Positions 1-64,000 of a DNA stretch of 64,000 bases are shown here, in pieces. The stretch spans positions 333,402 to 397,401 of the forward strand of contig CAVZHK010000001.1 in NCBI GenBank assembly GCA_963775055.1, read 5' to 3'. This DNA is from an uncultured Acidimicrobiaceae bacterium. Its GTDB lineage: Bacteria > Actinomycetota > Acidimicrobiia > Acidimicrobiales > CAIXPF01. Numbering within the stretch: position 1 is the stretch's first letter; each line of letters begins with the position of its first letter. The notes under the pieces were generated by a model. The model searched no databases. It was not told the origin of the DNA and saw nothing but the letters and a program-made list of their open reading frames with translations. A program made the translations under genes and the position numbers.

Positions 1-2
1 CG

Positions 3-1010
3 GCCGCGGCCGGTCTGCGCAGCGCCACCATCTTCGGCGGTGTCGGCGCGGCTCCGCAGCTGGCGGCGCTGCGAGCGGGCACCGAGATCATCATCGGCTG
101 TCCCGGCAGGCTGTTGGACCACCTCGAGCATCGGGCCCTGGACCTTGGCGGCATCGAGGTCACCGTCATCGACGAGGCCGATCACTTGGCTGACGTCGGC
201 TTCCTGCCCATGGTCAACCGCCTGATGGACGCCACTCCTCGAGACGGACAGCGGTTGCTGTTCTCCGCCACGCTGGCCGGCGGTGTCGACGCCCTGATCC
301 GGCGGTTCCTACGAGACCCGGTGTCCCACGCGGTGAGTGCCGGCGCCCCGCCTGAAATCGTCCATCAGGTGCTGGTGGTGGACACCGACGCCCGAGTCGA
401 CGCGCTGATCGACCTGCTGGGAACCAACCGGGGGGTCATCTTCACGCGCACCAAGCATCGGGCCAAGCAGCTCACCCGGACCCTCATCACCAGAGGACTC
501 AACGCGGTGGAGCTGCACGGCAACTTGTCCCAGAACGCCCGCACCGCCAACCTGGGAGCATTCTCCTCCGGTCGGGCCCAGGTGATGGTGGCCACCGACA
601 TCGCCGCCCGGGGCATCCACGTTGATGAAGTTCCCTTCGTCATCCATGCCGACCCGCCGCTGGAGCATCGGGCGTACCTGCACCGCTCCGGTCGCACCGC
701 CAGGGCCGGTAACTCCGGCACCGTGGTCACCCTCAGCACCCCCGACCAGATCGGGGACGTCAAGAGCCTGCTGCGCCGGGCCGGGCTGGATGCAACTTGG
801 ACCAAGCACGCTGACAACGGCCGCCGTCCGGTTCGGTCCCAGGCCACAGCGATGGACAGCACCCCGAACGGCACCCCGAACGGCGCCGTGCACCGGGGCG
901 GCCCCAACCGGTTCTTGAGCGACGGGGGGCGTGAGGCACCAACCCGTACCACGGCCGGTCCGTCGCGTCGCACCCGCAGTGGCGCGCCCCGCAGCAATCG
1001 GCGAGGCTGA
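3..1010 (+). CDS. DEAD-box ATP-dependent RNA helicase (5' end cut by window edge)
   Basis: The frame is open from the window edge. The translation shows CPGRLLDHLEH, the DEAD box (VIDEADHL), SAT (FSATL), C-domain motifs (ARGIHV, HRSGRTARAG) and an Arg/Gly/Pro-rich tail. Confidence 0.92.
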   Translation, partial: AAAGLRSATIFGGVGAAPQLAALRAGTEIIIGCPGRLLDHLEHRALDLGGIEVTVIDEADHLADVGFLPMVNRLMDATPRDGQRLLFSATLAGGVDALIRRFLRDPVSHAVSAGAPPEIVHQVLVVDTDARVDALIDLLGTNRGVIFTRTKHRAKQLTRTLITRGLNAVELHGNLSQNARTANLGAFSSGRAQVMVATDIAARGIHVDEVPFVIHADPPLEHRAYLHRSGRTARAGNSGTVVTLSTPDQIGDVKSLLRRAGLDATWTKHADNGRRPVRSQATAMDSTPNGTPNGAVHRGGPNRFLSDGGREAPTRTTAGPSRRTRSGAPRSNRRG

Positions 1011-1260
1011 CAGCCATGCCATCAGGACCGAGACGTACCACACCGTATGCCGGGCGCCGGCCGGTCAAGTCCTACGGTGACGACCGGGTCTGCGAGACCG
1101 CAACCTGCGCCACCCGGTTGTCCCGTTACAACTCCACCACCCATTGTGTGGTGCACCAGGACGGCGACCGCTCGAGCTGATCGCAACCCGCCTGCACCCC
1201 CGCCGATGACCGCCAGTTGCGGACCGGGCGGGGGTGTCCGGGTGCGAGCTCCAACTGCGG

Positions 1261-1899
1261 TCAGCCCGAAAGGTGCACCACCGCAGCGAAGTGCAACCCG
1301 GCGGCGACCACCGTGAACACATGCCAGATCTCGTGATAGCCGAACACCTTCGGCCAGGGATCAGGCCGGTGGCGAATCAGAACCGGCACACCAATAGTGT
1401 ACGCCAGCCCGCCCAACGCCAACAGGATCAGCTCCGGGGGGCTGAGATCCTGCACCAACTTGGGAGCGGCCACCACCACGGCCCAACCCAACAACAGGTA
1501 GAGCGCGTGGGCCAGGCGGGCGCCCCTGTCGAAGAGGGCAAGCTTGGCCACCGCGCCCACCAAGGCACCCGCTCCCACAGTGGCCAGCAGCGGGATGCCC
1601 CACGGCAACGGCAGCGCCAGCAGGCAGAGTGGGACATAGGTGCCGCCGATCAGCACATAGATCATGGCGTGATCCAATCGGCGCATGATCCGCTGGGCCC
1701 TACCCTGCTTGGCCAGGCAGTGATAGCCCGCCGAGGTCCCGAAGCTCAGCAGCAGGCTGGCCACGTACAAGATGCAGGCCACCAGCGCCATGGTGGAGGT
1801 GGTTCGTGCCACCAGAAACCAGCCCGCGGGCACCACCGAGATGCACGCCGCGAGGTGCAGAAACCCCCGGAACAAAGGGGTTTTCCCGCCATCGTCCAC
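1261..1899 (-). CDS. hemolysin III / PAQR family membrane protein
   Basis: 212-aa ORF with multiple hydrophobic helices. It carries family-typical His motifs (GYHCL, RLDHAMIY, YHEIWHVF). Confidence 0.85.
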   Translation of the reverse strand: MDDGGKTPLFRGFLHLAACISVVPAGWFLVARTTSTMALVACILYVASLLLSFGTSAGYHCLAKQGRAQRIMRRLDHAMIYVLIGGTYVPLCLLALPLPWGIPLLATVGAGALVGAVAKLALFDRGARLAHALYLLLGWAVVVAAPKLVQDLSPPELILLALGGLAYTIGVPVLIRHRPDPWPKVFGYHEIWHVFTVVAAGLHFAAVVHLSG

Positions 1900-1921
1900 C
1901 CGTCAAAGGCTATCGGACGCG

Positions 1922-1953
1922 AAAAGACCACCGGCGCGAACCGGTGGTCTTTT
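1922..1953 (-). terminator. intrinsic terminator hairpin downstream of cspA (potentially bidirectional)
   Basis: AAAAGACCACCGG-CGCGAA-CCGGTGGTCTTTT forms a perfect GC-rich stem flanked by A and T tracts. It lies 16 nt after the cspA stop. Confidence 0.65.
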
Positions 1954-1968
1954 CGCAGTTCCTGATCG

Positions 1969-2184
1969 TTAGATCAGGCGAACGCTCTGCGCTTCTTGGC
2001 CTTTACGGCCCTGCGCCAGCTCGAACTCGACCTTCTGACCCTGCTCCAGGCTGCGGTAGCCGTTGCCCTGGATGTTCGAATAATGGACGAAAACGTCCTC
2101 GCCGCCCTCGCGGGAAATGAAGCCGAAGCCCTTCTCGGCGTTGAAGAACTTCACGGTGCCTGTTATCAATTCGACTCTTCTCAT
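1969..2184 (-). CDS. cspA: cold-shock protein, CspA family
   Basis: [30 protein letters not shown] contains the RNP1/RNP2 motifs. I moved the start to ATG 2184 (MRRVELITG), giving 71 aa. The upstream 32 codons of the track ORF look non-coding. Confidence 0.92.
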
Positions 2185-2225
2185 CGTGCGCCATACCCCT
2201 TGTGGGTACCGCGCTGTGAGCCAGC

Positions 2226-3641
2226 CTACCCGACCGCGCCCGCGACTGGTGGTTGCCCGGCGCGAACCCCCGTCCAGCACCGCCCGATCGCCGCTACCGA
2301 GACCTCGACGTCGGCCTCGGTGGTGGCCTGATCGGAGACCGAGAAGCGCATGGCCCGTCGGCCCTGCCAGCTGGTGGCCCCCGCCCAGCAGGTGCCGTCC
2401 TGTTGTACCGCGTCGATCACGGCGTCCGTTGTCGCGTCATCATCGAACTGGATCAGTACCTGGTTGAGCGCCACCGGCACCAGCAACCGTGCCCCGAGCT
2501 CCTCGAAGCGTCGGGCCGCCAGCTCCGCCAGGACGCAGCATCGCTCGATCAGATCCGCCACCCCGCCTCGGCCGCGGGAAGCGACCATGGCCCACACCTC
2601 CACACCCCGGGCCCGCTGGGACATCTGCAAACCGAGATGCATCGGCACCCTCGTAGCGGCACCGGTGCTGGTGGTCGTGCCGGTGGCGACGTAGGCCGCG
2701 TCGGTGGCCAGCGCCCGGGTCAGATCCTCGATCCGGGCACAGATGGCGATACCGCAGTCATAGGGCAGGTTCAGCCACTTGTGGCCATCGGTGGCCCAGG
2801 AATCGGCCCTCTCCACCCCCGTCACCAACGGTGCCCGGCCCGGGGCGGCCGCGGCCCACAAGCCGAACGCACCATCAACGTGCACCCACGCCCCAACCGC
2901 TGCGGCCCGGTCCACGATGGGCTGGAACGGGTCGCTGTGGCCGGTGTTCACATTGCCGGCCTGCAACACCACCAACGTGCGATCATCAATCGGCCCTACC
3001 GCATCGACCCGCACCCGACCATACCCATCAGTAGGTACGAGGGTCACATCGGCCCGCCCGAACCCCGCCGCCCGCAACGCCTTGAGCACCGAGATGTGCG
3101 CCTCTTCGCCGGTGAGCACCCGCAGCGCCGGTGAACCACGCAGACCCCGCTCATCGACGCTCCAACCCAACCGGCCCAACAAGGCGTCGCGCCCGGCCAT
3201 GATGCCGGTGAGGTTGGCGATGGTGGCCCCGCCGCAGAACGAGGCGGTGGCTCCGACCGGAAGCCCCAACAGCGAGCAGACCCACCCGGCCGCCACGTCG
3301 TCCAACCGGGCAGCGATCGGTGACATCACCGGCGAAGCTGTGTTCTGGTCCCAGGCACCCACCATGATCGCCGCGGCCTGTGCCGCCAGGTCGGTGCCGC
3401 CGTTGACAAAGCCGAAGTAGCGGCCACCGTTGGAGGCCATGGTGGCTGGCGAACCGAGTCGGTCGAGCTGCGCCAGGACCTCCGCTGCGGACCTGGGCCC
3501 CTCTGGCAGTTCGGCATCGAAGTGTCCGAGATCCGCGAGCGCCGAACCTGCGGGAGCCACCGCCCGGGTCCTGAGGTCCTGCTGATAGCGGCCCGCCCGG
3601 CGCGCCGCCTCGACCAGGACCTCGGTGCGGGAATCAGTCAT
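2226..3641 (-). CDS. PLP-dependent decarboxylase (group II / fold-type I)
   Basis: Carries the [11 protein letters not shown] lysine motif and overall group II decarboxylase layout. The start is placed at ATG 3641 (MTDSRTE). The upstream part of the track ORF runs through the 9-bp repeat array. Confidence 0.8.
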
Positions 3642-3710
3642 GGCCCCAGTTTCGTCCTTGCCCCCGCCGCGAGGGCAACCGAATTTCCCTACCTGGGTCA
3701 GCCAGCGCGC

Positions 3711-3764
3711 CGAAATCACCGAAATCACCACAATCACCGAAATCGCCGAAATCGCCGAAATCAC
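3711..3764. repeat. 9-bp tandem array x6 (CGAAATCAC consensus)
   Basis: Read directly: CGAAATCAC CGAAATCAC CACAATCAC CGAAATCGC CGAAATCGC CGAAATCAC. It lies in the 168-bp divergent intergenic region. Confidence 0.95.
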
Positions 3765-3809
3765 TATTTGCGCCCTCAAGCCCTCAGCGGGACGCATCGA
3801 TGACTCAGG

Positions 3810-6176
3810 GTGTCACGCAGGGTGGATCGGACGCTGATCCTGAGCTGCGCCACCGGCTTCATGCTGGTGGTGCTGGCGGTCGGCACGGCCTTCACCAGCG
3901 GGCGCAACGACGCCATTGACCGCATTGACGAGGAGCTCAGCCGGGAGGCGACCAACCGCCGAGATGACCTCGACGTGTACTTTGACCGGGCCCGCACCAT
4001 CACGTTGATCGCTGCCAGGAACGCCGCCTTCACCCAGTTTCTCGCTGAGGACGACGAAGCAGCCCAAGCAGCCGGTGCCCCTGTCATCGACGCCCTCGGC
4101 TACCTCGAAAAGCTGTATCCGGGCAGGATCGGTGCAGCGTGTTTCATCAATCTGAACGGTGTGGAGCACGCCCGGGTGGTGCTCAACCGCGCCGCCAGCG
4201 CCGACCGGCTGTCCACGAACGAGGCTTCCAACGCGTTCTTCGCCCCCACCGTGGCGCTCGATCCCGGTGACGTGTACCACGCTGCGCCGTACTTCTCGCC
4301 CGACGCCTTGGAATGGGTGGTGTCCAACTCGACCCTGGTGACTGATGCCGAGGGGATCACACGGGCGATGCTGCACTTTGAGATCACCCTCAGCAGCTTC
4401 ATGGATGAGCTGGGTTCCACGGCGCACACGGTGGCCATCGTCGATCAGGTGAGCGGCCGGGTCATCGCCCACCCCGAGGGCAGCGGCTCTTCCGGCGCGG
4501 CCGTCGCGGATCAGGACGATCCACGCTTTCTGGTCTTGACCAAACACGATGGCCTCGGCAATGCCACTATCGACGGTCGACGGTTCGCGGCGGCCCCGGT
4601 GTCGGCTTCCCCCCAGAACGCCAACCGCTGGATGGTGGTGGTCGGCACGGTGGACCCCGTGAGCCCTTTCGCCGGCTTCGACGCCGCCCACCTCGGCCTG
4701 GCGCTGGTCGGGATGTTGTTCGTGGTCGCCGGATTCCTCACCCACTCCGGTCAGCAAGCCCGTCTGCGTCAGGCTCTCAGCGACGCCTTGACCGGTCTGC
4801 CCAACCGTCGACGTCTGCTGCTGGACGGCAATCAGCGGCTGATGGCAGCAGAAGTGGCGGCCAGAACGACCAACAGCGGACGCTCCGTCGTCGAGCGGGA
4901 CGAGACCATGGCGTGGGCGGCGATGCTCATGATCGACCTTGATCGCTTCAAGGAGATCAACGACACGTTGGGCCACGCCGAGGGTGACGAGGTGCTGCGA
5001 CACGTGGCCCGACGGCTGGCTGAGGTTGTGGGTCCCGAGCATTTGCTGTCACGGCTCGGGGGCGACGAGTTCGCGGTGCTGGTCCGCGGCCCGATCAGCG
5101 CCACCGCCACGGTCAGCCTTGCCCGGTCCCTCCACGACGTCATCAATCAGCCCATCCTGCTCAATGGACTCCCGGTGCAGGTGGGCGCCAGCATCGGCGT
5201 GGCCTTCGCCCCCCAACACGGCCGGGACATGGGCGCCCTGCTGCAGCACGCCGACGTGGCCATGTACGCCTCCAAACACGGCTCCAAGGGGGTGACGGTC
5301 TATGACCCCGAACGCGACCCCTACAGCCCCGCCAGGCTGGGCCTGGCCTCGGAGCTGCGCAAGGCGATCAGCGAGCGTCACCCCATCGAGCTGCACTACC
5401 AGCCGAAGGTGCAACTCGTGACCGGACGCACAACCGGACTGGAGGTGCTGGCCCGCTGGTGGGGTCCAGACGGGCAGATGGTCAGCCCCGACGAGTTCAT
5501 CCCCCTGGCCGAACGATCGGGTCAGATGATGGCGCTCACCAGCCTGGTCCTGGACCGGGCCCTGGCCCAGCTGGCGTTGTGGCGGGCGGAGGGCTTCGCC
5601 ATGTCGGTGGCGGTGAACGTGTCGCCCAGCTCCCTGCTCGAGGGTGGCTTCGTGGCCGAGGTCGCGGACACCCTGCACCGCCACGGAGTTCCCGGACGGT
5701 CCTTGATGATCGAGCTCACCGAGAGTGCGGTGATGAAAGATCCCGAGCGGTCCCTGCGGGTGCTGGCCGAGCTGCGACGCATTGGCGTGACGTTGAGCAT
5801 TGACGATTTCGGCACCGGGTATTCCTCATTGAGCTACCTGCGCCGGTTCCCGGTGAGCGAGCTGAAGATCGACCGCAGCTTCGTGACCACCTTGTCCTCA
5901 ACGGCCGAGGACGCCGCCATCGTGCGGGCCGCGGTGCAATTGGGCCAGAGCCTGGGGCTGCAGGTCGTGGCGGAGGGCGTGGAGGACGAGACAGCGTTGG
6001 AACGGCTGCTGGAGCTGGGCTGTGATCAGGCCCAGGGCTACGTGCTCTCACCGCCGATGCCGGCCGCGGACGCCACCGAATGGCTCCGCACCCGGCCCGT
6101 GGCGCGGATGGCGTCCGCCGTGGTCTCCCCCCAGGACCCCTCGGGCCTTGGCCAGCTTGACGGCACGACCCGCTGA
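3810..6176 (+). CDS. membrane sensor diguanylate cyclase/phosphodiesterase (GGDEF-EAL)
   Basis: GTG start, N-terminal TM helix, an extracytoplasmic sensor-like region and a second TM helix. The GGDEF domain shows GLPNRRRL and RLGGDEFAV. The EAL domain shows ELHYQPKV, ELTES, DDFGTGYSS, KIDRSF and AEGVE. Confidence 0.93.
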   Translation: MSRRVDRTLILSCATGFMLVVLAVGTAFTSGRNDAIDRIDEELSREATNRRDDLDVYFDRARTITLIAARNAAFTQFLAEDDEAAQAAGAPVIDALGYLEKLYPGRIGAACFINLNGVEHARVVLNRAASADRLSTNEASNAFFAPTVALDPGDVYHAAPYFSPDALEWVVSNSTLVTDAEGITRAMLHFEITLSSFMDELGSTAHTVAIVDQVSGRVIAHPEGSGSSGAAVADQDDPRFLVLTKHDGLGNATIDGRRFAAAPVSASPQNANRWMVVVGTVDPVSPFAGFDAAHLGLALVGMLFVVAGFLTHSGQQARLRQALSDALTGLPNRRRLLLDGNQRLMAAEVAARTTNSGRSVVERDETMAWAAMLMIDLDRFKEINDTLGHAEGDEVLRHVARRLAEVVGPEHLLSRLGGDEFAVLVRGPISATATVSLARSLHDVINQPILLNGLPVQVGASIGVAFAPQHGRDMGALLQHADVAMYASKHGSKGVTVYDPERDPYSPARLGLASELRKAISERHPIELHYQPKVQLVTGRTTGLEVLARWWGPDGQMVSPDEFIPLAERSGQMMALTSLVLDRALAQLALWRAEGFAMSVAVNVSPSSLLEGGFVAEVADTLHRHGVPGRSLMIELTESAVMKDPERSLRVLAELRRIGVTLSIDDFGTGYSSLSYLRRFPVSELKIDRSFVTTLSSTAEDAAIVRAAVQLGQSLGLQVVAEGVEDETALERLLELGCDQAQGYVLSPPMPAADATEWLRTRPVARMASAVVSPQDPSGLGQLDGTTR

Positions 6177-6181
6177 CCGAA

Positions 6182-6210
6182 CAGGGGCCGGCCCGACGAA
6201 CCGACCCCTG
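6182..6210. terminator. hairpin between convergent genes
   Basis: CAGGGGCCGG-N9-CCGACCCCTG pairs at 9 of 10 positions. It sits between the GGDEF-EAL stop and the D-aminoacylase stop. There is no clear U tract. Confidence 0.4.
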
Positions 6211-6222
6211 CTGGCTCGCTGC

Positions 6223-7899
6223 TCAGCGACCGCCGCGTACCAGCCGACCGGGCATGGCGCCGGTGTGCTCACCATCCTCGTACGTGACCTCGCCCTTGCA
6301 CACTGTCATGCGGTAGCCGTGGGCCCGCTGGATGAGCCGCTTGCCGCCGGCGGGCAGGTCGTACACCATCTCCGGATCTTCGAGGCCGAGGTTCTGGTAA
6401 TCGATGAGGTTCAGGTCAGCCCGGTAGCCGGGGGCGATGACACCACGGTCGGTCATGCCGTAGAGCAGGGCGGTGTCCTGGGTCATCTTGTGCACCACGA
6501 ACTCGACCGGCAGGGTCTCGCCCTTGGTGCGGTCCCGGGTCATGTACGCCAGCATGTAGGTGGGCACGCTGGCGTCACAGAGCACGCCGCAATGGGCACC
6601 GCCGTCCGAAAGACCGAACACGGAGTGCTGGTGGCGGATGGCGTCGATCTGCTCGCCGAGATCACCGCGGTACCGGCCGAAGAGGAACAGGATGGGCCGC
6701 TGGTCGGCCATGACGTCCATCAGGGCCTCACGAACGTGGATGCCGCGGGCCTCGGCCACGCCGGCGATGGAATCCTCATACCCCGGCTCGTAGCTGAGGT
6801 CGGTGGGCAGCACGTACATGCGGTCCCAGGTGGAGATCATCTTGTTGGTGTCCGCGAAGCGTGAGGTCTTGGCCTCATCCGCCAGGACCTTGGCCCGGAA
6901 GTCCGGGTCGCGCAGCTTGGCCCGCTGCTCATCGAAGGGCAGGTCCTTGATCTCGCTATAGGCCGGGAACTGCCGCATGGGGTTGAGCGTCCCCTCCAGC
7001 GTCATCAGCACCGAGGCCGGACGGGCGCCGACCTGGGGCCGGATGTGGAAGCCCTCCGGGTTCAACCGGTCCGCCAGGTCCCAGATGCCCAGGTTGGTGC
7101 CGGTGGCGGGCACCAGGAACGTCATGGGACGGCCGGTGAGGCGGGCGATGTGCTCGATCCAACCCAGTTCCTCGGCCTTGTCGAGGTGGTCGGAGATGAC
7201 CTCCATCGTGCCGTGGTCGAAACCGACGAAGGCTTCGGCGATGGCCACCATCTCGTCGGAGGAGGCGTTGGTGCCGGGAACCACGTTGCCGGCCTTGTCG
7301 ATGTGGCCATAGAAGCGCGACGTGGAGAAACCCAGCGCCCCGTCTTCGAGGGCCTTGCGGGTGATGGCAGACATCTCGGCCATGTCCTGGGCGGTGGCGT
7401 CCTCATAGCAGCGATCACCCATGACGTAATGGCGCAGGGCCACGTGGGGAACCTGGGCGCCGATGTCCACGGTGTAGGGCGTGTCGATCACGTCGAGGTA
7501 TTCGCCGAAGCTCTCCCAACCCCACGGCAGCCCTTCGTGCAGCGCGGTGCCGGGGATGTCCTCCACCGACTCCATGATCTGCACCAGCTCGTCCTCGGTG
7601 CCCGGGCGGACAGGGGCGAAACCGACCCCGCAATTGCCCATGACCACGGTGGTGACCCCGTGCCAGCAGGAGGGGGTGACCTGCTTGTCCCAGCAGACCT
7701 GCCCGTCGAAGTGGGTGTGGATGTCCACGAAACCCGGGGTGAGCAGGTTGCCCTTGGCGTCGATGCGTCGGTGTGCCCGACGACGGGTCAGATCACCGAC
7801 CTCGGCGATGAGACCGTCCTTGACGCCCACATCGGCCTTGAAGCCGGGCCGGCCGGTGCCATCGACAACGAAGGCGTTCTTGAAGATCAGATCGAACAC
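6223..7899 (-). CDS. N-acyl-D-amino-acid deacylase (D-aminoacylase) family amidohydrolase
   Basis: VFDLIFKNAFVVDGTG...GFVDIHTHFDGQ is the amidohydrolase metal site, and the remainder is family-typical. The start is placed at GTG 7899, preceded by GGGGGAA. The upstream 57 codons of the track ORF are not family-like. Confidence 0.85.
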   Translation of the reverse strand: MFDLIFKNAFVVDGTGRPGFKADVGVKDGLIAEVGDLTRRRAHRRIDAKGNLLTPGFVDIHTHFDGQVCWDKQVTPSCWHGVTTVVMGNCGVGFAPVRPGTEDELVQIMESVEDIPGTALHEGLPWGWESFGEYLDVIDTPYTVDIGAQVPHVALRHYVMGDRCYEDATAQDMAEMSAITRKALEDGALGFSTSRFYGHIDKAGNVVPGTNASSDEMVAIAEAFVGFDHGTMEVISDHLDKAEELGWIEHIARLTGRPMTFLVPATGTNLGIWDLADRLNPEGFHIRPQVGARPASVLMTLEGTLNPMRQFPAYSEIKDLPFDEQRAKLRDPDFRAKVLADEAKTSRFADTNKMISTWDRMYVLPTDLSYEPGYEDSIAGVAEARGIHVREALMDVMADQRPILFLFGRYRGDLGEQIDAIRHQHSVFGLSDGGAHCGVLCDASVPTYMLAYMTRDRTKGETLPVEFVVHKMTQDTALLYGMTDRGVIAPGYRADLNLIDYQNLGLEDPEMVYDLPAGGKRLIQRAHGYRMTVCKGEVTYEDGEHTGAMPGRLVRGGR

Positions 7900-8213
7900 G
7901 TGGTTCCCCCCGTGAGGTGCGGATTCGTTTGAGGGGAATGGTACTCGGCAGGTGTGACAGCCGGCAGCGCCGACCAGCCAACGCGGCAGCAACGCCCTGG
8001 CCACCCCCAACATCGCCGCCCACCGATCAGCGCCAGCAACGTCGTCCTCGTCGGCACGAAAGCTCACCATCCACGTTCAACCGACCCGGTGTATGACAAC
8101 GTCGTTGACGTGCAATACCAGCTCGGGATCGGGGCCGACCGCCGCGCCGCAGTGCCAGACTTCGCAACAAACGCACGGGCACCGGCAGCGCCGATCGAAG
8201 GGGGAACGGAATC

Positions 8214-8533
8214 ATGCAGCACCCGACAGGAAAGACCGCAGTGGTCACCGGCGCGGCGAGCGGGATGGGCCTGGCGTTCACCCGCATCTCGCAACGCCAG
8301 CACCGAAGCCAGATCCGACACGTCGGTTCGCACCGGATGCACGCTGCCGCGGCCGCTTCCCTGTTGGTGAGCTGCAGCATGCGGACTGGCAATGGATCCT
8401 GGGGGTGAACCTGTGGGGGGTCATCAACGGCTGCCAGGCCTCGCCGCCCGCCACCGCAGCATCGAGAGGGCGACCAACCCACCCCGGGCTTCGACATTGT
8501 TGGACTACCTGTTGGGCTGAGGGCGCTTGGTGA
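8214..8533 (+). pseudogene. short-chain dehydrogenase/reductase remnant
   Basis: One frame has GKTAVVTGAASGMGLAF (Rossmann TGxxxGxG). Another frame has ELQHADWQWILGVNLWGVINGCQA. I saw no catalytic Ser or YxxxK in any frame. Confidence 0.4.
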
Positions 8534-8551
8534 GCTCGGACCAGCGGCGCT

Positions 8552-9370
8552 TCAACGACCGGTGAACTCGGGGGGCCGCTTCTGGAGAAACGCCTGGCGG
8601 CCCTCTTCGAAATCGCCGGTCTGGCGGGCCAGGTGCAACGCCAGGCCCTGGTGTTCGTAGGCCCGGTCGATGTCGGTCTCCTGGTAACCCCGGTACACCG
8701 CGGCCTTCGTGTACCCGTAAACCCGGGTGGGGCCGACCGCCAGGCTGCGCGCCAGCGTTGCCGTGGCCTCGGCCAATTCGTCGTCGGGCACCACCTGGGT
8801 GGCCAGGCCCCATTGCAGGCACTCGGCCGGGGTGAGGGTGGGGGCCAGCAACGCCCACTCGATGGCCTTGCCCACCCCGACGTACTGCTGCAGCAGGCTG
8901 GTGCCGGTGGCGATGCCCCGCTTGACGAACGGCACCGCCAGCGTGGCGCTCTCGCCGATCAACCGCAGGTCCGCCGCCAGGGCAAGATTGAACCCGGCCC
9001 CGTGGGCGTGGCCGTTGACGGCGGCGATCACCGGTTTGGCCATGGCGCGCATGCGGGCCACGATCAAGGGCCAACGACCCTCGCCCCGCACGTACTGCTC
9101 GATGGGATCGCCTTTCATCATGGCGAACTCCCCCGGCGCGTTGAGCCCTCGCAGATCGTCACCGGCGCAGAACGCCCGCCCGGCACCGGTCAGCACCACA
9201 CACCGTACCGCGCGGTCTGCATCGAGGCCGTCGAGGGTGTCGAGCAGCTCGATGCCCATGCGACGGTTCAAGGCGTTGAGCACCTCGGGCCGGTTCATGG
9301 TGATGGTGGCCACGCCTTCGGCACGGTCGACGGTGAGGTGCAGCGGGGTGGGTGTCCCTGGCGTAGGCAT
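8552..9370 (-). CDS. enoyl-CoA hydratase/isomerase (crotonase) family
   Basis: ATITMNRPEVLNALN...VVLTGAGRAFCAGDDL...AAVNGHAHGAGFNLALAADL are crotonase signatures. The start is placed at ATG 9370 (MPTPGTP). Confidence 0.88.
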   Translation of the reverse strand: MPTPGTPTPLHLTVDRAEGVATITMNRPEVLNALNRRMGIELLDTLDGLDADRAVRCVVLTGAGRAFCAGDDLRGLNAPGEFAMMKGDPIEQYVRGEGRWPLIVARMRAMAKPVIAAVNGHAHGAGFNLALAADLRLIGESATLAVPFVKRGIATGTSLLQQYVGVGKAIEWALLAPTLTPAECLQWGLATQVVPDDELAEATATLARSLAVGPTRVYGYTKAAVYRGYQETDIDRAYEHQGLALHLARQTGDFEEGRQAFLQKRPPEFTGR

Positions 9371-9416
9371 CGCTTCGGTCGGCACGAGGCGACAACGTAA
9401 CTTACTGTTCGGACCC

Positions 9417-10457
9417 ATGAACGATGCCGACACCGCCGACAGCGGAGCAGCCAAGGCCCAAGCGCACGAGGCGTGGCTGGCGCAGGTCCAAGAGACCGCC
9501 CTCGAACCGGAGTTGCCGATCTGCGACGCCCACCATCATCTGTGGCTCGACACCGGCCACACCGGCTGGCCCTACCCCATCGAAGCCCTGCACGCGGACA
9601 CCAACACCGGGCACAACGTGGTGCACACGGTGTTCCTGGAATGCGGCGCCGAGTACCGCACCGATGGCCCGGCGCACCTGCGACCGGTCGGGGAGACGGA
9701 GTTCGTGGCTGCCACCGCCCAATCACCCGCGGCCGCCACCGGGGCCCAGATCGCCGCCATCGTGGGCTCCGCGGACGTGTTGCACCCGGCGTTGGACGCA
9801 GCCCTCGACGCCCACGAGGCCGCCGGCGCCGGCCTGTTCCGGGGCATCCGCTACATCGTGGCCCAGGACGACTACAAGCCGTTGTCGATGGGCACGCCGC
9901 CCGGCGTGATGCAGGACGCCCGCTACCTGGCGGGGGTCCGTCGTCTGGGCGAGCGGGGCTACAGCTACGACACGATGTGTTACTTCCCGCAGATTCCCGA
10001 GTTGGCCGGGGTGGCCCGGGCTTGTGAGGGCACCACGATGGTGGTCAACCACCTGTGCGGCCCTGTCGGGGTGGGGCCCTACAAAGACCGCCGGGCCGAA
10101 GTGCTGGCCCAGTGGCGCATCAACATGGCGGAGCTGGCCACCTGCCCCAACACCGTGCTGAAGCTGGGCGGAATCGGGATGCCGATGTACGGGCTGCGTT
10201 GGGACCGTCAGCCGGTGCCGCCCACCTCGCAGGAGCTGGCCGCGCCGTGGCAGGACGAGATCCGCTTCTGCATCGATCGCTTCGGGCCCGATCGCTGCTT
10301 CTTCGAATCCAACTTCCCGGTGGACAAGCGCGGTTGTAGCTATGTTGTGCTGTGGAACACGTTCAAGCGCATCGCCTCGATCTACACCGCGGATGAGAAG
10401 CGCGACCTGTTTCACAACAGCGCGGCGCGCGCCTATCGCATCGCCACCGTCGATTAA
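9417..10457 (+). CDS. amidohydrolase-2 family metal-dependent hydrolase
   Basis: ICDAHHHLW is the metal-binding motif, with a TIM-barrel hydrolase-like remainder (NFPVDK near the C-terminus). The start is ATG 9417. The first 230 codons of the 576-aa track ORF are antisense to the crotonase gene. Confidence 0.8.
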   Translation: MNDADTADSGAAKAQAHEAWLAQVQETALEPELPICDAHHHLWLDTGHTGWPYPIEALHADTNTGHNVVHTVFLECGAEYRTDGPAHLRPVGETEFVAATAQSPAAATGAQIAAIVGSADVLHPALDAALDAHEAAGAGLFRGIRYIVAQDDYKPLSMGTPPGVMQDARYLAGVRRLGERGYSYDTMCYFPQIPELAGVARACEGTTMVVNHLCGPVGVGPYKDRRAEVLAQWRINMAELATCPNTVLKLGGIGMPMYGLRWDRQPVPPTSQELAAPWQDEIRFCIDRFGPDRCFFESNFPVDKRGCSYVVLWNTFKRIASIYTADEKRDLFHNSAARAYRIATVD

Positions 10458-10472
10458 GCCGATTGAGCCGGC

Positions 10473-12008
10473 TCAGCCCCTGGGCGTGAAGCGCCTGGCG
10501 GCCTCCGCTGAGAGTGACGTCTTGTCTATCTTGGCGGTACCGGCAAGGGGGATCTCGTCAACGAACCACACCGCCCGGGGATGGGCGTAGGCCGGTCCGT
10601 GCTCGATGGACCATTGCCGCAGCTCGTCCTCGCTCAGCTCTTGCCCTGGGCCGCGCACCACGAACGCCACTGGCAGCGCTCCCTTCAGCGCATCGGGCAC
10701 CGCAACCACCGCGGCCTGATGCACCGCCGGGTGACGCTCCAGCAATTTCTCCACATCGCCGGGATAGATGTTCTCGCCACCGCAGACGAACATGTCATCG
10801 GCCCGCCCGACAAAGAAGAACCAACCGTCTTCGTCACGTTCCATCACATCACCGGTGTGATACCAGCCATCGGTCAAGCGGGTGGCGGTGACCTCAGGCA
10901 GGTTGTGGTAGCCGTTCATCACGCCCGGGCCCTTGATCCACAGCTCACCGGGGTTGGCGTCCGCGCCGGTGACGGGATCGGCCAGCCGCAACTGCACCGT
11001 GGACAAGGGGTAGCCGAGGGCGATCTTGGGGCGGGGTTTGGCTTCGGGGTGGGGGCCGAAGCTGGCGATGGCCTCAGTGGTGCCGTAGCCGTTGGTGATG
11101 ACCGCGTCCGGAAAGATGGCCCGCACCTGATCGAACAGGCCCTCGGTCATGGGGGCGGAGCCGATCATCAGGCGCCGTACACAGGACAGATCAAGGGTTG
11201 CCAACAGCTCGTGTTGGGCGGTCATGAGGGCGAACATGGTGGGCACGCCGGTCAGGCTGGTGGCCCGCTGCTGCGCCACCGCCCGCAGGTATTCGGCGGC
11301 GTCGAAGCGGGCCAGCAGCACGATCTGCCCGCCCAGCGCCAGGTTCACCTTCGTCTGCACCATGGCGTTCTTGTGGTACATCGGCGCCGACACCAGGATC
11401 CGCTCGTCGGGGCTCATGAAGAACCCGCCGCTGGTGTACTGATCCACGGTGAACAGCTGGCTGCCGTGGGACAGCAACACCCCCTTGGGCCGCCCGGTGG
11501 AACCCGAGGTGTACATCTGCACCGCCACCGCCGACGACTCCAACCAGACCATACCGTATGGTTCGGCCAGGTCCAGCAGCTGATGCCAACGATCGCTACC
11601 GATGAGCACTACGTCCACACCCGCGGGGGCCCGATCAGCGTTGCGTTCGTCGGCGAACACCACTCGGGCTCCGGCGTCACCCACGATGTACGCCAGCCCG
11701 TCCCGGCCCAACTTTGTGTTGAGCGGCACCGTGACCCCGCCCATGCGGCAGATGCCGAAGTAGAGGGCAGCGTAATCCACCGAGTTGTCCGCCAGGATGG
11801 CGACACGCTCGCCCACCGTGACCCCGAGTTGCACCAGTGAACCGGCAACCCGGGCGCAGCGCTGCTCGAAGTGGTCATAGCTGACGGTGGATGACTCGCG
11901 TCCGGGGGTGGTCACGGTCGCGGTGAGATCGAGGTAGGCGGTCTTGCCCTGGCCAAGGTGCGGTTGGTAGAGGGCCGCCAGATTCACCTCGCCCGGTGCC
12001 GCGCTCAT
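10473..12008 (-). CDS. AMP-dependent acyl-CoA synthetase/ligase
   Basis: Shows the AMP-binding motifs YTSGSTGRPKGV, GYGTTE and YHTGD. The stop overlaps the next gene. Confidence 0.9.
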   Translation of the reverse strand: MSAAPGEVNLAALYQPHLGQGKTAYLDLTATVTTPGRESSTVSYDHFEQRCARVAGSLVQLGVTVGERVAILADNSVDYAALYFGICRMGGVTVPLNTKLGRDGLAYIVGDAGARVVFADERNADRAPAGVDVVLIGSDRWHQLLDLAEPYGMVWLESSAVAVQMYTSGSTGRPKGVLLSHGSQLFTVDQYTSGGFFMSPDERILVSAPMYHKNAMVQTKVNLALGGQIVLLARFDAAEYLRAVAQQRATSLTGVPTMFALMTAQHELLATLDLSCVRRLMIGSAPMTEGLFDQVRAIFPDAVITNGYGTTEAIASFGPHPEAKPRPKIALGYPLSTVQLRLADPVTGADANPGELWIKGPGVMNGYHNLPEVTATRLTDGWYHTGDVMERDEDGWFFFVGRADDMFVCGGENIYPGDVEKLLERHPAVHQAAVVAVPDALKGALPVAFVVRGPGQELSEDELRQWSIEHGPAYAHPRAVWFVDEIPLAGTAKIDKTSLSAEAARRFTPRG

Positions 12009-13012
12009 GGCGTGAGCACGATCTTGCCGAAGAACGAGCGATCCTCGAGCAGCCCCATGGCCTCGGCACCCTGTTCGAGTGCCATGACCCGGTCCACCAC
12101 CGGCACCAGCTGCTTGGTGCGCACCAACTCCAGCAGGGCGTGCAGGTCGGCGCGCTTCCAGCCGTTGGAGCCCCGGATGTCCATCTCGGCGGTCCAGATG
12201 AAGCGGATGTCGGTGGGCGGGTCATACCCGGCAGTGGCGCCACAGGTCAGCAGCCGCCCGCCCTGCTTCACACAACGCAGCGAACGGGCCCAGGTGTCCC
12301 CACCGGTGAAGTTGACCACCACGTCGTAGCCGCCGCCGCTGAACAGCGTCCCGGTGGTACGGCGGGTGTGGTCGGCAAAGTCTTCGACGGAGTAGTCGAT
12401 GGTGTCATCGGCGCCCAGAGCCCGGAGCCGCTCGCATTTCTCGGCCGATCCGGCGGCGGCCACCACCCGGGCGCCGATCATCTTGGCCAACAGCAACGCG
12501 CTGGTGCCGACCCCGCCCGACGCGCCCAGGATCAACACACTCTCACCCGGCTGCAACCGGCCACGGGTGATCATCATCCGGTGTGAGGTGCCATAGGCCA
12601 CCGGCAGGCAGGAGGCGTCCAGCGCGGACACGCCATCGGGCAGCGCCAACAGCTGGGTGTGATCGATCACGACGTACTCGGCGTACGCACCCCAGCGGGT
12701 GTCTCCAATCATCCAGAACCGACCGGTGGCTTCATCGGTGAACACCGGATCGACCAGCACCCGCTGCCCGGGCGTCCAGCCCTCGACCCCTTCACCGAGT
12801 GAGTCGATCACCCCGGCGGCGTCGCACCCCGGCACCATCGGCAGCGGAACCTTGATGCCGGGCATGCCTCGCCGGGTGAACACGTCGTGGTAGTTGAGCG
12901 AGCATGCCTGGACCCGCACCCGCACCTGACCGGGCCCGGGTTCGGGGTCTGTCACGTCGCCGTAACGCAACACGTCGAGCCCCCCGTGCTGCGCGAACCA
13001 CACTGCCTTCAT
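12005..13012 (-). CDS. zinc-type alcohol dehydrogenase / quinone oxidoreductase family
   Basis: MKAVWFAQHGG..., an MDR-family layout and an ILGASGGVGTSA nucleotide-binding loop. The start is placed at ATG 13012. Confidence 0.85.
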   Translation of the reverse strand: MKAVWFAQHGGLDVLRYGDVTDPEPGPGQVRVRVQACSLNYHDVFTRRGMPGIKVPLPMVPGCDAAGVIDSLGEGVEGWTPGQRVLVDPVFTDEATGRFWMIGDTRWGAYAEYVVIDHTQLLALPDGVSALDASCLPVAYGTSHRMMITRGRLQPGESVLILGASGGVGTSALLLAKMIGARVVAAAGSAEKCERLRALGADDTIDYSVEDFADHTRRTTGTLFSGGGYDVVVNFTGGDTWARSLRCVKQGGRLLTCGATAGYDPPTDIRFIWTAEMDIRGSNGWKRADLHALLELVRTKQLVPVVDRVMALEQGAEAMGLLEDRSFFGKIVLTP

Positions 13013-13049
13013 GCTTGCTCCGTTCCGTGCGTCGTTCGGTTGGCGGCGT

Positions 13050-13544
13050 TCAGCCGGCGGCGGTAGACCACGTGCCGCGGCCCACCGCGACCAGGCGACC
13101 CTGATCATCATGCAGGTCGATGTCGCACACGGCGGCGCTGCGTCCGGCCCGCCGAACTCGGGCCGTGGCCACCAGGTCGGTGTTGAACGCTGGTCGGAGG
13201 TAGTCGATGCGGAGGTTCATGGTCGGCACGCCGTGGCCCACGACCGCGCTGACCGCGAACGTGCCGGCGGTGTCGATGACGGAAGCGATGGGCCCCCCGT
13301 GCACTTGTTCGCCGTTGGCCAGCCGGCTCAGGGAGACGTGAAACGGCAGTCGAAGTACGAACCGGCCGCTCTCGACGTCCACCTCCTCGACGATCATCCT
13401 CACCAGGTGGTGGAACGGCGCCTCATCAACGGTGGCCTGCATGCCGGGCACCGTGGCGACGATGGAGGGCGGCCCGGCAGAGGACTGCGGCTGGACCGGG
13501 GAGGGGCCGGCGACGGGACCGGAGTCGGAGGACATGGCGCACAT
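13050..13544 (-). CDS. PaaI-type hotdog-fold thioesterase
   Basis: The pattern VHGGPIASVIDTAG...RIDYLRPA...GRLVAVGRGTW is typical of PaaI/DUF4442-like thioesterases. The start may instead be ATG 13442 (MQATVDE). Confidence 0.75.
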   Translation of the reverse strand: MCAMSSDSGPVAGPSPVQPQSSAGPPSIVATVPGMQATVDEAPFHHLVRMIVEEVDVESGRFVLRLPFHVSLSRLANGEQVHGGPIASVIDTAGTFAVSAVVGHGVPTMNLRIDYLRPAFNTDLVATARVRRAGRSAAVCDIDLHDDQGRLVAVGRGTWSTAAG

Positions 13545-13756
13545 TGTGTCAGGACAGTGCCGACCCGGGCCGCGGTCTGACTGATCACGCGGCGGTATGG
13601 CGCGAGAAGCCGGTGGTGGTACGCGGCGCGGCGTCGCGCTTCGTAGGCCCGTTGGCGGCAGGTACGCCCGCAGTAGAGGGGGCGGCGGCCAAGGGGTTTG
13701 GGTGCGAATTTGTGACCGCAGCGTTCACAGGCGAAGACTCGTTGCAGGATTTCCAT
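13400..13756 (-). CDS. small zinc-ribbon protein (CxxC...YCGRTCRQRAYEARRR motif)
   Basis: MEILQRVFACERCGHKFAPKPLGRRPLYCGRTCRQRAYEARRRA. Only the first 50 or so residues look protein-like. The tail overlaps the thioesterase gene in another frame, so the 3' end is uncertain. Confidence 0.4.
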   Translation of the reverse strand: MEILQRVFACERCGHKFAPKPLGRRPLYCGRTCRQRAYEARRRAAYHHRLLAPYRRVISQTAARVGTVLTQCAPCPPTPVPSPAPPRSSRSPLPGRPPSSPRCPACRPPLMRRRSTTW

Positions 13757-13873
13757 GCGGCCAGTATCCACGTGGGGTGTGACAGTGAAGGGCGCCCGGG
13801 AGCGATGGGCTGAAAAGTGGGCATGGACGGTCGCCGCCCGGTGTTCCCGGACTTCTCCTGGCAGCCCTACCGC

Positions 13874-13936
13874 TTCCTCCGGTGACGAAATACCGTCCGG
13901 TACGTCCGACACGGTTCCTCCGGTGACGAAATACCG
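13874..13936. repeat. two perfect direct copies of a 22-nt motif TTCCTCCGGTGACGAAATACCG
   Basis: Copies lie at 13874-13895 and 13915-13936. Each is followed by a small hairpin (TACCG-TC-CGGTA and ATACC-GCGT-GGTAT). Confidence 0.95.
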
Positions 13937-14245
13937 CGTGGTATCCGCTGACTCAGGCGGAAGATCGCTGAATTCGACAGATTCTCGAACCGCTGGAGTG
14001 AATCGACCATCCGACCGTCCGTCGTTGGAGCACACGAGATCTCACCGATTCGGTGTCTCTGCTCTGGACCGGCGGTCAGCGGCATACCTGGTCGAAAGTG
14101 GGCACCATGGGGCCGTCGCCGGGCGACGTCGGGCGGACCCAACGGGATTTGTACGTCGCCCCGACCCGTAGCGTAACCGAGTCTCGCCCCGGCCAAGCGC
14201 AGCCGCCAGAAGGACCGTCCGGGGCATGAACAGAGCGGGGGGCCA

Positions 14246-14313
14246 ATTTCGTCACCGGAGGAACACGTAGGTGCGGCAGAACGAGTCCTCGCCGCGATTC
14301 GTCACCGGAGGAA
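14246..14313. repeat. two inverted copies of the same motif (ATTTCGTCACCGGAGGAA, TTCGTCACCGGAGGAA)
   Basis: Copies lie at 14246-14263 and 14298-14313. They are the reverse complement of the 13874/13915 copies and enclose about 310 bp with no convincing ORF. Confidence 0.95.
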
Positions 14314-14427
14314 CAGTGGCGGGTTCCGGGACGACTCAGCACGTGCCGTTGAGCTCGCCGAGGACACCGCGCTCGATGATGGACACTCGATCGTCACTAA
14401 CCTCGCGCTGAGCAAGGGAGGCTCCTC

Positions 14428-14946
14428 ATGACCAGCGAAACCGCGTCCGCCCGCCACGGCGCCGACATCGATCGCAGCACCGAATGGGACGCGCTACGGG
14501 CCGCATACCTCAAGCCCCGGGACCAGCGGCCGCCGTCCTCTGCCGGAGGGGTGCACCATCTCGCCCTGCTGTCAACGGACGTGGAGCGCACCATCCGCTT
14601 CTACCAAGATGTCCTGGAGTTTCCCTTGACCGAGATCATCGAGAATCGTGACTACCGGGGCTCCACCCACTTCTTCTTTGATATGGGTCACGGCAACGCC
14701 CTGGCCTTCTTCGACTTTCCCGGGCTCGATCTTGGTCCATACCGTGAGGTACTGGGCGGGTTGCACCACCTGGCCATCGCCGTGACCCCCGAACGATGGG
14801 CCCATCTCAAGGAAAACCTCAAGGCTGCAGGAGTACCAACAGCACATGTCAGTGGTCGGTCGCTGTACTTCAGCGGCCCCGATGGAGAACGGCTGGAGCT
14901 GTTGGCCGATCAGCTGGGTGAAATGTACGGCAAGCCAATCGGCTGA
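14428..14946 (+). CDS. glyoxalase/bleomycin-resistance/dioxygenase (VOC) family protein
   Basis: HHLALLSTDVERTIRFYQDVLEF...HHLAIAV shows paired beta-alpha-beta-beta-beta module signatures. Confidence 0.8.
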   Translation: MTSETASARHGADIDRSTEWDALRAAYLKPRDQRPPSSAGGVHHLALLSTDVERTIRFYQDVLEFPLTEIIENRDYRGSTHFFFDMGHGNALAFFDFPGLDLGPYREVLGGLHHLAIAVTPERWAHLKENLKAAGVPTAHVSGRSLYFSGPDGERLELLADQLGEMYGKPIG

Positions 14947-14971
14947 GCAGCACCACCACCAACCACCACCA

Positions 14972-15394
14972 TCACAGCCCGATGGATGCCCACTGGGCCG
15001 CTGGCTGGTCCGGCGTGATCACCAACAACACCCGCTGGTCACGGATCAGCTCCGCCCGCAACTCGTCCTGGGACTGTCCACCCCGGCCGTGTTTGGCCCG
15101 AATGGCGGTGAACACCGGCAGGTTGACCTCAACGTCCTCCTCGATGCTGACGGCTCCGTCCACGCTGACATAGCGAAACCCCACCGAATCGTCGATGATC
15201 AACTGCACCCGCGGGTCGTTGCGAAAGATCCGGTACTTCACCCGACCCTTGGTGGTGGACACCGAGAAGCGTGTGCCGTCCCAGACGAACCAGTTGGGCG
15301 TGGCGTGAGGCCGACCGTCGCGGCGGCGACCGATCACGATGGCGTTGCGGGCTTCGGCCAGGAATGCCTCGACGGCGTTGGGATCTGCGCTCAT
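14972..15394 (-). CDS. PPOX-class (probably F420-dependent) pyridoxamine 5'-phosphate oxidase family protein
   Basis: AIVIGRRRDGRPHATPNWFVWDGTRFSVSTTKGRVKYR is typical of the actinobacterial PPOX/F420 enzyme family. The start is placed at ATG 15394. Confidence 0.8.
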   Translation of the reverse strand: MSADPNAVEAFLAEARNAIVIGRRRDGRPHATPNWFVWDGTRFSVSTTKGRVKYRIFRNDPRVQLIIDDSVGFRYVSVDGAVSIEEDVEVNLPVFTAIRAKHGRGGQSQDELRAELIRDQRVLLVITPDQPAAQWASIGL

Positions 15395-15543
15395 GTCGGC
15401 AACGTAGCGGCCGGGACCGCGAGCGCGCCGCAACCCTTAGCCGGGCCACGAGATCGGCCTGGCAGCGGCGCGGTCGGCTGCCCGTCCGCGACCCGTAGGC
15501 TGGCACCATCGGCCGGCGCCCAGCCCGCACCTGGAGGACATGC

Positions 15544-16845
15544 GTGTCGAAGCGGAAGAACCAGCTCATCATCGGCGCGGGCGCCCTGGTGTTGGCCTTG
15601 ATCGTGACACTGGTCATCTGGCGCAGCGCCGGCGAAGGTGACGGAGACGGCGAGGACACCGCCGGGCCTGCTCGCACCGAGCCCACCGACACCAGCGTCG
15701 AGGACACCATCACCACCACCACAACGGTCAAGCCCTACGAGAAGGACAAGCCGCTGCCCGAACCAGTCCCGCCCGCCACCCGGGATCCCTTGAGCTGGCC
15801 CTTCGCGGTGAACAGCATCTGGAACACCCCGCTGGGGGCCACCGCGGAATTGCTACCCGCCGGCATGACCCTCGGGCGCGGAGGCATCACCGCCGATGAG
15901 AACATCCTCATCCTGGAGGCTGACGCACCCCTCGTCGACATGTTCTTCCACGAGGGATATTGGGACGGCACCAAGGTGCGCTGCGAGGAGATCACCGACC
16001 AACGCCTGGCTGGCGGTTTGCCAGTACCGACGGACTTCCTCACCGACCCCGGCTACCTCGGAGCCACCCCCAACCACGCCGGTGCGGTGCTCCTGGCCGA
16101 TGGTGACACCCTGCTGCAGACCCAGCCCGTCCACCGCTGCGCACCCGGCGGCCCTCTGATCAGTCAGTACCTGTTCGACCAGGACAGCCTGCGCAACGGC
16201 AGCGGCGTCGCCGGCGCCCACGGCGGCTCCAAGATGTCCAGCGTGGGCGGCACCCTCCGCCTCGGCGAGCTGATCCCCGGGGGCATGATCCACCACGCGC
16301 TCAAGTTGAACATCGACTGCGAGGCTTTCTGCAGCTACGACCAGGCCGATCCCGACGGACGGGCCGGGTTCCGCTGGCCAGCCGGCGCGGCCGACGCTGA
16401 GGCGCCCACCCGCTACCAGGGCACAGTCCCGCAGTTGCAGATGGGGGCCCTGCTGGCGTTGCCGGCCAGCTTCGACGTGGCCGCGCTGCAGACCGAACCG
16501 GCCCGCATGGTGGCCCGGGCCATGCAGCGCTACGGGGCCTACGTCGTGGATGACACCCACTACCCGAGCTTCGCCTTGACCACCGAATGGAGCCCGGACG
16601 GTCGGGTGGTGGATGAGTTCGAGGCGGTCTGGGGTTTCCCGATGGAGCTCGGTGTTGACCCCGCCGACTGCCCCGATGGCGGCAGGGCCTGCGCCTGGAC
16701 GGAGGACCTGGCCCGGGTGATCGCCGCTCTGAGCGTGGTCGATGACAACACGGCAACGTCAATCGGCGGTGCCGGCGCCAGACTGGCGGCCTGCGCCCCG
16801 CCCTACGCCGACGGGTCCGGCGCCGCACCCTGCTCGCCGGCCTGA
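15544..16845 (+). CDS. membrane-anchored extracytoplasmic protein of unknown function
   Basis: GTG start, N-terminal TM helix (LIIGAGALVLALIVTLVIW), an acidic Thr-rich linker and a roughly 350-aa globular region with high GC3. I recognise no family. Confidence 0.7.
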   Translation: MSKRKNQLIIGAGALVLALIVTLVIWRSAGEGDGDGEDTAGPARTEPTDTSVEDTITTTTTVKPYEKDKPLPEPVPPATRDPLSWPFAVNSIWNTPLGATAELLPAGMTLGRGGITADENILILEADAPLVDMFFHEGYWDGTKVRCEEITDQRLAGGLPVPTDFLTDPGYLGATPNHAGAVLLADGDTLLQTQPVHRCAPGGPLISQYLFDQDSLRNGSGVAGAHGGSKMSSVGGTLRLGELIPGGMIHHALKLNIDCEAFCSYDQADPDGRAGFRWPAGAADAEAPTRYQGTVPQLQMGALLALPASFDVAALQTEPARMVARAMQRYGAYVVDDTHYPSFALTTEWSPDGRVVDEFEAVWGFPMELGVDPADCPDGGRACAWTEDLARVIAALSVVDDNTATSIGGAGARLAACAPPYADGSGAAPCSPA

Positions 16846-16851
16846 CCAGCC

Positions 16852-16930
16852 GGCCCTGCTACTGCATCATGGCCCTGCTACTGCATCATGGCCCTGCTAC
16901 TGCATCATGGCCCTGCTACTGCATCATGGC
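16852..16930. repeat. 19-bp tandem array x4.2 (GGCCCTGCTACTGCATCAT)
   Basis: Four perfect copies plus a partial copy. The unit is the reverse complement of the last four codons and stop (AMMQ-stop) of the nitronate monooxygenase gene. The array fills the convergent intergenic gap. Confidence 0.95.
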
Positions 16931-18064
16931 TTCGACGCGTTGCATGGCGTCTATGAACTCCTCCACCATCTCCAGCACGACCCGGCGACTGGGCTTGACG
17001 GTGTTCATGTCTCCCACGATCTGACCGACGAAGTAGTTGGCCAGCTGTGCCGCTTTGGTGCTGGGATCGTGGGCGGCGCGGTCCACCCGGCGTGAGGCCT
17101 CCTCGATGAGCATTGGCTGCAACGGCATGCCCAACGGCCCCGGCGAGTTCGGACCCTCCCACTCATCGGTCCAGGCCGAGCGGAGCTGCCGGGCTGGTTT
17201 GCCGGTGCGGGAGCGCGAACGCAACGTGTCCGAGGAGGTGGCAGCCAGGAACTTCTGCTTGACCGTGGGGTGGGTTTCGGCCTCCTCAGTGGTCAGCCAC
17301 ACCGACCCGCACCACACCCCCTCAGCGCCCAGGGTCAGCGCTGCCGCCATCTGCCGACCCCGACCAATGCCGCCGGCGGCCAGCACCGGGACAGGGGCCA
17401 CAGCGTCGACGATCTCAGGCACCAACACCATGGTGCCGATCTCCCCGGTGTGCCCGCCGGCCTCGTAGCCCTGGGCGATGATCAGGTCAACCCCGGCGGC
17501 CACGTGACGCACCGCGTGGGACTTCTTGCCAGCCAGCGCCGCCACCTTCACCCCGCGCTCCGCGGCCCGGGACAGCATGTCCGGCGGTGGTGGCCCCAAG
17601 GCGTTGGCGATGAGGCTGATGGGGTGGGCGAAGGCCACGTCCAACAGCCCGGCGGCCTGGTTGAGGGTCATCGGCGCAGCTCGTTCGCTGCTGCGACCCT
17701 CCGCGGCACGGGCCATGAGCGGATCATCGGCGGGCAGGGGCGGGACTTCGTAGCGCGCCAGCAGGTTGTCCAGAAAGTCCCGATGGGCCTGGGGGATCAT
17801 GTCCTGCAACGTCGACCAGCTCAGCCCGCCCTCATCACGCCCCTCGTATTTGGCGGGCACGATGACATCCACCCCGAAAGGCCGATCGCCGATCTCGTCA
17901 CGGATCCAGCGCAGGTCGATGTCGAGCTGGTGGGGGCTGACCCCGGCGGCGCCGAGCACCCCCATGCCCCCGGCCTTGGTCACCGCCGCCACCACGTCAC
18001 GGCAATGGGTGAAGGCCAGGATCGGGAACTCGATCCCGAACATGTCGCACACCTTGGTCCTCAT
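16916..18064 (-). CDS. nitronate monooxygenase / NAD(P)H-dependent flavin oxidoreductase (NMO family)
   Basis: FGIEFPILAFTHCRDVVAAVTKAGGMGVLGA...AQGYEAGGHTG...LAAGGIGRGRQ are NMO/2-nitropropane dioxygenase signatures. Confidence 0.88.
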   Translation of the reverse strand: MRTKVCDMFGIEFPILAFTHCRDVVAAVTKAGGMGVLGAAGVSPHQLDIDLRWIRDEIGDRPFGVDVIVPAKYEGRDEGGLSWSTLQDMIPQAHRDFLDNLLARYEVPPLPADDPLMARAAEGRSSERAAPMTLNQAAGLLDVAFAHPISLIANALGPPPPDMLSRAAERGVKVAALAGKKSHAVRHVAAGVDLIIAQGYEAGGHTGEIGTMVLVPEIVDAVAPVPVLAAGGIGRGRQMAAALTLGAEGVWCGSVWLTTEEAETHPTVKQKFLAATSSDTLRSRSRTGKPARQLRSAWTDEWEGPNSPGPLGMPLQPMLIEEASRRVDRAAHDPSTKAAQLANYFVGQIVGDMNTVKPSRRVVLEMVEEFIDAMQRVEAMMQ

Positions 18065-18100
18065 TGGACCGACCCTACCGCCCGGGGCGAACCGGCTCGC

Positions 18101-18156
18101 TCAGGCAGGATCAGTTCAGGCAGGATCAGTTCAGGCAGGATCAGTTCAGGCAGGAC
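18101..18156. repeat. 15-bp tandem array x3.7 (TCAGGCAGGATCAGT)
   Basis: Three full copies plus a partial copy. The partial rightmost copy contains the rsfS stop codon. The array occupies 45 of the 81 bp upstream of the NMO start. Confidence 0.95.
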
Positions 18157-18634
18157 GGGTGAGGCGGGGGGCGTCCTTCCAGAGCCGCTCCAGATCGTAG
18201 AAGCGGCGGGTTTCCTCGTCGAAGACGTGCACCACGAAGCTGCCGTAATCCATCAGCACCCAGTGGTGGGTGTCGATGCCCTCAACGCGAACCGGGCGCA
18301 CCCTGAAACGCTCGGCCAACTGCATTTCGATCTCGTCCACGATGGCCTTGACCTGGCGATCGTTGCGGCCGTGGGTGATGACGAAGGCCTCGGTGATGGC
18401 CAACACCTCGCCGACAGCCAGCACCACCGTGTCGAGGCCCACCTTGTCCTCAGCGGCGGTGGCGGCGGCGACGGCCAGCTCCTCGGCGGAAACGGCCAGG
18501 TTGCCGGCTGCGCCAAGCGGGTGGGTCGACTCGACCCGCCGTCTCCGGGTAATGGCGGTACGACCCCGGGCCGTTCGCGGTCCGAGTGGTCCTGCTGCTA
18601 CCCGGCCCTGGCCTCGATCCTCGATCAAACACAC
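18146..18634 (-). CDS. rsfS: ribosome silencing factor RsfS (iojap family)
   Basis: AAEDKVGLDTVVLAVGEVLAITEAFVITHGRNDRQVKAIVDEIE...HWVLMDYGSFVVHVFDEETRRFYDLERLW. The start is uncertain (ATG 18634 or TTG 18628), and the N-terminal 40 residues are not conserved-looking. Confidence 0.88.
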   Translation of the reverse strand: MCLIEDRGQGRVAAGPLGPRTARGRTAITRRRRVESTHPLGAAGNLAVSAEELAVAAATAAEDKVGLDTVVLAVGEVLAITEAFVITHGRNDRQVKAIVDEIEMQLAERFRVRPVRVEGIDTHHWVLMDYGSFVVHVFDEETRRFYDLERLWKDAPRLTRPA

Positions 18635-18676
18635 CCCGTCATGTCAGCCTCGCTCTTGCGTAACGTTCTCGTTCGT

Positions 18677-19129
18677 TCAACCGTTAGCGGCAGGCACCAC
18701 GGAGGGCATGGTGACCTTCGCCGGAACCTGACTTCCGCCCAGATCCCGACCCACGATGATGCTGACATCGACCGAGGTGTCCCCCGACGAGTTGAACGTT
18801 GCCGAGGTTAGCCCCAAGGCGGCCGCCATGGCCTGCGCGTTTTCCGATTGGGCCTGGTCGAAGTACTCCACCACGGAGATGGCGTAGGCGAAGTTGTCGG
18901 CGTTGCCGAACACGATGATCTCCGCTCCCGCGGGCACCAGCACGCTGGCCAGGTTGATCGCTTGGCCCGGGTCGCCAAGGCCGTCGAGCAACCGCACCCG
19001 CACCCGGTCACCGGGCTGGGCCGAGGTCGGGAACGGCACGAGTGACGCCACCAAGGTGCGGATAGCGGCCTCGTCGGCCACGAAAACCGCGCTCAGGGTG
19101 CTGTTCGGTCCTCCCCCTGTGGTGCCCAC
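18677..19129 (-). CDS. LytR_C domain protein (probably the C-terminal part of the upstream ORF)
   Basis: VRVRLLDGLGDPGQAINLASVL...IIVFGNADNF...VEYF fits the LytR_C pattern. The GTG start overlaps the upstream ORF by 37 nt. Confidence 0.6.
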   Translation of the reverse strand: MGTTGGGPNSTLSAVFVADEAAIRTLVASLVPFPTSAQPGDRVRVRLLDGLGDPGQAINLASVLVPAGAEIIVFGNADNFAYAISVVEYFDQAQSENAQAMAAALGLTSATFNSSGDTSVDVSIIVGRDLGGSQVPAKVTMPSVVPAANG

Positions 19130-20184
19130 GACGTCCCCGTTGCCGTCCGGGGCGTGGCGTTGGCGTTGGCGTTGGCGTTGGCGTTGGCGGACGTGACCCC
19201 GAAGCGGGCCGCGTCATCCAGCCGGGCCAGCGTGTCAGCATCCGCCACCGTGACCGGCAGGGTGAGCACCTCGACCCGGTCCCGACGCAGATCCGCCACC
19301 ATGGCACCCAGGCTGGCGGTGGGATCTCCCGCCTCGCCATCCACGGTCTCCCCGATGGCGCCGGTCCGGGTCCAGGCCTGCCACAACAACTGGGCCCGAT
19401 ACAGCTGACCCCGCTCGTCCTCACCGGGGTTGGTTAGCCGCAGGTACGGCTCGACCTGCTCCGCTGACAATCGCAGCGCGCCGGCCCGGAACACCACCTC
19501 CCCCTGGGCCCCGAGTAGCTCGTCGGGGTTGTCCAGCTGGAACGGTGCGTCGGGCGCCGCGGCGGCTACCCAGTCCCTGGCGTCGGCGGTGACGGTGGCT
19601 CCGAAACCCACCCTGAACAGCCGGTTCAAGGCCTTTTCGACCCCTGCCACTCCCTCGTCGGCGTACACGGCGCGGAGGGTCCGGGGCCTGGTAGCGGCCT
19701 GATCGGCCAGCAGGCCGGTGGGGACCAGCAACACCGCGCCACCACCACTCTCTCCGCTCGACGCCATCATCGCGATGCTGCCCAGCTGCCCGTCCGGCCC
19801 GCGATGCACCACCAGCAGCGTGGGGGTCGGCGTGACCACGGCCCGGTAGCCGGGAGCGGTTGGATCTGCTTCGGCGACGGCGGAGATCTGACCGTCCGCC
19901 TCCAGCGCGTTTCGCCACCCGATCCAGGCCAGGGCCGGGACCGAGGCCACCAACGCCAGCAACACCAACCAGAAGGCGCTGCGACGCAGCCAGCGGGGCG
20001 GGCCTCCTGGGGAACGACGCGGGGCAACGATCACCGCCCGGGGTGGCGGCAGCCGTCCTTCCGCAGCCAGGGTTCGCTGGTCGGGGCGCGGATCCCCGAC
20101 GGCGCCCTTCAGGTGGCGCGCGGGGCGACGACGGCGGCGAGGGGCTGCCCCTCGGGTCTCAGCAACCGCCATGGGAGCCAGCAA
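19093..20184 (-). CDS. membrane-anchored LCP-like (degenerate LytR-CpsA-Psr) protein
   Basis: Arg-rich N-terminus, one TM helix (FWLVLLALVASVPALAWIGW) and an extracytoplasmic domain with a weak LCP-like layout. It sits in the conserved nadD-x-rsfS position and ends in an (AN)5 repeat. Confidence 0.55.
   Translation of the reverse strand: MLAPMAVAETRGAAPRRRRRPARHLKGAVGDPRPDQRTLAAEGRLPPPRAVIVAPRRSPGGPPRWLRRSAFWLVLLALVASVPALAWIGWRNALEADGQISAVAEADPTAPGYRAVVTPTPTLLVVHRGPDGQLGSIAMMASSGESGGGAVLLVPTGLLADQAATRPRTLRAVYADEGVAGVEKALNRLFRVGFGATVTADARDWVAAAAPDAPFQLDNPDELLGAQGEVVFRAGALRLSAEQVEPYLRLTNPGEDERGQLYRAQLLWQAWTRTGAIGETVDGEAGDPTASLGAMVADLRRDRVEVLTLPVTVADADTLARLDDAARFGVTSANANANANANATPRTATGTSWAPQGEDRTAP
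19151..19190. repeat. hexanucleotide array GCGTTG x5 (encodes Ala-Asn x5 on minus strand)
   Basis: Five perfect copies at 19157-19186, flanked by degenerate copies. Confidence 0.95.
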
Positions 20185-20229
20185 CCGCCGGCGGTGGCGC
20201 GTCCGTCGTGGTGCTCATCGATGTTCACG

Positions 20230-20865
20230 CTAGCCAGCCCGGTACAGCCCAAGCTCCATGATGAGCGCTTCGACCGCCGGTGGCACCTGCCAGCGCAGCG
20301 TCCGACCCTGTGCCACCCGGGCCCGCAGATCCGTCGAGGACAACCCGATGGCCGGCATCGGTACGGTCCGCACGTCGAAGGCGGGCAGATGCACCGGGGG
20401 AGCATCGTGACGATCCACCACCACCAACGAGGCCAGCGCCGCCAAGCGGTCCGGCTGATGCCAGGTGGGGATGGAGGCGGCCGCGTCGGCCCCCAAGATG
20501 AGGTACAGCTCCGCTCCCTCATTGCGGGCTTGTAACTCGCTCAGCGTGTCCACGGTGTACGAATCGCCGCCCCGCTCGATCTCAACAGTGCTGACCTCGA
20601 AGCCCCGCTGGTCCGCAATGGCCGCCTGAACCATGGCCAAACGATGTTCGACCGGGGAAATGGTCCGATCGGGCACCTTCTGCCACGGGACATTGGCCAC
20701 CACAAAGAGCAAGCGATCGAGAAAAATCGCCTCAAATGAGTAAAGCGCGGCCACCAAATGGCCGATGTGAGGTGGGTCGAATGTCCCACCGAACACTCCG
20801 AGACGCTCCGGGCGAGCGGTCACCGGAATCCAGTGTAAGGAGCCATCCGGCCGCTGGTATCCCAA
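20230..20865 (-). CDS. nadD: nicotinate-nucleotide adenylyltransferase
   Basis: LGVFGGTFDPPHIGHLVAA is the (H/T)xGH motif, with a NadD-like remainder. An alternative GTG start lies at 20823. Confidence 0.9.
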   Translation of the reverse strand: MGYQRPDGSLHWIPVTARPERLGVFGGTFDPPHIGHLVAALYSFEAIFLDRLLFVVANVPWQKVPDRTISPVEHRLAMVQAAIADQRGFEVSTVEIERGGDSYTVDTLSELQARNEGAELYLILGADAAASIPTWHQPDRLAALASLVVVDRHDAPPVHLPAFDVRTVPMPAIGLSSTDLRARVAQGRTLRWQVPPAVEALIMELGLYRAG

Positions 20866-20973
20866 CTATTTGGGGAAAATTCACCAGCGCCACCAGAACA
20901 CCCGGGCATCCGCTCGGGTACGGAGATTCCGGGCCACCACCCGGAGCATGATGCGAGCGTTGGTACAACTGTC

Positions 20974-21804
20974 ATGAGCGATTCTGTCGGCCAATACCTC
21001 AACGAGATCGGCTTGGTGCCGCTTCTCACCGCGGAAGAGGAGCGCGAGCTTTCAAGGACCATCGAGGCCGGACAACGGGCCCGTTTGCAGCTCTCCAACG
21101 GCGAGCGCGGCCGAGACGTGAAAGCCGCCATCCACGCTGCGGAGTGCGCCAAGGACCGCTTCATCCGGGCCAACCTACGGCTGGTGGTCTCCGTCGCCCG
21201 TCGTTACCCGCTGCCGCCGTCCATGGAGCTGCTGGACCTGGTGCAAGAGGGCAACCTGGGACTCGAGCACGCGGTGGACAAGTTCGATTGGCGAAAGGGC
21301 TTCAAGTTCTCCACCTACGCCACGTTCTGGATCCGCCAGGCGATCGGTCGAGCGCTGGACCAGAAGGCGTCCCTGGTGCGACTGCCCGGGGACCGCTCGG
21401 CATCTTTGCGCGCCGCGCTGCGCCAGGTGGCCGGCGACGGTGATGAGCTCGATGAGGAACACGCCCGCCTCCACCGGCTCACCACCCCCACCTCGCTGGA
21501 TCGCACCATCGGTGACGATGACTCCAACGAGCTGGTGGACCTGTTGCCCGATTCCATGCCCGGACCGGAACAAGAGGTGCTGGCCCGAACCGAGGAGCAG
21601 CTGATCGGCAACCTGCTGGGCGTGTTGGACCCCCGGGCCCGCCATGCCGTGGAGCAGCGCTTCGGGTTGCAGGACGGCCGCAAGCGCAGCTACCGGGAGG
21701 TCGGCGAAGAACTGGGCGTCACCGCAGAGGCGGCCCGCCGTCTGGTGAAGCGGGCCGTGGGTGCCGTGCGGGATCAGGCCGCCTCCGCCATCTCCGCCGC
21801 CTGA
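20974..21804 (+). CDS. RNA polymerase sigma-70 family factor (group 2-like, lacks region 1.1)
   Basis: Region 1.2 (YLNEIGLVPLLTAEEE), region 2 (FIRANLRLVVSVARRY, DLVQEGNLGLEHAVDKFD, FSTYATFWIRQAI), region 3 and a region 4 HTH (SYREVGEELGVTAEAARRL). Confidence 0.9.
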   Translation: MSDSVGQYLNEIGLVPLLTAEEERELSRTIEAGQRARLQLSNGERGRDVKAAIHAAECAKDRFIRANLRLVVSVARRYPLPPSMELLDLVQEGNLGLEHAVDKFDWRKGFKFSTYATFWIRQAIGRALDQKASLVRLPGDRSASLRAALRQVAGDGDELDEEHARLHRLTTPTSLDRTIGDDDSNELVDLLPDSMPGPEQEVLARTEEQLIGNLLGVLDPRARHAVEQRFGLQDGRKRSYREVGEELGVTAEAARRLVKRAVGAVRDQAASAISAA

Positions 21805-21859
21805 ACCCGGCGGGGGTATCCGTTTGGCAGGCGCGGACCGTCGCGGCGAGGCTTGAGGG

Positions 21860-23206
21860 GTGAGCACCACGTGGAGTCCCGCGTCCTGGCGAGCCTTCCC
21901 CGCCCAGCAACAGCCGCGCTGGCCCGATGAGGCGTCCTACGAGGCGACGCTGAAGACCCTGGCCGGCTATCCCCCTCTGGTCTTCGCCGGGGAGGCCCGG
22001 GCCCTGACCGCGCAGTTGGCCCAGGTCGCCGCCGGTCAGGCCTTCGTGCTGCAAGCCGGGGACTGTGCGGAGTCCTTCCACGACTTCGCCGCGGACCGGA
22101 TCCGGGACAAGCTCAAGGTCATCCTGCAGATGGCGGTGGTGTTGACCTACGCCGCCGGGGTGCCGGTGGTGAAGATCGGCCGGATCGCCGGTCAATACGG
22201 CAAGCCCCGTTCCTCGGACACGGAGACCCAGGGCGACGTGACCCTGCCCAGCTTCCGGGGCCACAACGTGAACTCCGAGCTGTTCAGCACCGAGGACCGC
22301 CAGCCCGACCCCGAGCGCATGATCACCGCGTACCACCAGTCCTCTTCCACGCTGAACCTGCTGCGGGCGTTCACCAAGGGTGGCTTCGCCGATCTCAACC
22401 GGGTCCACGCCTGGAACCAGGAGTTCGTGGCGTCATCCGCCGAGGGCCAGCAATACGGAGAGATCGCAGAGGGCATCGAGCGGGCGTTGCGGTTCATGAA
22501 GGCCTGCGGGATGGACACCTCAGCGGAGTCCGAGCTGCACCAGGTGGACTTCTACACCAGCCATGAGGCGCTGCTGCTGGGCTACGAGGAGGCCCTCACC
22601 CGGCGGGATTCACTGACCGGGGATTTCTATGACTGCTCGGCGCACTTCGTGTGGATTGGCGAGCGCACCCGCCAGCTGGACGGTGCCCACGTGGAGTTCC
22701 TGCGGGGGGTCCGCAACCCGATCGGCGTCAAGCTGGGGCCGGCGGTGCAGCCCGAGGAAGTGGTGGCGCTGTGTGAGGCACTCAACGCGGACCGTGAGCC
22801 GGGGCGGTTGACGTTGATCACACGAATGGGCGCCAGCAAGGTCCGCTCGGCGCTGGTGCCCCTGCTGCGCGCCGTGGCAGAGGCCGCTCACCCGGTGGCA
22901 TGGCTGTGTGATCCCATGCACGGCAACACGTTCACCTCCGACGGTGGCTTCAAGACCCGCCGTTTCGACGATGTGCTGGCCGAGGTCACCGGCTTCTTCG
23001 CAGCCCACGCGGAGGTCGGCACCTGGCCCGGCGGGGTTCACGTCGAGCTCACCGGGGACGACGTGACGGAATGCCTCGGTGGCAGCGAGGAGATCTTGGA
23101 CCACCACCTCGACACCCGTTACGAGACCATCTGCGACCCTCGCCTCAACGCCCGTCAAGGCCTGGACCTGGCCTTCCGGGTTTCGGAGCTGTTGGGCGAA
23201 CGCTGA
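21860..23206 (+). CDS. aroG: class II 3-deoxy-7-phosphoheptulonate (DAHP) synthase
   Basis: GTG start. WSPASWRAFPAQQQPRWPD, GDCAESF, KPRSS and DPMHGNT are class II (plant/actinobacterial type) signatures. Confidence 0.9.
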   Translation: MSTTWSPASWRAFPAQQQPRWPDEASYEATLKTLAGYPPLVFAGEARALTAQLAQVAAGQAFVLQAGDCAESFHDFAADRIRDKLKVILQMAVVLTYAAGVPVVKIGRIAGQYGKPRSSDTETQGDVTLPSFRGHNVNSELFSTEDRQPDPERMITAYHQSSSTLNLLRAFTKGGFADLNRVHAWNQEFVASSAEGQQYGEIAEGIERALRFMKACGMDTSAESELHQVDFYTSHEALLLGYEEALTRRDSLTGDFYDCSAHFVWIGERTRQLDGAHVEFLRGVRNPIGVKLGPAVQPEEVVALCEALNADREPGRLTLITRMGASKVRSALVPLLRAVAEAAHPVAWLCDPMHGNTFTSDGGFKTRRFDDVLAEVTGFFAAHAEVGTWPGGVHVELTGDDVTECLGGSEEILDHHLDTRYETICDPRLNARQGLDLAFRVSELLGER

Positions 23207-23230
23207 GCGCCGAGGAGCCTTAGCCCGGCG

Positions 23231-24047
23231 CTACCCGCTGTAGCTGTAGCCCAGGCCGGCCCGGGCGTCGTTCTGGATGCCGTAGGGCGGGATGGGTAGC
23301 GCAGGCCGTTGCGGGCACAGCGCTTCCAGCCCGGCGATCATCTTCGGCAGGAACTCCGGCGGCGTGGCCAGCAGCAGCTCGTCGTCCGGCACCCCACCGT
23401 AGCGACGCTCGGCGAAGCAGGGGATGGACACGCGACGGCTCGCGCAGCTTGAGCGCCCTTCCCCAGGAGTCGGCGCAGGCGGACTCGCCCACGCAGCCCC
23501 ACTCGAAGTTCTTGTAGCCGCTCCACTGCAGCCCGTTGATCATCAGGATCATCTGGGCCGGGGTGGCGTAGATCAGGCAGATGTCGGGCGGGTCGAGGCG
23601 GCCGGCCGTCAGCGGGGAAACCGCCAGCGCCTCGTATTGGCCGAATGGCACAGTGTGCATGGCGTGCTGGTGGGCCGCGGCGTCCTCGATGGGTCTTCGA
23701 ACCAGACGCCCGGCCATGCGGCTGCCGGAGAGCCACTCCTCGTCCCGCGGTGACAGACCGACCACCGCGCCGCACTGGGCGCCCACGAAGTCATCGTTGG
23801 TGACGCCCACCGTCCAGCCGATGCGCGACGCCATCCCGACGATCTGGTCCATGGTGTGGATCGACTTGGGCCGACGGATCTTGGGGATGGCCTCCATCTC
23901 GGCTTTGGTGGCGAACAACTTCATGCCGATGGGTGTGGTCCGCAACCGCAGCAGCCGGTTCAGGTCCGCCACCAGCCCGTTCCAGTCATAGTTCCCGGGA
24001 CCGGTGGCTCCGGAGATGGAGACGGTGCGGGCCGCGCTCGGCATCAC
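23231..24047 (-). pseudogene. DUF169 family protein, reading frame broken near 23431-23470
   Basis: The N-terminal 205 codons are in one frame (...YATPAQMILMINGLQWSGYKNFEWGCVGESACADSWG). The conserved-looking C-terminus (SIPCFAERRYGGVPDDELLLATPPEFLPKMIAGLEAL) is in the +1 frame. Confidence 0.6.
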
Positions 24048-24327
24048 TGGTGGTCATGGTCGGACCCTACCCGCCCGCTGTGGTCCGCGGGCGCTGGATC
24101 GCTTGGTGGCCGCCGGCGACGCACCGCGCGAAAGACTTGTGTCCACAGGTATCAGGGGAGCGCTTCGTGACTCCTACACGTCGCACCAGGTCAGATCGGT
24201 TCCGTGACCGGAGGGGGTTCCGGGGCTGCTTGACCGGGCCGCGGCAAGGTGTACGCACCCGTTCCGGTCCCAGTCCTCCCACAAGCCGTGATGGGGGCCG
24301 GTAGGGGCTCCAGCGGGACATATGCCT

Positions 24328-24379
24328 TTCTCCGGTGACGAAATGCAGTCGGGCGGGCGCCCCTTTCGTCACCGGAGAA
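24328..24379. repeat. perfect 16-bp inverted repeat of the TTCTCCGGTGACGAAA motif (20-nt spacer)
   Basis: TTCTCCGGTGACGAAA lies at 24328-24343 and TTTCGTCACCGGAGAA at 24364-24379. This is the same motif family as at 13874-14313. Confidence 0.95.
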
Positions 24380-24481
24380 GCGCCGACGCGCTCCCGCTCG
24401 AACCTCGCCGGTCTTGACAGACCGCCAAAACACCACCAGCGCCCTCACCGGAGCGAGGACGCTGGTCGGGCTCGGGATCGG

Positions 24482-25989
24482 CTAGGCCAAGTTGTCGACG
24501 AAGCCTTCGAGTTGGCGGAGGTTGCGGCATTCGAAGGTGCCGTTGCAGTACTGGCCGTACTCCCCCACGATGGAATCCCCGGTGTCCCAGTACGAGCGGG
24601 GCTCCGGGTTCAGCCAGAACACCGAACGGGCCTTGTTGCGGATCTCCTTGATGATCCAGCTCTGTGATGAGTGGTAGTTGTTGCGGGCGTCACCCAGGAT
24701 CAACACCGTGGACTTGGTGCTGATCTCCTTGCCGTAGCGGTCCCAGAACACCTCGAAGGCATGCCCGTAATCGGAGTGCCCGTCAACCCACACCACATCG
24801 GCCTCGGTGTTGACCTTGTGGATGGCCTCCACGATGTCCTCGGTGGCCTCGAAGTACCGGGTCACCTCGTCCAAACCGTCGATGAAAACGAAGGCCCGAA
24901 CCTGTGAGAACTGGTTGGAGATGGCGTACACCAGGTGCAGGGTGAAACGGGCGAAGGCCGCCACCGAACCGGAGATGTCCGCCACGATCATGATCTCGGG
25001 CTTCTTGGGGCGGGGCCGGCGGAACTTGAGCTCGGCCGGCACCCCGCCGTAGGACAGCGAATGGCGCACGGTGTTGCGGAAGTCCAGCGCCCCCAGCCGA
25101 CCATGGCGCCGCTTGCGTTGGAGGCGAACCGCCAGCTTGCGGGTCAGCGGGTAGATGGCCTTGCGGAGCTTGACCATCTCCTCCCGGGAGGCGTGCATGA
25201 AATCCACGTCCTCCGGCAGCGGCTTGCGCAACGTCTTGGCCATCGCTTCCACGCCGCGATCCGCCACCAAACGGCGGCGGATCTCGGCCTCGATCTCCTT
25301 GCGCAGCTGCTCGACCCGGTTCTCGTACTCGTCGTTGGCCAAGCGGGATTCGAGCGGGGTCATCTCCCCGCCCACCTTGGCCTGCTCTTCCTGCATGAGA
25401 CGGGCCATCACGGCGTCGAGATCGAGGTTCCGGAGCGTGCGGTAGAGGTAGTACGTGCCACCGACGGGCCGACCGGGTTCCATGCCGGCGAAGCGCTTCA
25501 CCGAGATGCGGGCCACCATCTTCATGAGGCCACGATCGCCGCTCATCATGGCCTGGTACAGCATCTCGGCCAGCTCTTCGGGGGTGACCTGGTTGCCGCC
25601 GCCACCGCCGCGACCCTGACCTTCGCCCTCACCCTCGCCGTCGCCGTCCCCTTCGCCCTCGTCGTCGCCTTCTTCGTCGTTGGCGTTGGACGGGTCATCG
25701 GGATTGTTGAAGGTCGTACTGATCGCCCCGCAGCGCGAAGTAGATCTCGAAAACGGTCTCGAAGGCCTTCCAATGGTTCTGGTTCTTGACCATGGTGGCG
25801 GCGAGGGCGTACTTGAAGGCCTCACGGTCTTCGAGGGGAATGTGCTTGACCGCCAACATGGCGTCGAGGTTCTCGGTGAGGCTCACCGGGATGCCGGCGT
25901 TGCGCAGCTCCAGGACGAATCCGTTGAGCAGCTCCAGCAGCGGCTGACCTATACCGGGGGGTACGGCATGGATCCTCGACGACGGTCAT
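24482..25989 (-). pseudogene. VWA domain protein, CoxE-like, with two frame breaks (near 25956-25961 and 25712-25713)
   Basis: The N-terminal part (MTVVEDP..., then PLLELLNGFVLELRNAGIPVSLTENLDAMLAVKHIPLEDREAFKYAL...FEIYF) is split over two frames. An acidic Gly/Glu linker and the VWA_CoxE-like C-terminal 400 aa are intact (IMIVADISGSV...VLILGDARNN...VFWLNPE). Confidence 0.7.
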
Positions 25990-26890
25990 GATGATGCCTT
26001 TTGGAATTTGGACGGCCCGCTCTAGCAACCCTTGGAGAGCCTTGGAGATGTCCGTCTGGTACTTGAGCAGCACGTGCAGCGTATCCACCGCGTCGGCTTC
26101 GGTCACCTGCTGCACGCCCAGCAACATCAGGGTCTTGGCCCAATCCAGGGTCTCGGACACCGACGGTGCCTTCTTCAGATCCAGGTTGCGGATGGTGCGC
26201 ACGATGCGGGCCACCTGGTCTGCCAGGCTCTGGCGTGATGTCGGGCACCTTGGTGAGCACGATCTCGCGCTCACGGTCAATGTCCGGATAGTCGATGTGC
26301 AGGAACAGGCAACGGCGCTTGAGGGCCTCGGAAAGCTCACGGGTGTTGTTCGAGGTCAGGAACACCAAGGGGATCTGGGTGGCGGTGATGGTGCCCAGTT
26401 CCGGGATCGACACCTGGTAGTCCGAGAGGATCTCCAGCAGCAGCGCCTCGGTCTCGATCTCGAGGCGGTCGACCTCGTCGATCAGCAGCACCACCGGGTC
26501 CGTGGCCCGGATGGCCTCTAGCAGCGGGCGTGTCATGAGGAAGTCCTGGGAGAAGATGTCATCGGACATCTCATCCCAGTTCAAGCCGGCATCGCTGGTG
26601 TTGCGCTCGGCCTGGATGCGCAGCAGCTGCTTCTTGTAGTTCCACTCGTAGAGCGCCTTGGCCTCATCCAGACCCTCGTAGCACTGCAGGCGGATGAGCC
26701 GTGCGCCCAGGGTCTCGGCCACTGATTTGGCCAGCTGGGTCTTGCCGGTACCGGCGGGACCTTCAACCAGCACCGGCTTACCGAGGCGATCTGCGAGGTA
26801 CACCACCCCGGCAATGCCTTCGTCCGCCAGGTAGTCCACCTTGGCCAGAGACTCGCGGACGGTCGGCACCGATTCGAAACGAGGATCCAT
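25986..26890 (-). pseudogene. MoxR/CoxD-type AAA+ ATPase with two frame breaks (near 26226-26233 and 25999-26002)
   Basis: Walker A ([13 protein letters not shown]), Walker B (VLLIDEVDR), LTSNNTRELSEALKRRC, then a frame change into SLADQVARIVRTIRNLDLKKAPSVSETLDWAKTL...LLKYQTD. After correction, the stop TGA overlaps the VWA ATG (ATGA). Confidence 0.7.
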
Positions 26891-26917
26891 GGGTCGAGCA
26901 TAGGATCCCGGTCCCTT

Positions 26918-28681
26918 TTGGTCGCAATTCTTCTGACGGCCCCGTCAACTCGCCCGCCACGTGGCCTGTGCGGTCTCGCCACGGCTTTCGACCGCTACCG
27001 TGACGCCGTGACCTCGCCCCTGGAGGACGCCCTCGACGACTTTGTCACAGAGGTCGGATCAGCCCTTGCCGACGCCATGGTCGCCACCGGCACCGCGGCC
27101 GGCACCGCCACCGGGGACCAGGCTCGCCGCGACGCCCTGCTGGAGGCGTTCTCCCTGGTCTGCGCGGTTCTCGACGCCGACGGACGGCTGGCTGATGACG
27201 AGCTGTGGGCCCTGATCACCGTGTTCGGACCCCGTCTGGGCGGTGAGCTGACCGGGGCTGATCCCGCGTCGTTGCGCCGCGGCGGGCTGGTCTCGGGCCG
27301 CTCCGCGTGGCTGTCGGAGCCCTCGGCGCTGTTCGACACGTTGGTGTGGTTCGACGGGGCGCGGGGCAGCACCCATGCCCGGACCTACACCAACCGGGCC
27401 TTCCGTTTGGGTCTCTCCACCGCGGCGGTGGACTTCATGACCTCGGAGTCTGAGATCCTGGCCATCGAACAGCTCCGGGGGATGCTGCTGCGGGCCCGGG
27501 CAGCCGGGGAGAGCGGCTCGGGTGGTGCTGCGTCAGGGCCAACGTCGCGGACCGCAGCGTTCGGGCGCAGCTCCCCGCGAATCGACGGCGAATCGGCGCT
27601 GGGACCCGATGGGGCCGCGCCGAATCCGGCGACGACCACCGTTGGCCGTCCACCCGGCGCGGCGGCCAACGACACGGCCGGATCCAGTGCCGCCGAGAAC
27701 GAAGCGCTGGCGCCACCGCGACCGTTGGAGGACCTCTTGGCTGCGCTCGACCAGCTGATCGGGCTGGCCGGCGTGAAGGGCGAGGTCAAGCTGGTGGCCA
27801 ACCTGCTCGCAGTGCAGCAACTGCGCCGTGAGCGGGGTCTGCCGGTGCTGGCGCAGAGCCGGCATCTGGTGTTCACCGGCAACCCCGGCACCGGTAAGAC
27901 CACGGTGGCCCGGCTGCTGGCGGAGATCTACCGCACGCTGGGCGTGGTTGATCGGGGCCATCTGACCGAGACCGACCGGGCCGGGTTGGTGGCAGGTTTC
28001 GTGGGACAGACGGCCCTCAAGGTCACCGCCCTCTTCGACGCCGCCGACGAGGGCGTGCTGCTCATCGACGAGGCCTACACCCTGGCCCGGGGCGGCGAGC
28101 GGGACTTCGGACGGGAGGCCATCGACACCATCGTCAAGCTGATCGAGGACCGGAGGGATTCCATCGTGGTCATCGCCGCCGGCTATCCCGTCGAGATGGC
28201 TGAGTTCGTCGACGCCAACCCCGGGTTGCGCTCCCGCTTCCCCAAGACCATCTTCTTCCCCGACTACAGCACCGACGAGCTGGTCGAGATCTTCAAAAGG
28301 TTGGGCCAGTCCAACCGCTACCACGCCGACCAGTCCGCCCTCGCGGCGGTGCGAACGTTCTTCGACGCCCAGTCCCGGGACCAGGGCTTCGGCAACGCCC
28401 GCCTGGCCCGCAACCTGTTCGAAGCCGCCGTGGCCCGCCACGCCTCCCGGCTGATGACCGCGGTGAGCCAGTCCGAACCACCGCAACCCCCCACCGGGGA
28501 CCCCGGCGGCCTCCCGACCGAACCACCCGACCACCGCGCCGACAACGCGACCGGGTCAAGCACCGAGGACGCCGAACCGGCCCCGCTGGGGCCGGTTCGG
28601 CCGCATCCATTGGCCGAGGTCACCGACGACGAGCTCACCACCCTGCAGGTCGAGGACATTCCGACCACGCTGTCAACGTAG
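26918..28681 (+). CDS. CbxX/CfxQ/SpoVK-type AAA+ ATPase with N-terminal TerB-like domain
   Basis: The C-terminal module has [18 protein letters not shown], Walker A ([16 protein letters not shown]), Walker B ([10 protein letters not shown]) and an arginine-finger region (IAAGYP...NPGLRSRF). The N-terminal 190 aa has a [14 protein letters not shown] motif, and a Gly/Ser/Ala/Pro linker joins the two. An alternative GTG start lies at 27008. Confidence 0.85.
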
Positions 28682-28711
28682 GCGCCGCTCGAAGCTGGCC
28701 AATGGGGACGC

Positions 28712-29584
28712 TTGTCGCGGCGCCACCCCCCTGGGGCCATCACCCTGAGGGACGGCGAGCCCACCAAATCCCACCCCCGCCAGGGCGCGCCGGCCTCGCC
28801 ACCGATTGAAGGTATCTCGGCGCTCGAACGTGGTGACTACGTTGGCCAAGTGACAGCAGTGGTTCTGATCGTGGTGCTCCTGGGACTGGTGAGCGTGGGC
28901 GCCGTGGCGGTGGTGGCGGCTCGCCGGCGACCGGGCCTGCGAGCGGCGGTGGAAACTGACGGTCGGGACGGCGGCAGCGCCATCCAGATCGACCCCTTTG
29001 GTGTCAGCGAGCCATGGCGACAGTTCGTGCAACATGCCCTGCACGCCCGGGATCAGTTCCGGGTCACGTTGCGCGGCGCTCGAAGGGGACCGCTGCGGGC
29101 TCAGCTGGAGGACATCGGCGAGTCCCTCGACGGTGGCATGGCACGGGCCTGGGCCACCGCCCAGCACGGCCATCGCCTGAGCCAGGCCCGGGGCCGCATC
29201 GACACCGACCGGCTCACGGCCGACCTGAACCAACAGCCGGCCGACGGGGTCGGTGGCGGCGCCCCGGACGGGCGGGGTGGTCAGCTTCCGGGCCAGCCGA
29301 CGGGGGCGATGGCCAACCCATCAGCGACGGACGGTGACGCCATACGGGAGTCCCTGCAGGCCCAGCTGGATTCGGCTTATCGGCTTGACCAGATCATCGC
29401 AAACGCCGAGCAGCAGCTCCGGCTCCTCACCACCCAGCTCGACGAGGCGGCGACCCGGGCGGGCGAGTTGGCGGTAAGGGCCGGTACCGGCGATGCGCTG
29501 GAGGCGGTGGCGGCGGACATCACCCGGGCCTCGGACCAGCTCGAGGCATTGCGGCTGGCAATGGAGGAAACCGACCGCCTCTGA
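28712..29584 (+). CDS. membrane-anchored coiled-coil protein of unknown function
   Basis: One TM helix (VTAVVLIVVLLGLVSVGAVAVVAA) and a helical region (DPFGVSEPWRQFVQHALHARDQF...). The C-terminal heptad-like segment is LQAQLDSAYRLDQIIANAEQQLRLLTTQLDEA. The start is uncertain, and GTG 28850 is possible. Confidence 0.7.
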   Translation: MSRRHPPGAITLRDGEPTKSHPRQGAPASPPIEGISALERGDYVGQVTAVVLIVVLLGLVSVGAVAVVAARRRPGLRAAVETDGRDGGSAIQIDPFGVSEPWRQFVQHALHARDQFRVTLRGARRGPLRAQLEDIGESLDGGMARAWATAQHGHRLSQARGRIDTDRLTADLNQQPADGVGGGAPDGRGGQLPGQPTGAMANPSATDGDAIRESLQAQLDSAYRLDQIIANAEQQLRLLTTQLDEAATRAGELAVRAGTGDALEAVAADITRASDQLEALRLAMEETDRL

Positions 29585-29586
29585 GG

Positions 29587-29620
29587 CCGGTGCCCAGGGC
29601 CCCACACGGCCGGGCACCGG
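29587..29620 (+). promoter_or_regulatory. strong hairpin between the coiled-coil gene and pspA (terminator or attenuator)
   Basis: CCGGTGCCC..GGCC-CCACAC-GGCC-GGGCACCGG lies immediately after the stop at 29584 and 52 nt before the pspA ATG. There is no U tract. Confidence 0.4.
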
Positions 29621-29672
29621 AGCAGCGGATATCGCCGTCGGCCGGTGGATCACACCGGTAGGCTTTCCGCTC

Positions 29673-30497
29673 ATGCTGAAGCTCGCCCGACGTTGGTGGA
29701 AGTACCTCACGGCCAAGCTGACGGGGTCGTTCAATGAGCGGGCCGATCCCAAGGTCCAGCTCGAGCAGGCCATCATGGAGGCCCAGGAGCAGCACAGCCG
29801 GCTCAAAGAGCAGGCGGCCAACGTCATCGCCATCCAGAAGCAGTCCGAGCTGCAGCTGAACCGCAAGCTGGACGAGCTGGAGAAGCTGTCGGGCCAGACC
29901 CGCCAAGCGGTGGTCATGGCCGATGACGCCACCAAAGCCGGCAACGCCACCAAGGCCGCCGATTACGCCCGGGCCGCGGAAGCGTTGGCCACCCGGCTCA
30001 TCGCCCTCGAGAATGAGATCAATGACCTCAAGGCCCGCTCGTTGCAGGCGGCGCAGGCGTCAGACCAGGCCAAGGCCGCGGTGACGCAGAACTCGTCGAT
30101 CTTGCAGAAGCGCCTGGCCGAGAAGAACCAGCTCATGGGCCAGCTGGAGCAGGCCAAGATGCAGGAGCAGATGAACACCGCCATGGCCTCCCTCAACGAG
30201 ACCGTGGGGGCTGACGTGCCCACCTTCAACGAGATCCGGGACAAGATCGAGGCCCGTTACGCCAAGGCCACCGGTACCGCTGAGCTCGAGGGCGACTCGG
30301 TGGAGAGCCGCATCCTGGAAGTCGAAGCGGCCGCGCAGAATGTGGAGGCCGCCACCCGGCTGGCCCAGATCCGGGCCCAGCTCGGCATGGCCCCCGCCGC
30401 CGAACCAGCCCAACTACCCACCGCGGCAGCCGTCCCCGACAAGCCGGTGGCCGACGCCACGCCGGCCCAGCCCCAAGCCGAACCCAGCGCCGGCTGA
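29673..30497 (+). CDS. pspA: PspA/IM30/Vipp1 family protein (bacterial ESCRT-III-like)
   Basis: MLKLARRWWKYLTAKLTGSFNERADPKVQLEQAIMEAQEQHSRLKEQAANVIA..., with long coiled coils throughout. The start is placed at ATG 29673. Confidence 0.9.
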   Translation: MLKLARRWWKYLTAKLTGSFNERADPKVQLEQAIMEAQEQHSRLKEQAANVIAIQKQSELQLNRKLDELEKLSGQTRQAVVMADDATKAGNATKAADYARAAEALATRLIALENEINDLKARSLQAAQASDQAKAAVTQNSSILQKRLAEKNQLMGQLEQAKMQEQMNTAMASLNETVGADVPTFNEIRDKIEARYAKATGTAELEGDSVESRILEVEAAAQNVEAATRLAQIRAQLGMAPAAEPAQLPTAAAVPDKPVADATPAQPQAEPSAG

Positions 30498-30668
30498 GCT
30501 CGTCCTGCCGCTGCCCCCGACCGCCGCGGCACCGGCTACCGGGTGTCCCTCTCGGCCGTGGCAGGCGATCGGCCCCCTGATGAACGCCCAGTGATGAGCG
30601 CCTCCCCATGAACCCCCAGGTCCGGTGCGCCCCTACCCGGTCACGACCAACCAACCAGGCCTAGCGGC

Positions 30669-31022
30669 ATGGCGACGGTGTGGGTTGCCCTGGCCGGGGC
30701 CGCGGGGGCGGTGGCGCGCTACCGCATCGGCATGGCGGTGGGCGTCCGGTCCTTCCCGTGGGCCACGCTGAGCATCAACATCGCCGGCTGTTTCGTGCTG
30801 GCGGCGTTGGCCGCGGGGCCCGCTGCCCGCTGGTCACCCACCGTGTCTGTGGCGCTGACGGTCGGGTTCCTGGGGGCCTTCACCACGTTCTCGACGTTCG
30901 GGTACGAAACGATCACGCTGGTTCGCACCGACCGACCGGGCCTGGCCGCGCTGTACGTCGGGGCCTCCCTTGTCGGGGGGTTGGGGGCCAGTGCGGGCGG
31001 CTACCTGCTGGGCCGGGGCTGA
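30669..31022 (+). CDS. crcB: fluoride ion channel CrcB/FluC
   Basis: 117 aa, four TM helices, and the motifs FPWATLSINIAGCFVL and GFLGAFTTFSTF. Confidence 0.9.
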   Translation: MATVWVALAGAAGAVARYRIGMAVGVRSFPWATLSINIAGCFVLAALAAGPAARWSPTVSVALTVGFLGAFTTFSTFGYETITLVRTDRPGLAALYVGASLVGGLGASAGGYLLGRG

Positions 31023-31074
31023 GGCCGGGGCCCTGAAGCGCCGCTGAGCCAGCACGGATCGACCAACCACGCCC

Positions 31075-32163
31075 CTACGGCACCAGGACCAGATCATCGC
31101 GATGGATGACCTCGGCGGGGTCGGAGGCGGGTAGGTCCTCGCTGCGGCGGCCTTTCATGCGCTCGAGGTTGCGCGAGCTGACCCGCACCAGACCCTTGGC
31201 GAACACCTCACCGTCGGCGCTCATCAGCTCCACCGCCGCGCCCCGGTGAAACGCGCCGCGCACCTCTAACACCCCAACCGGCAGCAAGGACACCGTCCGG
31301 TCGAGCAGCGCCCGGCGGGCTCCGGCATCCACCACCACCGATCCCTCGGCCGGGACCGCGAAAGCGATCCACAGCTTCTTGGCCGACAGCCGACGCTCGT
31401 GGGCCAACACCACCGTGCCGACACCGGCCACCCCGCCCACAGCATCCACCAGCACCCCCGAACGGCCGGCGGCGGCGATCACCGCTCGCACCCCGGACCA
31501 GGCGGCGATCTTGGCCGCGGCCAGCTTCGATGCCATGCCGCCACTGCCCCGGGCACTGCCGGCCCCACCGGCTATGGCCTCATGCTCCGCGTCGACCTGG
31601 ATGATCTCCTCGATGAGGGAGGCCGAGGCGTCCAGGCGGGGATCGGCGGTGAACAGCCCGGGCGTGTCCGTCAACAGCACCAGCAGGTCCGCCCGCACCA
31701 GATGGGCCACCAGCGCCGCGATGCGGTCGTTGTCACCGAAGCGGATCTCGGCGTCGGCCAGGGCGTCGTTCTCGTTGATGATCGGCACCACCCCCAGCTC
31801 CAAGAGCCGTGACAAGGTGGCCTTGGCGTGCACGTACTGGGCCCGCTCGAAGAAGTCCAGCGGCGAGATCAACACCTGACCAGCTACCAGGTCCCAGCCG
31901 GCCAGCACGTCGTTGTAGATGTGCATCAACCGGCTCTGGCCCACCGCGGACAACGCCTGCAGGGTCCGGCCATCGCGGGGCCGATCCTTCAGGCCCAGGG
32001 CCGCCATGCCCGCCGCCACCGCCCCGGAGGACACCACGATGACCTGATGGCCCTGGTCGCGGACCGCGGCCACCTCGGCGCACAGCTTGACCACGGCGTC
32101 GGGTTGGATGCCCCCGGCAGCGTCAGTCAGCGAGGACGTGCCGATCTTGACCACGACCCGCAC
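31075..32163 (-). CDS. proB: glutamate 5-kinase
   Basis: VVKIGTSSLTD, amino-acid kinase fold motifs and a C-terminal PUA-like region. The start is placed at GTG 32163, just after the obg stop. The upstream 41 codons overlap obg. Confidence 0.9.
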   Translation of the reverse strand: MRVVVKIGTSSLTDAAGGIQPDAVVKLCAEVAAVRDQGHQVIVVSSGAVAAGMAALGLKDRPRDGRTLQALSAVGQSRLMHIYNDVLAGWDLVAGQVLISPLDFFERAQYVHAKATLSRLLELGVVPIINENDALADAEIRFGDNDRIAALVAHLVRADLLVLLTDTPGLFTADPRLDASASLIEEIIQVDAEHEAIAGGAGSARGSGGMASKLAAAKIAAWSGVRAVIAAAGRSGVLVDAVGGVAGVGTVVLAHERRLSAKKLWIAFAVPAEGSVVVDAGARRALLDRTVSLLPVGVLEVRGAFHRGAAVELMSADGEVFAKGLVRVSSRNLERMKGRRSEDLPASDPAEVIHRDDLVLVP

Positions 32164-32167
32164 CGGA

Positions 32168-33424
32168 TCAACCGTGCTCGGTGTAGTCGAACTCGAACCC
32201 ACCGATGCGCACGGTGTCACCCTCGGTGGCGCCCGCTCGCGCCAGGGCCTTCTCCACGCCCATGCGTTTGAGCTGGTCACGGGCATAGTCCGCGGCGTCG
32301 GGGTTGGTGATGTCCGACAGCGCCACCGCCCGCTCGGCCTGGCGACCGATGACGGTGAAGCTGCCGTTGTCGTGTCGTTCGATGCGGAACCCCTCCGGCA
32401 CCGGGCGATGCACTACGAAACCCTCCCGCTGCGGTTCGCTGCCCCGGGCCGCCCCCACCAGCTGCGCCAACCGGTAAACAAGCTGGTCGATGCCCTCCCC
32501 GGTCACCGAGGAGATGGTGAGGTCCAGGCCCTCATCGGACCCCTTGTCGACCTCCTCCCCCCGCAGATCGGCCTTGGAGCCCACGATCAGCCGGGAGCGG
32601 TCCAACAGCTGAGGCTGGTAGGCGCCGAGCTCGCCGAGCAGAACCTCCACCTGCCGTTGCGGTTCGGTCCCGTCGATCATGGCCAGATCGACCAGGATCA
32701 CCAGCACCCGGGCCCGTTCGATGTGGCGCAGGAACTGGTGGCCCAACCCCCGACCCTCCGCTGCCCCCTCGATCAGACCGGGGATGTCCGCCACCACGAA
32801 ATCCCCACCATCGCTCACCCGGACCACACCCAGGTTGGGTTCAAGGGTGGTGAAGGGGTAGTCCGCGATCTTGGGCTTGGCGGCAGAGATCCGGCTGATC
32901 AGGGTGGACTTGCCGACGTTGGGGTAACCCACGAGCGCCACGTCCGCGGCCAGCTTCAGTTCCAGCCGAAGCCAGTGCTCCTGGCCCTCCTCACCTTGCT
33001 CGGCGAAGGAGGGCGCCCGACGGCGGTTGGAGAGAAACGAGGCGTTGCCCCGACCGCCCCGGCCACCCTCCGCCGCCAGCCATCGATCACCGTCTCCGAC
33101 CAGATCGACCAGCACCGAGCCGTCCGGATCCTTCACCACCGTACCGACCGGTACGTGGGCCAGGACGTCTTTGCCGGTGGATCCGTCCAGCTTCTTGCCC
33201 TTGCCGTGCACGCCGTTGGTGGCCCGCCGATGGGGATGGTCGCGGTAGCCGATCAGCGAGCTGACGTTGCGGTCCGCCACCAGCCACACGTCCCCGCCCG
33301 CGCCGCCGTCACCCCCATCGGGACCACCACGGGGCACGTACATCTCGCGCCGAAAGGAGACACAGCCCGCACCCCCATCGCCACCACGCACGTTGATGGC
33401 ACACTCATCGATGAAGGTCGACAC
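32168..33424 (-). CDS. obg: GTPase Obg/CgtA
   Basis: The Obg fold has glycine-rich repeats (GGDGGAGCVSFRRE, GGPDGGDGGAGG). G1 is GYPNVGKSTL and G3 is DIPGLIEGA, and a C-terminal TGS-like domain follows. Confidence 0.95.
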   Translation of the reverse strand: MSTFIDECAINVRGGDGGAGCVSFRREMYVPRGGPDGGDGGAGGDVWLVADRNVSSLIGYRDHPHRRATNGVHGKGKKLDGSTGKDVLAHVPVGTVVKDPDGSVLVDLVGDGDRWLAAEGGRGGRGNASFLSNRRRAPSFAEQGEEGQEHWLRLELKLAADVALVGYPNVGKSTLISRISAAKPKIADYPFTTLEPNLGVVRVSDGGDFVVADIPGLIEGAAEGRGLGHQFLRHIERARVLVILVDLAMIDGTEPQRQVEVLLGELGAYQPQLLDRSRLIVGSKADLRGEEVDKGSDEGLDLTISSVTGEGIDQLVYRLAQLVGAARGSEPQREGFVVHRPVPEGFRIERHDNGSFTVIGRQAERAVALSDITNPDAADYARDQLKRMGVEKALARAGATEGDTVRIGGFEFDYTEHG

Positions 33425-33518
33425 GACTGACCAGGCTATTCGCTGCGCCCCGACGCCCCGGGTTCCAGCTCACCGTGGCCGCCGGGGTGCCGGTAGCTGC
33501 TCCTACGATGAGTGGGTC

Positions 33519-34739
33519 ATGAACCAGCAGCGCAGCGAACGGGCCCAGGCGTGGGCGGCCACCATGACCGGCCACCCCGGGGTGGCTTCCGGCAACGCCC
33601 ACCGTGACCACGCCGACACCGACGACGGCGTCGACAACGATGCCAACGCTGGTCCGTCGCTCCGTCTGGCCCACGCTGACAGCGGCACCCCCCTGAGCGA
33701 GCAGGCCGTTCATGGCGGCGAGGCCACCGTCGTGTGGGACCGCGAGGCCCGCGAAGCCGCCGAAGACCGCCATCTGGTGCCCGGCGCCACCCGCTCCCAC
33801 GGTGGCGGTGACCGGGCCCGGCCCGAGCAACCGGACCCCAACCGCACCTGTTTCGAACGGGACCGGGACCGGATCCTGCACAGCACGGCCTTCCGGCGCC
33901 TGGCCGGCAAGACCCAGGTGTTCGTGTTCCCCCACGATCATCAGCGGACCCGGCTGACCCACGCTCTGGAAGTGGCCCAGGTGGCCACCTCCATCGCCGG
34001 CGCCCTGCGGCTGAACCTGGCGCTGACCGAAGCCATCGCCCTGGGCCACGACTGCGGTCACGGTCCGGGCGGGCACGCCTCCGAGGAAGCGCTGGACCCG
34101 TTCGTGTCCGGCGGGTATGACCACGCAGTGTGGGGGGCCGACGTCGTGTTGCCGCCGCTGAACCTGTGCCGCCAGACCCTCGACGGGATCCGCAACCACT
34201 CCTGGTCCCGGCCGGCGCCGGCCACCCCCGAGGGCGAGGTCGTCAGCTGGGCCGATCGCATCGCCTATGTGTGCCATGACTTCGAAGACGCGGTGTCCGC
34301 CGGCCTGGTGGCTCCCGATCAGCTGCCGGCCGCGGTCCGCCAACGCTGTGGGGAGACCCGCCGGTTGCAACTGGCGGCGTTCATCGGAGCGGTGGTGGAG
34401 GGCACCTGCCGCCACGGCCGGGTCGGGATGGACGCAGGGGCCGCTGACGCCCTGGCGGCGTTCCGGCGGTACAACTACGAGCAGATCTACCTGCGCCCCT
34501 CCTCGCTAGAGCAGGGTCGGCGGGTCATTCGGCTACTCCAGGCGCTGGTCGAGCACTACGCCGCCCGGCCGGCTCAGCTCGCCCCCTCACGCCAGCGGGA
34601 CCTGGACCCCGCCAGCGCGGAGGCGTTCCGGGAGGCAGTGACCTACGTGGGAGGGATGACGGACCGTTTCGCCTGCGCCCAGGCTCTGGAACTGCTGCAG
34701 TACCCCGCTGGGGACCTGCCGGCAGGGTTCGACGTCTGA
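33519..34739 (+). CDS. dGTP triphosphohydrolase-like HD-domain protein
   Basis: FERDRDRILHSTAFRRLAGKTQVF, RTRLTHALEVAQV and LGHDCGHGPGGH. The start is placed at ATG 33519, because upstream codons are antisense to obg. Confidence 0.88.
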   Translation: MNQQRSERAQAWAATMTGHPGVASGNAHRDHADTDDGVDNDANAGPSLRLAHADSGTPLSEQAVHGGEATVVWDREAREAAEDRHLVPGATRSHGGGDRARPEQPDPNRTCFERDRDRILHSTAFRRLAGKTQVFVFPHDHQRTRLTHALEVAQVATSIAGALRLNLALTEAIALGHDCGHGPGGHASEEALDPFVSGGYDHAVWGADVVLPPLNLCRQTLDGIRNHSWSRPAPATPEGEVVSWADRIAYVCHDFEDAVSAGLVAPDQLPAAVRQRCGETRRLQLAAFIGAVVEGTCRHGRVGMDAGAADALAAFRRYNYEQIYLRPSSLEQGRRVIRLLQALVEHYAARPAQLAPSRQRDLDPASAEAFREAVTYVGGMTDRFACAQALELLQYPAGDLPAGFDV

Positions 34740-34770
34740 GCCGGACAGGCCAACGGGTCGGGACGCGCAA

Positions 34771-34800
34771 CGGCCCCGCCGACACAGGCCGACGGGGCCG
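34771..34800. terminator. hairpin between convergent dgt-like and rpmA genes
   Basis: CGGCCCCG-N14-CGGGGCCG forms a perfect 8-bp GC stem. Confidence 0.45.
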
Positions 34801-34818
34801 AGAGGAAGGCTCGCGGGG

Positions 34819-35091
34819 CTAGTCCCCTGACGCCGCGGTTTCTCCGGGCAGCACGTGAACCACCCGACGGCCACCGGCAGCACCGAAGGCGACCTTGCCG
34901 TCAGCCTTGGCGAAGAGGGTGTCATCCCCGCCGCGACCCACGTTGTCCCCCGGATGGAAGCGGGTACCGCGCTGGCGCACCAGGATGGAACCGGCCCGAA
35001 CCTGGGTCCCGGCGAAGGCCTTCACCCCGAGGCGTTGGGCATTGGAGTCCCGGCCGTTGCGGGTTGAGCCGCCACCTTTGGTCTTCGACAT
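34819..35091 (-). CDS. rpmA: 50S ribosomal protein L27
   Basis: [48 protein letters not shown]. Confidence 0.97.
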
Positions 35092-35155
35092 GGTCTGCTC
35101 CTACGGGTTTCGTACTGTGCCGGTTGGACGCCGCTTCGGACGCCCACGTCGACGA

Positions 35156-35464
35156 TCAGAGGTCGATGGCGGTGATCTCGATGGTGGAGTACCGCTGGCG
35201 ATGACCCCACCGGCGGCGCTCGTTGGCCTTGGATTTGTAGGTGAAGCCGACCACCTTGGGGCCTTTCATCTCACCCACGACCCGGGCCCGGACCGATGCC
35301 CCTGCCAACTGGCTGGGCGTGGCCCGAACACTGTCTCCGTCCACGACCAGTACCGGGGAGAAGCTGACCTCAGCGTCCGTGTCTGAGCCCAAGAGCTCCA
35401 CCGACAGGCGTTGACCCTGCTCCACCCGATACTGCTTGCCACCGGTCTTGATAACTGCGTACAT
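35156..35464 (-). CDS. rplU: 50S ribosomal protein L21
   Basis: MYAVIKTGGKQYRVEQGQ...FTYKSKANERRRWGHRQ. The start is placed at ATG 35464. Confidence 0.97.
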   Translation of the reverse strand: MYAVIKTGGKQYRVEQGQRLSVELLGSDTDAEVSFSPVLVVDGDSVRATPSQLAGASVRARVVGEMKGPKVVGFTYKSKANERRRWGHRQRYSTIEITAIDL

Positions 35465-35566
35465 AGCGAGGGTCCAATCTAGTGCTTCGAGTGCTCGGCG
35501 CGACAAACGCGGCCGGCGGGTTGGGGCCCGACGCTCGGGACCGGGCGGTTTCGGGCGGTGTCGGGG

Positions 35567-37849
35567 TCAGGCGTCTTCGCCCACCAACTGCTGGTCGAGG
35601 ATCAGGCCCCGGCCCTGGCACTGCTCACACACGCAGGACACCGACTCGATCAGGCCTTCACCGATGCGTTTGCGGGTCATCTCCACCAAGCCCAACTCTG
35701 AGATCTCGAACACCTGGGTGCGGGTCTTGTCCCGGCTCAACGCCTCCCGGAACACCCGGATGACCTCGTCGCGGTTCTGGCGGGTCTCCATGTCCACGAA
35801 GTCGATGACGATGATGCCGCCGATGTCCCGCAGGCGTAGTTGCCGGGCTATCTCCACCGCCGCTTCGAGGTTGTTGCGGTACACCGTCTCCTCGAGGGAG
35901 GAGCTGCCAACGTTCTTGCCGGTGTTGACATCGATGACGGTGAGCGCCTCGGTGTGCTCGATGATCAGCGATCCGCCCGAGGGCAGCCACACCTTTCGAT
36001 CCAAGGCCCGCAACCGCTGCTCGTGCACGTGATGGCGTTCGAAAAGCGGCAACGGCTCGGTGGCGGTGTCGAAATACTCGACCCGGTCCGCCAGCGTGGG
36101 TGAGATCGACGCCACGTAGGAGCGGACCTCCTCGAACAGCTGCGGATCATCGATGGCGATGGTGCGGTACTCGTCGTTGAACTCTTCACGGATCACCCGC
36201 AGGGCCAGGTCCGGCTCCCGATACAGCAACGCGGGGCTGGAGGACTTCTTGGCCAGGGTCTCGATGGCGTTCCACTGGTCCACCAGACGGCGCACGTCCC
36301 GCTCGATCTCCTCCTCGGTGACCTTCTCGGCCGCGGTGCGCACGATCACCCCGTGCTGGGGCGGTTTGACCTGGTCGAGGATCTGACGGAGGCGTTTGCG
36401 CTCGTTGTCCGGCAGGCGCTTGGAGATGCCGTAGGTGCTGCTGTTGGGGATCAGCACCACGAAGCGGCCCGGCAGGGACACCTCCTGGGTGAGGCGGGCC
36501 CCTTTGTGGGCGATGGGGTTCTTGGTGACCTGGCAGAGGATGGTCTGACGGGCCTTGAGCACCTGCTCGATGCGAGGCCTGTTGGCAGTGTTGCCGCGAC
36601 CCCCGCCGTGACCCCCGCCGCCCTGGGAGGGCCCGGTGCCCTCGAGGTCTTCCTGCTCATATTGGACATCGCCGCGATAGAGCACCGCGTTCTTGGGGGT
36701 GCCGATGTCCACGAACGCCGCTTCCATGCCGGGCAGCACGTTCTGCACCTTGCCGAGGTAGATGTTGCCGTGGATCTCGGTGAGCCCGTCGCTGGGCTTG
36801 GACACGTAGTGCTCCACCAGTGAACGTCCCTCGAGCACGGCGATCTGCGTGCCGCCGGGCGCGACGTGCACGCACATCACGTAGCGACCGACGGGGCGGC
36901 CGTTGCGTTCCTTGCCTCGGCGGCGGCGCAGGGATCGCTCGTCGAGCTCGATCTGCTCGTCGTCGTAGAGCACCTGCTCCACCGGCGCCAGCGCAGGGCC
37001 CCGGCCGTTGCGGCCCTGCCCGCTGCGGACGCCGCCACCGGCGTTGCGACCGTCGCCACTGCGGCCCGGGCGTGATCCTCCGGCGTTGCCGGTGTTCCCC
37101 GCAGGCTCGCTCGTGCGGGGGCTGTCAGCAGCATCGCCCCGCTTGGCGCCACCGCGGCCCCGCCCGCCCCGCCGGCGACGACGGGCGTTGCCTTCAGCGT
37201 CGCCACCGGGGTCGGTATCGCTGGGGTCGGTATCGTTGGGTCCGATGTCGACCCCGGATCGGCCACCGGAGCGCGTCGCGCCTGGTGCATCGGCTCCGGC
37301 GCGGCGAGCGGTGCCGGAGCGGCCACCGTCACGGGCCCCCGGGGCGTTGGCGGGTCGCTCAGGCGGGGTCGCCGAGGCTGTAGATGACGGTAACGGCGAG
37401 GACGTAGCGGGGACGGGCGGGGCAGGCATGGTGTCCCCGATGCGGGGTTTGCGAGGTACTAGTGCCGCTGCTGCCGCTTCGATGGAGCGCGGCTTGCCTT
37501 CACTGATCCGCTCGGGCAGTTCTGGGTTGGCCCCCTCCCCCGGGTTCGCGCTGCGCCGGGAATCGTTGCGTGCGCCGCCGGGGTCGGACTGGTTCCCCTG
37601 GGCGGCCATGACCGACGGGCGCGTGGCGGCAGCCCCGGATCCGTCGGGGTCAGGTGGGGCCGACACCACCAGGGGCGCGGCCGCCGCCGTGGCGGCCGGC
37701 GGGGTGAGGGGCCCGGCGCCACCGGCTGAGCGTGGCGGCGTGGTTGCGGCACTGCCCTCGGTGGGGTGGTCCTCGGTGGGGTGCTGGCCGGTGGGTGGCC
37801 CTGATGGGCCGGCCGGCGGCGATCCGGGAGAAGCCGGGATCTCGGGCAT
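35567..37849 (-). CDS. rne: ribonuclease E/G family endoribonuclease with long disordered N-terminal region
   Basis: S1 domain (IYLGKVQNVLPGMEAAFVDIG) and catalytic core (GGIIVIDFVDM, TRKR). The N-terminal 330 or so residues are rich in Pro, Gly, Arg and Ala. The start is ATG 37849, preceded by AAGGAA. Codons upstream to 38005 have poor GC3. Confidence 0.9.
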   Translation of the reverse strand: MPEIPASPGSPPAGPSGPPTGQHPTEDHPTEGSAATTPPRSAGGAGPLTPPAATAAAAPLVVSAPPDPDGSGAAATRPSVMAAQGNQSDPGGARNDSRRSANPGEGANPELPERISEGKPRSIEAAAAALVPRKPRIGDTMPAPPVPATSSPLPSSTASATPPERPANAPGARDGGRSGTARRAGADAPGATRSGGRSGVDIGPNDTDPSDTDPGGDAEGNARRRRRGGRGRGGAKRGDAADSPRTSEPAGNTGNAGGSRPGRSGDGRNAGGGVRSGQGRNGRGPALAPVEQVLYDDEQIELDERSLRRRRGKERNGRPVGRYVMCVHVAPGGTQIAVLEGRSLVEHYVSKPSDGLTEIHGNIYLGKVQNVLPGMEAAFVDIGTPKNAVLYRGDVQYEQEDLEGTGPSQGGGGHGGGRGNTANRPRIEQVLKARQTILCQVTKNPIAHKGARLTQEVSLPGRFVVLIPNSSTYGISKRLPDNERKRLRQILDQVKPPQHGVIVRTAAEKVTEEEIERDVRRLVDQWNAIETLAKKSSSPALLYREPDLALRVIREEFNDEYRTIAIDDPQLFEEVRSYVASISPTLADRVEYFDTATEPLPLFERHHVHEQRLRALDRKVWLPSGGSLIIEHTEALTVIDVNTGKNVGSSSLEETVYRNNLEAAVEIARQLRLRDIGGIIVIDFVDMETRQNRDEVIRVFREALSRDKTRTQVFEISELGLVEMTRKRIGEGLIESVSCVCEQCQGRGLILDQQLVGEDA

Positions 37850-38195
37850 GGTCAACGTTCCTTGTGCGCGATGCGCCCATGGGCGCACCGACGGTCCCTG
37901 CGCCCGGAGGCGCACTGGTTGCTGCACCCGTGGGCGCAGTACTGCGATGCGTGCCCGAGGGCACGGTGGTGGCCGCGCCGCGGGGCACGGTGGTGGTTGC
38001 TGCACCCGTGGGCGCCGAGCTTGTGGCTGCTGTCCGCCGGGACAGAACGATGCAGGTGAGAGGGGCCCGCCGTGCTGACGCAGTGGCGGACGCGGCCGGA
38101 CGGGAGGGGCGGCAGCGACGGGCGGCGCGTCGCAGGGCGCTGAGCAATCGCCCGGTCACCGTGCACCGACCACGGTCGAAGCGATGGGCACCCCG

Positions 38196-38247
38196 GGCCC
38201 GTCTGACCCCTCCGGCCCGTCTGACCCCTCCGGCCCGTCTGACCCTT
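38196..38247. repeat. 18-bp tandem array x2.9 (GGCCCGTCTGACCCCTCC)
   Basis: Encodes EGSDGP x3 on the minus strand in the corrected DUF2344 frame. Confidence 0.9.
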
Positions 38248-38526
38248 CGAGGACCGACGCAGCCGGGGTGGGGTGAACCGGCCCTGCCTGCCTCTCAAGC
38301 CCCTCAGTCAGCGCCGGCCAGACGGTCAGGGCGCCCTGCACTGGGGAGACGGCGAGGGGTTCGACCCGTGACCCGTCGGGCTGGTCGATCCATTGGGCGA
38401 GACGACAGACCCGCAGCTCCTGCCAGTTCGGGCCCAGCGCGGCGATGAGCTCGCCGGGGCGCAGACCGCGGGGTTGGGTGGCCAGCTCAGCCAGCAGCCG
38501 GGGCCCGGCCACCTGCGAAGAGGCGA

Positions 38527-38571
38527 CCCCGAACGAACCCATCCCGAACGAATCCATCCCGAACGGACCCA
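38527..38571. repeat. 15-bp tandem array x3
   Basis: CCCCGAACGAACCCA TCCCGAACGAATCCA TCCCGAACGGACCCA. It encodes FGMDS FGMGS FGVAS in the corrected DUF2344 frame. Confidence 0.9.
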
Positions 38572-39101
38572 CGGTGGCGCCTGCGACCTCGGACAGGTCA
38601 GGCACCAATCGGAGATCCAACACATAGGGACGGATGTCGTCGTGGTGGGTTTTCCCTTGCGGTCTCGCTGCACCATGACACTGGGGCTGGCCAACAGCGC
38701 CGCCACCGCGGATCGGGCCGCCTCGGTGTCTCCCCCCTGGAGTGTCAAAGACCAGGTCACGGTGCTGACCGCCTCCTGCAATGAGCGTGACTCCTCGGTT
38801 GGCGGTTCCGCCGCGGCGGTGCAATCGATGCCCTCGGGCAGCATGGCGCTGAGCCGGGCCGGCAGCGCGTCCAAGTCCGCGTCGCTGAGCGGGGACACCA
38901 GATCGACGTCGAGGTATTCGGCCAGCGATTCGTGACCCACCGACAGCGCCAGCCCGAAATGCAGCTTCGGTCGCGGCGAGAAGCCCACGGAGTAGGTCAC
39001 GGGCAGCTCGGCGCGGCGCATGGCCCGTTCCCAGATCCGGGCCAGATCTCGGTGGGACAGGAAGCGCACCTTGCCGGCCTCGGTGAAACGGACCCGGACC
39101 C

Positions 39102-41084
39102 TCATGGACCCACCGCCACCGGCAGTTCGATGGGCACCTCAGCGGGCGCTTGCGGCTTGCGGCCAAGCAGGGTGACCGGCACGACGTGGCCCACCGACAG
39201 GTCCTGACCGGTGCCCTGGCTGCCCCCCGCCGGGGGCACCGCAGAGGCCACGATGTGCTCGATGCCGTATCCGGTGCACGCCCCGCAGTCGTAGCAGGGG
39301 GTCCAGCGGCAGTCGGGCAGGCCCACCTCGGCCAGGGCGTCCTGCCAGTCCTGGGCCAGGAAGTCCTTGTGGAGCCCGGCGGAGAGATGGTCCCACGGCA
39401 GCACCTCGGCGGCGTCACGATGGCGATGCACGTACCAGTCCGCTGAGAGCCCGGCTTCAGCGAGGGCATCGAGCCAGCGGCCCAGCTGGAAGTGCTCGCT
39501 CCATTCCTGGAATGTGCCACCGGCGCGCCAGACAGCCTCGATGACCCTTCCCACCCGACGATCGCCCCTGGTCAGCAACCCTTCGATGAGCGTGGCTTTG
39601 GGGTCATGCCAGCGCAGGGTCACGCCCCGGGATTTGCGGGTGTCGTTGCGGAGCAAGCTGATCTTGCGGTCCAGCTCGGAGACCGTGTTCTGCCCGAACC
39701 ACTGGAACGGGGTGAACGGCTTGGGTACGAACCCGCCGACGGACGCGGTGACGGAGGCGCCCTTCTGGTGGCGTTGGCCGATGGCGGCGCAGTTGCGGGC
39801 CAGTTCGGCGATGCCGAGGGTGTCCTCGTCCGTCTCGGTGGGCAGGCCGACCAGGAAGTACAGCTTCACCCGACGCCAGCCGTTGGCAAACGCAGCATCG
39901 ACAGCGGCGTAGAGGTCCTCTTCCCGGATGAGCTTGTTGATGACCTGCCGCATCCGCCAGGTGCCGGCCTCTGGAGCGAAGGTCAACCCGGCCCGGCGAC
40001 CCTGTTGCAGCTGGGCGGCGATGCCCACGGTGAACGCATCCACCCGCAGCGAGGGCAGGGCCACGCTGAGGTTGTCGCCGCAGCCCATGACGTCAGTCAC
40101 CACGTCGGTGATGTTGGAGAAGTCCGCGGTGGACAGCGAGGTCAAGGCCACCTCGTCGTACCCGGTGCGACGCAACCCCTCCGACACCATGGTTCGCACG
40201 TTCTCCGCCGAGCGTTCGCGCACCGGGCGGGTGATCATGCCCGCCTGGCAGAACCGGCAGCCCCGGGTGCAGCCCCTGAAGACCTCCACGTTGAGGCGGT
40301 CATGGACCACCTCGGTCAACGGGACCAGCTGGTTGCGGGGGTACGGCCAGGCATCCAGGGAGGCGATGGTGCGCTTTTCGACCTGCGCCGGCACGTCGGC
40401 GTAACGGGGGGTGACCCCGGCCAGGTTCGGCCCGTCGTAGTGCACGTCGTACATGGACGGTACGTAGACCCCGGTCACGGCGGCCAGGTCCCGCAGGACC
40501 CGCTGGCGGGAACCGACGGGGCGACCGGAGCGCTTCCAGGCGCCGATGACCTCGGTGATCTCGGAGACCACCTCCTCGCCATCGCCCAACACGAAGGCGT
40601 CCACGAAGTCCGCCAGCGGCTCCGGGTTGTAGGTGCAGTGCCCACCGGCGAGCACCAACGGCGCATCATCGGCGCGGTGCTCGGCCCGGACCGCCACCCC
40701 GGCCAGATCCACGCAGTTGAGCAGGTTGGTGTAGGTCAGCTCGGCGGAGAGGTTGAACGCCAGCACGTCGAACTCACCGGCGGGAACGTGGTTTTCCACG
40801 GAGAACAGCGGCACCTGATGACGCCGGAGCTGGCTTTCCAGATCCAACCAGGGGGCGTAGGCCCGTTCGGCCAGGGCGTCGGGGCGTTCGTTGAGGATCT
40901 CGTACAGGATCTGTAGGCCCTGGTTGGGAAGCCCGATCTCGTACGTGTCGGGGTAGATGAGCAGCCAGGACACCTTGCCGTTGCCGTGGCGGGGCCGCTG
41001 GGCGCCGTCCTCACACCCGATGTAACGGGCGGGTCTCTCGACCTGGGAGAGCAACGGTTCGAGCCGGGTCCACACGGATGACAT
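39102..41084 (-). CDS. TIGR03960-type B12-binding-domain radical SAM protein
   Basis: VERPARYIGCE, the radical SAM cluster motif CTRGCRFCQAG and a long conserved C-terminal extension. The stop overlaps the DUF2344 start. The start is placed at ATG 41084. Confidence 0.88.
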   Translation of the reverse strand: MSSVWTRLEPLLSQVERPARYIGCEDGAQRPRHGNGKVSWLLIYPDTYEIGLPNQGLQILYEILNERPDALAERAYAPWLDLESQLRRHQVPLFSVENHVPAGEFDVLAFNLSAELTYTNLLNCVDLAGVAVRAEHRADDAPLVLAGGHCTYNPEPLADFVDAFVLGDGEEVVSEITEVIGAWKRSGRPVGSRQRVLRDLAAVTGVYVPSMYDVHYDGPNLAGVTPRYADVPAQVEKRTIASLDAWPYPRNQLVPLTEVVHDRLNVEVFRGCTRGCRFCQAGMITRPVRERSAENVRTMVSEGLRRTGYDEVALTSLSTADFSNITDVVTDVMGCGDNLSVALPSLRVDAFTVGIAAQLQQGRRAGLTFAPEAGTWRMRQVINKLIREEDLYAAVDAAFANGWRRVKLYFLVGLPTETDEDTLGIAELARNCAAIGQRHQKGASVTASVGGFVPKPFTPFQWFGQNTVSELDRKISLLRNDTRKSRGVTLRWHDPKATLIEGLLTRGDRRVGRVIEAVWRAGGTFQEWSEHFQLGRWLDALAEAGLSADWYVHRHRDAAEVLPWDHLSAGLHKDFLAQDWQDALAEVGLPDCRWTPCYDCGACTGYGIEHIVASAVPPAGGSQGTGQDLSVGHVVPVTLLGRKPQAPAEVPIELPVAVGP

Positions 41085-41188
41085 TCGGTTGAACACTACC
41101 GCACCGCGGCTCTTCCGCCGCGGCCCCATACAGGCCACGCAGGTTCAGCGGCGACGCGAACATCCTGTTCGCAGGGGGTGCGGCAGGC

Positions 41189-42340
41189 TCAGCGGAAGCG
41201 ATGGGCGTGCACCGAGAGCACGAGGCCCATGCCGGCGAAGGTGGTCAGCAACGAGGAACCGCCGTAGCTCAGGAAGGGCAACGGAATGCCGGTCACGGGC
41301 ATGATCCGCATGCTCATGCCAACGTTTTCGAACACCTGGAACACCACCCCGGCCAGCACGCCGCAGCACAGCAGGGCCCCGAACTCGTCCTGGGCCAGCT
41401 GTGCCACCCGCAACACCCGCAGTGACAACACCAAGAACAGCAGCAGCACGGTACCCGCACCGAGAAATCCCAGTTCCTCGCCGACGACGGTGAAGATGAA
41501 GTCGGTTTGCTGCTCCGGGACCAGGCCGTCCTGGGTTTGGGGGCCCTTTCCCCAGCCCAGCCCGGTGAGGCCACCGAGGGAGATGGCGGTTTCGGACTGG
41601 GCCACGTTGTAGCTCTCATCGTTGAGGTCCTCGTCGTCCGATGCCCGATCGATGAACACCAGCAGCCGGTCCCGTTGATAGTCCGCCAGCAGGTCGCTAT
41701 TGAGCACCGCCACCGTGGCCAGCGCCCCCAACAGCATCAGCGCCAGCAGAGAACGGGCCCGCACGCCGGCCACGGCCAACAGGCAGAGGCTGACCACGAC
41801 GAACACCAGCACCGTGCCCAGGTCCGGCTGCAGCAGGATGAGGCCCATTGGCAGCATCGCCAGCATCAGGGCCACCACCAGGGTCACCAGGTCCAGGCGG
41901 TGTCGTCGGGCGGCCAACCACGCCGCGAGGGTCACGGTCAACGCCAACTTGGCCGGCTCGGACGGTTGCAGCTGCAACGGCCCGAACGAAAACCAGGCCT
42001 GGGCGCCTTTGACGTCCTGACCCACCACCAGGACCGCGGCCAGTAGCAACAACATGGCGGGGTAGATGGCCACCACCCAGTGCTGCAGCTTGCGGTAGTC
42101 CACGAAGGCGCCCACCATCATCATGGTCAGGCCCAGGAGCAGGGCCACCGTTTGGCGCACCAGCAGCCCGGTGTAGGGCTCGGCGCCGCCGCCCTTGGTG
42201 GCGCTGAAGATGGTGGCCAGCCCGATGAGGGCCAGCAGCAGGCTCAGGGCGACGATGCTCCAGTCCACGTGGCGATGGGGGGCGCCATGGTCCCGTCGGA
42301 GCGATTCCACCGACGGCGCCGGTCGCATCAGCAAGGACAT
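41189..42340 (-). CDS. rodA: rod shape-determining SEDS glycosyltransferase RodA
   Basis: FtsW/RodA/SpoVE family, with about 10 TM helices, TDFIFTVVGEELGFLG and PLPFLSYGGSS. It lies adjacent to mrdA and mreBCD. Confidence 0.9.
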   Translation of the reverse strand: MSLLMRPAPSVESLRRDHGAPHRHVDWSIVALSLLLALIGLATIFSATKGGGAEPYTGLLVRQTVALLLGLTMMMVGAFVDYRKLQHWVVAIYPAMLLLLAAVLVVGQDVKGAQAWFSFGPLQLQPSEPAKLALTVTLAAWLAARRHRLDLVTLVVALMLAMLPMGLILLQPDLGTVLVFVVVSLCLLAVAGVRARSLLALMLLGALATVAVLNSDLLADYQRDRLLVFIDRASDDEDLNDESYNVAQSETAISLGGLTGLGWGKGPQTQDGLVPEQQTDFIFTVVGEELGFLGAGTVLLLFLVLSLRVLRVAQLAQDEFGALLCCGVLAGVVFQVFENVGMSMRIMPVTGIPLPFLSYGGSSLLTTFAGMGLVLSVHAHRFR

Positions 42341-44577
42341 GGCAACCGCCCAGCGGCGCGAACCTGCAGGGACCGTTTGCGCACCAATGAGCGTTGCCCG
42401 ACCGTCCCCGGTGTGGTTCCTGCAGATGGGACGGTGGCGGGAGTTGTGGTGCCGTTCGTGTCCGTGCCCGGCGCGGCATCGGTGCTCGCTGTGCTTTCAG
42501 CGCCGTTTGTGCTTTCCGGGCCGTTGGTGCTTTCCGGGCCGTTGGTGCTTTCCGGGCCGTTGGTGCTTTCCGGGCCGATTGTGCTTTCCGGGCCGTTTGT
42601 ATTGTCAGCGTTGTCCGTGGGCGGGGTCGCCGGGGTGGCGGGGGCCGGCGCGATGGCCACCAGGGGCCGGACCTCGTCGAGTTGCTCGAAGATGCGGCGA
42701 ACCAGCGGGGCTGCGGTCTCGGAGGCGAAACCGGCCTCCTCGATGACCGCCACCACCACATAGCGGGGATCGGTCAACGGGCCGAAGCCGGCGAACAGGG
42801 CGGTGTCAGCCTTCGGCGGGACCTCAGCGGTGCCGGTCTTGCCGGCCACAGCGAAGGATTCGGGGAAACCGCTGAAGGCGGCGGCCGCGGTACCGCTGTC
42901 GGAGCCCACCACCCCGGCCAGGCCGTCCACCACCGGTTGACGCACCTCCGCGGGCAGCTGCACCGGGCCCAGCTCGCGGGGATTGAAGGCCCGCTCGGTG
43001 CTGCCGCTGGACTGGTCCAGTAGCGCCTTGGCCACCGATGTGGCCCGAAGATGCCCGCCGTTGGCCAGCGCGGCGTAGGCGTTGGCCAGCTGCAACGGGG
43101 TGACGCCAACGTCGCCCTGCCCGATGGCCAGGTTCACGTTGTCACCGGTGAACCATTCGCCGTAGGGGAACGCGTCGGGATTCTCGTCGTGGCGGGCCTT
43201 CTTGAACGCCGGATCGGAGATGAGCCCGGCCGCTTCCTCCGGGAGTTGCACCCCGGTGGGTTTGCCCAGCCCGAAACGACGGGCGGTGGCCTGGATGGCG
43301 TCGGTGCCGAAGCGGTCCTGCTGGTTCCAGAACGCCTCACCCAGCCGGTAGAAGTACACGTCGGAGGACACCGTGAGAGCATCACGCAGGTCGATGCGAC
43401 CGTACGCAGTGGAGTTGGCGTTGGCGAACACACAGGTGTCGGTGCACTTGTCGAGCTCCCACACCCCGCGGTCCACGATGGTTTCCTCGGCGGAGACCAG
43501 GCCCCGTTCGAGGGCCGCGACCGCAGTGAACGGCTTGAAGGTGGAGCCCGGCGAGTACAGCGACTGGATGGCCCGGTTGGTGAAGGGGAAGTACGCCGAG
43601 GGGTCGTTGAGCTCCTTGAAGCGGAACTCGCTGATCCCGCTGCTGAACTCCGCCGGCGAGAACGTGGGGTAGCTGGCCAGCGCCAGAACTTCCGATGTCT
43701 TGGCGTCGAGCACCACCGCGGCGCCGGCGGGCGCCTTGCGATCAGGGTCAGTGGGGCGACGCTTGTCCAGCTGGCGGGTCCGGTTCAGGGCGTCTGCCAG
43801 CAGGTTTTCGGTAGCCACCTGCAGCTCGAGATCCACCGTGAGCTGCAGATCACGGCCGCGCACGGGTGCCACGTCAGCTCGGACCGCGATCTCCCGTTCG
43901 GTGGCGTCGACCTCGATGGTGCGGGTGCCGGGCGTGGCCCGCAGCTCCCGTTCGAAGATGCGCTCCACCCCGCTCTTGCCGATCTCGTCGCCGGGCTCGT
44001 AGCGCTTGGGATCCTCGCTGCGGGCCGCGAGCTCCTCCCCGCTGACGGGGCCGGTGTAACCCAGGATGTGCGCCGCCATGGTGCCGTGGGGGTAGGTGCG
44101 GACCTGCCGTCGGACCACGTCCACGGAGGGGTAATCCGCCAGCCGTTCCAGGAGATAGGCCTCCAGCTCGCCGCTGACGTCCTCGGCTATGGGAACAGGT
44201 TTGAGCGGGTCGTAACGGGGATCCGCGATGCGGTCCTTGATATCGGCGACCTTGGTCGGGAACCCGCCGTTGTTGAGGGCCCGGGCCAGGCGCAGCGTGA
44301 GATCGGCCTGGTCCTGCACGGCCTCGAAGCGGCGACGGTCGATGGTGATCACGACGGACTCCCGATTGTCGACCAACACCGCGCCCTCACGGTCCAGGAT
44401 CCGACCCCTGGCTCCCTCGTAGTGGACCTCCCGCAGTCGAACCGAGCCGAAGACCTCTTCAACGGTGGTGTCCCGCATGATCTGCAGGTAGTACAACCGG
44501 GCGAAAAGCGCCGAGAACAACGACACCACCACGATCCCAACCAGGGCGACGCGCAGGGCGGGCTGCTCGGCAGACAT
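42328..44577 (-). CDS. mrdA: penicillin-binding protein 2 (class B transpeptidase) with C-terminal repeat tail
   Basis: N-terminal TM helix, dimerisation domain and transpeptidase motifs STFKP, SSD and KTGTA. The C-terminal tail contains GPESTN repeats. The start is placed at ATG 44577. Confidence 0.92.
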   Translation of the reverse strand: MSAEQPALRVALVGIVVVSLFSALFARLYYLQIMRDTTVEEVFGSVRLREVHYEGARGRILDREGAVLVDNRESVVITIDRRRFEAVQDQADLTLRLARALNNGGFPTKVADIKDRIADPRYDPLKPVPIAEDVSGELEAYLLERLADYPSVDVVRRQVRTYPHGTMAAHILGYTGPVSGEELAARSEDPKRYEPGDEIGKSGVERIFERELRATPGTRTIEVDATEREIAVRADVAPVRGRDLQLTVDLELQVATENLLADALNRTRQLDKRRPTDPDRKAPAGAAVVLDAKTSEVLALASYPTFSPAEFSSGISEFRFKELNDPSAYFPFTNRAIQSLYSPGSTFKPFTAVAALERGLVSAEETIVDRGVWELDKCTDTCVFANANSTAYGRIDLRDALTVSSDVYFYRLGEAFWNQQDRFGTDAIQATARRFGLGKPTGVQLPEEAAGLISDPAFKKARHDENPDAFPYGEWFTGDNVNLAIGQGDVGVTPLQLANAYAALANGGHLRATSVAKALLDQSSGSTERAFNPRELGPVQLPAEVRQPVVDGLAGVVGSDSGTAAAAFSGFPESFAVAGKTGTAEVPPKADTALFAGFGPLTDPRYVVVAVIEEAGFASETAAPLVRRIFEQLDEVRPLVAIAPAPATPATPPTDNADNTNGPESTIGPESTNGPESTNGPESTNGPESTNGAESTASTDAAPGTDTNGTTTPATVPSAGTTPGTVGQRSLVRKRSLQVRAAGRLPCPC
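42491..42616. repeat. 18-bp tandem array about x7 (GTGCTTTCCGGGCCGTTG)
   Basis: Three perfect central copies with progressively diverged flanking copies. The array is in frame within mrdA (GPESTN hexapeptide). Confidence 0.95.
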
Positions 44578-44689
44578 CACGCCCATTCCAGCACCTCGGC
44601 CCGATCTGAGCGGGCTTCGGCCCCACGATCCTGACGATGGCCCCGTGAAGCTCACGCTCGGTGGGCGGCGTGATCGGCGTCAGCAAACG

Positions 44690-45208
44690 TCAGGAGGGGA
44701 CCCTGGCGGGCGTCTCGGGAGCGAACGCCCAGGCCCACAGCCGTGACAAGCCCAATCCCACCACGGCGTTGATGGCTCCCGCGACCAGGGCCACCTGCAC
44801 CACCTCGACGGGGTCCGGCGCCACCGCATCGAACAAGCGGCCGAGCACCACCCACGACACCACCCCCGCCGCGGTCCCGATGCCGACGAACAGCATCCGA
44901 CCGGGCCGACGGTGGCTCGCCATCTGCACCTGCATGGCCCCCAGCGCGTAGGCCAGCACCGCGTAGACCAGCGCCGAGAGTCCCATCGGGGTCTGCAACA
45001 CCACGTCATAGAGCAACCCGATGGCGAACCCGGCAATGGCGCCACGCTCGGGCCCTCCGGCCACACCCGCAGCCAGCGCCACCGCCAGAGCCAGTTCCGG
45101 TCGGACGCCCAGCAGCGAGAAGTTGGACGCCACACGGGCCTGCACCACCACCGCCACCACCACCAGCACCGCCGCCCGACCCAGCACCGTCGCCCTTGCC
45201 GCGTTCAT
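44690..45208 (-). CDS. mreD: rod shape-determining protein MreD
   Basis: 172-aa polytopic membrane protein immediately downstream of mreC. The region GAIAGFAIGLLYD is MreD-like. Confidence 0.8.
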   Translation of the reverse strand: MNAARATVLGRAAVLVVVAVVVQARVASNFSLLGVRPELALAVALAAGVAGGPERGAIAGFAIGLLYDVVLQTPMGLSALVYAVLAYALGAMQVQMASHRRPGRMLFVGIGTAAGVVSWVVLGRLFDAVAPDPVEVVQVALVAGAINAVVGLGLSRLWAWAFAPETPARVPS

Positions 45209-45218
45209 TGCCTGACCG

Positions 45219-46070
45219 TCACGGTGTCGGCCGCCACAACAGCACAGTCACGAAGGACAGCGCCGCTGGCTCCACCGCCAGGGCCACTTCCACGTCGCTG
45301 ATGCTGACCACGCCGCCCGCAGAGCTGGTGGGCTCGGGCAGCCGGCTCACGGTGCCCACCACGATGTCGGGCGGGAAGGCGCTGCGGTCCAGACCCGAGG
45401 TCACCAGCGGATCGCCCAGCGTGAGGGTGCCGACGGGCAGGGCCCCCTGAACCCGCAGCGGCTTTCCGGCGCCCTGACCGCGCAACACGAAGTTGGTGGG
45501 CACCGCGGCCCCCGCCGGGCGGACCCCCACCCCGAAATCCCGGGAGTCGGCCAACTCGACCACGGACTGGCCCGCGGTGACGGTCACCACCCGACCCACC
45601 AGCCCGGCCTGGGTGATGACCACCATGTCCTGCGCCAGGCCCGAGGAGGATCCCTTGTCGATGCGGATGTTGTTCTCGAAGTTGGCGACGGGACCCGAAA
45701 TGACCCGGGCCACCCGGCGCTCCACATTGGTGGCGGTGGTGATGGCCAGCTGCGCCTTGAGGTCGTCCAACTGCACCTGGGCGTTGCGTTCGCGCAGCGG
45801 ATCCGATTCCAGCTCGTCCACCCGCTGGCGGAGCCGATCGTTCTCCTCCACCAGATCGTTGTAGTCCCGGACCCCCCGCCAGGCCCGCCGGAAGGGCCCG
45901 AAAGCGGAGTCGGCGCCGCCGGCAACCGGTTCCAGCCCGCCCCGCAAGGCGTCCTGCACCGATTGAAGTGGTCCGAACCCCCGCAGATCGAGGGTCATCA
46001 GCGAGATCGCGGTGAGCACCAGCAACAACAGCACGAAGCGGGCTCGGTGTCCCCGGGTCGGATGCAACAT
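45219..46070 (-). CDS. mreC: rod shape-determining protein MreC
   Basis: N-terminal TM helix, coiled coil (NDRLRQRVDELE) and beta-barrel domains (GLVGRVVTVTAGQSVV, GTVSRL). Confidence 0.9.
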   Translation of the reverse strand: MLHPTRGHRARFVLLLLVLTAISLMTLDLRGFGPLQSVQDALRGGLEPVAGGADSAFGPFRRAWRGVRDYNDLVEENDRLRQRVDELESDPLRERNAQVQLDDLKAQLAITTATNVERRVARVISGPVANFENNIRIDKGSSSGLAQDMVVITQAGLVGRVVTVTAGQSVVELADSRDFGVGVRPAGAAVPTNFVLRGQGAGKPLRVQGALPVGTLTLGDPLVTSGLDRSAFPPDIVVGTVSRLPEPTSSAGGVVSISDVEVALAVEPAALSFVTVLLWRPTP

Positions 46071-46146
46071 CTCGTTTCGGCCTGGGTTGGGGGCCTGGCG
46101 TGCTCGGGGTGCGGGCGGGCGAGGCGAGCGGTGAGGCTGTCAGCCC

Positions 46147-47187
46147 TCAGCGCAGGGAGGAGGAGAACAGGACGTTCTTGAGGACGTCGAACTCCTCAAG
46201 CGCTTGACCGGAACCGAGGGCCACGCAATACAGCGGGTTGGCGGCGATGCGAATGGGCATGCCGGTCTCATTGGCCAGCCGCCGGTCCAGGCCCGACAGC
46301 AGCGCGCCGCCGCCGGCCAGGGTGATGCCCTCTTCCATGATGTCCGCGGCCAACTCCGGTGGGGTGGTGTCCAAGGTGACCTTCACCGCGTCGACGATGG
46401 AGGACACCGGTTCGGCCAGCGCCTCGCGGATCTCGTTGGTGGTGATGGTGATGGTCTTGGGCAGCCCGGTGATCAGGTCCCGGCCCCGGACCTCCGCCTG
46501 CAACTCCTCCCGCAGGGGCCAGGCGCTGCCGAGGGCCATCTTGACCTCTTCGGCGGTGCGCTCCCCCAACATCAAGCTGTATTCCTTCTTGATGTATTGG
46601 ATGACCGCTTCATCCAATTCGTCACCACCGACGCGGACGGATTCGGAAGCGACGATACCGCCGAGGGAGATGACGGCCACCTCGGTGGTGCCGCCGCCGA
46701 TGTCCACGATCATGTTGCCGGCCGGTTCCTGCACCGGCAACCCGGCACCAATGGCCGCGGCCATGGGCTCTTCAATGATGTGGGCCGGTTTGCGGGCCCC
46801 GGCGTATTCGGCGGCCTCGAGCACCGCCCGCTGCTCCACCCCGGTGATACCGGATGGTACGGCGATGACCATGTGGGGTTTGACCCAACGACGATGGTGA
46901 ACCTTGTGAATGAAATACCGCAACATCTTCTCGCAAATGTCGAAATCCGAGATGACGCCATCCTTGAGGGGCCGGACCGCTTTGATGTTGGCGGGGGTCC
47001 GACCGATCATGCGCTTGGCCTCTGAACCCACCGCCAGCAGCCGCCCGTCGTGCACGTCTATGGCAACCACCGACGGCTCGTTGAGTACGATGCCCTGACC
47101 CCGCACATACACCAAGGTGTTTGCGGTTCCCAGGTCCACGGCCATTTGCCCGCCGACGAACCCGAATCTGTCAGCCATGGGCACCAT
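46147..47187 (-). CDS. mreB: rod shape-determining actin homologue MreB
   Basis: [28 protein letters not shown]...[16 protein letters not shown]. The start may instead be ATG 47178. Confidence 0.95.
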
Positions 47188-47265
47188 CCAGATCGGCTTG
47201 CAGGGACGCGGCGAGCCTAGGGGCCGGGGACTGTCCCCACAAGCGAAAGTTCACGCCGAAGTGGG

Positions 47266-47682
47266 TCAGGACGGGGTCAGCCCCGGGAAGAAGATCCCGA
47301 TCTCGCGCGCCGCGGACTCCGCAGAATCAGACCCGTGGACCAGGTTCTGGGTGAAATCGATGCCGAGATCAGCGCGGATGGTGCCCGGAGCGGCCTTGCG
47401 GCAGTTGGTGGCGCCCATCATGGCCCGCACCACCTCGAAGGTGTCCTCGGGGCCTTCCACGACCAGCGTCACCACCGGGCCGCTCGACATGAAGCCCACC
47501 AGATCGTCGTAAAAACCCTTGCCGACGTGCTCTGCGTAGTGACGGGAGAGGATCTCGGCGTCGAGTCGGCGCAGCTCCATGGCGACGATGCGCAGCCCTC
47601 GCCGCTCGAAACGCCCGATGATCTCGCCGACCAGCCCTCGGGCGACGGCGTCGGGTTTGCAGATGATCAGGGTGCGATCCAC
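47266..47682 (-). CDS. ndk: nucleoside diphosphate kinase
   Basis: MDRTLIICKPDAV...NLVHGSDS contains the active-site His motif. Confidence 0.96.
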   Translation of the reverse strand: MDRTLIICKPDAVARGLVGEIIGRFERRGLRIVAMELRRLDAEILSRHYAEHVGKGFYDDLVGFMSSGPVVTLVVEGPEDTFEVVRAMMGATNCRKAAPGTIRADLGIDFTQNLVHGSDSAESAAREIGIFFPGLTPS

Positions 47683-47709
47683 GAGGGCTGCAGGCTAGCG
47701 CTAGCGGTC

Positions 47710-47738
47710 GGCGGCACCGGGACGGGCCCGGCGCCGCC
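47710..47738 (-). terminator. GC-rich hairpin downstream of the CHRD gene
   Basis: GGCGGCACCGGG-N5-CCCGGCGCCGCC pairs at 11 of 12 positions. Confidence 0.4.
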
Positions 47739-47746
47739 GGTGACGC

Positions 47747-48565
47747 TCAGCCCAGTTGTCCCCGCAAGGCCCCGGTGGGGTACGGGGCGTTGTGCACGTT
47801 CACGTAGTACGCCGACTGGTTGGCAGCGATGGCCGCGGCGGTGGCCGCGACCACGTCTCGGCACCCTTCACGCACGCTGCCGAAGCCGACCACGACCGGG
47901 CCCGCCACGCCAACGGCACCGATGTGGATGTGGCGGGCGGTAATGGTCTCCACCTGCTCCTCACGGAACTTCCAGCAGATCAGCGTGCCCTCGAGCTCTG
48001 CCTTGAAGCGGCCGCTACCGTCGGGATCGCCCAGGTTGGGAACCTCGGCGCCACCGGCCAGACGGGTCCGCAACTCGACGTCGTCGCCCTCATCGTGCCC
48101 AGGCTCGTCGTCGCGGAGCTGACCCCGCACCGCACCCGCGGGGAACGTCGGGTTGTGGACGTTGACGTAGTACCCCTGGGGGTCCGCGGCCAGGGCTGCG
48201 GCCAGCACCGACGTGACCGTGGCGCACCCCTGCAGTTGCCCACGGAAATCGACCACGACGGGGCCGGCAACGCCGATGGCGGCAGCGTGGATGTGCGCTG
48301 CGGTCACCCCGTCGATGTTCCGCACCGACACGTCCCAGCAGACCTCGGTGCCCTCGACCTCGACCTCGGCCTGGCCGGACCCGTCCGGATCACCGCCGCC
48401 GGTCTCGTTGAGGCCGGACAACGTGGCCTCCAACTCGACGTCGTGGTCCCGCCCGTTGTCGTGTGGTCCATCATCGGCGGAGGCCATCCCGCCAGATCCG
48501 GCGGCCAGCACTGCGGCCAAGGCCACCCCTGCGATGGCCGTTCTCGCTTGCAACTTCAGCTTCAC
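47747..48565 (-). CDS. secreted tandem CHRD-domain protein
   Basis: Two CHRD repeats (GDPDGSG...AHIHAAAIGVAGPVVV and GDPDGSG...RHIHIGAVGVAGPVVV). The GTG start at 48565 is preceded by GGAGG, followed by a signal peptide (KLKLQARTAIAGVALAAVLAAGSGGMASA). Confidence 0.85.
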   Translation of the reverse strand: MKLKLQARTAIAGVALAAVLAAGSGGMASADDGPHDNGRDHDVELEATLSGLNETGGGDPDGSGQAEVEVEGTEVCWDVSVRNIDGVTAAHIHAAAIGVAGPVVVDFRGQLQGCATVTSVLAAALAADPQGYYVNVHNPTFPAGAVRGQLRDDEPGHDEGDDVELRTRLAGGAEVPNLGDPDGSGRFKAELEGTLICWKFREEQVETITARHIHIGAVGVAGPVVVGFGSVREGCRDVVAATAAAIAANQSAYYVNVHNAPYPTGALRGQLG

Positions 48566-48584
48566 GTCGCCTCCTGCGTTCCCC

Positions 48585-48604
48585 GTCACGGAACGGTCCG
48601 TGAC
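48585..48604 (-). promoter_or_regulatory. hairpin in the 5' leader of the CHRD gene
   Basis: GTCACGGA-ACGG-TCCGTGAC lies about 10 nt upstream of the GGAGG ribosome-binding site. Confidence 0.35.
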
Positions 48605-48634
48605 CGAACGAAACCTAACGGCGGACACCACCCT

Positions 48635-48650
48635 GGCGCGTCGACGCGCC
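48635..48650. promoter_or_regulatory. perfect 16-bp palindrome GGCGCGTCGACGCGCC
   Basis: Read directly. It lies between the folC stop and the CHRD start, and could be an operator or the folC terminator stem. Confidence 0.35.
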
Positions 48651-48782
48651 CGGCCAGGGACGGCGATGGGATCGTTCGCATCACAATCTTCTGGTGGTCG
48701 AACGCGCACAGCGTCGGGAATGGCCGCGCAGTGCGTGCAGGTCACCGCTCCGATCGTTCACCGTGTCGAGGCGTGCCTTCGA

Positions 48783-50087
48783 CTAGCCGCGGCGGGCGCT
48801 GCGGGCTCGCAAGATGGTGCGGGCCGAGCCCACCAGGTACAGCGACCCGGTGATGAGGACCAGGTCCCCGGCGCCGGCAGTGTCCAGGGCCCAGCCCAGC
48901 GCGGTTTCGATGGCCGGCGCGGCCCGGGCCACCACCCCAATGGAGGCGGCCGCCAGGGCCACCTCATCGGCCGGGAGAGCCCTGGGCGAAGTGGGGGTGG
49001 CAGTGATGATCTGGTCGAAGTCCTCCGCGCCCAGGCAACGCAGCATGGTGGCGGCGTCCCGGCCCTCCAACATGCCGCAAACCAGCGTCCGTCGACCATC
49101 CACGTGGAAGGTCTCCTCAAGCACGGCGGCGGCGGCCTCGGCCCCGTCGGGGTTGTGGGCCCCGTCGAGGATCACCAACGGGTTGCGACCCATGATCTCG
49201 AAGCGCCCCGGCACCTTGACCTCGGCCAGCCCTTCGGCCACCACGTCCTCGTCCAGGGCCCGCTCGAAGAACGCCGAGACCGCCATGATGGCCAGCGCGG
49301 CGTTGGTTCCCTGGTGGGCGCCGTGAAGGGGCAGGAACAGCTCGCTCAGCTGCTGGTAGGGGGTGGACAGGTCCAGGTGGCGGCCGCCAACGGCCAGGCG
49401 ATTGCCGACCAGCTCGAAGTCCTCGTTGGCCACCAGCGCCTTGGCCGGGCCCTCATCAAGGAACACCGGGCGCAGATCGTCATCGACCTCGCCCAGCACC
49501 AGGGTCGAGGTCGGTTTGATGATGCCGGCCTTCTCCTGGGCGATGGTCCGGCGCCAATCACCCTGGAAATCGGTGTGGTCGCGGCCGATGTTGGTGATCA
49601 CGGCCACATCCGCGGTGACGATGTTGGTGGCGTCGAAGCGCCCCATCACCCCGACCTCGATGACGGCCACGTCCACGGCCTCAGCGGCAAAGTAGGACAG
49701 GGCGCAGGCGGTGAGGCATTCGAAGTGGCTGGGCCGGACCTTCAGCAGCGGTTCTAGCTGCGCCAACTCAGCCACCAGGGAGGCGAAGTCGTCCTCGTCG
49801 ATCTCCTCGTCATCCAGCCGGATGCGTTCGGTGTACCGCTCCAGATGGGGGCTGGTGTAGGTACCGACGCGCAGGCCATGGGCCATGAGCAACCGGGTGA
49901 TGATGCGGGCGGTGGAGCCCTTGCCGTTGGTCCCGGTGATGTGGATGACGGGGTACACCAGGTGTGGATCACCCCACACGTGGACCACGTCGGCCATGGC
50001 ATCAAGGGAGAGGCCCTCGTAGTTACCGGTGCGGACCTCGAGGTTGATGTGGGCGTCGAGGAACGCCAACGCGTCGTGGATGTTCAT
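48783..50087 (-). CDS. folC: folylpolyglutamate synthase / dihydrofolate synthase
   Basis: HITGTNGKGSTARII is the Mur-ligase P-loop, with a FolC-like remainder. Confidence 0.92.
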   Translation of the reverse strand: MNIHDALAFLDAHINLEVRTGNYEGLSLDAMADVVHVWGDPHLVYPVIHITGTNGKGSTARIITRLLMAHGLRVGTYTSPHLERYTERIRLDDEEIDEDDFASLVAELAQLEPLLKVRPSHFECLTACALSYFAAEAVDVAVIEVGVMGRFDATNIVTADVAVITNIGRDHTDFQGDWRRTIAQEKAGIIKPTSTLVLGEVDDDLRPVFLDEGPAKALVANEDFELVGNRLAVGGRHLDLSTPYQQLSELFLPLHGAHQGTNAALAIMAVSAFFERALDEDVVAEGLAEVKVPGRFEIMGRNPLVILDGAHNPDGAEAAAAVLEETFHVDGRRTLVCGMLEGRDAATMLRCLGAEDFDQIITATPTSPRALPADEVALAAASIGVVARAAPAIETALGWALDTAGAGDLVLITGSLYLVGSARTILRARSARRG

Positions 50088-50135
50088 GCCGTGACCTTCA
50101 TGACGCGCTCGTGCCAGGCGGGTGGACCCGACCGG

Positions 50136-51413
50136 TCAGGATGCGGCTCGGCGGGGCCTTGGCTGGTTGCGCACGTGCTGGGCCCGGCGCACCACGGTGG
50201 GATACACCTTCTGGCGCACGTGGTTCTCGTCGATCTCCACCCGCACGGCGTCACTTTCGGAGGGCAGGTCGTACATCACACCGAGCAGCACCTCTTCCAG
50301 GATGGCCCGCAGCCCACGGGCCCCTGTCCCCCGCAGCAGCGCCTGATCGGCCACCGCGGCCAGCGCCGTGTCGGTGAAGGCCAGCTCCACGTCCTCTAGC
50401 TCGAAGAACTTCTGGTACTGCTTGACCAGGGCGTTCTTCGGCTCGACCAGGATGCGGATGAGGGCTTCGTTGTCCAGCGGGGCGACCGCGCCGATGACGG
50501 GGAGGCGGCCCACGAACTCCGGTATGAGCCCGAACTTCAGCAGGTCCTCGGGCAGGACGTGGGACATCAGATCCTCGAAGGCCCGCTCCTCACCGGTGCG
50601 GATGCGAGCCCCGAAGCCAACCGAGTTGCGGCCCTGACGGTTGGAGATGATCTGGTCCAACCCGGCGAAGGCCCCACCGCAGATGAACAACACGTTGGTG
50701 GTGTCGATCTGGATGAACTCCTGATGGGGATGCTTGCGTCCCCCCTGGGGTGGCACCGAGGCGGTGGTCCCCTCCAGGATCTTCAGCAGCGCCTGCTGCA
50801 CTCCTTCCCCGGACACGTCCCGGGTGATGGAGGGGTTCTCGGACTTGCGGGCGATCTTGTCGATCTCGTCGATGTAGATGATCCCGGTCTCGGCCTTCTT
50901 CACGTCGTAATCGGCCGCTTGGATCAGCTTGAGCAGGATGTTCTCGACGTCCTCACCCACGTAGCCGGCCTCGGTGAGGGCGGTGGCGTCAGCGATGGCG
51001 AAGGGTACGTTCAACATGCGGGCCAGGGTCTGGGCCAGCAGCGTCTTGCCGCAGCCGGTGGGACCGATCAGCAGGATGTTGGACTTCTGCAGCTCCACGT
51101 CTTCGTTGTTGGAGGCGCCGAACTGCACCCGCTTGTAGTGGTTGTACACCGCCACTGAGAGGATCTTCTTGGCGTGGTCCTGCCCAATGATGTAGTCGTT
51201 CAGGAACGTGTAGATCTCACGGGGTTTGGGCAACTCGTCGAAGCGGACCTCGGACTGGGCCGAGAGCTCCTCCTCGATGATCTCGTTGCACAAATCGATG
51301 CATTCGTCGCAGATGTACACGCCAGGGCCGGCGATGAGCTTCTTCACCTGCTTCTGGGACTTGCCGCAGAAGGAACACTTCAGCAGCTCGGTGCCCTCGC
51401 CGAACTTGGCCAC
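50136..51413 (-). CDS. clpX: ATP-dependent Clp protease ATP-binding subunit ClpX
   Basis: Zinc-binding CSFCGKSQ...CDEC, Walker A ([12 protein letters not shown]) and Walker B (IIYIDEIDK). Confidence 0.97.
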
Positions 51414-51449
51414 CCCGGTCTCCTCGTTCTGTTTCGTATTGGGTCCGCG

Positions 51450-52133
51450 TCAGCGGATGGGGCCGGTTCGGTCTACCAGATCACGGGAGGTCAGGATGTC
51501 GTCTACGATCCCGTACTCCTTGGCCATCTGCGCGGTCATCACGAAGTCCCGATCGGTGTCCTTGCGGATCCGTTCCACCGGCTGACCGGTGTGGTGGGCC
51601 AGGATGTCTTCCAGCGTGCCCTTGAGCCGCATGATCTCGCTGGCCACGATCTCGATGTCCGCCGCCTGGGCATACCCCGATTGGCCGTGGGGCTGGTGGA
51701 TGATCACCCGGGAGTGGGGCAAGGCCATGCGCTTGCCCTTGGTCCCCGCCGCCAGGAGCACCGCCGCCGCCGATGCCGCCTGCCCGAAGCAGATGGTGGA
51801 TATCTCGGGGCGGATGTAGGTCATGGTGTCATAGATGGCGAAGAGCGCATTGATGTCCCCGCCGGGGCTGTTGATGTACAGGTTGATGTCCTTGTCGGGG
51901 TTCTCTGACTCCAGGTGCAGCAGCTGGGCGCACACCAGGTTCCCGATGGTGTCATCGATGGGGGTGCCGAGGAAGATGATCGATTCCTTGAGCAGCCGTG
52001 AGTACAGATCGAAGGCCCGCTCCCCCCGGTTGGTCTGTTCGACCACGGTGGGCACCAGGTAGCCCATCATGCGGACGTCATACTCGCTGCGGATGGCCAG
52101 CTCAGCGAGGCGGGCTCCCGGTTGTTGGGTCAC
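51450..52133 (-). CDS. clpP: ATP-dependent Clp protease proteolytic subunit
   Basis: [19 protein letters not shown]...[14 protein letters not shown]...IHQP is the Ser-His-Asp context. Only one clpP copy is present in this cluster. Confidence 0.95.
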
Positions 52134-53548
52134 GGCGTGTCGTCCTGTTCTGGCTCGACCGATGCGACCGGCTGGTCGGTATCGGCGGCGGGGGTATCGG
52201 CGGGTGCAGCGATGAGGGACTCGGCTGATTCGCTGCCGGGCAGCTCCAACGAGGTCCGCTCGACGGGGTTACCGTCCTCATCGAGGATAGCGACCCGTTC
52301 CAGCACCCAGGTCAGCGCTTTGGACTTCTTGATGTCTGCTTTGATCTGGGCCAGGTGACCGGCCTCGGTCAGGGTCTGACGAAGATCCGGCGCCTCGCCC
52401 CCGAAACGGCGCGACAGCTCCTCGAAGTGGGTGTCGAGGTCCGCCTCGGTCAGCTCGACGGCTTCCTGGATGGCGATGGCCCGCAACGCCAGGTCGATCT
52501 TCACCGCGTGCTCCGACGCGGAGCGATGTTCCGCCACCAGATCGTCGGGGCTCTGACCGGTGACCTGCAGGTAGCGATTGAGGTCCATGCCCTGAGAGCG
52601 CATGCGCTGGTCCAGGCTGTTGAGCCGGGCGTTGAGCTCCGATTGCACCATGGGGTCCGGCACGTCGTCGGACACCAACGCCGCCAGCGCCTCCGCGGCC
52701 TGCTGTTGGTAGGCCATGTTGGCACCCACCAGCTTCGAACGCTGCAGCTGGGACCGATAGGCGTCACGCATGGCCTCGGCGTTGTCGAACTCGCTAACGC
52801 TGGCCACCCACTCGTCGGTGACCTCGGGCAGGACCCGGGCCTTGACCTCACGGACCTCGATGCTGAAGTGCAGCGGATCCTCACCCTCCTCGGGGTGGGG
52901 GGCGTCGAACTCAACGGTGTCTCCGGCGCTGGCGCCGCGCAGGTTCTCATCGATCTCGGGGACCACCCCGCCAGAGCCCACGTCATACACATAGTCGGTG
53001 GCGGTGAGCCCCTCGACCGGCTCGTCGTTCTGGTAGCCCTGGATGTCGATCAGGACCTGGTCCTCATCTTGGGCGGCCCGCTCGACGAGCTCGTATTCGG
53101 CGTTCTGCAGCCGCAACCGCTCGACCCGGGCCTCGACCTCGGACTCGTCGGCGTTCGGTGAGGGGATGGTCACCTGCAGCGACTCATAGCCGCTGATGGT
53201 GATGGTGGGGCGGGTCTGCACTACGGCCTCGAAGGCCACCGGACCGGCTTCTGCGCCGGAGGTGATCTCCAGCTCGGGGGCGGCGATCACATCCACCTCG
53301 TGCTCTTTCACCGCCTCGGCGTAGTACTCCGGCAGGGACTCCCGCAAGGCGTCCTGGCGGGCGATGCCGGTGCCCATACGGGCCTCAAGGACCTTGCGGG
53401 GCGCCTTGCCGGGCCGGAAGCCGGGCAGTTTCACCTGTTGGGCCAATCGCTTGAACGCAGCGTCGACCTGACCGTCTATCTCGGTGGCGTCCACCTCGAT
53501 GAGCAGCTTGACCTTGTTGCCTTCGAGGGTCTCCACCGTGCTCTTCAC
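52130..53548 (-). CDS. tig: trigger factor
   Basis: GTG start. [19 protein letters not shown]...[15 protein letters not shown], an FKBP-like middle domain and an acidic C-terminal tail. Confidence 0.95.
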
Positions 53549-53973
53549 AGGTGAGGCAGTGTAGTGACCGAAGTCCCGGTAGCGGGCAATACCCGACCCT
53601 CCGGTTGGCGGTCGGGTGGGCGTCTCAAATAACGCTCGCCGTTCTGGTCCACCGCTCGACCGTCGGCCCGCTCGTCGTAGACCTCGGTGATGACCCCGTT
53701 GGAGGCGGTGTGGGTGGTGAGCTTCACCCGCAGCACCCCGCTGCCGTTGATGGTGGTGCCGGCGGGTAGTTGGCTACAGGACGCCGCGGTCATGGTCCAC
53801 TCAACGCTGCGGTGGGTCACCTGCACGGACTTGTTGTGGCCGCGGCCGTCGCCGTCATGCTCGCGTTCATCGCCGTGGGCCGCGGCCGGCGCGGCCAGGG
53901 CCCCGCTCAACGCCGCCGCGGCCAACACCATCGCCCCGAAGCGTCGTGTGTTTGTCACCCGTGTCACTGCCAT
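53545..53973 (-). CDS. small secreted protein of unknown function (3' end uncertain)
   Basis: Signal peptide (RRFGAMVLAAAALSGALAAPAAAHG), a His/Asp/Glu/Gly-rich segment and a beta-rich region. The last 30 or so codons have poor GC3, and the stop overlaps the tig GTG (GTGA). Confidence 0.5.
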   Translation of the reverse strand: MAVTRVTNTRRFGAMVLAAAALSGALAAPAAAHGDEREHDGDGRGHNKSVQVTHRSVEWTMTAASCSQLPAGTTINGSGVLRVKLTTHTASNGVITEVYDERADGRAVDQNGERYLRRPPDRQPEGRVLPATGTSVTTLPHL

Positions 53974-54190
53974 CACTCCCCTTTGGAAAGGCTGATTCGT
54001 TGCTGCTGCGGATGGTCCCGCCGCCGTGAAAGGGGTACCAAGGCGGCCGTTCAAATCATTTCAAAGCCCTGAAACCACAGGGTGACACCGTCGTTCGGGA
54101 ACGTCGGGCACTTGTGGCGCTTCACTCCGCCGGGAATCGCACAGGTTTGGTCGGACCGTGCCGCCTCCACGTCTGGCCGTCACCGACGGG

Positions 54191-54484
54191 TCAGCGTGGC
54201 GTGCCGTCAACGATGAGCAATTGACCTTCCTGGCCAGCGGGCCGCAGCACGAAGCGGAACGAGGCCTCCTCGGGGCCAGCAGATGACGGCACCTGACCGT
54301 CGGCGTTGAGCTCCTCGATGCGGACCGACCCTTCGGTAACCGCGGCCAACAACGAGCCGGCCTCGGCCGCGATCGGTTCGACCGTGGTGAACGCGTGCCG
54401 CTGGTTGGGGAGCGATCGGCCGGCAACGTGCACGTCTGGCGCAAACGCCCTTCGACCGCACTCGACGGTTCGGAACTCGAGCAA
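54191..54484 (-). CDS. hypothetical small protein
   Basis: 97-codon ORF with high GC3 and a TTG or internal GTG start. I recognise no family. Confidence 0.35.
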   Translation of the reverse strand: MLEFRTVECGRRAFAPDVHVAGRSLPNQRHAFTTVEPIAAEAGSLLAAVTEGSVRIEELNADGQVPSSAGPEEASFRFVLRPAGQEGQLLIVDGTPR

Positions 54485-54618
54485 CTGATGAGCGCCGGAT
54501 CCGGTCTCAGCCCCGAGCAGGCCGTCGTGATGGCGGCGGCCGAGTTAGCGACGTTTCTGGCACCTCAGCCGCACCCGCACACCCGCCAGGCGGCCCGCAA
54601 CGGTCGTGAGGGAATCCG

Positions 54619-54692
54619 TCGGGGAGGGGAGATTTGAACTCCCGACCGCGTGCTCCCAAAGCACGTGCGCTACCTGGCTGCGCCACTCCCCG
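54619..54692 (-). tRNA. tRNA-Pro (anticodon UGG)
   Basis: A manual cloverleaf folds cleanly: acceptor CGGGGAG/CTCCCCG, D arm GCGC-AGCCAGGTA-GCGC, anticodon arm CGTGC-TTTGGGA-GCACG, T arm GGGAG-TTCAAAT-CTCCC, discriminator A. Confidence 0.93.
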
Positions 54693-55105
54693 TAGTCGCT
54701 TGCAGGTTACTCGCTGCGGGTAAAGCGGCGATCACCGCCTTGGCTCCCGCGTGGCGGTCCACAGCCAGCCCACCAATCCCCGACTTCGGTAACCGCCCGC
54801 AGGAATGCAGCCACCACGATCAGCGTTTGCACCGCACGCGGCCGGGAGGGGGGCAGCCACCACAGTCGGTGTTCAGTTGCTGCTTCACCCGGGCGGACCT
54901 GGGAACGGACCATCGGCCTATGCCCGGAGCATCGACCACTGGTCGAGGTTGCCCCCGTAGCATTGCCGGCGCGGGCGAGACACCCGGCGGGCGAGGAGAA
55001 ACGCAAGCTCATGAGCGCTGAGTCGCCACTCAACCCGGCAGCCCCCACGATCATCACCCTCAACGCGCATCCGGCCGCTGCCCGGCCGGCAACCGGGATG
55101 TCCTG

Positions 55106-56971
55106 ATGACCGCCTCGTCATCCCAGCATTGGCGGGAGCAGCTGTTACCCGGCCCTGCCGCCAGCACCGGGTATCGCACCGTTTTGATGGTGGGCACCAC
55201 CGGCGCCGGCAAGACCACCCTGATCCGTCAGCTGATCGGCACCGACCCCGTTCAGGAGCCGTTCCCGGCCACCTCTACGTTCAAGACCACCACCGCGGAG
55301 ACCGAGGTGCTCTGCGCCCCCGGCGACTACTACGCCGTAGCGGTGTTCGTCGAACGCCAAAAGGTCCGCCACGCCATTGAAGACTGTGTGGCGGCCTGCG
55401 CCCAGGCCCTGGCCGATGGTCGACCCCGTCAGGTGGCCCGTGACGCGCTGGCGGCGCACACCGATGAGCGGCTGCGTTTGGAGTATGTGCTGGGCGCCGA
55501 GTGGCTCGATGCCGCCGTCAACACCGTCGAAAGCGCCCTGCAGACCGACCCCCCCGCCGAGGGTGAGGACCTCGCCCCCCGGGTCAACGTGGACCCGATC
55601 CTGTCGGGCCTGGTCGATCACCTGTTGGCCGACGTCAACGCCCGCTTCGCCACCTTGCGCTACGGCCAGCTGCTCACCGAGGAGGACGCGACCTGGCCGC
55701 GCTGCTGGCGTTTCACCACCGACGAACGGGCCACGTTGTGGGCTGGTACCCGCCGATTGACCAGCAACGAACGGGGCAGCCACGGCACGCTCCTGTCACC
55801 GTTGGTGGAGGCCATTCGGGTGCGGGGGCCGCTGCATCCGACGTGGGCCAACGAGATCCCCTACTTGATGGTGGTGGACACCGAGGGTTTGGGTCACGTT
55901 CCCGTCACCGCCTCGTCGCTACCAGTGGGCGTGATCGAGCAGCTGGATCGAGCCGATCGCATTGTGGTCGTGGATGACGCCACCCACCCCATGCAGGCCG
56001 GTCCGCTGGCGGCGCTGCGTCAGTTGGTCATGGCCGGCCAGTTGGACAAGCTGGCGTTGTGCTTCACCCACGCCGACGACCTGAAGGGGCCCAACATCGC
56101 ATCCATCGCTGATCGCCTGGCGGTGCTGCGTCGTTCGGTGAACCAGGCGGTGGCCTCGTTGCGCGATGAGCTCGGCGAGACGGCGTGGCACGGGCTGAGC
56201 CGCCAGCTGGATGGCCACCTGTTCGTGTTCGGGCATCTGCAACGGCGTCTGGACTCCCGGGTCGAGGTCGACGCCGCCGTGGTGGAGGAGCTGCGGGGTT
56301 TGCTCCATTGGTTGCGGGCCGAGGCGGTGCCCATCGATACCTCGTCGTATCGGCCGGCGTATCGGCTGAACGATCTGCGGTCGCGCCTGCTGGTGGTGAC
56401 CGACGAGTTCGCCGCCACGTGGCCCGATCTCCTCAAGCGCACCCAGTGGCGCCAGGTGCAGGCGTTGTGCCGGCGGGTGGCTGGCGGGGACGACGGATAC
56501 GGTGAACTGCAGCCGGTGGCCCAGCTGACCGCCCGGTTGCTCGACGCGGTACGTGATTTCGCCGAGCATCCGCTGCGTTGGGCCGGGGTGACTCCCGCCG
56601 ATGAGGAGCAGTTGGCGGTGTTCGACCAGTTCACCCGGAGCGTGGCATCAGACGTGCTGGTTTCGGCAAGGGCGGCGCTGGCGGACCGACATCGGGACCA
56701 TTGGGCCGCGGTGGGCGAACTGAGCGGTCCCTCGGCGGCCAGCAGCCGAGTTGACCTCCTTGACGAGACGGTGTTCGCGACGTTGTCAAACACCAACTCC
56801 AAGGAGGTGACGCTGCTCGGTGACGTGATCGACATCGTGCGCCGCTCGGCCGAGGAGCACGGCTTCGACATCGGTGACGTGGTGGTCCCCGCCGGCAGCA
56901 TGTTCGACCGTGGACTGCCGGCCCTCGGAACCCAGCGCCGCCCCGGCCTGCCCGAACTGCGCGGCGCCTAA
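55106..56971 (+). CDS. large orphan P-loop GTPase-like protein
   Basis: The G1/Walker A motif is MVGTTGAGKTTLIRQLIG. A helical insert of about 200 aa follows. G3-like is MVVDTEGLG and G4-like is CFTHADDL. The roughly 300-aa helical C-terminal region has no recognisable family. Confidence 0.75.
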   Translation: MTASSSQHWREQLLPGPAASTGYRTVLMVGTTGAGKTTLIRQLIGTDPVQEPFPATSTFKTTTAETEVLCAPGDYYAVAVFVERQKVRHAIEDCVAACAQALADGRPRQVARDALAAHTDERLRLEYVLGAEWLDAAVNTVESALQTDPPAEGEDLAPRVNVDPILSGLVDHLLADVNARFATLRYGQLLTEEDATWPRCWRFTTDERATLWAGTRRLTSNERGSHGTLLSPLVEAIRVRGPLHPTWANEIPYLMVVDTEGLGHVPVTASSLPVGVIEQLDRADRIVVVDDATHPMQAGPLAALRQLVMAGQLDKLALCFTHADDLKGPNIASIADRLAVLRRSVNQAVASLRDELGETAWHGLSRQLDGHLFVFGHLQRRLDSRVEVDAAVVEELRGLLHWLRAEAVPIDTSSYRPAYRLNDLRSRLLVVTDEFAATWPDLLKRTQWRQVQALCRRVAGGDDGYGELQPVAQLTARLLDAVRDFAEHPLRWAGVTPADEEQLAVFDQFTRSVASDVLVSARAALADRHRDHWAAVGELSGPSAASSRVDLLDETVFATLSNTNSKEVTLLGDVIDIVRRSAEEHGFDIGDVVVPAGSMFDRGLPALGTQRRPGLPELRGA

Positions 56972-57019
56972 CCCCAACCCGGTCTCCGCCCGGCCCGCGT
57001 TAGTCTGTCCGGGTTCATT

Positions 57020-57090
57020 GCGGGTGTAGCTCAATGGCAGAGTCCCAGCCTTCCAAGCTGGTCATGCGGGTTCGATTCCCGTCACCCGCT
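57020..57090 (+). tRNA. tRNA-Gly (anticodon UCC)
   Basis: A manual cloverleaf folds cleanly: acceptor GCGGGTG/CACCCGC, anticodon arm CCAGC-CTTCCAA-GCTGG, T arm GCGGG-TTCGATT-CCCGT, discriminator T. Confidence 0.93.
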
Positions 57091-57092
57091 CC
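57049..57092. repeat. attL core (44 bp, within tRNA-Gly)
   Basis: Identical to 62915-62958. Confidence 0.9.
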
Positions 57093-58270
57093 GTTAAATG
57101 TCCAGGTCAGGGCCCTGATGGGCGTCCGGCCCGGTAACAGGATTGGCTGTACCCCGCGAGAAACCCGCGACCGTTCCGCTTCGACCTCGGCGCCCACCCG
57201 CTCGGCGATGGCCTTCAATCGGCCTTCGGCAGCGTGCTGGTAACGCAGGGCGGCCCGAACGCTGGAATGGCCCAACAGCCGCTTCAGCTCGGCCAGGGTG
57301 GCCCCGTGCTGTGCGGCCAGGGTGCCGGCAGTGTGGCGGAGATCATGGGAAATGGACGTCCGGCGCTCCGACCATGTCCCGGGCCCTGGTCCAATGCTTC
57401 TGGTGCCACACCGGGGACATGAGGCCACCTTGCTCGCCCGGGAACAGCGGCGCGTCGCCTTCCGGGCCGCCGAAGTGGGTGAGGTGGTCATCGAGAGCGT
57501 CAAGGAGGAACCGCGGCAGGTGATCGGTCCGATGCCCCGCCGCGGTCTTCGGGCCCTTGACCCGGCCGAGCTTGTCGATTGTGCGGGTCACCGAGATGGT
57601 GCCGTGGCACCGGTCGAAGTCCCGCTGCCGCAGCGCGCGAAGCTCCGAGATTCGGTAGCCGGCGCCGAACGCGGCGAGCAGGATCATGGTGCGCAATCGA
57701 GGGTGGGCCGCCTCGGCCAGGGCAAGCACCACCGTCGGTTCGACGTAGGGCCGCTCGGGGGTGTCCTCCTGGCCAGCGCCCTTGATCCGGCACGGGTTGC
57801 GGCCCAGGAGGGTGTCATCGACAGCGGTGGCGAGGATCGACCGCAGCGATCGGTAGGCCTTGGCGGTGGCCACCGGCGCTTTCGGCCGGGACTCGACCAC
57901 CCAGCGCTCCACCTGTTCGGCGCTGATTCGCTGCAGCGGGCTGCTCCCGAACGCCGGCAGCAAATGGGTGTGGAGCAGCTGCCGGTACAGCTCCAAGGTG
58001 CGCACGGCCAGGCTGCGACGCGTCAGCCAGGACTCGGCGTACTCGGCGAACAGCCGCCGCCCGCCGCGCAGATCTACCTCGATACCTGTGGACCGCTTGG
58101 CGTCGACGTTCGCGGCGAACGCCCCGGGCATCCTCGAACGTCCGAAGGCGCCTCGTCTGCTCGCGCTGGTTCGGTGCGGGGCGCCAACGGACCTCGTATC
58201 CGACCACCCTGGCGTCGCGGGGTATACGAGGCGAGAGATCGATGCCATGGCCGCGGATCGTACGACCGCG

Positions 58271-58486
58271 CTATGACAGCGATGATTTGGCGTTCGCAGC
58301 GCGTCGTGCCGCGACGAAGGAGTACAGCGCCTCGACCGGCACACGGGTGGCGCGGCCGACGTGCACCACCTCCAAGTCGCCGCTGCCGATGAGCTCGTAG
58401 ATGGTGCTCCGACCGAGCGCCAACACCTCCGCGGCCCGCCGCACAGTCACGAGCAACTGCCCGGCTTCTTCGTCCTCGATGGTCAT
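58271..58486 (-). CDS. excisionase-type helix-turn-helix DNA-binding protein
   Basis: LLVTVRRAAEVLALGRSTIYELIGSGDLEVVHVGRATRVPVEAL is an excisionase/MerR-like HTH. It lies directly upstream of the integrase. Confidence 0.8.
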   Translation of the reverse strand: MTIEDEEAGQLLVTVRRAAEVLALGRSTIYELIGSGDLEVVHVGRATRVPVEALYSFVAARRAANAKSSLS

Positions 58487-59061
58487 GCCCCTGCTAAGCG
58501 CGTCGACAACACAAGATTCGACGGCTGTCGGTTCTCTCTGCCACAAGGCCGGCCGAGCCGCGAAGCCGTCGGCATCACGCCCAACAGGGCTGGGGCCGGC
58601 GTGGTGAACGCATGGAGTATGTCAGCCCACCGGCGCTCAGCCTGCGTTGTGTCCGCGGTCCATCACGACCAAGAGCAGGTGCGTCGACGGGCGTCGAGCC
58701 GCCACGGACACGCGGTGAAACGCTCCACACCAATGGCGCAGCACCCGCGGAACCGATCCGTCGCGCGGGCGGAGACTGACAGACAAGCGTCCAAACCCGA
58801 CTCGACCGCGGTTTACCGACACGCCCTCGGCGACTTCGCCATCGCCCGACCAGCATCACCGCAGCGACCCTGTCAATCCAACTTCAGAGCCGCGACGCCT
58901 GGTGCTGGCGCGGCCCGCTTCGGTGGGCGGCCCGGCCTGTCAATGATCAGCACTGTTCCCTTGCGGCAAGCGCCGGCTGCGATGGCCCACGGTGTCGCCG
59001 ACGGCAGGTCCGATGGCCCGCCCGGAGGAACCTCATGCGCGCTGGACACCGGGCCCCCGTC

Positions 59062-59096
59062 GGGTCCGGGGCGGGATCGAACTCGGAGGTCTTGAG
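59062..59096. repeat. 35-nt copy 1 of an internal direct repeat with tRNA T-arm-like sequence
   Basis: GGGTCCGGGGCGGGATCGAACTCGGAGGTCTTGAG. Copy 2 lies at 61958-61990 and differs by two single-base indels. Confidence 0.85.
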
Positions 59097-59320
59097 AGCT
59101 ACGGTCCTTGCCGTGTCTCGGCCCGAGCCCCTTCAGCTGCGGCGGAAGTTCTGCCAGTTCGCCGCTGTTGGTGGTCCGCGGCGGGGTCAACGCTTTGCGC
59201 GATGAGCTGATCCTGCGCGCCACGGCGTTGACCAGAGCCCGTTGAGGGATTCGACGGCATCAGCGTCTTCGAGGCACCTGACAGACAGGGCTCGAGGAAC
59301 TTGCTCGGCAGATCCCCGCG

Positions 59321-59767
59321 ATGGCAGAACGCCCAATGGTCCAGGTGGCTGCCGGCATGGAGATCAGACGGGCCGGGTTCCCGCTGCTCGACACCGCCGG
59401 AGAGCTGCACTGGACCATTGCACTCGCGGACACCAGCGCTGACACGCTCGCCCGTCTTCGTGCGGTGTTCAGCGACCCACTGGCCAACCCGGGCTATCAG
59501 CGCCGCCTGCGACGCGAGAATCCTCTCCTGATGGCGACCGGGAGCTACGACGTGTGGTACGACCCGAACGAGGTCGATGCCAACAACCATGCCTCGGTGC
59601 TGCGCGACTGGGCTCGAGCCGATCTCGAAATCACGATTGGCCGGGTAATCCTCGCCGGCGACGATGAACTCGAACCGGTACCAGCACGGATTCTTGCGTA
59701 CAACGACAGCACCGGCATTATCACCATCGAACTCCTTCTTGGAACGACCCGCATCGCCGTCGCCTGA
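59321..59767 (+). CDS. hypothetical protein (island cargo)
   Basis: 148-codon ORF with a protein-like sequence and moderately high GC3. The overlapping 256-aa minus-strand ORF looks like an antisense shadow. I recognise no family. Confidence 0.5.
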   Translation: MAERPMVQVAAGMEIRRAGFPLLDTAGELHWTIALADTSADTLARLRAVFSDPLANPGYQRRLRRENPLLMATGSYDVWYDPNEVDANNHASVLRDWARADLEITIGRVILAGDDELEPVPARILAYNDSTGIITIELLLGTTRIAVA

Positions 59768-59923
59768 TCGGATAGGCCGGATCCCTGGAGGGAGCCCGGA
59801 TTTTGGGAGATGGGATATTTTGCCGCCCACGCGGCCCGAGATCCGGCACCGAGCGCGTTGAGCGATCACCCCTCTTTCTTCAGGAGTTGACGGAATCTCG
59901 CCAGGCGAGTGATCGAAGTGTTG

Positions 59924-60125
59924 CTATCTGTCAACGGTGCGGATGGCAGCAGCGACTGCAAGGTGGCCGTTGCGCTCTGCGAGTGCTTCGGGAGTTAGCC
60001 CGTCGACAGTTTGCTCAGGCGAAATGAAGTGCTGTCCAGCCACGTTCGTCAGTCACCGACAGGTCTGCGCCCAGTGCCACCAGCTGATCGATCGGACAGT
60101 GACACGGGGCAGGATAGTGGGCTAC
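59924..60125 (-). pseudogene. ankyrin-repeat-like fragment with frame break
   Basis: Manual translation gives IDQLVALGADLSVTDERGWTALHFA-stop. One frame over it continues QTVDGLTPEALAERNGHLAVAAAIRTV, following the G-x-TALH / G-x-TP ankyrin pattern. It is too short to appear in the ORF track. Confidence 0.3.
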
Positions 60126-60185
60126 TCGGCGGAGCCGGAACCGGCGAGCCGACGATCGGGAACGACCGGCTATGCCGGGGTGGCG

Positions 60186-60999
60186 TCACGCGAGCCACGT
60201 GAGGATGTCTTGGGCGAGTGTTTCCCAGCCTGGTTCTTGGAGGAGCCAGTGTCCGTGGCCTGGGTAGATGTGGGGCGCGACGCGGTAGTGGCGGGCGGTG
60301 TTGGTCAGGAGGCGTTTGGAGATGATGCGGTCTTGGTCGCCGCCGGCGAACGAAGACGGGGACGGTCACCTTCGTGGCGTCGATCCGGATGGTGCCCAGC
60401 AGGAGTGAGCGGTAGACCCGTCCGGATTCTGGTGTGAGATGGGCGTGTATGGCGGGGCGCTCGTGTTCGGGTACGGCGTTGAGGGCGAGGACAGAGCAGG
60501 CGTTGTTGCCGACGACGAACGGTCGGCCGGTCATGATGGCACCCATCTTGGGCGCGAATCGCGGCAGGGCGATCGCTTGGGCGGTGAGTGTGCGCGGGGG
60601 AGCTGAAGCGATCAGGGCGATGGCCCGTGCTCGGCCCTGCTCAGCCAAGCGTTGCGCGAGCAATCCGCCGAGGCTGTGGCCGATGACGATGGGGATGTCG
60701 CCGAGTTCCTCGATGATCCGGTTGGTGTCCGCGAGGTAGTCGTCGAAGGTCAGGCCGGCGGCGTTGGTGGGGCCGACGCCGTGGCGACCTCGACGAGCGG
60801 GCGCGCACGCCTCGTAGCCGGCCGCAGCGAACCGCTCGACCCATCCGGCGAAACAGTGCTCATCGGCGAAGGCCCCGTGGAGGAACAACACCGGGGCCGC
60901 GCCTCGGCGCGCACGGCTCGGGCGTCGATAGAGCGCCGGGAACCCGGCAACGACGGTGGCGGCGTCGGGAGCGCGATGCTCGATCGGTGTGGTGTCCAT
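60186..60999 (-). pseudogene. alpha/beta hydrolase, frame broken by a 4-bp tandem duplication at 60347-60354
   Basis: The nucleophile elbow is VIGHSLGG. After VTVPVF the frame is lost. The continuation AGGDQDRIISKRLLTNTARHYRVAPHIYPGHGHWLLQEPGWETLAQDILTWLA-stop is in the other frame. The junction reads TTCG TTCG on the minus strand. Confidence 0.8.
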
Positions 61000-61227
61000 G
61001 AAGGCCTCCTTCGTCGATCGCACGGGTCGGGCAAAGCGATGCAGGCAGACGCCTCCCGACAGGTCGTCATGCTGCACTCTGCAGCGCACAGATTCGCTGG
61101 ATCCTCACAATGCCTGGTCTGAAGTCCGAACGGGGCGTTTCGGCTGGGATGATGCGACGCCAGCGCCGTGGCCGCTGGTCTAGTTCCGCGGTGTCGTCGT
61201 GCCAGACGCCCGCAGAAGATCAGCGCA

Positions 61228-61632
61228 TCAGCTGGGGTCAGCCATCTCGAAGGGGCCGCACAACACCACGACGTAGCCGTCGGCGTCGGCGAACGTCGCC
61301 TCGTGATGATGCGCAACGGGGTTCCAGTGCGGCTGCTCGACGATCGTGGCGCCCGTGCCTCGAGCTCGCTCGACGAGGACGTCGAAGGCGTGTTTGTCAG
61401 CCGTCTCGAACCAGAGGGACACGCCTGCGCCAACCGTCATGTCGGCGGCGACTGAGAACGCCCGACCGTGCTCATCAGCGTCAAGTCGATGCAGCTGGAG
61501 CACGAAGTCGTCGCCGTCGAACAACATCTCGAACTCGTCGCCGCCATGGCCCGATCGCAGACCGAGGCTTGATTGGTACCAGGCGCTCGCGGCGGCAACG
61601 TCACGCACTTGCAGCATTGGCCGGAGCTTCAT
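61228..61632 (-). CDS. glyoxalase/VOC family protein (island cargo)
   Basis: MKLRPMLQVRDVAAASAWYQSSLGL...GVSLWFETAD...ATFADADGYVVVL. The start is placed at ATG 61632. Confidence 0.75.
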   Translation of the reverse strand: MKLRPMLQVRDVAAASAWYQSSLGLRSGHGGDEFEMLFDGDDFVLQLHRLDADEHGRAFSVAADMTVGAGVSLWFETADKHAFDVLVERARGTGATIVEQPHWNPVAHHHEATFADADGYVVVLCGPFEMADPS

Positions 61633-61957
61633 GGAGAACAGCGTAGAAGGCAGACCGGCGGCAAGTGGCGCGTCCGCTGCACCACCGGTCAGTGCCCGGT
61701 AACGAGTTACCCCAACCCACACAGAACAGTCAGACGGCGGTGCGCCACCGCTCGGCGTACGCCACTCGGTAACGGCCATTACGAGTGCTTTCCACGTCTG
61801 AGACTGGAACTCTGTGGCCACCTAGGGCGACCGGCCACCAATGTTCGGCTTGGTGGCCGCCAGTAGGCAGATTCCGATGGCCGCCGACACCTCGATCGTG
61901 AGAGCGGGGCAATGCTGCGTTGGCACGTCCTGGGGACGTTTGACACAGAGCCCCTTG

Positions 61958-61990
61958 TGGGTCCGGGGCGGATCGAACTCGGAGGCTTGA
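61958..61990. repeat. copy 2 of the internal direct repeat
   Basis: GGGTCCGGGGCGGATCGAACTCGGAGGCTTGAG. Confidence 0.85.
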
Positions 61991-62213
61991 GGGCCACCCG
62001 GCGATGTAGCTCCACCCCTTCGAACATTTGCAGTCCCGTTCGATGCCCGATACTCCACATGCCACACCACGCGGTCCGCTCGACGGCGTCGAACGCCTCC
62101 GGCATCCGGAGATCGGACGCGCCAACTTCGAGGAAGAGAACATCGTCGATGTCCGGGCGAAGCGAACGGGTGAGATCGTGGGGCTTCAGTGGGTTGGCGC
62201 GTAGGTTGGGCGT

Positions 62214-62474
62214 GTGCCACGGATCAGCGAGTTCTACGGGATCGCTATCTACATGTACTTCAGCGATCACAACCCGCCGCACTTCCACGCGATCTATGCC
62301 AAGCACGAGGCGTTGATCGGAGTCGACAACGGCTCCACCATCGGCGGCGAGTTACCCAAGACAGCCGCACGACTCGTCGAGCAATGGCGCGCCGCAAACG
62401 AGGCCGAACTCGCGCGAAACTGGGACCTCGCGCAGGTACCTGCTCCCCTGCTGAGCATCGAGCCCCTCCAGTAG
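62214..62474 (+). CDS. DUF4160 domain protein
   Basis: MPRISEFYGIAIYMYFSDHNPPHFHAIYAKHEALI is the hallmark DUF4160 N-terminus. Confidence 0.85.
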   Translation: MPRISEFYGIAIYMYFSDHNPPHFHAIYAKHEALIGVDNGSTIGGELPKTAARLVEQWRAANEAELARNWDLAQVPAPLLSIEPLQ

Positions 62475-62477
62475 ACT

Positions 62478-62780
62478 GTGCACGTGGCTGTTCTCGCCCG
62501 AGTGACCGAAGTCGAACACGTCGGAGATCGCACCTTGCGCATCGTCTTTTCCGATGGGCTCGTTCGAGAACTCGATTTCACAGGCGTACTACCCGGCATT
62601 CTCGCGTCACTCGATGATGACATCACCTTTGCCAGCGCAACGGTAGATCGGACCGCAGGAACGGTGTGCTGGCCAAACGGCCTCGACCTCGACCCCGATG
62701 TCTTGCACGGTGATCGCCAGCCAGCGTCAACGCCCCAACCACGTGTGGTGCGCGAGTACCGGCTCCAGGCAACCGGCTGA
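62478..62780 (+). CDS. DUF2442 domain protein
   Basis: LRIVFSDGLVRELDF...VCWPNGLDLDPDVL is the DUF2442 pattern. It starts 3 nt after the DUF4160 stop. Confidence 0.8.
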   Translation: MHVAVLARVTEVEHVGDRTLRIVFSDGLVRELDFTGVLPGILASLDDDITFASATVDRTAGTVCWPNGLDLDPDVLHGDRQPASTPQPRVVREYRLQATG

Positions 62781-62914
62781 TCATCGGACGGCGCATCGCT
62801 GTACCCCGCGAAACCCCGCGACCGCCCCTGGCCACCGAGGTCCGCTGTGTCGATCGCAGGTCTGTGACCAGCCCATTTCGTCCGTTATCGTCCGCCGGAA
62901 TCCAGCCCGGGCAC

Positions 62915-62958
62915 CCTTCCAAGCTGGTCATGCGGGTTCGATTCCCGTCACCCGCTCC
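62915..62958. repeat. attR core (44 bp, duplicated tRNA-Gly 3' segment)
   Basis: Identical to 57049-57092. The upstream sequence does not continue the tRNA, so this is a partial tRNA copy. Confidence 0.9.
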
Positions 62959-63538
62959 ACGAAAAGACCTGGTCAATTGGGGCGGACTCCGGGTGACCAC
63001 CCTCCCGAGTTGTCGTCGTGCCCCGCGGTGGAGTCCCCAAGTCTGACTCGGGTCGGCCCTGTCGACGTGATCCGCTTCGGCCAGAGGGTCAGAGCCAGCC
63101 AGCATCTCCGTGCGCTGTTACGCCGCGCTCTCGCCCTACTGTTGCTGAGCTCGGCGTCTTAGCCGTCAACAACTTGCCGACCGTGTCACGTGGCACCCGG
63201 TCGAGGCCTTCAAGATCGCCGTGCGACTGCACGTCCGCGGCGAGTTGCCGCCAGAGCCTGGCAGTTGCGGGCCATGAGAACCCCACTGGGACCACCACCA
63301 GAGGCACACCGAGCAGCAACCGTGCTTGTGCTTCTCGACGATGGCGGTGTCGTCGACTGAGGAGTAGTGCAGGTCTTCACGCGCTCGGATGCCGGCAATT
63401 GCCGCCTGCGCGCCGTGGGTGAACCTGACACGCCTCCGCAGGGTGGGTCGGACGCACCGGAGCTGACCAGGACTGCAAGGCTCTGGCGCCCATCCCTCCT
63501 TACGTTGAGCGAACAGACCGAGGCGTATCGTGCCCGCC

Positions 63539-64000
63539 ATGGTGGAGTTGAGTGTCCGAGGTGTCCCCAATCTGCGTAGTGCGCTCACGCGTCGGCGTGG
63601 CCGCAGCATGCTGACGGTCATGGCCGCCGGTGTTGTGCTGTTTGCCGGCGCCTGTGGCGGCCGCTCCAGCAGCACTGGCGTCGCCACGCTGGCCGGCGCG
63701 AGCACCGATAGCGCCACGGCGGGCGCGGATCAGACACCGGAGCAGGCGGCGTTGGCCTTTGCGGCCTGCATGCGTGATAACGGTGTTGCGGATTTCCCGG
63801 ATCCGACCGTGGGCGCGGACGGCAACGTGGAGTTTGGTGGTGGTTTCGGTGGCGGCCAGCGGGATAACCCCGATTTCCGCACCGCCATGGATACCTGCCG
63901 CCAGGAGCTCGGCACGACCGGTTTCGGCCCGGGTGGCCGGCAGGGCAACTTCGATCCCGCCGCTATCCAGGAAGCGATGCTGCCCTACACGCAGTGTCTG
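63539..64000 (+). CDS. putative lipoprotein (3' end beyond window)
   Basis: This frame is open to the window end and is absent from the ORF track because it has no stop. It has a signal peptide with a lipobox (MLTVMAAGVVLFAGACGG), then a Cys-containing secreted domain. ATG 63608 is an alternative start. Confidence 0.65.
   Translation, partial: MVELSVRGVPNLRSALTRRRGRSMLTVMAAGVVLFAGACGGRSSSTGVATLAGASTDSATAGADQTPEQAALAFAACMRDNGVADFPDPTVGADGNVEFGGGFGGGQRDNPDFRTAMDTCRQELGTTGFGPGGRQGNFDPAAIQEAMLPYTQCL

Follow-up and report, generated by a model that had tools for sequence, protein, structure and literature searches.

An intergenic array of four copies of a ~20-nt motif, found in the genome of an uncultured Acidimicrobiaceae bacterium, belongs to a motif family that is dispersed through Acidimicrobiales genomes and linked to the genes of a zinc-ribbon protein family. 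On the evidence below, we incline, by a narrow preference over doubt, to regard the array as candidate cognate DNA-binding sites of this lineage-specific gene module. This is the most economical reading in view of the linkage to the gene family, the co-variation of motif and protein clade, a unit that is pseudo-palindromic, and the all-or-none conservation of its copies. The Acidimicrobiales zinc-ribbon gene that has this conserved array upstream is undescribed, and neither the motif nor the protein signature turned up in the literature. The following features were located in the window, i.e., the whole stretch of 64,000 nucleotides that was analyzed (67.8% G+C); scores refer to the weight-matrix (PWM) scan described further below.

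13400 to 13597, minus strand: read-through tail of the truncated zinc-ribbon ORF, past residue 53, where homology ends
13598 to 13756, minus strand: codons 1–53 of a gene of the zinc-ribbon family (MEILQRVFACERCGHKF...CRQRAYEARRR), recognized by tblastn
13757 to 13795, minus strand: predicted leaderless-type promoter, TTCACTGTCACACCCC-N7-GATACT-N6-ATG, with the same block before the ATG in 9 loci and recurring in others
13871 to 13893, plus strand: motif copy A, on the side of the zinc-ribbon gene, whose ATG is ~115 nt away (PWM 32.3 bits)
13912 to 13934, plus strand: motif copy B, proximal (PWM 32.6 bits)
13935 to 14243, no strand: spacer between the inverted copies, without conserved sequence, coding signal, or RNA-family match
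14244 to 14266, minus strand: motif copy C, distal (PWM 34.4 bits)
14294 to 14316, minus strand: motif copy D, distal (PWM 30.1 bits)
24324 to 24383, no strand: dispersed family member, a close inverted pair (hairpin), from motif matches and folding

The two copies of a 22-mer and the two inverted copies that the original prediction had described were confirmed in their places. Two copies of the 22-mer TTCCTCCGGTGACGAAATACCG begin 41 bp from each other, at 13874 and 13915, and its reverse complement recurs at 14246–14264 (19 nt, a perfect match to 13914–13932) and at 14298–14313 (16 nt). TTCCTCCGGTGACGAA has four exact copies in the window (plus strand: 13874 and 13915; minus strand: 14248 and 14298), the latter two matching each other across 18 nt. 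The spacing of copies C and D is 50 bp, and B is separated from C by 309 bp. The motif is, as had been claimed, far above chance: allowing up to 2 mismatches, the 16-mer has 6 matches in the window against a chance expectation of 0.06, a count that was reached in 0 of 100 shuffles. The description of the region as free of ORFs holds in substance, with mechanical ORFs crossing the array at a third-position GC of 0.60–0.74 and without a coding frame pattern, compared to 0.73–0.87 for the third positions of the flanking genes.

The zinc-ribbon ORF does adjoin the array as predicted, with its ATG at 13756 on the minus strand instead of at 13757. It begins MEILQRVFACERCGHKF...YCGRTCRQRAYEARRR, and its residues 1–53 were found by tblastn to be 92% identical to the full-length gene of 193 aa in the closest relative found (L149/P0121; contig JBJXFH010000190, VOC protein 88% identical). 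The gene is truncated in the window, since both homology and coding pattern are lost after codon 53 and the ORF runs into the 4HBT thioesterase gene. The tail, which overlaps the thioesterase start, shows GC values by codon position of 0.61/0.82/0.71 that are not coding-like and is probably a non-coding remnant. Upstream of the full gene in L149 lie the matching promoter-proximal sequence and, beyond it, nine motif copies (2 + 7) that are opposed as in the window. Codons 1–53, the promoter, and individual motif copies can be aligned between the two loci: copy A is kept together with its ATACCnnCCGGTA tail, the core of copy B is kept, copy C aligns with an L149 copy, and the flank GGAAC(C)AGTGGC of copy D is common to an L149 copy. 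The spacer enclosed by the array, in contrast, is not conserved and cannot be aligned. In more distant relatives (L151–153; VOC protein 77% identical), the 4HBT and VOC genes lie 156 bp apart without zinc-ribbon gene and without motif.

A search of genomes beyond the window bore out the suspicion of a dispersed family, with matches in Acidimicrobiales genomes. An exact scan for TYCTCCGGTGACGAAAT with one genome per species gave at least 119 loci; among the matches listed, 28 loci came from Acidimicrobiales/Acidimicrobiia MAGs, with several contigs per MAG and frequently 2–5 copies inside a few hundred bases. The other listed loci were single matches in unrelated taxa at the level that chance would give, and viral contigs likewise yielded 28 single matches at chance level. 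From 28 Acidimicrobiales loci of several MAGs and the window we assembled 57 copies (79 with later loci). All 57 are intergenic, and their consensus is c(c/a)T....(g/c)(t/a)TT-CTCCGGTGACGAA-ATG with no conservation beyond it. In the PWM scan, copies are all-or-none, scoring at least 20 bits with essentially none at 10–20 bits, and shuffled sequence gave zero matches. Clusters with both orientations always show plus copies followed by minus copies so that the units face each other, and the reverse order was never seen. Opposed copies enclose 29–360 bp, and alignments show this interior DNA to be unrelated from locus to locus, while direct neighbors are ~33–58 bp apart with unrelated spacers or are part of larger tandem duplications. 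All-against-all blastn confined the similarity to ~35–50 nt around the motif, save for orthologous loci and a shared terminator module. Many copies lie at contig ends, and the repeat accounts for the assembly breaks seen there in these genomes.

Short tandem repeats are frequent in the spacers of motif clusters, such as CCCCTTGCCGGTACGA in three copies, GGTCGA in five, and GCCGGCCCA in a variable number (L129 at ~2870–2930, L115 at ~5990–6020, and L090 at ~3640–3700), which suggests that these regions are unstable. Two loci from two MAGs (L030 at 4554 and L132 at 2227) carry an inverted-repeat element, CTGTCAGACCCCCTGrGGAyA...CCCCTGACAG.

The motif of ~20 nt is an imperfect palindrome, GTTTC-TCCGGTGAC-GAAAT, and the unit is best described as the 19–20 bp imperfect palindrome GTTTC-TCC-GGT-GAC-GAAAC/T, which has a direction because its center is asymmetric. 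Single units fold no better than shuffles (z of 0.2–1.3, one at −1.6), and pair counts over 79 units, made in two registers, showed no covariation in the first, while the weak signal of the second did not exceed that of slid controls. The unit is thus a linear pseudo-palindromic sequence rather than a folded RNA. These results bear on the earlier proposal that the enclosed 310 nt form a structured non-coding RNA closed by nested long-range helices, which is largely refuted and to which we would give next to no credence. The region does fold with z = −4.4 on the plus and −3.9 on the minus strand, and A pairs with D and B with C as had been foreseen, a nesting that is trivial because the copies are inverted repeats. 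The interior, however, is unconserved even in the closest relative, varies from 29 to 360 nt in length across loci, and has no Rfam match in the region at gathering or permissive thresholds; convincing covariation was likewise not found in the units.

Several other identities of the motif were tried and rejected. A coding repeat does not fit copies that stand in different reading frames because their 41-bp spacing is not a multiple of 3. A start codon with ribosome-binding site (the ...GAAATG end, or GGAG-N7-9-ATG) was dismissed since AGG is as frequent as ATG at this position and the downstream sequences are unrelated. A sigma-70 or ECF promoter would not show conservation as one continuous 20-nt block, its hexamer spacings do not fit, and a scan found none. 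A hairpin within the single unit was considered in two registers and not supported, and a presumed likeness to the 3′ end of 16S rRNA or to SRP RNA extended over a few bases of one copy and was dropped.

The zinc-ribbon family is small and uncharacterized, with proteins of ~190 aa. Searching 5.8 billion proteins with the 193-aa protein retrieved only 25 relatives, and those with a named source are all from Acidimicrobiales, the order in which the motif, too, is enriched. One MAG has three of these paralogues and another has two. With a profile, 98 matches at E ≤ 1e-10 were obtained among 1.84 billion cluster representatives. Invariant in the alignment (A4) are C10, C13, C29, and C33, then RQRAYE, an H84-A-L-R-P-D-G block, C102, and C129xxC. 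An AlphaFold model (mean pLDDT 78) shows a zinc ribbon joined to a long basic helix, together with a small beta domain and helices at the C-terminus. Foldseek returned best E values of 0.6 in the PDB and 0.04 in BFVD, with local, weak structural resemblance to FCS, YacG, CGNR, and HNH-associated zinc fingers, among which the FCS, YacG, and CGNR types are nucleic-acid-binding. Searches of Pfam, NCBIfam, and PADLOC found no match for the family protein, and the match in PHROGs is to a family of unknown function.

Several hundred additional clusters at 50% identity contain the N-terminal ribbon, CxxC-x15-YCxxxCRQRAYE, either by itself (proteins of 60–130 aa) or fused to other regions. It is not covered by any Pfam model, and a domain scan of the longer proteins was uninformative.

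Genes of the zinc-ribbon family are closely tied to the motif. An array lies upstream in 20 of the 21 members with readable upstream DNA, namely the window locus (W), L149, L068, L050, L090, L154, L155, L157, L158, L159, L160, L161, L162, L164, L165, and L166; L129, where array, promoter, and first codons of a family gene stand at a contig end; and L170, L175, and L176, which show the same architecture with a variant motif and encode proteins of 30–34% identity. The layout is +(n) ... −(m) and is found only on the 5′ side of the gene, and each of the 2–3 family paralogues per genome has its own array. The gene maps of two further family loci show a gap of 585–900 bp before the gene. In the lone exception (L167, positions 1–1034), family gene and promoter abut a truncated sucD-like ORF without an array, so that this locus is either genuinely different or the product of a chimeric assembly.

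Motif and protein clade vary together. Members whose basic helix reads ...RQRAYEARRR carry TTCTCCGGTGACGAAA, and those of the distant clade (30–34% identity), with ...RQRAYEHRHGF, carry GAATCGTC[C/G]GTGACG[A/T]xx, in which GAATCGTCSGTGACG replaces TTCTCCGGTGACG; the L175 site forms an 8-3-8 perfect palindrome. CATT-type dispersed copies occur in the genomes JBDSMH01, DATLFA01, and JBDTLT01, of which at least the last encodes a family protein (L129). The core C[C/G]GTGACG, on the other hand, is identical across paralogues of only 45–68% identity, and it is because of this that another conserved factor could be the one that binds, with the zinc-ribbon gene as its target.

Directly before the family genes lies a conserved block, TTCGCTGTCACACCCC-N7-9-TAnnnT-N6-ATG, which resembles a leaderless-mRNA promoter and, judged by its sequence, looks like one in function. 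This predicted promoter occupies the last ~40 nt before the ATG, and the sites lie ~100–650 bp upstream of it; the nearest copy is ~95–220 nt upstream of the family ATG (~105–235 nt when measured to the motif core), and no site overlapped or abutted the promoter at the family loci read. We propose a module composed of [→ sites ... ← sites], leaderless promoter, and zinc-ribbon gene, in which the ~190-aa protein would bind the palindrome as a dimer. In the putative binder, an N-terminal 4-Cys zinc ribbon would be followed by the basic helix (CRQRAYEARRR), by another beta domain that binds zinc, and by the C-terminal helices. Recognition of the motif by this protein is the most likely reading of the linkage, and the bound protein would probably regulate its own gene, in that arrays of 2–9 sites, spaced ~37–58 bp apart in two opposed groups, could be bridged or looped to feed back on the promoter. 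In the window, the gene is cut after codon 53 and the array is intact, which would fit sites that are used by paralogues elsewhere or a recent truncation. Dispersed sites such as 24324–24383 are mostly found past gene ends, where close inverted pairs might also act as hairpin terminators or insulators.

The proposed binding sites differ in part from a classical operator. Paired operators for a regulator of the divergent zinc-ribbon and VOC genes had been among the readings first offered; the link to the zinc-ribbon gene stands, with arrays at nearly all family members and a motif that changes with clade, while control of the VOC gene is not supported, as VOC orthologues in relatives have no adjoining sites. 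The strict → ... ← order, the distance from the promoter, and the bias of dispersed sites to gene ends do not fit a classical operator, and since the dispersed sites are mostly at gene 3′ ends, they are not where a classical transcription factor acts. Readings that resemble the REP/RAYT or TRIT systems discussed below are therefore still to be weighed.

Iterated operator- or centromere-like arrays bound by a protein encoded just downstream are known from parC/ParR of plasmid R1 and from the heptad arrays of the omega repressor. Like these, the arrays described here place several short direct and inverted sites upstream of the gene of the presumed binder, and the site changes with the protein. 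In contrast to them, the modules are chromosomal with 2–3 paralogues per genome, the sites lie far upstream of the promoter with many extra ones at unrelated intergenic places, and the protein has a zinc ribbon where ParR and omega have a ribbon-helix-helix fold.

With crude gene calls from third-position G+C, most dispersed clusters were assigned to gene 3′ ends or to regions between convergent genes. By these calls, the outermost copy of a cluster lies 37–150 nt (up to ~230) past a co-oriented gene stop in ~23 cases and beside a gene start in ~9, zinc-ribbon family excluded. Motif copies are kept while the neighboring intergenic DNA diverges, as seen for W and L149, for W and L183, and for L057 and L082, loci of two species with a flanking protein at 96% identity, whose orthologous intergenic DNA has diverged except for the motif and ~20 flanking bases. 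Together with the all-or-none scores, we count this retention as selection on the sites. The window's own dispersed member corresponds to the perfect hairpin that had been noted at 24328–24379 and extends to 24327–24380, where two near-copies of the motif form a 16-bp perfect stem with a 20-nt loop (z ~ −4.7). It lies 105 nt past the stop of a VWA_CoxE gene and 283 nt upstream of the DUF169 start, and it has no U-tract, though the stem folds strongly (−49 to −52 kcal/mol, like the close pair of L076). The pair is kept, loop included, in the closest relative of this locus (L183), where the flanks differ, and no motif is present there in L184–186 (77% identity).

These positions invite a reading at the level of RNA, in which inverted pairs would be hairpins that end or stabilize transcripts in both directions and the array would insulate the zinc-ribbon gene from upstream transcription. 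Besides the forward motifs 37–150 nt past co-oriented stops and the strong folding of close pairs, this is favored by four loci (L058, L115, L087, and L069) where a canonical A-stem-loop-U terminator hairpin, GAAAAGCACG-cctgc-CGTGCTTTTCGG, follows ~60 nt past the motif, and by an actinobacterial precedent, the TRIT motif of Mycobacterium, a sequence-conserved palindromic terminator for which the authors suspected an unknown binding factor (PMC3152330). TRIT shares with our motif the restriction to a lineage, strong conservation near gene ends, and bidirectionality when palindromic, but each TRIT is a single compact hairpin that overlaps a stop codon (around −8; PMC3152330), whereas our motif is an unfolded 20-mer 37–150 nt past stops that pairs at variable distance and is linked to a specific gene family. 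We nonetheless think RNA-level elements rather improbable, as single copies do not fold and pairs up to 360 nt apart would make poor terminators. At W, no U-tract terminator is present, and a scan finds no terminator-like site at 13874–14313. Moreover, this reading leaves both the co-variation of motif and protein clade and the arrays between divergent gene starts (W, L060, and L154) unexplained.

The terminator at these four loci is a second repeated module, the canonical bidirectional terminator GAAAAGCACGcctgcCGTGCTTTTCGG, which recurs ~60 nt past the motif at unrelated loci of two MAGs (L058 at ~540–570, L115 at ~6040–6070, L087 at ~4590–4620, and L069 at ~7720–7750).

A mobile origin had also been considered, in the form of a non-autonomous element with doubled terminal inverted repeats. 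Dispersal of the family agrees with it; the unrelated interiors of 29–360 bp and the retention at orthologous positions do not, and target-site duplications were not seen, with no direct repeat beside the outer ends of L035 and L129, the two loci that were inspected by eye. For the same reasons, a MITE is not supported: like MITEs, the array has inverted terminal copies around a short non-coding intergenic segment, but neither the sequence nor the length of the interior is shared, and there are multiple internal direct copies.

There is an analogy to REP/REPIN–RAYT systems, and a selfish system of this kind, with motif pairs as mobile, non-autonomous units that the zinc-ribbon protein mobilizes or maintains, seems to us unlikely, though it still competes with the cognate-site reading. 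Both systems feature short dispersed extragenic repeats that are vertically retained, stand mostly as head-to-head pairs, often at gene 3′ ends, and have a dedicated gene beside copies of its own repeat (PMC3116915, PMC3733652). In addition, our copies are multi-copy with many at contig ends, are always head-to-head as in REP dimers (PMC3733652), vary in number between orthologous loci (+ + − versus + − −; 4 in W versus 9 in L149), and are missing from relatives L151–153 and L184–186. A REP unit, however, is a short palindromic stem-loop with stems of ~8–9 bp and loops of 4–5 (PMC3733652), which our unit is not. REP stem-loops end in a tag, GTAG or CGTC; CGTC is present inside our motif (TTCGTCACC), though not beside a stem. 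Pairs vary in spacing and share no interior sequence, the flanks of the two loci inspected by eye showed no target duplications, and copies are kept at orthologous sites without decaying members. RAYTs are IS200/IS605-type tyrosine (HUH) transposases flanked by repeats, whereas here the repeats are one-sided, confined to the 5′ side of a gene for a zinc-ribbon protein in which alignment A4 and structure searches revealed neither an HUH/Y1 motif nor a known transposase or nuclease fold, nor an invariant set of residues that looks catalytic.

Inverted repeats of ~20 bp around 100–350 bp directly upstream of a gene, always adjoining a small gene without assigned function, would also suit an invertible DNA switch, with the copies as recombination sites and a flip of the segment switching the zinc-ribbon gene or its neighbors. 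We consider this very improbable: some pairs enclose just 29–40 bp, several direct copies per side would be an unusual layout, the predicted promoter lies outside of the segment, the protein has no similarity to serine or tyrosine recombinases, and an independent Logan contig (L001) is oriented like the window.

In a wider perspective that we put forward tentatively and with more doubt than conviction, the zinc-ribbon family and its 20-nt site may constitute an unrecognized, vertically inherited genome-wide system of Acidimicrobiales, either one that maintains or mobilizes repeats (like RAYT/REPIN, with an unrelated fold) or one whose sequence-specific protein makes gene ends polar, protein-dependent transcription boundaries. 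Should the dispersed sites turn out to be terminators that depend on a protein, or a REPIN-like replicator served by a novel enzyme, a short list would gain a new type. Although abundant in soil, freshwater, and marine samples, Acidimicrobiia are mostly uncultured, and very little is known about their gene regulation. A strictly conserved DNA word tied to one uncharacterized protein family, with a co-variation that predicts which protein recognizes which site, offers a candidate protein–DNA pair and a marker for intergenic boundaries in their genomes.

Some minor observations concern the surroundings of the hairpin pair and the remainder of the window. In L184–L186, a His_Phos_1 gene (3331–3990) lies between VWA_CoxE and DUF169, and its position is taken in the window (24048–24481) and in L183 by a non-coding stretch of 390–430 bp with the hairpin pair. 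Upstream of DUF169, a block, CCCCGGAACCCCCTCCGGTCACGGAACCGATCTGACCTGGTG, that contains a degenerate look-alike of the motif is kept between the window (24190–24230) and this closest relative (~3840–3880 in L183). Rfam matches in the whole window are limited to two tRNA genes, at 54619–54692 on the minus and 57020–57090 on the plus strand. The DUF169 gene itself (23220–24047, minus strand) appears frameshifted, in that homologues span no more than 79% of the long ORF, while the C-terminus to be expected is a separate ORF at 23231–23431, which reflects either a sequencing error or a pseudogene.

Follow-up and report, generated by a model that had tools for sequence, protein, structure and literature searches.

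The window analysed here is a 64,000-nucleotide stretch of DNA from an uncultured Acidimicrobiaceae bacterium. Its region 26918-30497 contains three co-directional open reading frames, which the earlier note had claimed from the sequence and the ORF check confirmed at this place. They encode an AAA+ ATPase (g1), a membrane-anchored protein (g2), and PspA/IM30; the starts of g1 and g2 were revised. The features are as follows.

23220..26890, minus strand: divergent neighbors outside the module, with MoxR/MadB-like AAA, CoxE/MadC-like VWA, and DUF169 genes, all frameshifted
26996..27001, plus strand: TACCGT, −10-like hexamer of the TANNNT type, 6 nt upstream of the g1 GTG, putative leaderless promoter
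27008..28681, plus strand: g1, AAA+ ATPase of 557 aa, SpoVK/EccA/CbbX clade, N-domain specific to its family; start placed by a 20-sequence alignment and the public call P0001 (557 aa)
27008..27505, plus strand: g1 N-domain, about 165 aa, all-helical with 8 helices in the AF2 model, presumed client-recruiting
27506..27724, plus strand: g1 linker from the N-domain to the AAA+ module, low-complexity Ala/Gly/Pro/Ser, length-variable and unaligned across homologues
27725..28471, plus strand: g1 AAA+ module and lid, placed by invariant motif columns and by Pfam, NCBIfam, and CbbX/EccA1 PDB matches
28472..28681, plus strand: g1 C-terminal tail, with a conserved (T/S)DxELTTLxxxDIP motif after a low-complexity insert particular to the lineage
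28838..28843, plus strand: TACGTT, −10-like, 6 nt upstream of the g2 GTG; hexamer and spacing identical in the related locus L081
28850..29584, plus strand: g2, a 244-aa membrane-anchored helical-bundle protein
29587..29620, plus strand: GC-rich hairpin without a U-tract, after the g2 stop
29659..29664, plus strand: TAGGCT, putative leaderless promoter of pspA; −10-like, conserved, and separated by 8 nt from the ATG
29673..30497, plus strand: PspA/IM30 of 274 aa, its Pro/Ala/acidic C-terminal tail not conserved (PF04012 and alignments)

The length of 587 aa first given for g1 is that of the longest ORF only; its homologues and the public gene call begin at the GTG at 27008. The most likely start of g2 is the GTG at 28850, and the public call for this gene is 237 aa. 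Of the two intergenic gaps reported earlier, that of 88 bp between g2 and PspA stands, and that of 30 bp between g1 and g2 becomes about 168 bp after the start correction. The cluster is indeed divergent from the MoxR-VWA pair, but these two genes and DUF169 are disrupted in the window. No composition anomaly was detected at the locus.

The third gene product, proposed to be PspA/IM30, was confirmed as such by its match to PF04012 (1.1e-24, 87.7 bits versus a cut-off of 33.9), which covers profile positions 5-217 of 220. The homologue alignment contains no conserved MIM-like docking motif in the C-terminal tail beyond the last helix. Beside pspA there is no match to the classical Psp/Lia partners PspB/PspC, LiaI/LiaF, Toastrack, or PspM/PspN (DUF3046), and no regulator resembling ClgR or PspF was observed in the cluster.

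The CbxX/SpoVK-type AAA+ module noticed in g1 is borne out by Pfam (AAA PF00004, 2.7e-15, and AAA_lid_6), by the best NCBIfam matches (SpoVK 2.8e-79, EccA 4.7e-64, CbbX 1.1e-63), and by the best PDB sequence matches (CbbX 5e-52, EccA1 5e-41). The AAA+ motif residues are numbered here by the 587-aa ORF. Walker A GNPGTGKT (321-328) and Walker B DE (384-385) are invariant in the alignment of 20 homologues, and the homologue alignment likewise has invariant columns for the pore loop GFVGQT (360-365, FVG), the sensor-1 signature A421-G422-Y423 (GY at 422-423), the Arg finger R438/R440 with N434 four residues before R438, and the sensor-2 residues R495/R498 within GNARLARN. In the tail motif, L573 and D580 are invariant and T575 and L576 nearly so. 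The GY with the sensor-1 Tyr, the Asn-4 before the Arg finger, and the second Arg finger/sensor-2 are the signatures that define the clade (PMC11513918). Judged by its sequence, g1 is a member of the SpoVK/EccA/CbbX higher-order clade of classical AAA+ ATPases, with intact motifs of the kind expected of a hexamer. It was rejected as SpoVK, CbbX, or EccA proper, with scores of 266, 215, and 217 bits below the equivalog cut-offs of 423, 459, and 467, and the g1-type loci examined showed no rbcLS, ESX, or sporulation genes around them.

Characterized members of this clade are dedicated one-client chaperones whose variable N-terminal domain recruits the client, the known pairs being SpoVK-MurG, CbbX-Rubisco, and EccA-ESX substrates. 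g1 resembles them in its AAA+ module, GY sensor-1, Asn-4, and sensor-2 Arg, in combining a variable N-domain with a well-conserved ATPase, and in its envelope-related context. However, its N-domain is neither the beta-alpha NTD of SpoVK, the TPR/beta-helix of EccA, nor a CbbX-like beta-prism, and its neighborhood of PspA, g2, and MurJ is new. AF2 predicts the N-domain with a pLDDT of 95.5 and a pTM of 0.91, no match was found in Pfam, PDB sequences, or Foldseek-PDB (best E~1), and its profile matches only 320 representatives among 1.84 billion proteins. As modeled, it is a confidently folded, family-specific, and new domain. The suggestion that it is TerB-like found no support: none of 31 family members matches TerB in Pfam at E<=10, and hhalign of the N-domain profile against bona fide TerB (PF05099) gave a probability of 2% over only 28 residues, which comprise one helix-D-x-x-x-E-helix pair.

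g2 was described earlier as a membrane protein with a long coiled coil. The membrane anchor holds, as the AF2 model (pLDDT 86.4) begins with an N-terminal TM helix, and the extended coiled coil gives way to a compact all-helical bundle. The TM helix is followed by RRR, so that the positive-inside rule predicts a cytoplasmic C-terminal domain. The protein has no Pfam or NCBIfam match and no significant PDB fold match; it carries a conserved IDPFxxxEPWR motif (28988-29020), and its family comprises 52 matches, of which all with a source name are from Acidimicrobiia or an unclassified actinobacterial MAG. It accompanies PspA and MurJ with or without g1, and this retention with PspA irrespective of g1 is the behavior expected of a membrane anchor or regulator. 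The adaptor role envisaged for it earlier cannot be an obligatory one, since several g1-PspA loci have no g2 (L008, L011, L015, L018, L104, and L108). Like PspB/PspC of E. coli, LiaI of Bacillus, and PspM/Rv2743c of Mycobacterium, g2 is small, membrane-anchored, and encoded beside PspA. It differs from them in having no sequence or Pfam relationship to them, in its cytoplasmic helical bundle of ~200 aa with a motif of its own, and in lying upstream rather than downstream of pspA.

The fuller cluster of the Acidimicrobiia reads g1-(X1)-(SBP+VWA lipoprotein)-(g2)-(MurJ)-PspA, and in most relatives X1, the SBP+VWA lipoprotein, and/or MurJ lie between g1 and PspA. The MurJ, X1, and SBP-VWA genes are all missing from the 64-kb window, whose triad is a reduced, compact form of this Acidimicrobiia-specific cluster; L081, L082, L083, and L133 have precisely the same compact triad. 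The relatives include cultured organisms, such as Ilumatobacter nonamiensis (L018) and Iamia spp. Co-conservation of the three genes depends on the side from which it is counted. Counted from g1-type genes, which encode both the N-domain and the AAA+ module, PspA lies downstream on the same strand in 23 of the 25 evaluable loci, but only 11 of the 19 PspA-seeded loci contain g1 and 8 do not, which implies several independent losses of g1, at least five in number. They are dispersed across the similarity clustering of PspA, and no feature of PspA in these 19 loci was found to correlate with them. In other phyla, PspA was near an ATPase of the same clade in none of 52 control loci.

The region is syntenic in the class (nadD-sigma-DAHP synthase-DUF169-VWA-MoxR, then the cluster, then proB-obg), and the cluster persists where both flanks differ (L014 and L024). 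In L082 and L083, 4 bp are shared by g1 and g2; elsewhere, stop/start overlaps of the same length join g1 to whichever gene follows it (X1, g2, or MurJ) and also join g2 to MurJ, which is itself separated from PspA by 9-56 bp. Together with the shared strand, these overlaps in relatives are operon features, yet TANNNT hexamers precede all three genes in the window. In 20 of 21 loci, such a hexamer precedes the pspA ATG by 6-8 nt, versus 1.4% at all ATG triplets, and TANNNT hexamers stand at similar spacing before g1 in L081, L082, L083, L011, L015, L018, L013, and L017; by analogy with known actinobacterial leaderless-promoter architecture, the g1 hexamer is a putative promoter. Because promoter-like hexamers precede PspA (conserved) and g2 (in this window), co-transcription is not required.

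The extended cluster is best explained as a class-specific cell-envelope maintenance cluster, its members MurJ and the SBP+VWA lipoprotein also being envelope-related. For the window, we suggest, with a probability of about 0.4, a compact envelope-maintenance cluster in which g1 may be an accessory ATP-driven remodeler and PspA its favored client. g1 would act at the cytoplasmic face on a client encoded in the cluster, which its N-domain would bind and its FVG pore loops would thread or pull. PspA assemblies, alone or bound to g2, would be the most consistent candidate, and PspA is favored because it is the sole partner retained in nearly all g1 loci. PspA subunits could be released or recycled by this action, and g2, also on the cytoplasmic face, may anchor PspA to the membrane or regulate it, in analogy to LiaI, PspB/C, and PspM. 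The link between g1 and PspA is suggested by purely comparative evidence, all of it within one class, the Acidimicrobiia, which gives no independent replication.

Since the proB-obg and MoxR-VWA flanks are nearly as conserved as the cluster itself, inherited synteny is a serious rival. g1 would then merely sit between MoxR-VWA and an older g2/MurJ/PspA cluster, with its client encoded elsewhere and PspA independent of it. This would fit the repeated loss of g1 without a change in PspA, the presence of g1 in unrelated contexts (L012 and L023), the separate promoter hexamer of PspA, and the confinement of the g1 family to one class. However, in many lineages g1 is coupled to the following cluster gene by the 4-bp overlaps, the cluster survives the change of both flanks, and the clade examples cited in PMC11513918 are tied to a specific locus or system, such as EccA with type VII secretion. 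We regard synteny alone as rather unlikely. We give still less credence to g1 as a dedicated chaperone of the peptidoglycan-precursor/lipid II pathway or of another cluster protein (MurJ, a MurG-like enzyme, g2, or X1 and the SBP-VWA lipoprotein during their export), with PspA a mere co-located stress effector. SpoVK, the best NCBIfam match of g1, promotes MurG function, and the clade has been proposed to tune envelope synthesis (PMC11513918); in addition, the gene that g1 overlaps is MurJ in L008, L011, and L015 (by 4 bp) and X1 or g2 in other loci, while PspA has a promoter-like hexamer of its own. Yet g1 is intact in the window and in the other compact-triad loci, from which MurJ, X1, and SBP-VWA are missing; PspA alone is kept in nearly all g1 loci; and X1 and the lipoprotein are exported and would therefore be poor clients for a cytoplasmic AAA+ protein.

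A partnership of g1 with the divergent MoxR-VWA-DUF169 module, or an anti-phage/conflict function of the locus, is largely refuted by distribution and very improbable. g1 and MoxR do share a divergent intergenic region of ~117 bp in the window and in L081-L083, L008, L011, and L017, and PADLOC gives g1 weak matches, of a generic AAA kind, to IetA and TRIP13. However, g1 is intact beside the frameshifted MoxR, VWA, and DUF169 genes, many g1 loci have no MoxR or have it at a distance of 3-5 kb, the PADLOC matches are at the P-loop level only, with none for g2, PspA, X1, or X2, and the composition of the locus is not anomalous.

Under the remodeler reading, comparison with Vps4/CdvC, the ATPase of ESCRT-III in eukaryotes and archaea, is natural. 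g1 is likewise an AAA+ protein with a helical N-domain encoded beside an ESCRT-III-superfamily gene, its pore loop is of the canonical aromatic-hydrophobic-Gly type, and recycling of polymer subunits is plausible by analogy. However, Vps4/katanin belong to the meiotic clade, the g1 N-domain is not MIT (no MIT Pfam match and no PDB fold match), and the PspA tail offers no conserved MIM-like motif. Moreover, g1 is dispensable in many related lineages, whereas Vps4 is the defining companion of archaeal ESCRT-III. A Vps4-like role for g1 is plausible, if on the unlikely side. Of about the same low probability is the specific proposal that g1 is the bacterial functional counterpart of Vps4, independently recruited from the SpoVK/EccA/CbbX clade, with an N-domain that would dock PspA or membrane g2-PspA and a hexamer that would extract subunits through the FVG pore. 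If true, the Acidimicrobiia would have an ATP-driven ESCRT-III-like cycle.

Other ATPases are functionally tied to PspA or Vipp1: chloroplast HSP70B-CDJ2 acts on Vipp1 oligomers, and proteobacterial PspF is linked to PspA oligomers. PspF, however, is an NtrC-type enhancer-binding AAA+ protein with a DNA-binding domain and is regulated by PspA, whereas g1 has no such domain. A PspA-associated ATPase is not new in principle, since AAA+ ATPases adjoining PspA in other lineages have been reported and compared to Snf7-Vps4 membrane remodeling (Ravi et al. 2024, PMC11237479). There, too, the PspA gene lies immediately downstream of the ATPase gene, but the ATPases are two-domain "classical" AAA+ proteins whose first domain is inactive (Firmicutes, e.g., Clostridium sp. 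BNL1100) or coiled-coil/beta-propeller AAA+ proteins in CesT-PspA-band-7 operons, and the Acidimicrobium example is a PspA+PspAA fusion rather than the g1 cluster; SpoVK, CbbX, MurJ, and TerB are unmentioned in that paper and its supplement. The literature treats an ATP-dependent PspA remodeler as an open question: a structural paper on PspA (NSMB 2024) considers that chaperones or PspF may disassemble PspA rods, and according to a review from 2025, bacteria appear to lack a Vps4-like ATPase. The g1 locus offers a concrete, testable candidate remodeler for bacterial ESCRT-III (PspA/Vipp1) from a different AAA+ clade, with a previously undescribed N-domain presumed to recognize the client and an uncharacterized membrane partner, g2. 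Even if PspA is not the client, the SpoVK/EccA/CbbX clade gains a member whose N-domain is new and whose gene lies in an envelope context, and a class-specific envelope cluster of g1, X1, SBP-VWA, g2, MurJ, and PspA is defined.

The hairpin reported between g2 and PspA does exist, the surrounding 106 nt folding at −56 kcal/mol (z = −3.0). It was not called as a terminator by the scan and is missing from the three closest relatives (L081, L082, and L083). Its suggested role in setting the stoichiometry of g2 and PspA is unsupported, because PspA has its own conserved hexamer and the hairpin is not conserved. With an apparent leaderless promoter for each gene in the window, the amounts of the proteins are probably set transcriptionally.

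The three co-directional open reading frames that the earlier note placed at 26918–30497 are present in the window, which has a GC content of about 0.68 and an unbroken composition around the locus. Homologue alignment set the start of the AAA+ ATPase gene (g1) where the public call for it, database protein P0001, also has it, and gave 244 aa for the gene of a membrane-anchored helical protein (g2), for which the public call is 237 aa. Because the starts of g1 and g2 were moved in this way, the intergenic gaps are about 168 bp (g1 to g2) and 88 bp (g2 to pspA); the 88 bp first reported on the PspA side stands, whereas the 30 bp between g1 and g2 does not. The third gene encodes PspA/IM30 (Pfam PF04012, 1.1e-24).

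Genes of the locus in the window
23220–26890, − strand: divergent genes for a MoxR/MadB-like ATPase, a CoxE/MadC-like VWA protein and a DUF169 protein
27008–28681, + strand: g1, AAA+ ATPase, start GTG 27008, 557 aa
28850–29584, + strand: g2, membrane-anchored helical protein, start GTG 28850, 244 aa
29673–30497, + strand: pspA, PspA/IM30, start ATG 29673

A scan seeded with g1, using one genome per species, found 26 loci that match over both the N-terminal domain and the AAA+ module, mostly Acidimicrobiia by record title and including Microthrixaceae, Ilumatobacter and Acidimicrobiaceae, and 52 control loci, from other phyla, whose match is confined to the AAA+ module. Of the 25 evaluable g1 loci, which include the window and the comparison loci L081–L083, 23 have PspA downstream in the same orientation, and a PspA-like ORF was found in none of the 52 controls, HMM search included. 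The two g1 loci with no PspA, L012 (none within 8 kb) and L023, have uninformative contexts. The genes lying between g1 and PspA are g2, the lipid II flippase MurJ and two further proteins, X1 and X2, in the following combinations.

Arrangements of the cluster
Full form, g1-X1-X2-g2-MurJ-PspA: L002, L004, L006, L007, L009, L010, L017, L020, L022
Cluster without MurJ: L001, L014, L024
Cluster without X1/X2: L021, L028
MurJ alone between g1 and PspA: L008, L011, L015, L018, L025
Compact triad, g1-g2-PspA: the window, L081, L082, L083 and, from the metagenome scan, L133

Stop and start codons overlap by 4 bp at g1/X1, g1/g2, g1/MurJ and g2/MurJ junctions, the gaps between MurJ and PspA measure 9–56 bp, and in L014 and L024 the cluster is whole with both the upstream MoxR-VWA genes and the downstream proB-obg flank missing. 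The cluster is class-restricted, tightly packed and envelope-themed, and runs from g1 (5′) to PspA (3′).

X1 is an exported protein of about 285–350 aa with an N-terminal signal or anchor and no Pfam match, and X2 is an exported lipoprotein of about 615 aa with a solute-binding-protein domain and a C-terminal VWA domain; in most relatives the two stand between g1 and g2 (L001 9910–12611; L006 9398–12282; L017 9410–12207). Likewise, in most relatives murJ separates g2 from pspA (L021 10053–11675; L006 13096–14811), often with a 4-bp overlap with g2. None of X1, X2 and MurJ was detected anywhere in the 64-kb window, and because a MurJ homologue is missing there, the compact-triad lineage has apparently either moved murJ elsewhere or dropped it from the locus.

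The co-conservation that had been proposed as a check is one-sided: PspA follows g1 in nearly all g1 loci, but a metagenome scan with a PspA alignment, which gave 80 loci, 19 of them with enough upstream sequence to judge, found g1 in just 11 of those 19 and no g1 in 8. In three of the eight (L138 5151–6428, L146 7622–8887 and L152 1428–2675, all on the − strand), a gene of about 420 aa stands between MoxR and the PspA cluster, where g1 would otherwise be; judged by its N-terminal sequence alone, it resembles proA (gamma-glutamyl phosphate reductase). MoxR abuts MurJ in one further locus, SBP/ABC-type genes precede g2 in two, and PspA sits in another context in two. Similarity clustering intersperses the PspAs of the g1-less loci with those of g1 loci, and this scatter implies that g1 would have been lost independently at least five times. 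No feature of PspA was found to track the presence of g1, and its Pro/Ala/acidic tail varies to the same degree in both groups. Since g2 and MurJ often still stand beside PspA where g1 is absent, and several g1-PspA loci have no g2, the behaviour of g2 is that of a PspA and MurJ partner, and that of g1 is the behaviour of a dispensable accessory at the 5′ end of the cluster.

The ATPase encoded by g1 matches AAA (PF00004) and AAA_lid_6 in Pfam. Its top NCBIfam matches are SpoVK (2.8e-79), EccA (4.7e-64) and CbbX (1.1e-63), all under the equivalog cut-offs, and the nearest solved structures are CbbX (5e-52) and EccA1 (5e-41). In an alignment of 20 sequences, numbered by the 587-aa ORF, the invariant features are the Walker A motif GNPGTGKT, the Walker B DE (its Glu being E385), pore loop 1 in its canonical form (G-F/Y-V-G-Q-T; F361 in g1), the GY signature, the Asn at −4 from the Arg finger (N434...R438) and the sensor-2 Arg. 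A 2024 PNAS study defines the SpoVK/EccA/CbbX higher-order clade by the GY signature, the Asn-4 before the Arg finger and the sensor-2 Arg, and describes the members as chaperones specialised for a narrow range of clients, which variable N-terminal domains recruit (PMC11513918). Because these signatures are present, g1 is assigned by sequence to this clade, yet it is not SpoVK, CbbX or EccA proper.

The N-terminal 165 residues of g1 are predicted with very high confidence to form an eight-helix domain (pLDDT 95.5, pTM 0.91). Pfam matched this domain in none of 31 members at E ≤ 10, a PDB sequence-profile search was without match, and Foldseek-PDB gave no match better than E of about 1. Among 1.84 billion proteins its profile retrieves no more than 320 cluster representatives, and most of these matches begin within a few residues of the protein N-terminus. 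Residues conserved in the domain include F12, D56/D58/D63, W67, R90, Y127, D142 and E149. The domain had been called TerB-like in the earlier note; these searches, together with hhalign against verified TerB, reduce the likeness to the level of a motif. Apparent Rosetta-stone fusions of the domain with radical SAM, methyltransferase and TPR seem to come from gene calls that were merged or incomplete, on short contigs of high GC, and were set aside as evidence. The g1 product is an intact AAA+ protein of the dedicated-chaperone type with a new N-domain. At its C-terminus (28472–28678) a lineage-specific low-complexity insert follows the AAA lid, and the short motif (T/S)DxELTTLxxxDIP after this insert is kept in 20/20 homologues. 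In L012, an Acidimicrobiia MAG locus where a radical SAM gene immediately precedes g1, the g1 ORF (7668–10643) extends to 991 aa, with about 400 extra residues without Pfam match. This could reflect paralogy, gene fusion or an artefact of read-through.

No Pfam or NCBIfam match was obtained for g2, a new membrane-anchored helical partner whose family is small: it has 52 matches, and all source-named ones are Acidimicrobiia or unclassified actinobacterial MAG. An N-terminal TM helix joined by a short linker to a five-helix bundle is predicted by AF2 (pLDDT 86), and because an RRR stretch immediately follows the TM helix, the positive-inside rule would have the bundle face the cytoplasm, the predicted cytoplasmic domain being residues 45–244. 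The soluble domain starts with the strictly conserved motif IDPFxxxEPWR; in longer relatives the anchor is a two-helix hairpin and the N-terminus, SFRDRFFTPP, is conserved. For g2, ESCRT-III/PspA-like, BAR-like and other known folds were rejected, as Foldseek-PDB gave nothing below E = 0.03; the weak matches were designed helical bundles and Pil1/Lsp1, with TM-scores < 0.33, and included no PspA or ESCRT-III structure, and the PDB sequence profile had no match. Two database proteins, P0171 (432 aa) and P0172 (502 aa), contain a g2-like part and additional sequence, with a MurJ Pfam domain in P0171, and are either true g2-MurJ fusions or merged overlapping gene calls.

The PspA ATG is preceded in 20 of 21 loci by a TANNNT hexamer (consensus TAGGCT; 29659–29664 in the window) that ends 6–8 nt before it; over all ATG triplets in the same loci the background is 1.4%. 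The sequence around the hexamer is unconserved, the hexamer persists even with an upstream stop codon less than 25 nt off, and no Shine-Dalgarno sequence before PspA is evident by eye. A hexamer a few nucleotides before the start codon is the known architecture of actinobacterial leaderless promoters, and because the arrangement fits it, we predict that pspA has its own leaderless transcript, from an internal promoter kept across Acidimicrobiia. A like hexamer precedes g1 in many loci (TACCGT in the window, 26996–27001, 6 nt before GTG 27008) and g2 in the window (28838–28843) and L081 (TACGTT, 6 nt before GTG). With a hexamer before each, g1, g2 and pspA of the window may be transcribed as tandem units of one gene each, perhaps with some read-through. 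The hairpin at 29587–29620, once proposed to set the stoichiometry of g2 and PspA, does exist, but it has no U-tract and is absent from L081, L082 and L083, and neither that role nor a conserved regulatory one was upheld. It could be the end of the g2 transcript ahead of the putative pspA promoter.

PspA beside AAA+ ATPases has already been reported in other lineages by Ravi et al. 2024, namely with a two-domain classical AAA+ in Firmicutes and with a beta-propeller AAA+ in CesT-PspA-band-7 operons, and ATP-dependent remodelling like that of Snf7-Vps4 was proposed (PMC11237479). SpoVK, CbbX, MurJ and TerB are unmentioned in that paper and its supplement, and its Acidimicrobium example is different, being a PspA+PspAA fusion (PMC11237479). 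According to a 2025 review, a Vps4-like ATPase appears absent in bacteria, and structural studies of PspA have left undecided what remodels it; our literature search found no report of the cluster in Acidimicrobiia. Because AAA+-PspA neighbourhoods with a Snf7-Vps4-like proposal are already published, the g1-PspA association is a further variant of a known linkage and the idea is not categorically new.

We suggest, with a probability of about 0.4, that the cluster is a functionally linked envelope module in which g1 serves as an accessory chaperone. The ATPase would then remodel a cluster-encoded client on the cytoplasmic face, and PspA is the most consistent candidate, since it is the sole partner kept in nearly all g1 loci. 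The ATPase-adaptor-PspA reading of the earlier note is thus plausible and partly supported, by the PspA of the g1 loci but not by the g1-less PspA loci; a mechanism acting directly from g1 to PspA we consider plausible but less likely than not. Inherited synteny, by which the genes would simply have stayed together, is a serious alternative, though also less likely than not; it draws on the housekeeping flanks, about as conserved as the cluster, on the repeated loss of g1 and on the putative promoter that pspA has of its own.

By analogy with SpoVK and MurG, g1 might instead serve another client, such as MurJ, a MurG-like enzyme or g2, which seems unlikely; a client of the MurJ type is opposed by the intact g1 of the window and of other compact-triad loci where MurJ is missing. 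A tie of g1 to the divergent MoxR-VWA-DUF169 genes is highly improbable, as these are frameshifted in the window while g1 is intact, and so is a defence role, for which PADLOC finds nothing specific; its matches are generic P-loop only, and anti-phage defence was rejected.

Single-base indels shift the frame in each of the three divergent genes, e.g. near 26234, 26023–26038, 25970, 25710 and 23432. Their L081 orthologues are intact at 99% protein identity, and in the window g1, g2, PspA, proB and DAHP synthase are intact; the frameshifts reflect either decay of the module or local assembly errors. The literature on MadB/MadC held nothing relevant to the divergent MoxR-VWA pair. Between pspA and proB, the window and L081 carry a CrcB fluoride-channel gene (30669–31022 in the window), L082 has an AbiEi/DUF559 gene in its place and L083 has no gene there; gene content at the pspA-proB junction thus varies on a small scale.

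Follow-up and report, generated by a model that had tools for sequence, protein, structure and literature searches.

Within the window, the whole 64,000-nucleotide stretch of DNA that was analysed here, we found a single large gene in the slot between a tRNA-Pro and a tRNA-Gly gene, an arrangement that an earlier note on this DNA had described and that the ORF list, the tRNA scan and Rfam confirm. The 621-aa ORF is intact, and its ATG start is backed by an N-terminus, WREQLLPGP, that is conserved in 18 relatives. The features of the slot and of the encoded protein are as follows.

54618..54692, minus strand: tRNA-Pro(UGG), left boundary of the slot (tRNA scan and Rfam)
55106..56971, plus strand: complete gene of a dynamin-like GTPase family (ORF; stop codon 56969-56971)
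55175..55354, plus strand: G domain part 1, residues 24-83 (secondary structure, column conservation and P-loop-level profile matches)
55193-55216, plus strand: P-loop/G1 GTTGAGKT, following strand 1, within residues 24-83
Also within residues 24-83, plus strand: helix 1, switch I with the invariant T62 (55289-55291) and a beta-hairpin (residues 65-81)
55355..55855, plus strand: family-specific G2-G3 insertion, residues 84-250 (family alignment, model and column conservation)
55856..56095, plus strand: G domain part 2, residues 251-330 (model and column conservation)
55877-55888, plus strand: Walker B/G3 D258-T-E-G261, followed by the invariant H264, in G domain part 2
56066-56077, plus strand: G4-like T321-H322-A-D324, in G domain part 2
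56096..56905, plus strand: all-helical C-terminal domain, residues 331-600; P470, W533 and R548 are invariant (alignment and model)
56906..56968, plus strand: basic, low-confidence tail, residues 601-621 (pLDDT 45-51; pI 11.5)
57020..57092, plus strand: tRNA-Gly(UCC), right boundary of the slot and att site of the neighbouring element (tRNA scan and Rfam)

The gene is separated from tRNA-Pro by a gap of 413 bp. This gap had been described as about 410 bp of ORF-free DNA; the length holds, whereas shadow ORFs of 67-123 aa, in high-GC sequence, overlap it. We found no Rfam match to an RNA element and no sigma-70-like promoter in the gap, and comparison with the closest relative revealed no conservation past the tRNA and no conserved leader. 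The composition of the gene is host-like (GC 0.68, GC3 0.85, as in its neighbours), and the 64-kb window contains no paralogue of the 621-aa protein. The exact protein occurs in public assemblies, and a near-identical one is labelled 'hypothetical protein' in an Acidimicrobiales MAG. To the right lies the integrative island that the earlier note had placed beside the gene: a 5.9-kb element carrying an integrase and Xis between the two copies of a direct repeat of the tRNA-Gly 3' part (57046-57109 and 62912-62975). The gene itself precedes the 5' end of the intact tRNA-Gly and is no part of this att-bounded element.

Motifs and conserved columns were counted in a family set of 66 members, using a full-length alignment of the window protein to 65 homologues. 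The G1, G3-like and G4-like motifs reported previously are real and conserved across this set, and the description of the protein as a large stand-alone P-loop NTPase with GTPase-type motifs is confirmed. G1 reads G30xxG33xG35K36[T/S], with G30-T37 invariant or nearly so; T62 of G2 is invariant; and G3 takes the form D258-x-E260-G261-L-G-H264, in which D258-G261 likewise vary little or not at all. At the G4-like motif, T321-H322-x-[D/E], the last position is Asp in 54 members and Glu in 11, while the second is His in 64 of the 66 and Lys in two; the motif is in the right place, with the Lys of [N/T]KxD replaced. G2 and G3 are separated by 195-283 aa in all 66 members, and this long spacer is the hallmark of the family. 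A helical insert of about 200 aa between G1 and G3 had been proposed, and the spacer is indeed present but is not purely helical: the G2 threonine precedes its helical part (residues 84-183, a subdomain whose length varies from 103 to 191 aa across the family), and the helices are followed by a beta-rich block (186-250) that is conserved and in which W197, G227 and R238 are invariant. We recognised no enzymatic fold in the C-terminal domain (331-600). The protein as a whole is acidic (pI 5.3), its tail ends in RGA, as in nine orthologues, and linear hydropathy and charge, the only measures applied, indicate no transmembrane segment (maximum 19-residue Kyte-Doolittle mean 1.0).

The AlphaFold2 model of the full-length protein (pLDDT 92.6, pTM 0.91) bears out the helical C-terminal half that had been proposed. 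When this model was compared with the PDB using Foldseek, the best 23 matches were all dynamin-superfamily proteins, as were 32 of the 33 matches at E<=1e-3, the single exception being a G-alpha chain. The matches included SynDLP (1.2e-7), DLP1/2, IniA, BDLP and CmDnm1, and further ones were MFN1/2, Fzo1, EHD4, dynamin, OPA1 and Drp1. A structure search of the viral models in BFVD agrees with this result, its top named matches being giant-virus dynamins. As modelled, the G domain belongs to the dynamin superfamily at fold level, with bacterial dynamin-like proteins as the closest structures, contrary to the earlier view that the protein could not be assigned to dynamin. TM-scores to solved dynamin-like proteins were low globally (0.2-0.34), and residues 325-621 modelled alone (pLDDT 89.8) had no significant PDB match (best E 0.33), with the MxA stalk at an E of about 1. 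Given these low TM-scores and a C-terminal half without a match, 'dynamin-like' refers here to the G domain and the overall architecture. The same PDB structure search identified no effector-like fold in the C-terminal half and gives no support to the suggestion of an effector-like tail.

Profile searches with the single protein (Pfam, NCBIfam, PADLOC and PDB sequences) returned P-loop matches only, all of them sub-threshold; MMR_HSR1, Dynamin_N, LRRK2 Roc and GIMAP all matched at this level. Pfam PF00350 (Dynamin_N) scored 17.1 bits on the window protein, below its gathering cut-off of 27, and matched 25 of the 66 members, in every case below threshold (best 4.4e-6). A PDB profile search with alignment A1 gave P-loop matches and a weak EHD4 match over residues 333-542. 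We rejected an assignment to the Era/Obg/Der-type GTPases, as the MMR_HSR1 match (18.5 bits against a cut-off of 21.9) covers residues 26-57 only and the family is patchily distributed.

The protein had been called an orphan, a label that does not survive a search for its relatives. A word-index search gave 59 matches to the window protein, and homologues amount to 714 cluster representatives (50% identity) at E<=1e-3, of which 216 are found at E<=1e-30; a profile search of the word-indexed database with alignment A1 added none that were more distant. Members are distributed patchily over more than 10 phyla, and the search of phage genomes yielded no homologue. No Pfam family scored above threshold on the 714 representatives, no Pfam or PADLOC model exists for the family, and every source name that we saw was 'hypothetical protein', a generic NTPase label or probably a misannotation. 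The longer proteins of one branch, at about 750 aa, have a conserved N-terminal module of about 100 aa, for which we found no PDB match and only weak matches to DUF6538. In one homologue (P0087), a HEPN_Swt1 RNase is fused to the family member (8.3e-28), and one MAG encodes a second, divergent paralogue (L010 and L017). We conclude that this family of large, stand-alone dynamin-like GTPases is itself large and has no name.

Related loci were found with a 19-sequence alignment, and those named here are the ones among the matches listed. Orthologues at 67-80% identity share the tRNA-Pro/tRNA-Gly slot, which is kept with both tRNAs in L001, L003, L004, L010 and L031; at L030 the gene adjoins tRNA-Pro. 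This synteny is seen in at least six independent related loci. tRNA-Pro always adjoins the orthologous gene, in either orientation, and tig-clpP-clpX lies beside the orthologues wherever the contig includes the left flank, the conserved neighbourhood being an mreBCD-ndk-folC-clpX-clpP-tig block. The integrative element is absent from L001, L003 and L010, where the gene has the same position, and at L004 a different integrase occupies the site with the gene still present. Relative to the window, this gene shows 67-70% identity, compared with 67-72% for Tig, 78% for FolC, 90-93% for ClpP and 92-99% for ClpX. As the gene diverges at the rate of Tig, we conclude that it has been inherited vertically and that this copy is a long stably inherited chromosomal gene of an Acidimicrobiales lineage. 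Such long syntenic retention is unusual for a defence gene and speaks against one. This copy, like its closer actinobacterial relatives, is surrounded by housekeeping or metabolic genes, and mid-distance actinobacterial homologues sit among metabolic genes and groES-groEL. Conserved housekeeping neighbourhoods, which the earlier note had regarded as evidence against a defence assignment, were found in the orthologue group alone and do not extend to the family at large.

An all-against-all BLAST of ORFs identified no conserved partner gene across 31 loci, in which the only recurring ORFs were the family itself, its internal shadow ORFs and the syntenic tig/clpP/clpX. Individual candidates were also rejected: GroEL accounts for the 553-aa 'partner' in L009 and secreted repeat proteins for the 795/801-aa and 554-aa neighbours of orthologues, and the small upstream genes in Rhodococcus plasmids are common to just two closely related plasmids.

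Distant homologues are found in different surroundings. Our tally of defence contexts is small, covering about 22 loci, and is a raw count without a matched control. One distant homologue lies beside AbiEi/AbiEii, and another is carried on an ICE with TraD/MobA, a PIN-Phd toxin-antitoxin pair and an integrase. Elsewhere the neighbours are a zeta toxin, a transposase, SduA_C (Shedu-like) and a helicase; a PglX-like methyltransferase with MTaX1 and DUF2357; PDC-S68 with a type IIG restriction-modification (RM) system; TmtA-like genes; TnsA of a Tn7-like element; and type I/BfiI RM. Eleven copies are on plasmids, with type I RM, Abi, BrxL, patatin plus nucleotidyltransferase, a DUF3883 helicase and DGQHR as neighbours, and plasmid homologues occur in cultured Rhodococcus, Azospirillum, Caballeronia and Bradyrhizobium. 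Carried by plasmids, an ICE and a transposon, present in defence islands and occasionally fused to HEPN, the family as a whole behaves like conflict-system cargo. For the family, the idea of a conflict system, raised in the earlier note, is given real support by these contexts (AbiE, ICE, RM, BREX, CBASS-like, SduA_C, the 11 plasmid copies and HEPN); as a description of island cargo at this locus it fails.

We compared the protein with known dynamin-like systems. In structure, the full-length model is matched best by BDLP (Nostoc, 2j69), DLP1/DLP2 (Campylobacter, 5oxf/5owv), IniA (Mycobacterium, 6j72/6j73) and SynDLP (Synechocystis, 7zw6/9em9), with E 1e-7 to 7e-6, probability 1.0 and about 600-780 aligned columns, although global TM-scores to these proteins reach only 0.24-0.34. 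Like these bacterial dynamin-like proteins, the window protein is a large GTPase with a G2-G3 insertion followed by long helices. Unlike them, its family has a much larger insertion (195-283 aa) and a G4 of THxD/E rather than N/TKxD, and its C-terminal half alone matches no solved stalk or trunk in the PDB search. Bacterial dynamins are usually arranged as a tandem pair, whereas the window gene is single, and its product lacks a transmembrane segment by linear hydropathy.

Eleos (LeoA/LeoBC) is a dynamin-like anti-phage system of defence islands that requires its P-loop (Millman et al. 2022, bioRxiv 10.1101/2022.05.11.491447). It is a two-gene operon of consecutive dynamin-like genes, in contrast to the single gene of the window family. 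The PADLOC LeoA profile matched 22 of the 66 members weakly (best 2e-8), in several homologues extending past the P-loop to align with the second part of the G domain, and LeoBC matched 10 of the 66; the window protein matched neither. We rejected membership in Eleos, as the matches are far too weak and no second dynamin-like gene is conserved beside the homologues. DynA of Bacillus subtilis is a chromosomal, vertically inherited dynamin-like protein that protects against phage (PMC8844932, PMC12998192). It provides a precedent for immune activity in a dynamin-like protein that looks like housekeeping. DynA is a two-headed, membrane-binding fusion, and neither feature is evident in the window protein.

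Two further systems were considered and rejected. DO-GTPase/GAP1 systems comprise TRAFAC GTPases that occur in mobile conflict neighbourhoods and whose Walker B region holds a conserved glutamate, and they require a GAP1 partner, usually with GASH/FNIII and often with N-terminal zinc ribbons (Kaur et al. 2020, PMC7159879). The window family shares the Walker B-region glutamate and the mobile conflict neighbourhoods; GAP1, GASH/FNIII and the zinc ribbons are all absent, however, no downstream gene is conserved, and no DO-GTPase family appears among the Pfam matches listed. Matches to mad8, mad3 and mad2 had suggested a link to MADS. The mad8 match in the window protein spans residues 24-65 (the P-loop) only (E 8.5e-5), and mad2 matches among neighbours likely reflect a generic methyltransferase, the single mapped one lying in a methyltransferase. 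The MADS model makes mad6-8 mandatory, and no such neighbours were found.

From these data, we read the protein as an intact and functional, nucleotide-driven dynamin-like member of a conflict-associated family, the best of the explanations considered, although we hold it with as much doubt as confidence. That this very copy serves in defence or stress is a plausible inference. By analogy with dynamins, we infer GTP specificity and dimerisation-driven mechanics: nucleotide, probably GTP, would be held by the P-loop, by Thr62 of switch I, by Asp258/Glu260/Gly261 and by the THxD motif, and its binding would lead to dimerisation of the G domain or to oligomerisation. As G4 is THxD/E and not N/TKxD, the nucleotide could instead be ATP, which EHD proteins bind. 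Hydrolysis would then move two parts, the enlarged insertion between G2 and G3 and the helical domain at the C-terminus, which together would form the output surface. Since no enzyme is fused to the window protein, the output would be mechanical or scaffolding, with the protein assembling on its target, for instance a membrane or a structure of an invader. This Acidimicrobiales lineage would have acquired one copy in the distant past, in the slot between tRNA-Pro and tRNA-Gly next to tig-clpP-clpX, with vertical inheritance ever since.

A bolder and clearly less probable version of this explanation, which we offer tentatively, is that the family may be a hitherto unrecognised single-gene immune module against phage or plasmids, a prokaryotic counterpart of Mx/GBP built on a dynamin-like GTPase with exchangeable N-terminal heads. 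One branch would have the Swt1-type HEPN RNase as its head; that of the roughly 750-aa branch would be the conserved module of about 100 aa, which may bind nucleic acid. The Acidimicrobiales orthologues would then be a headless, chromosome-fixed copy whose GTP-driven assembly takes place on an invader structure.

It is also possible, though distinctly less likely, that the protein is a cellular, non-immune dynamin-like protein that remodels membranes or responds to envelope stress in the manner of IniA, DynA or SynDLP, a domesticated lineage-core gene on which the defence contexts of distant relatives have no bearing. Its nearest structures are those of membrane-active bacterial dynamin-like proteins, and the mreBCD-ndk-folC-clpX-clpP-tig synteny, Tig-like divergence and host-like composition all fit such a role, as do the mid-distance actinobacterial homologues among metabolic genes and groES-groEL. 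The protein nevertheless has no transmembrane segment (on linear hydropathy only) and a helical half that matches no solved dynamin-like stalk or trunk; the family, with its patchy distribution in more than 10 phyla, is carried by plasmids or an ICE and is not core; and the L010/L017 MAG carries a second, divergent paralogue.

We consider it unlikely that the protein is a non-mechanical regulatory GTPase switch controlling a partner protein, for which Escherichia coli RdcA (YjdA/CrfC) is the model. RdcA belongs to a family carrying Pfam Dynamin_N and is annotated in the MG1655 record as a regulator of a diguanylate cyclase. In RdcA, as in the window protein, G1, G2 Thr and a PG-turn hairpin come in that order, and a long insertion then precedes G3; at 133 aa, the one in RdcA is smaller than that of the window family and in the same place. 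The window protein, soluble, acidic and without an effector, would suit a switch. RdcA differs in its canonical NKFD G4, its DTPG G3 and the partner gene rdcB that follows it, whereas the 31 loci contain no conserved partner and the neighbourhood suggests no regulated target. Similarity by hhalign is weak: 16.5% probability with a single sequence, and 25.6% over 71 columns of the G1-G2 hairpin with a 15-sequence low-diversity alignment.

A STAND- or AAA-type ATPase conflict sensor with its helical tail as effector, towards which the earlier note leaned, is highly improbable. The conflict contexts of relatives and sub-threshold Pfam matches to AAA_22, AAA_16, nSTAND_NTPase5, nSTAND3 and NACHT are in its favour, but those matches span the P-loop only (residues 17-107), features of a GTPase (switch I Thr, DxxG and THxD) are present in the model, its tail has no effector-like match, and the fold search largely refutes this explanation by returning dynamins rather than STAND/AAA+ proteins as structural neighbours. 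That the gene is accessory cargo of the adjacent island, as first suggested from an integrase/Xis element beginning 72 bp beyond the neighbouring tRNA-Gly, is refuted by att repeats that place the whole element to the right of the tRNA and by orthologues at the same place in island-free loci or beside another integrase, in line with the host-like composition, synteny and Tig-like divergence of the gene. The gene is independent of the 5.9-kb element now at tRNA-Gly, and adjoining an island is no evidence of being its cargo.

Dynamin-superfamily GTPases such as Mx and GBP are central to eukaryotic antiviral immunity, and to our knowledge the links between bacterial members of this superfamily and defence have so far been limited to the two-gene Eleos and DynA. 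The family described here is separate from both and widespread, with at least 714 clusters (50% identity), an oversized G-domain insertion and an unmatched helical domain. For annotation, it can now be given a fold-level assignment in place of 'hypothetical protein' or generic GTPase labels, and the plasmid homologues in cultured Rhodococcus, Azospirillum, Caballeronia and Bradyrhizobium make it testable. If the family defends against phage or plasmids, it would broaden the link between dynamins and defence and would add a compact one-gene system.

The GTPase gene lies between two tRNA genes, as the earlier note had proposed; ARAGORN and Rfam recovered both, and an integrative element adjoins the second.

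53545-54054, minus strand: 169-aa spacer ORF with a signal-peptide-like start
54191-54484, minus strand: 97-aa spacer ORF
54618-54692, minus strand: tRNA-Pro(UGG)
55106-56971, plus strand: GTPase gene, ATG start, 621 aa (ORF call)
57015-58344, minus strand: tyrosine integrase, apparently frameshifted
57020-57092, plus strand: tRNA-Gly(UCC)
57020-62975: 5.9-kb integrative element at the 3' end of tRNA-Gly(UCC)
57046-57109 and 62912-62975: att direct repeats from the 3' part of tRNA-Gly (57 of 64 bases identical)
58271-58546, minus strand: Xis/HTH-like ORF
60049-61089, minus strand: alpha/beta-hydrolase-like ORF

The start codon of the GTPase gene is supported by the conserved N-terminus '..WREQLLPGP..GYR', which is common to 18 relatives. 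The upstream gap measures 413 bp, in agreement with the ~410 bp claimed earlier, but it is not ORF-free as claimed: it holds shadow ORFs only, as is usual at 68% GC. As the gap also has no Rfam match, sigma-70-like promoter or intrinsic terminator, and beyond the tRNA is not conserved even in L030 (the closest relative with genomic context among the matches listed, whose protein is 80% identical and whose gap is ~220 bp long), we consider it unremarkable. The spacer between tig and tRNA-Pro is 1.07 kb in the window (53549-54617) and only ~180 bp in the orthologous locus L001; the two spacer ORFs have no homologue in any related locus examined.

The att repeats, whose tRNA-derived core is nearly perfect, together with the integrase and Xis-like genes bear out the neighbouring island. 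Because this element lies wholly to the right of tRNA-Gly, the GTPase gene on the left is not its cargo, contrary to the earlier label. The N-terminal 333 aa of the integrase stop at '...APDVHFP*' and the catalytic 'HDLRHTAGT...Y' lies in another frame (ORF 57015-57503), while the 93% identical integrase of the orthologous locus L031 reads through in one frame; the window copy is either a pseudogene, in which case the element can no longer move, or the product of an assembly error. Integration at tRNA-Gly(UCC) has recurred in this lineage, with the window's integrase at this site in L031 (12004-12838) and a different one, 39% identical, in L004/L005 (~11924-13347).

The protein is not the orphan it was taken for. 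A word-indexed search with it returned 59 homologues, and an exhaustive search of one representative per 50%-identity cluster returned 714 proteins at E<=1e-3 (465 at E<=1e-10; 216 at E<=1e-30). Public assemblies contain the exact protein, encoded on a contig of 783 kb, and a member of its 90% cluster carries the label 'hypothetical protein' in a MAG assigned to Acidimicrobiales. The homologues whose source names were seen go by 'hypothetical protein', 'GTPase domain-containing protein', 'predicted GTPase' and, in one case that is likely a misannotation, EcfA2; no family member reached a Pfam gathering score. The genome matches listed span many phyla, including Acidimicrobiales, Streptomyces, Hydrogenedentota, Planctomycetota, Eremiobacterota, Bacteroidota, Ignavibacteria, Longimicrobiales, Vicinamibacterales and Alpha-, Beta-, Gamma- and Deltaproteobacteria.

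Sequence and profile searches (Pfam, NCBIfam, PADLOC, PDB sequences) gave only sub-threshold matches at the level of the P-loop, among them AAA_22, MMR_HSR1, Dynamin_N, septin, LRRK2 Roc and GIMAP. Using a 66-sequence family alignment as input, we obtained a very confident AlphaFold2 model (pLDDT 92.6, pTM 0.91), for which Foldseek found 33 PDB matches at E<=1e-3. All but one of these, including the best 23, belong to the dynamin superfamily: SynDLP ranked first (1.2e-7), and Campylobacter DLP1/DLP2, IniA, BDLP, CmDnm1, mitofusins, Fzo1, EHD4, dynamin, OPA1 and Drp1 were also present. The lone exception was a G-alpha chain, and Vps1, MxA and GIMAP7 came just above E 1e-3. The PDB matches had probabilities of ~1.0 over ~420-780 alignment columns, and a search of a viral structure library led to giant-virus dynamins. 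Global TM-scores to the PDB matches were low (0.2-0.34), as expected for multi-domain hinge proteins, so the similarity to dynamins is not a rigid-body one. Among the 66 members, Dynamin_N matched 25 weakly (best 4.4e-6) and the PADLOC LeoA profile matched 22 weakly (best 2e-8), in some cases reaching past the G3-G4 region. EHD4 gave a weak profile match at positions 333-542 (E 0.027), and hhalign against a low-diversity CrfC/RdcA alignment gave 25.6%, covering the G1-G2 hairpin only. The modelled fold is of the dynamin-like class, and we regard assignment to the dynamin-like GTPases as highly probable. The earlier reluctance to place the protein stands for Era/Obg-type families, whose definition does not describe it, but not for dynamins.

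The domain anatomy combines the model with family conservation:

Start of protein: N-terminal helix (model)
After this helix: strand 1, P-loop G30xxG33xGK36T, helix 1 (model and column conservation)
Residue 62: switch I, invariant T62 (column conservation)
Residues 65-81: beta-hairpin (model)
Residues 84-183: insertion part 1, helical subdomain, 103-191 aa across the family (model)
W197-P-x-x-W201, G227, R238, 'RVRGPxHPxW': insertion part 2, strongly conserved beta-rich block
D258-x-E260-G261-L-G-H264: Walker B strand (conservation)
T321-H322-x-D/E324: G4-like motif, preceded by strands and helices (conservation)
Invariant P470, W533, R548: C-terminal helices, ~270 aa
C-terminal end: disordered basic tail (model)

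Every motif named at first reading is present and conserved family-wide. The G3 sequence 'DTEGLG' may be akin to switch II of guanylate-binding proteins and, as G4 reads THxD/E, either GTP or ATP could be the nucleotide bound. A large G2-G3 insertion (195-283 aa) occurs in all members, but its second part is beta-rich, so the earlier description of a ~200-aa helical insert holds only in part. Since the bona fide dynamin-family protein CrfC/RdcA has a smaller, 133-aa insertion at the same position (T103 to D236), we interpret the insert as an exaggerated dynamin-like feature rather than a foreign domain. The C-terminal half is helical in the model, as claimed, but without a recognisable effector fold: modelled alone (pLDDT 89.8), it had no significant structural relative (best E 0.33), and it could not be shown to be a dynamin stalk either. 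With a pI of 5.3 the protein is acidic, and no stretch of it is hydrophobic enough for a transmembrane segment. Its orthologues share a conserved, predicted disordered tail, '...GFDIGDVV.PAG.VFGR', ending in 'RGA' (window 56870-56968, residues 589-621).

Proteins 67-80% identical occupy the same slot in at least six independent metagenome-derived loci. Three of these (L001, L003, L010) have the order tig, tRNA-Pro, GTPase gene, 800-aa secreted protein, tRNA-Gly; L004 differs in that tRNA-Pro is separated by four unrelated genes from the GTPase gene, which abuts tRNA-Gly. L031 is arranged as the window, with an inverted tRNA-Pro and an integrase past tRNA-Gly, and L030 has an inverted tRNA-Pro and a STAND-kinase gene in place of tig (2218-7440, minus strand, beyond tRNA-Pro; 1740 aa with BTAD, protein-kinase, AAA_16/nSTAND1 and WD40 domains). 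The left flank is the conserved housekeeping block pbp2-mreDCB-ndk-folC-clpX-clpP-tig. The GTPase is 67-70% identical to the window protein, a level equal to that of Tig (67-72%; FolC 78%, ClpP 90-93%, ClpX 92-99%), and the GC and GC3 of its gene are in line with those of its neighbours; together these argue that the gene has long been passed on vertically under purifying selection and was not acquired recently. tRNA-Pro(UGG) always adjoins the GTPase gene, but it lies on one strand in the window, L030 and L031 and on the other in L001, L003, L004 and L010. This suggests that the sublineage of the window underwent a local inversion or rearrangement that had one breakpoint at this tRNA. A second Acidimicrobiia subfamily (L011, L017, L027) is 37-39% identical to the window protein and is always preceded by a co-oriented unannotated ORF of ~305-317 aa (L011 256-1170, L017 9014-9928, L027 6841-7794; 64-79% identical among the three loci), missing from the window and the orthologous loci; one MAG carries both L010 and the paralogous L017.

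The idea of a conflict-system protein gains support at the level of the family, though not for the window copy itself. Members of the long branch (~750 aa) recur in mobile or defence surroundings: AbiEi/AbiEii with a serine recombinase; an ICE with TraD, MobA/TraI, PIN-Phd and integrases; zeta toxin, transposase, SduA_C and helicase in a gammaproteobacterial MAG (L028); PglX-like methyltransferase, MTaX1 and DUF2357; PDC-S68 with type IIG RM, and TmtA-like; and Tn7 TnsA and type I with BfiI-like RM systems. In L028 (1-666 and 8001-10295), the homologue lies <8 kb from trigger factor within the zeta toxin/SduA_C block, which may be coincidence or a tRNA/tig-proximal hotspot common to other phyla. 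Eleven plasmids carry homologues (Rhodococcus 5, Rhizobium 2, Agrobacterium, Bradyrhizobium, Azospirillum and Caballeronia 1 each), beside type I RM, an Abi protein, BrxL, a patatin and nucleotidyltransferase pair, a DUF3883 helicase with a GIY-YIG nuclease, or a DGQHR protein with a radical-SAM enzyme; phage genomes had none. Of 22 non-orthologous loci from the long branch and from plasmids, a small and uncontrolled sample, 13-15 had defence or mobile genes within ~5 kb. A clear effector fusion was seen only in P0087 (934 aa, metagenomic), which has an N-terminal Swt1-type HEPN RNase (PF18731, E 8.3e-28, above the Pfam cut-off). Long-branch proteins have a conserved N-terminal module of ~100 aa that the window protein lacks (alignment A6; e.g. 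L006 10001-10300; consensus 'W.VIFRHP.R.D..G..G.RVR.GLGT.DE.EA..L..QLN.LL'); it had no PDB match and weak DUF6538 matches in 3 of 14 (E ~0.003), and it may resemble integrase arm-type DNA-binding domains.

In contrast to the long branch, actinobacterial homologues (36-47% identical) neighbour metabolic genes or groES-groEL. The main rival reading, in which the protein was domesticated for a membrane or stress function of the cell, has these neighbourhoods and the vertical inheritance on one side and the long-branch and plasmid contexts on the other; we consider it rather unlikely. An all-against-all ORF comparison of 31 loci found no conserved partner gene, and the family is stand-alone. Definitions of Eleos, MADS, DO-GTPase/GAP1 (no conserved partner gene) and STAND do not describe the window protein. 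It would work most like bacterial dynamin-like proteins, but scores below Dynamin_N gathering and has no tandem pair, transmembrane segment or stalk match; conceptually nearest are the defence-linked Eleos LeoA/LeoBC and DynA (PMC8844932, PMC12998192).

From these data, we conclude that this is a distinct family without an existing model, within or beside the dynamin superfamily. A conflict-associated dynamin-like GTPase is our best overall reading, held at even confidence; this combines the strong fold and family assignment with a more tentative defence or stress role for the window copy specifically. Its TRAFAC GTPase catalytic motifs are strongly conserved, with no fused enzyme or obligate partner. 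By analogy with the dynamin superfamily, nucleotide-dependent G-domain dimerisation would stimulate hydrolysis, and the resulting movement would be passed on to the helical parts, so that the output would be mechanical or scaffolding, with a membrane, a nucleoprotein or a phage structure as possible targets.
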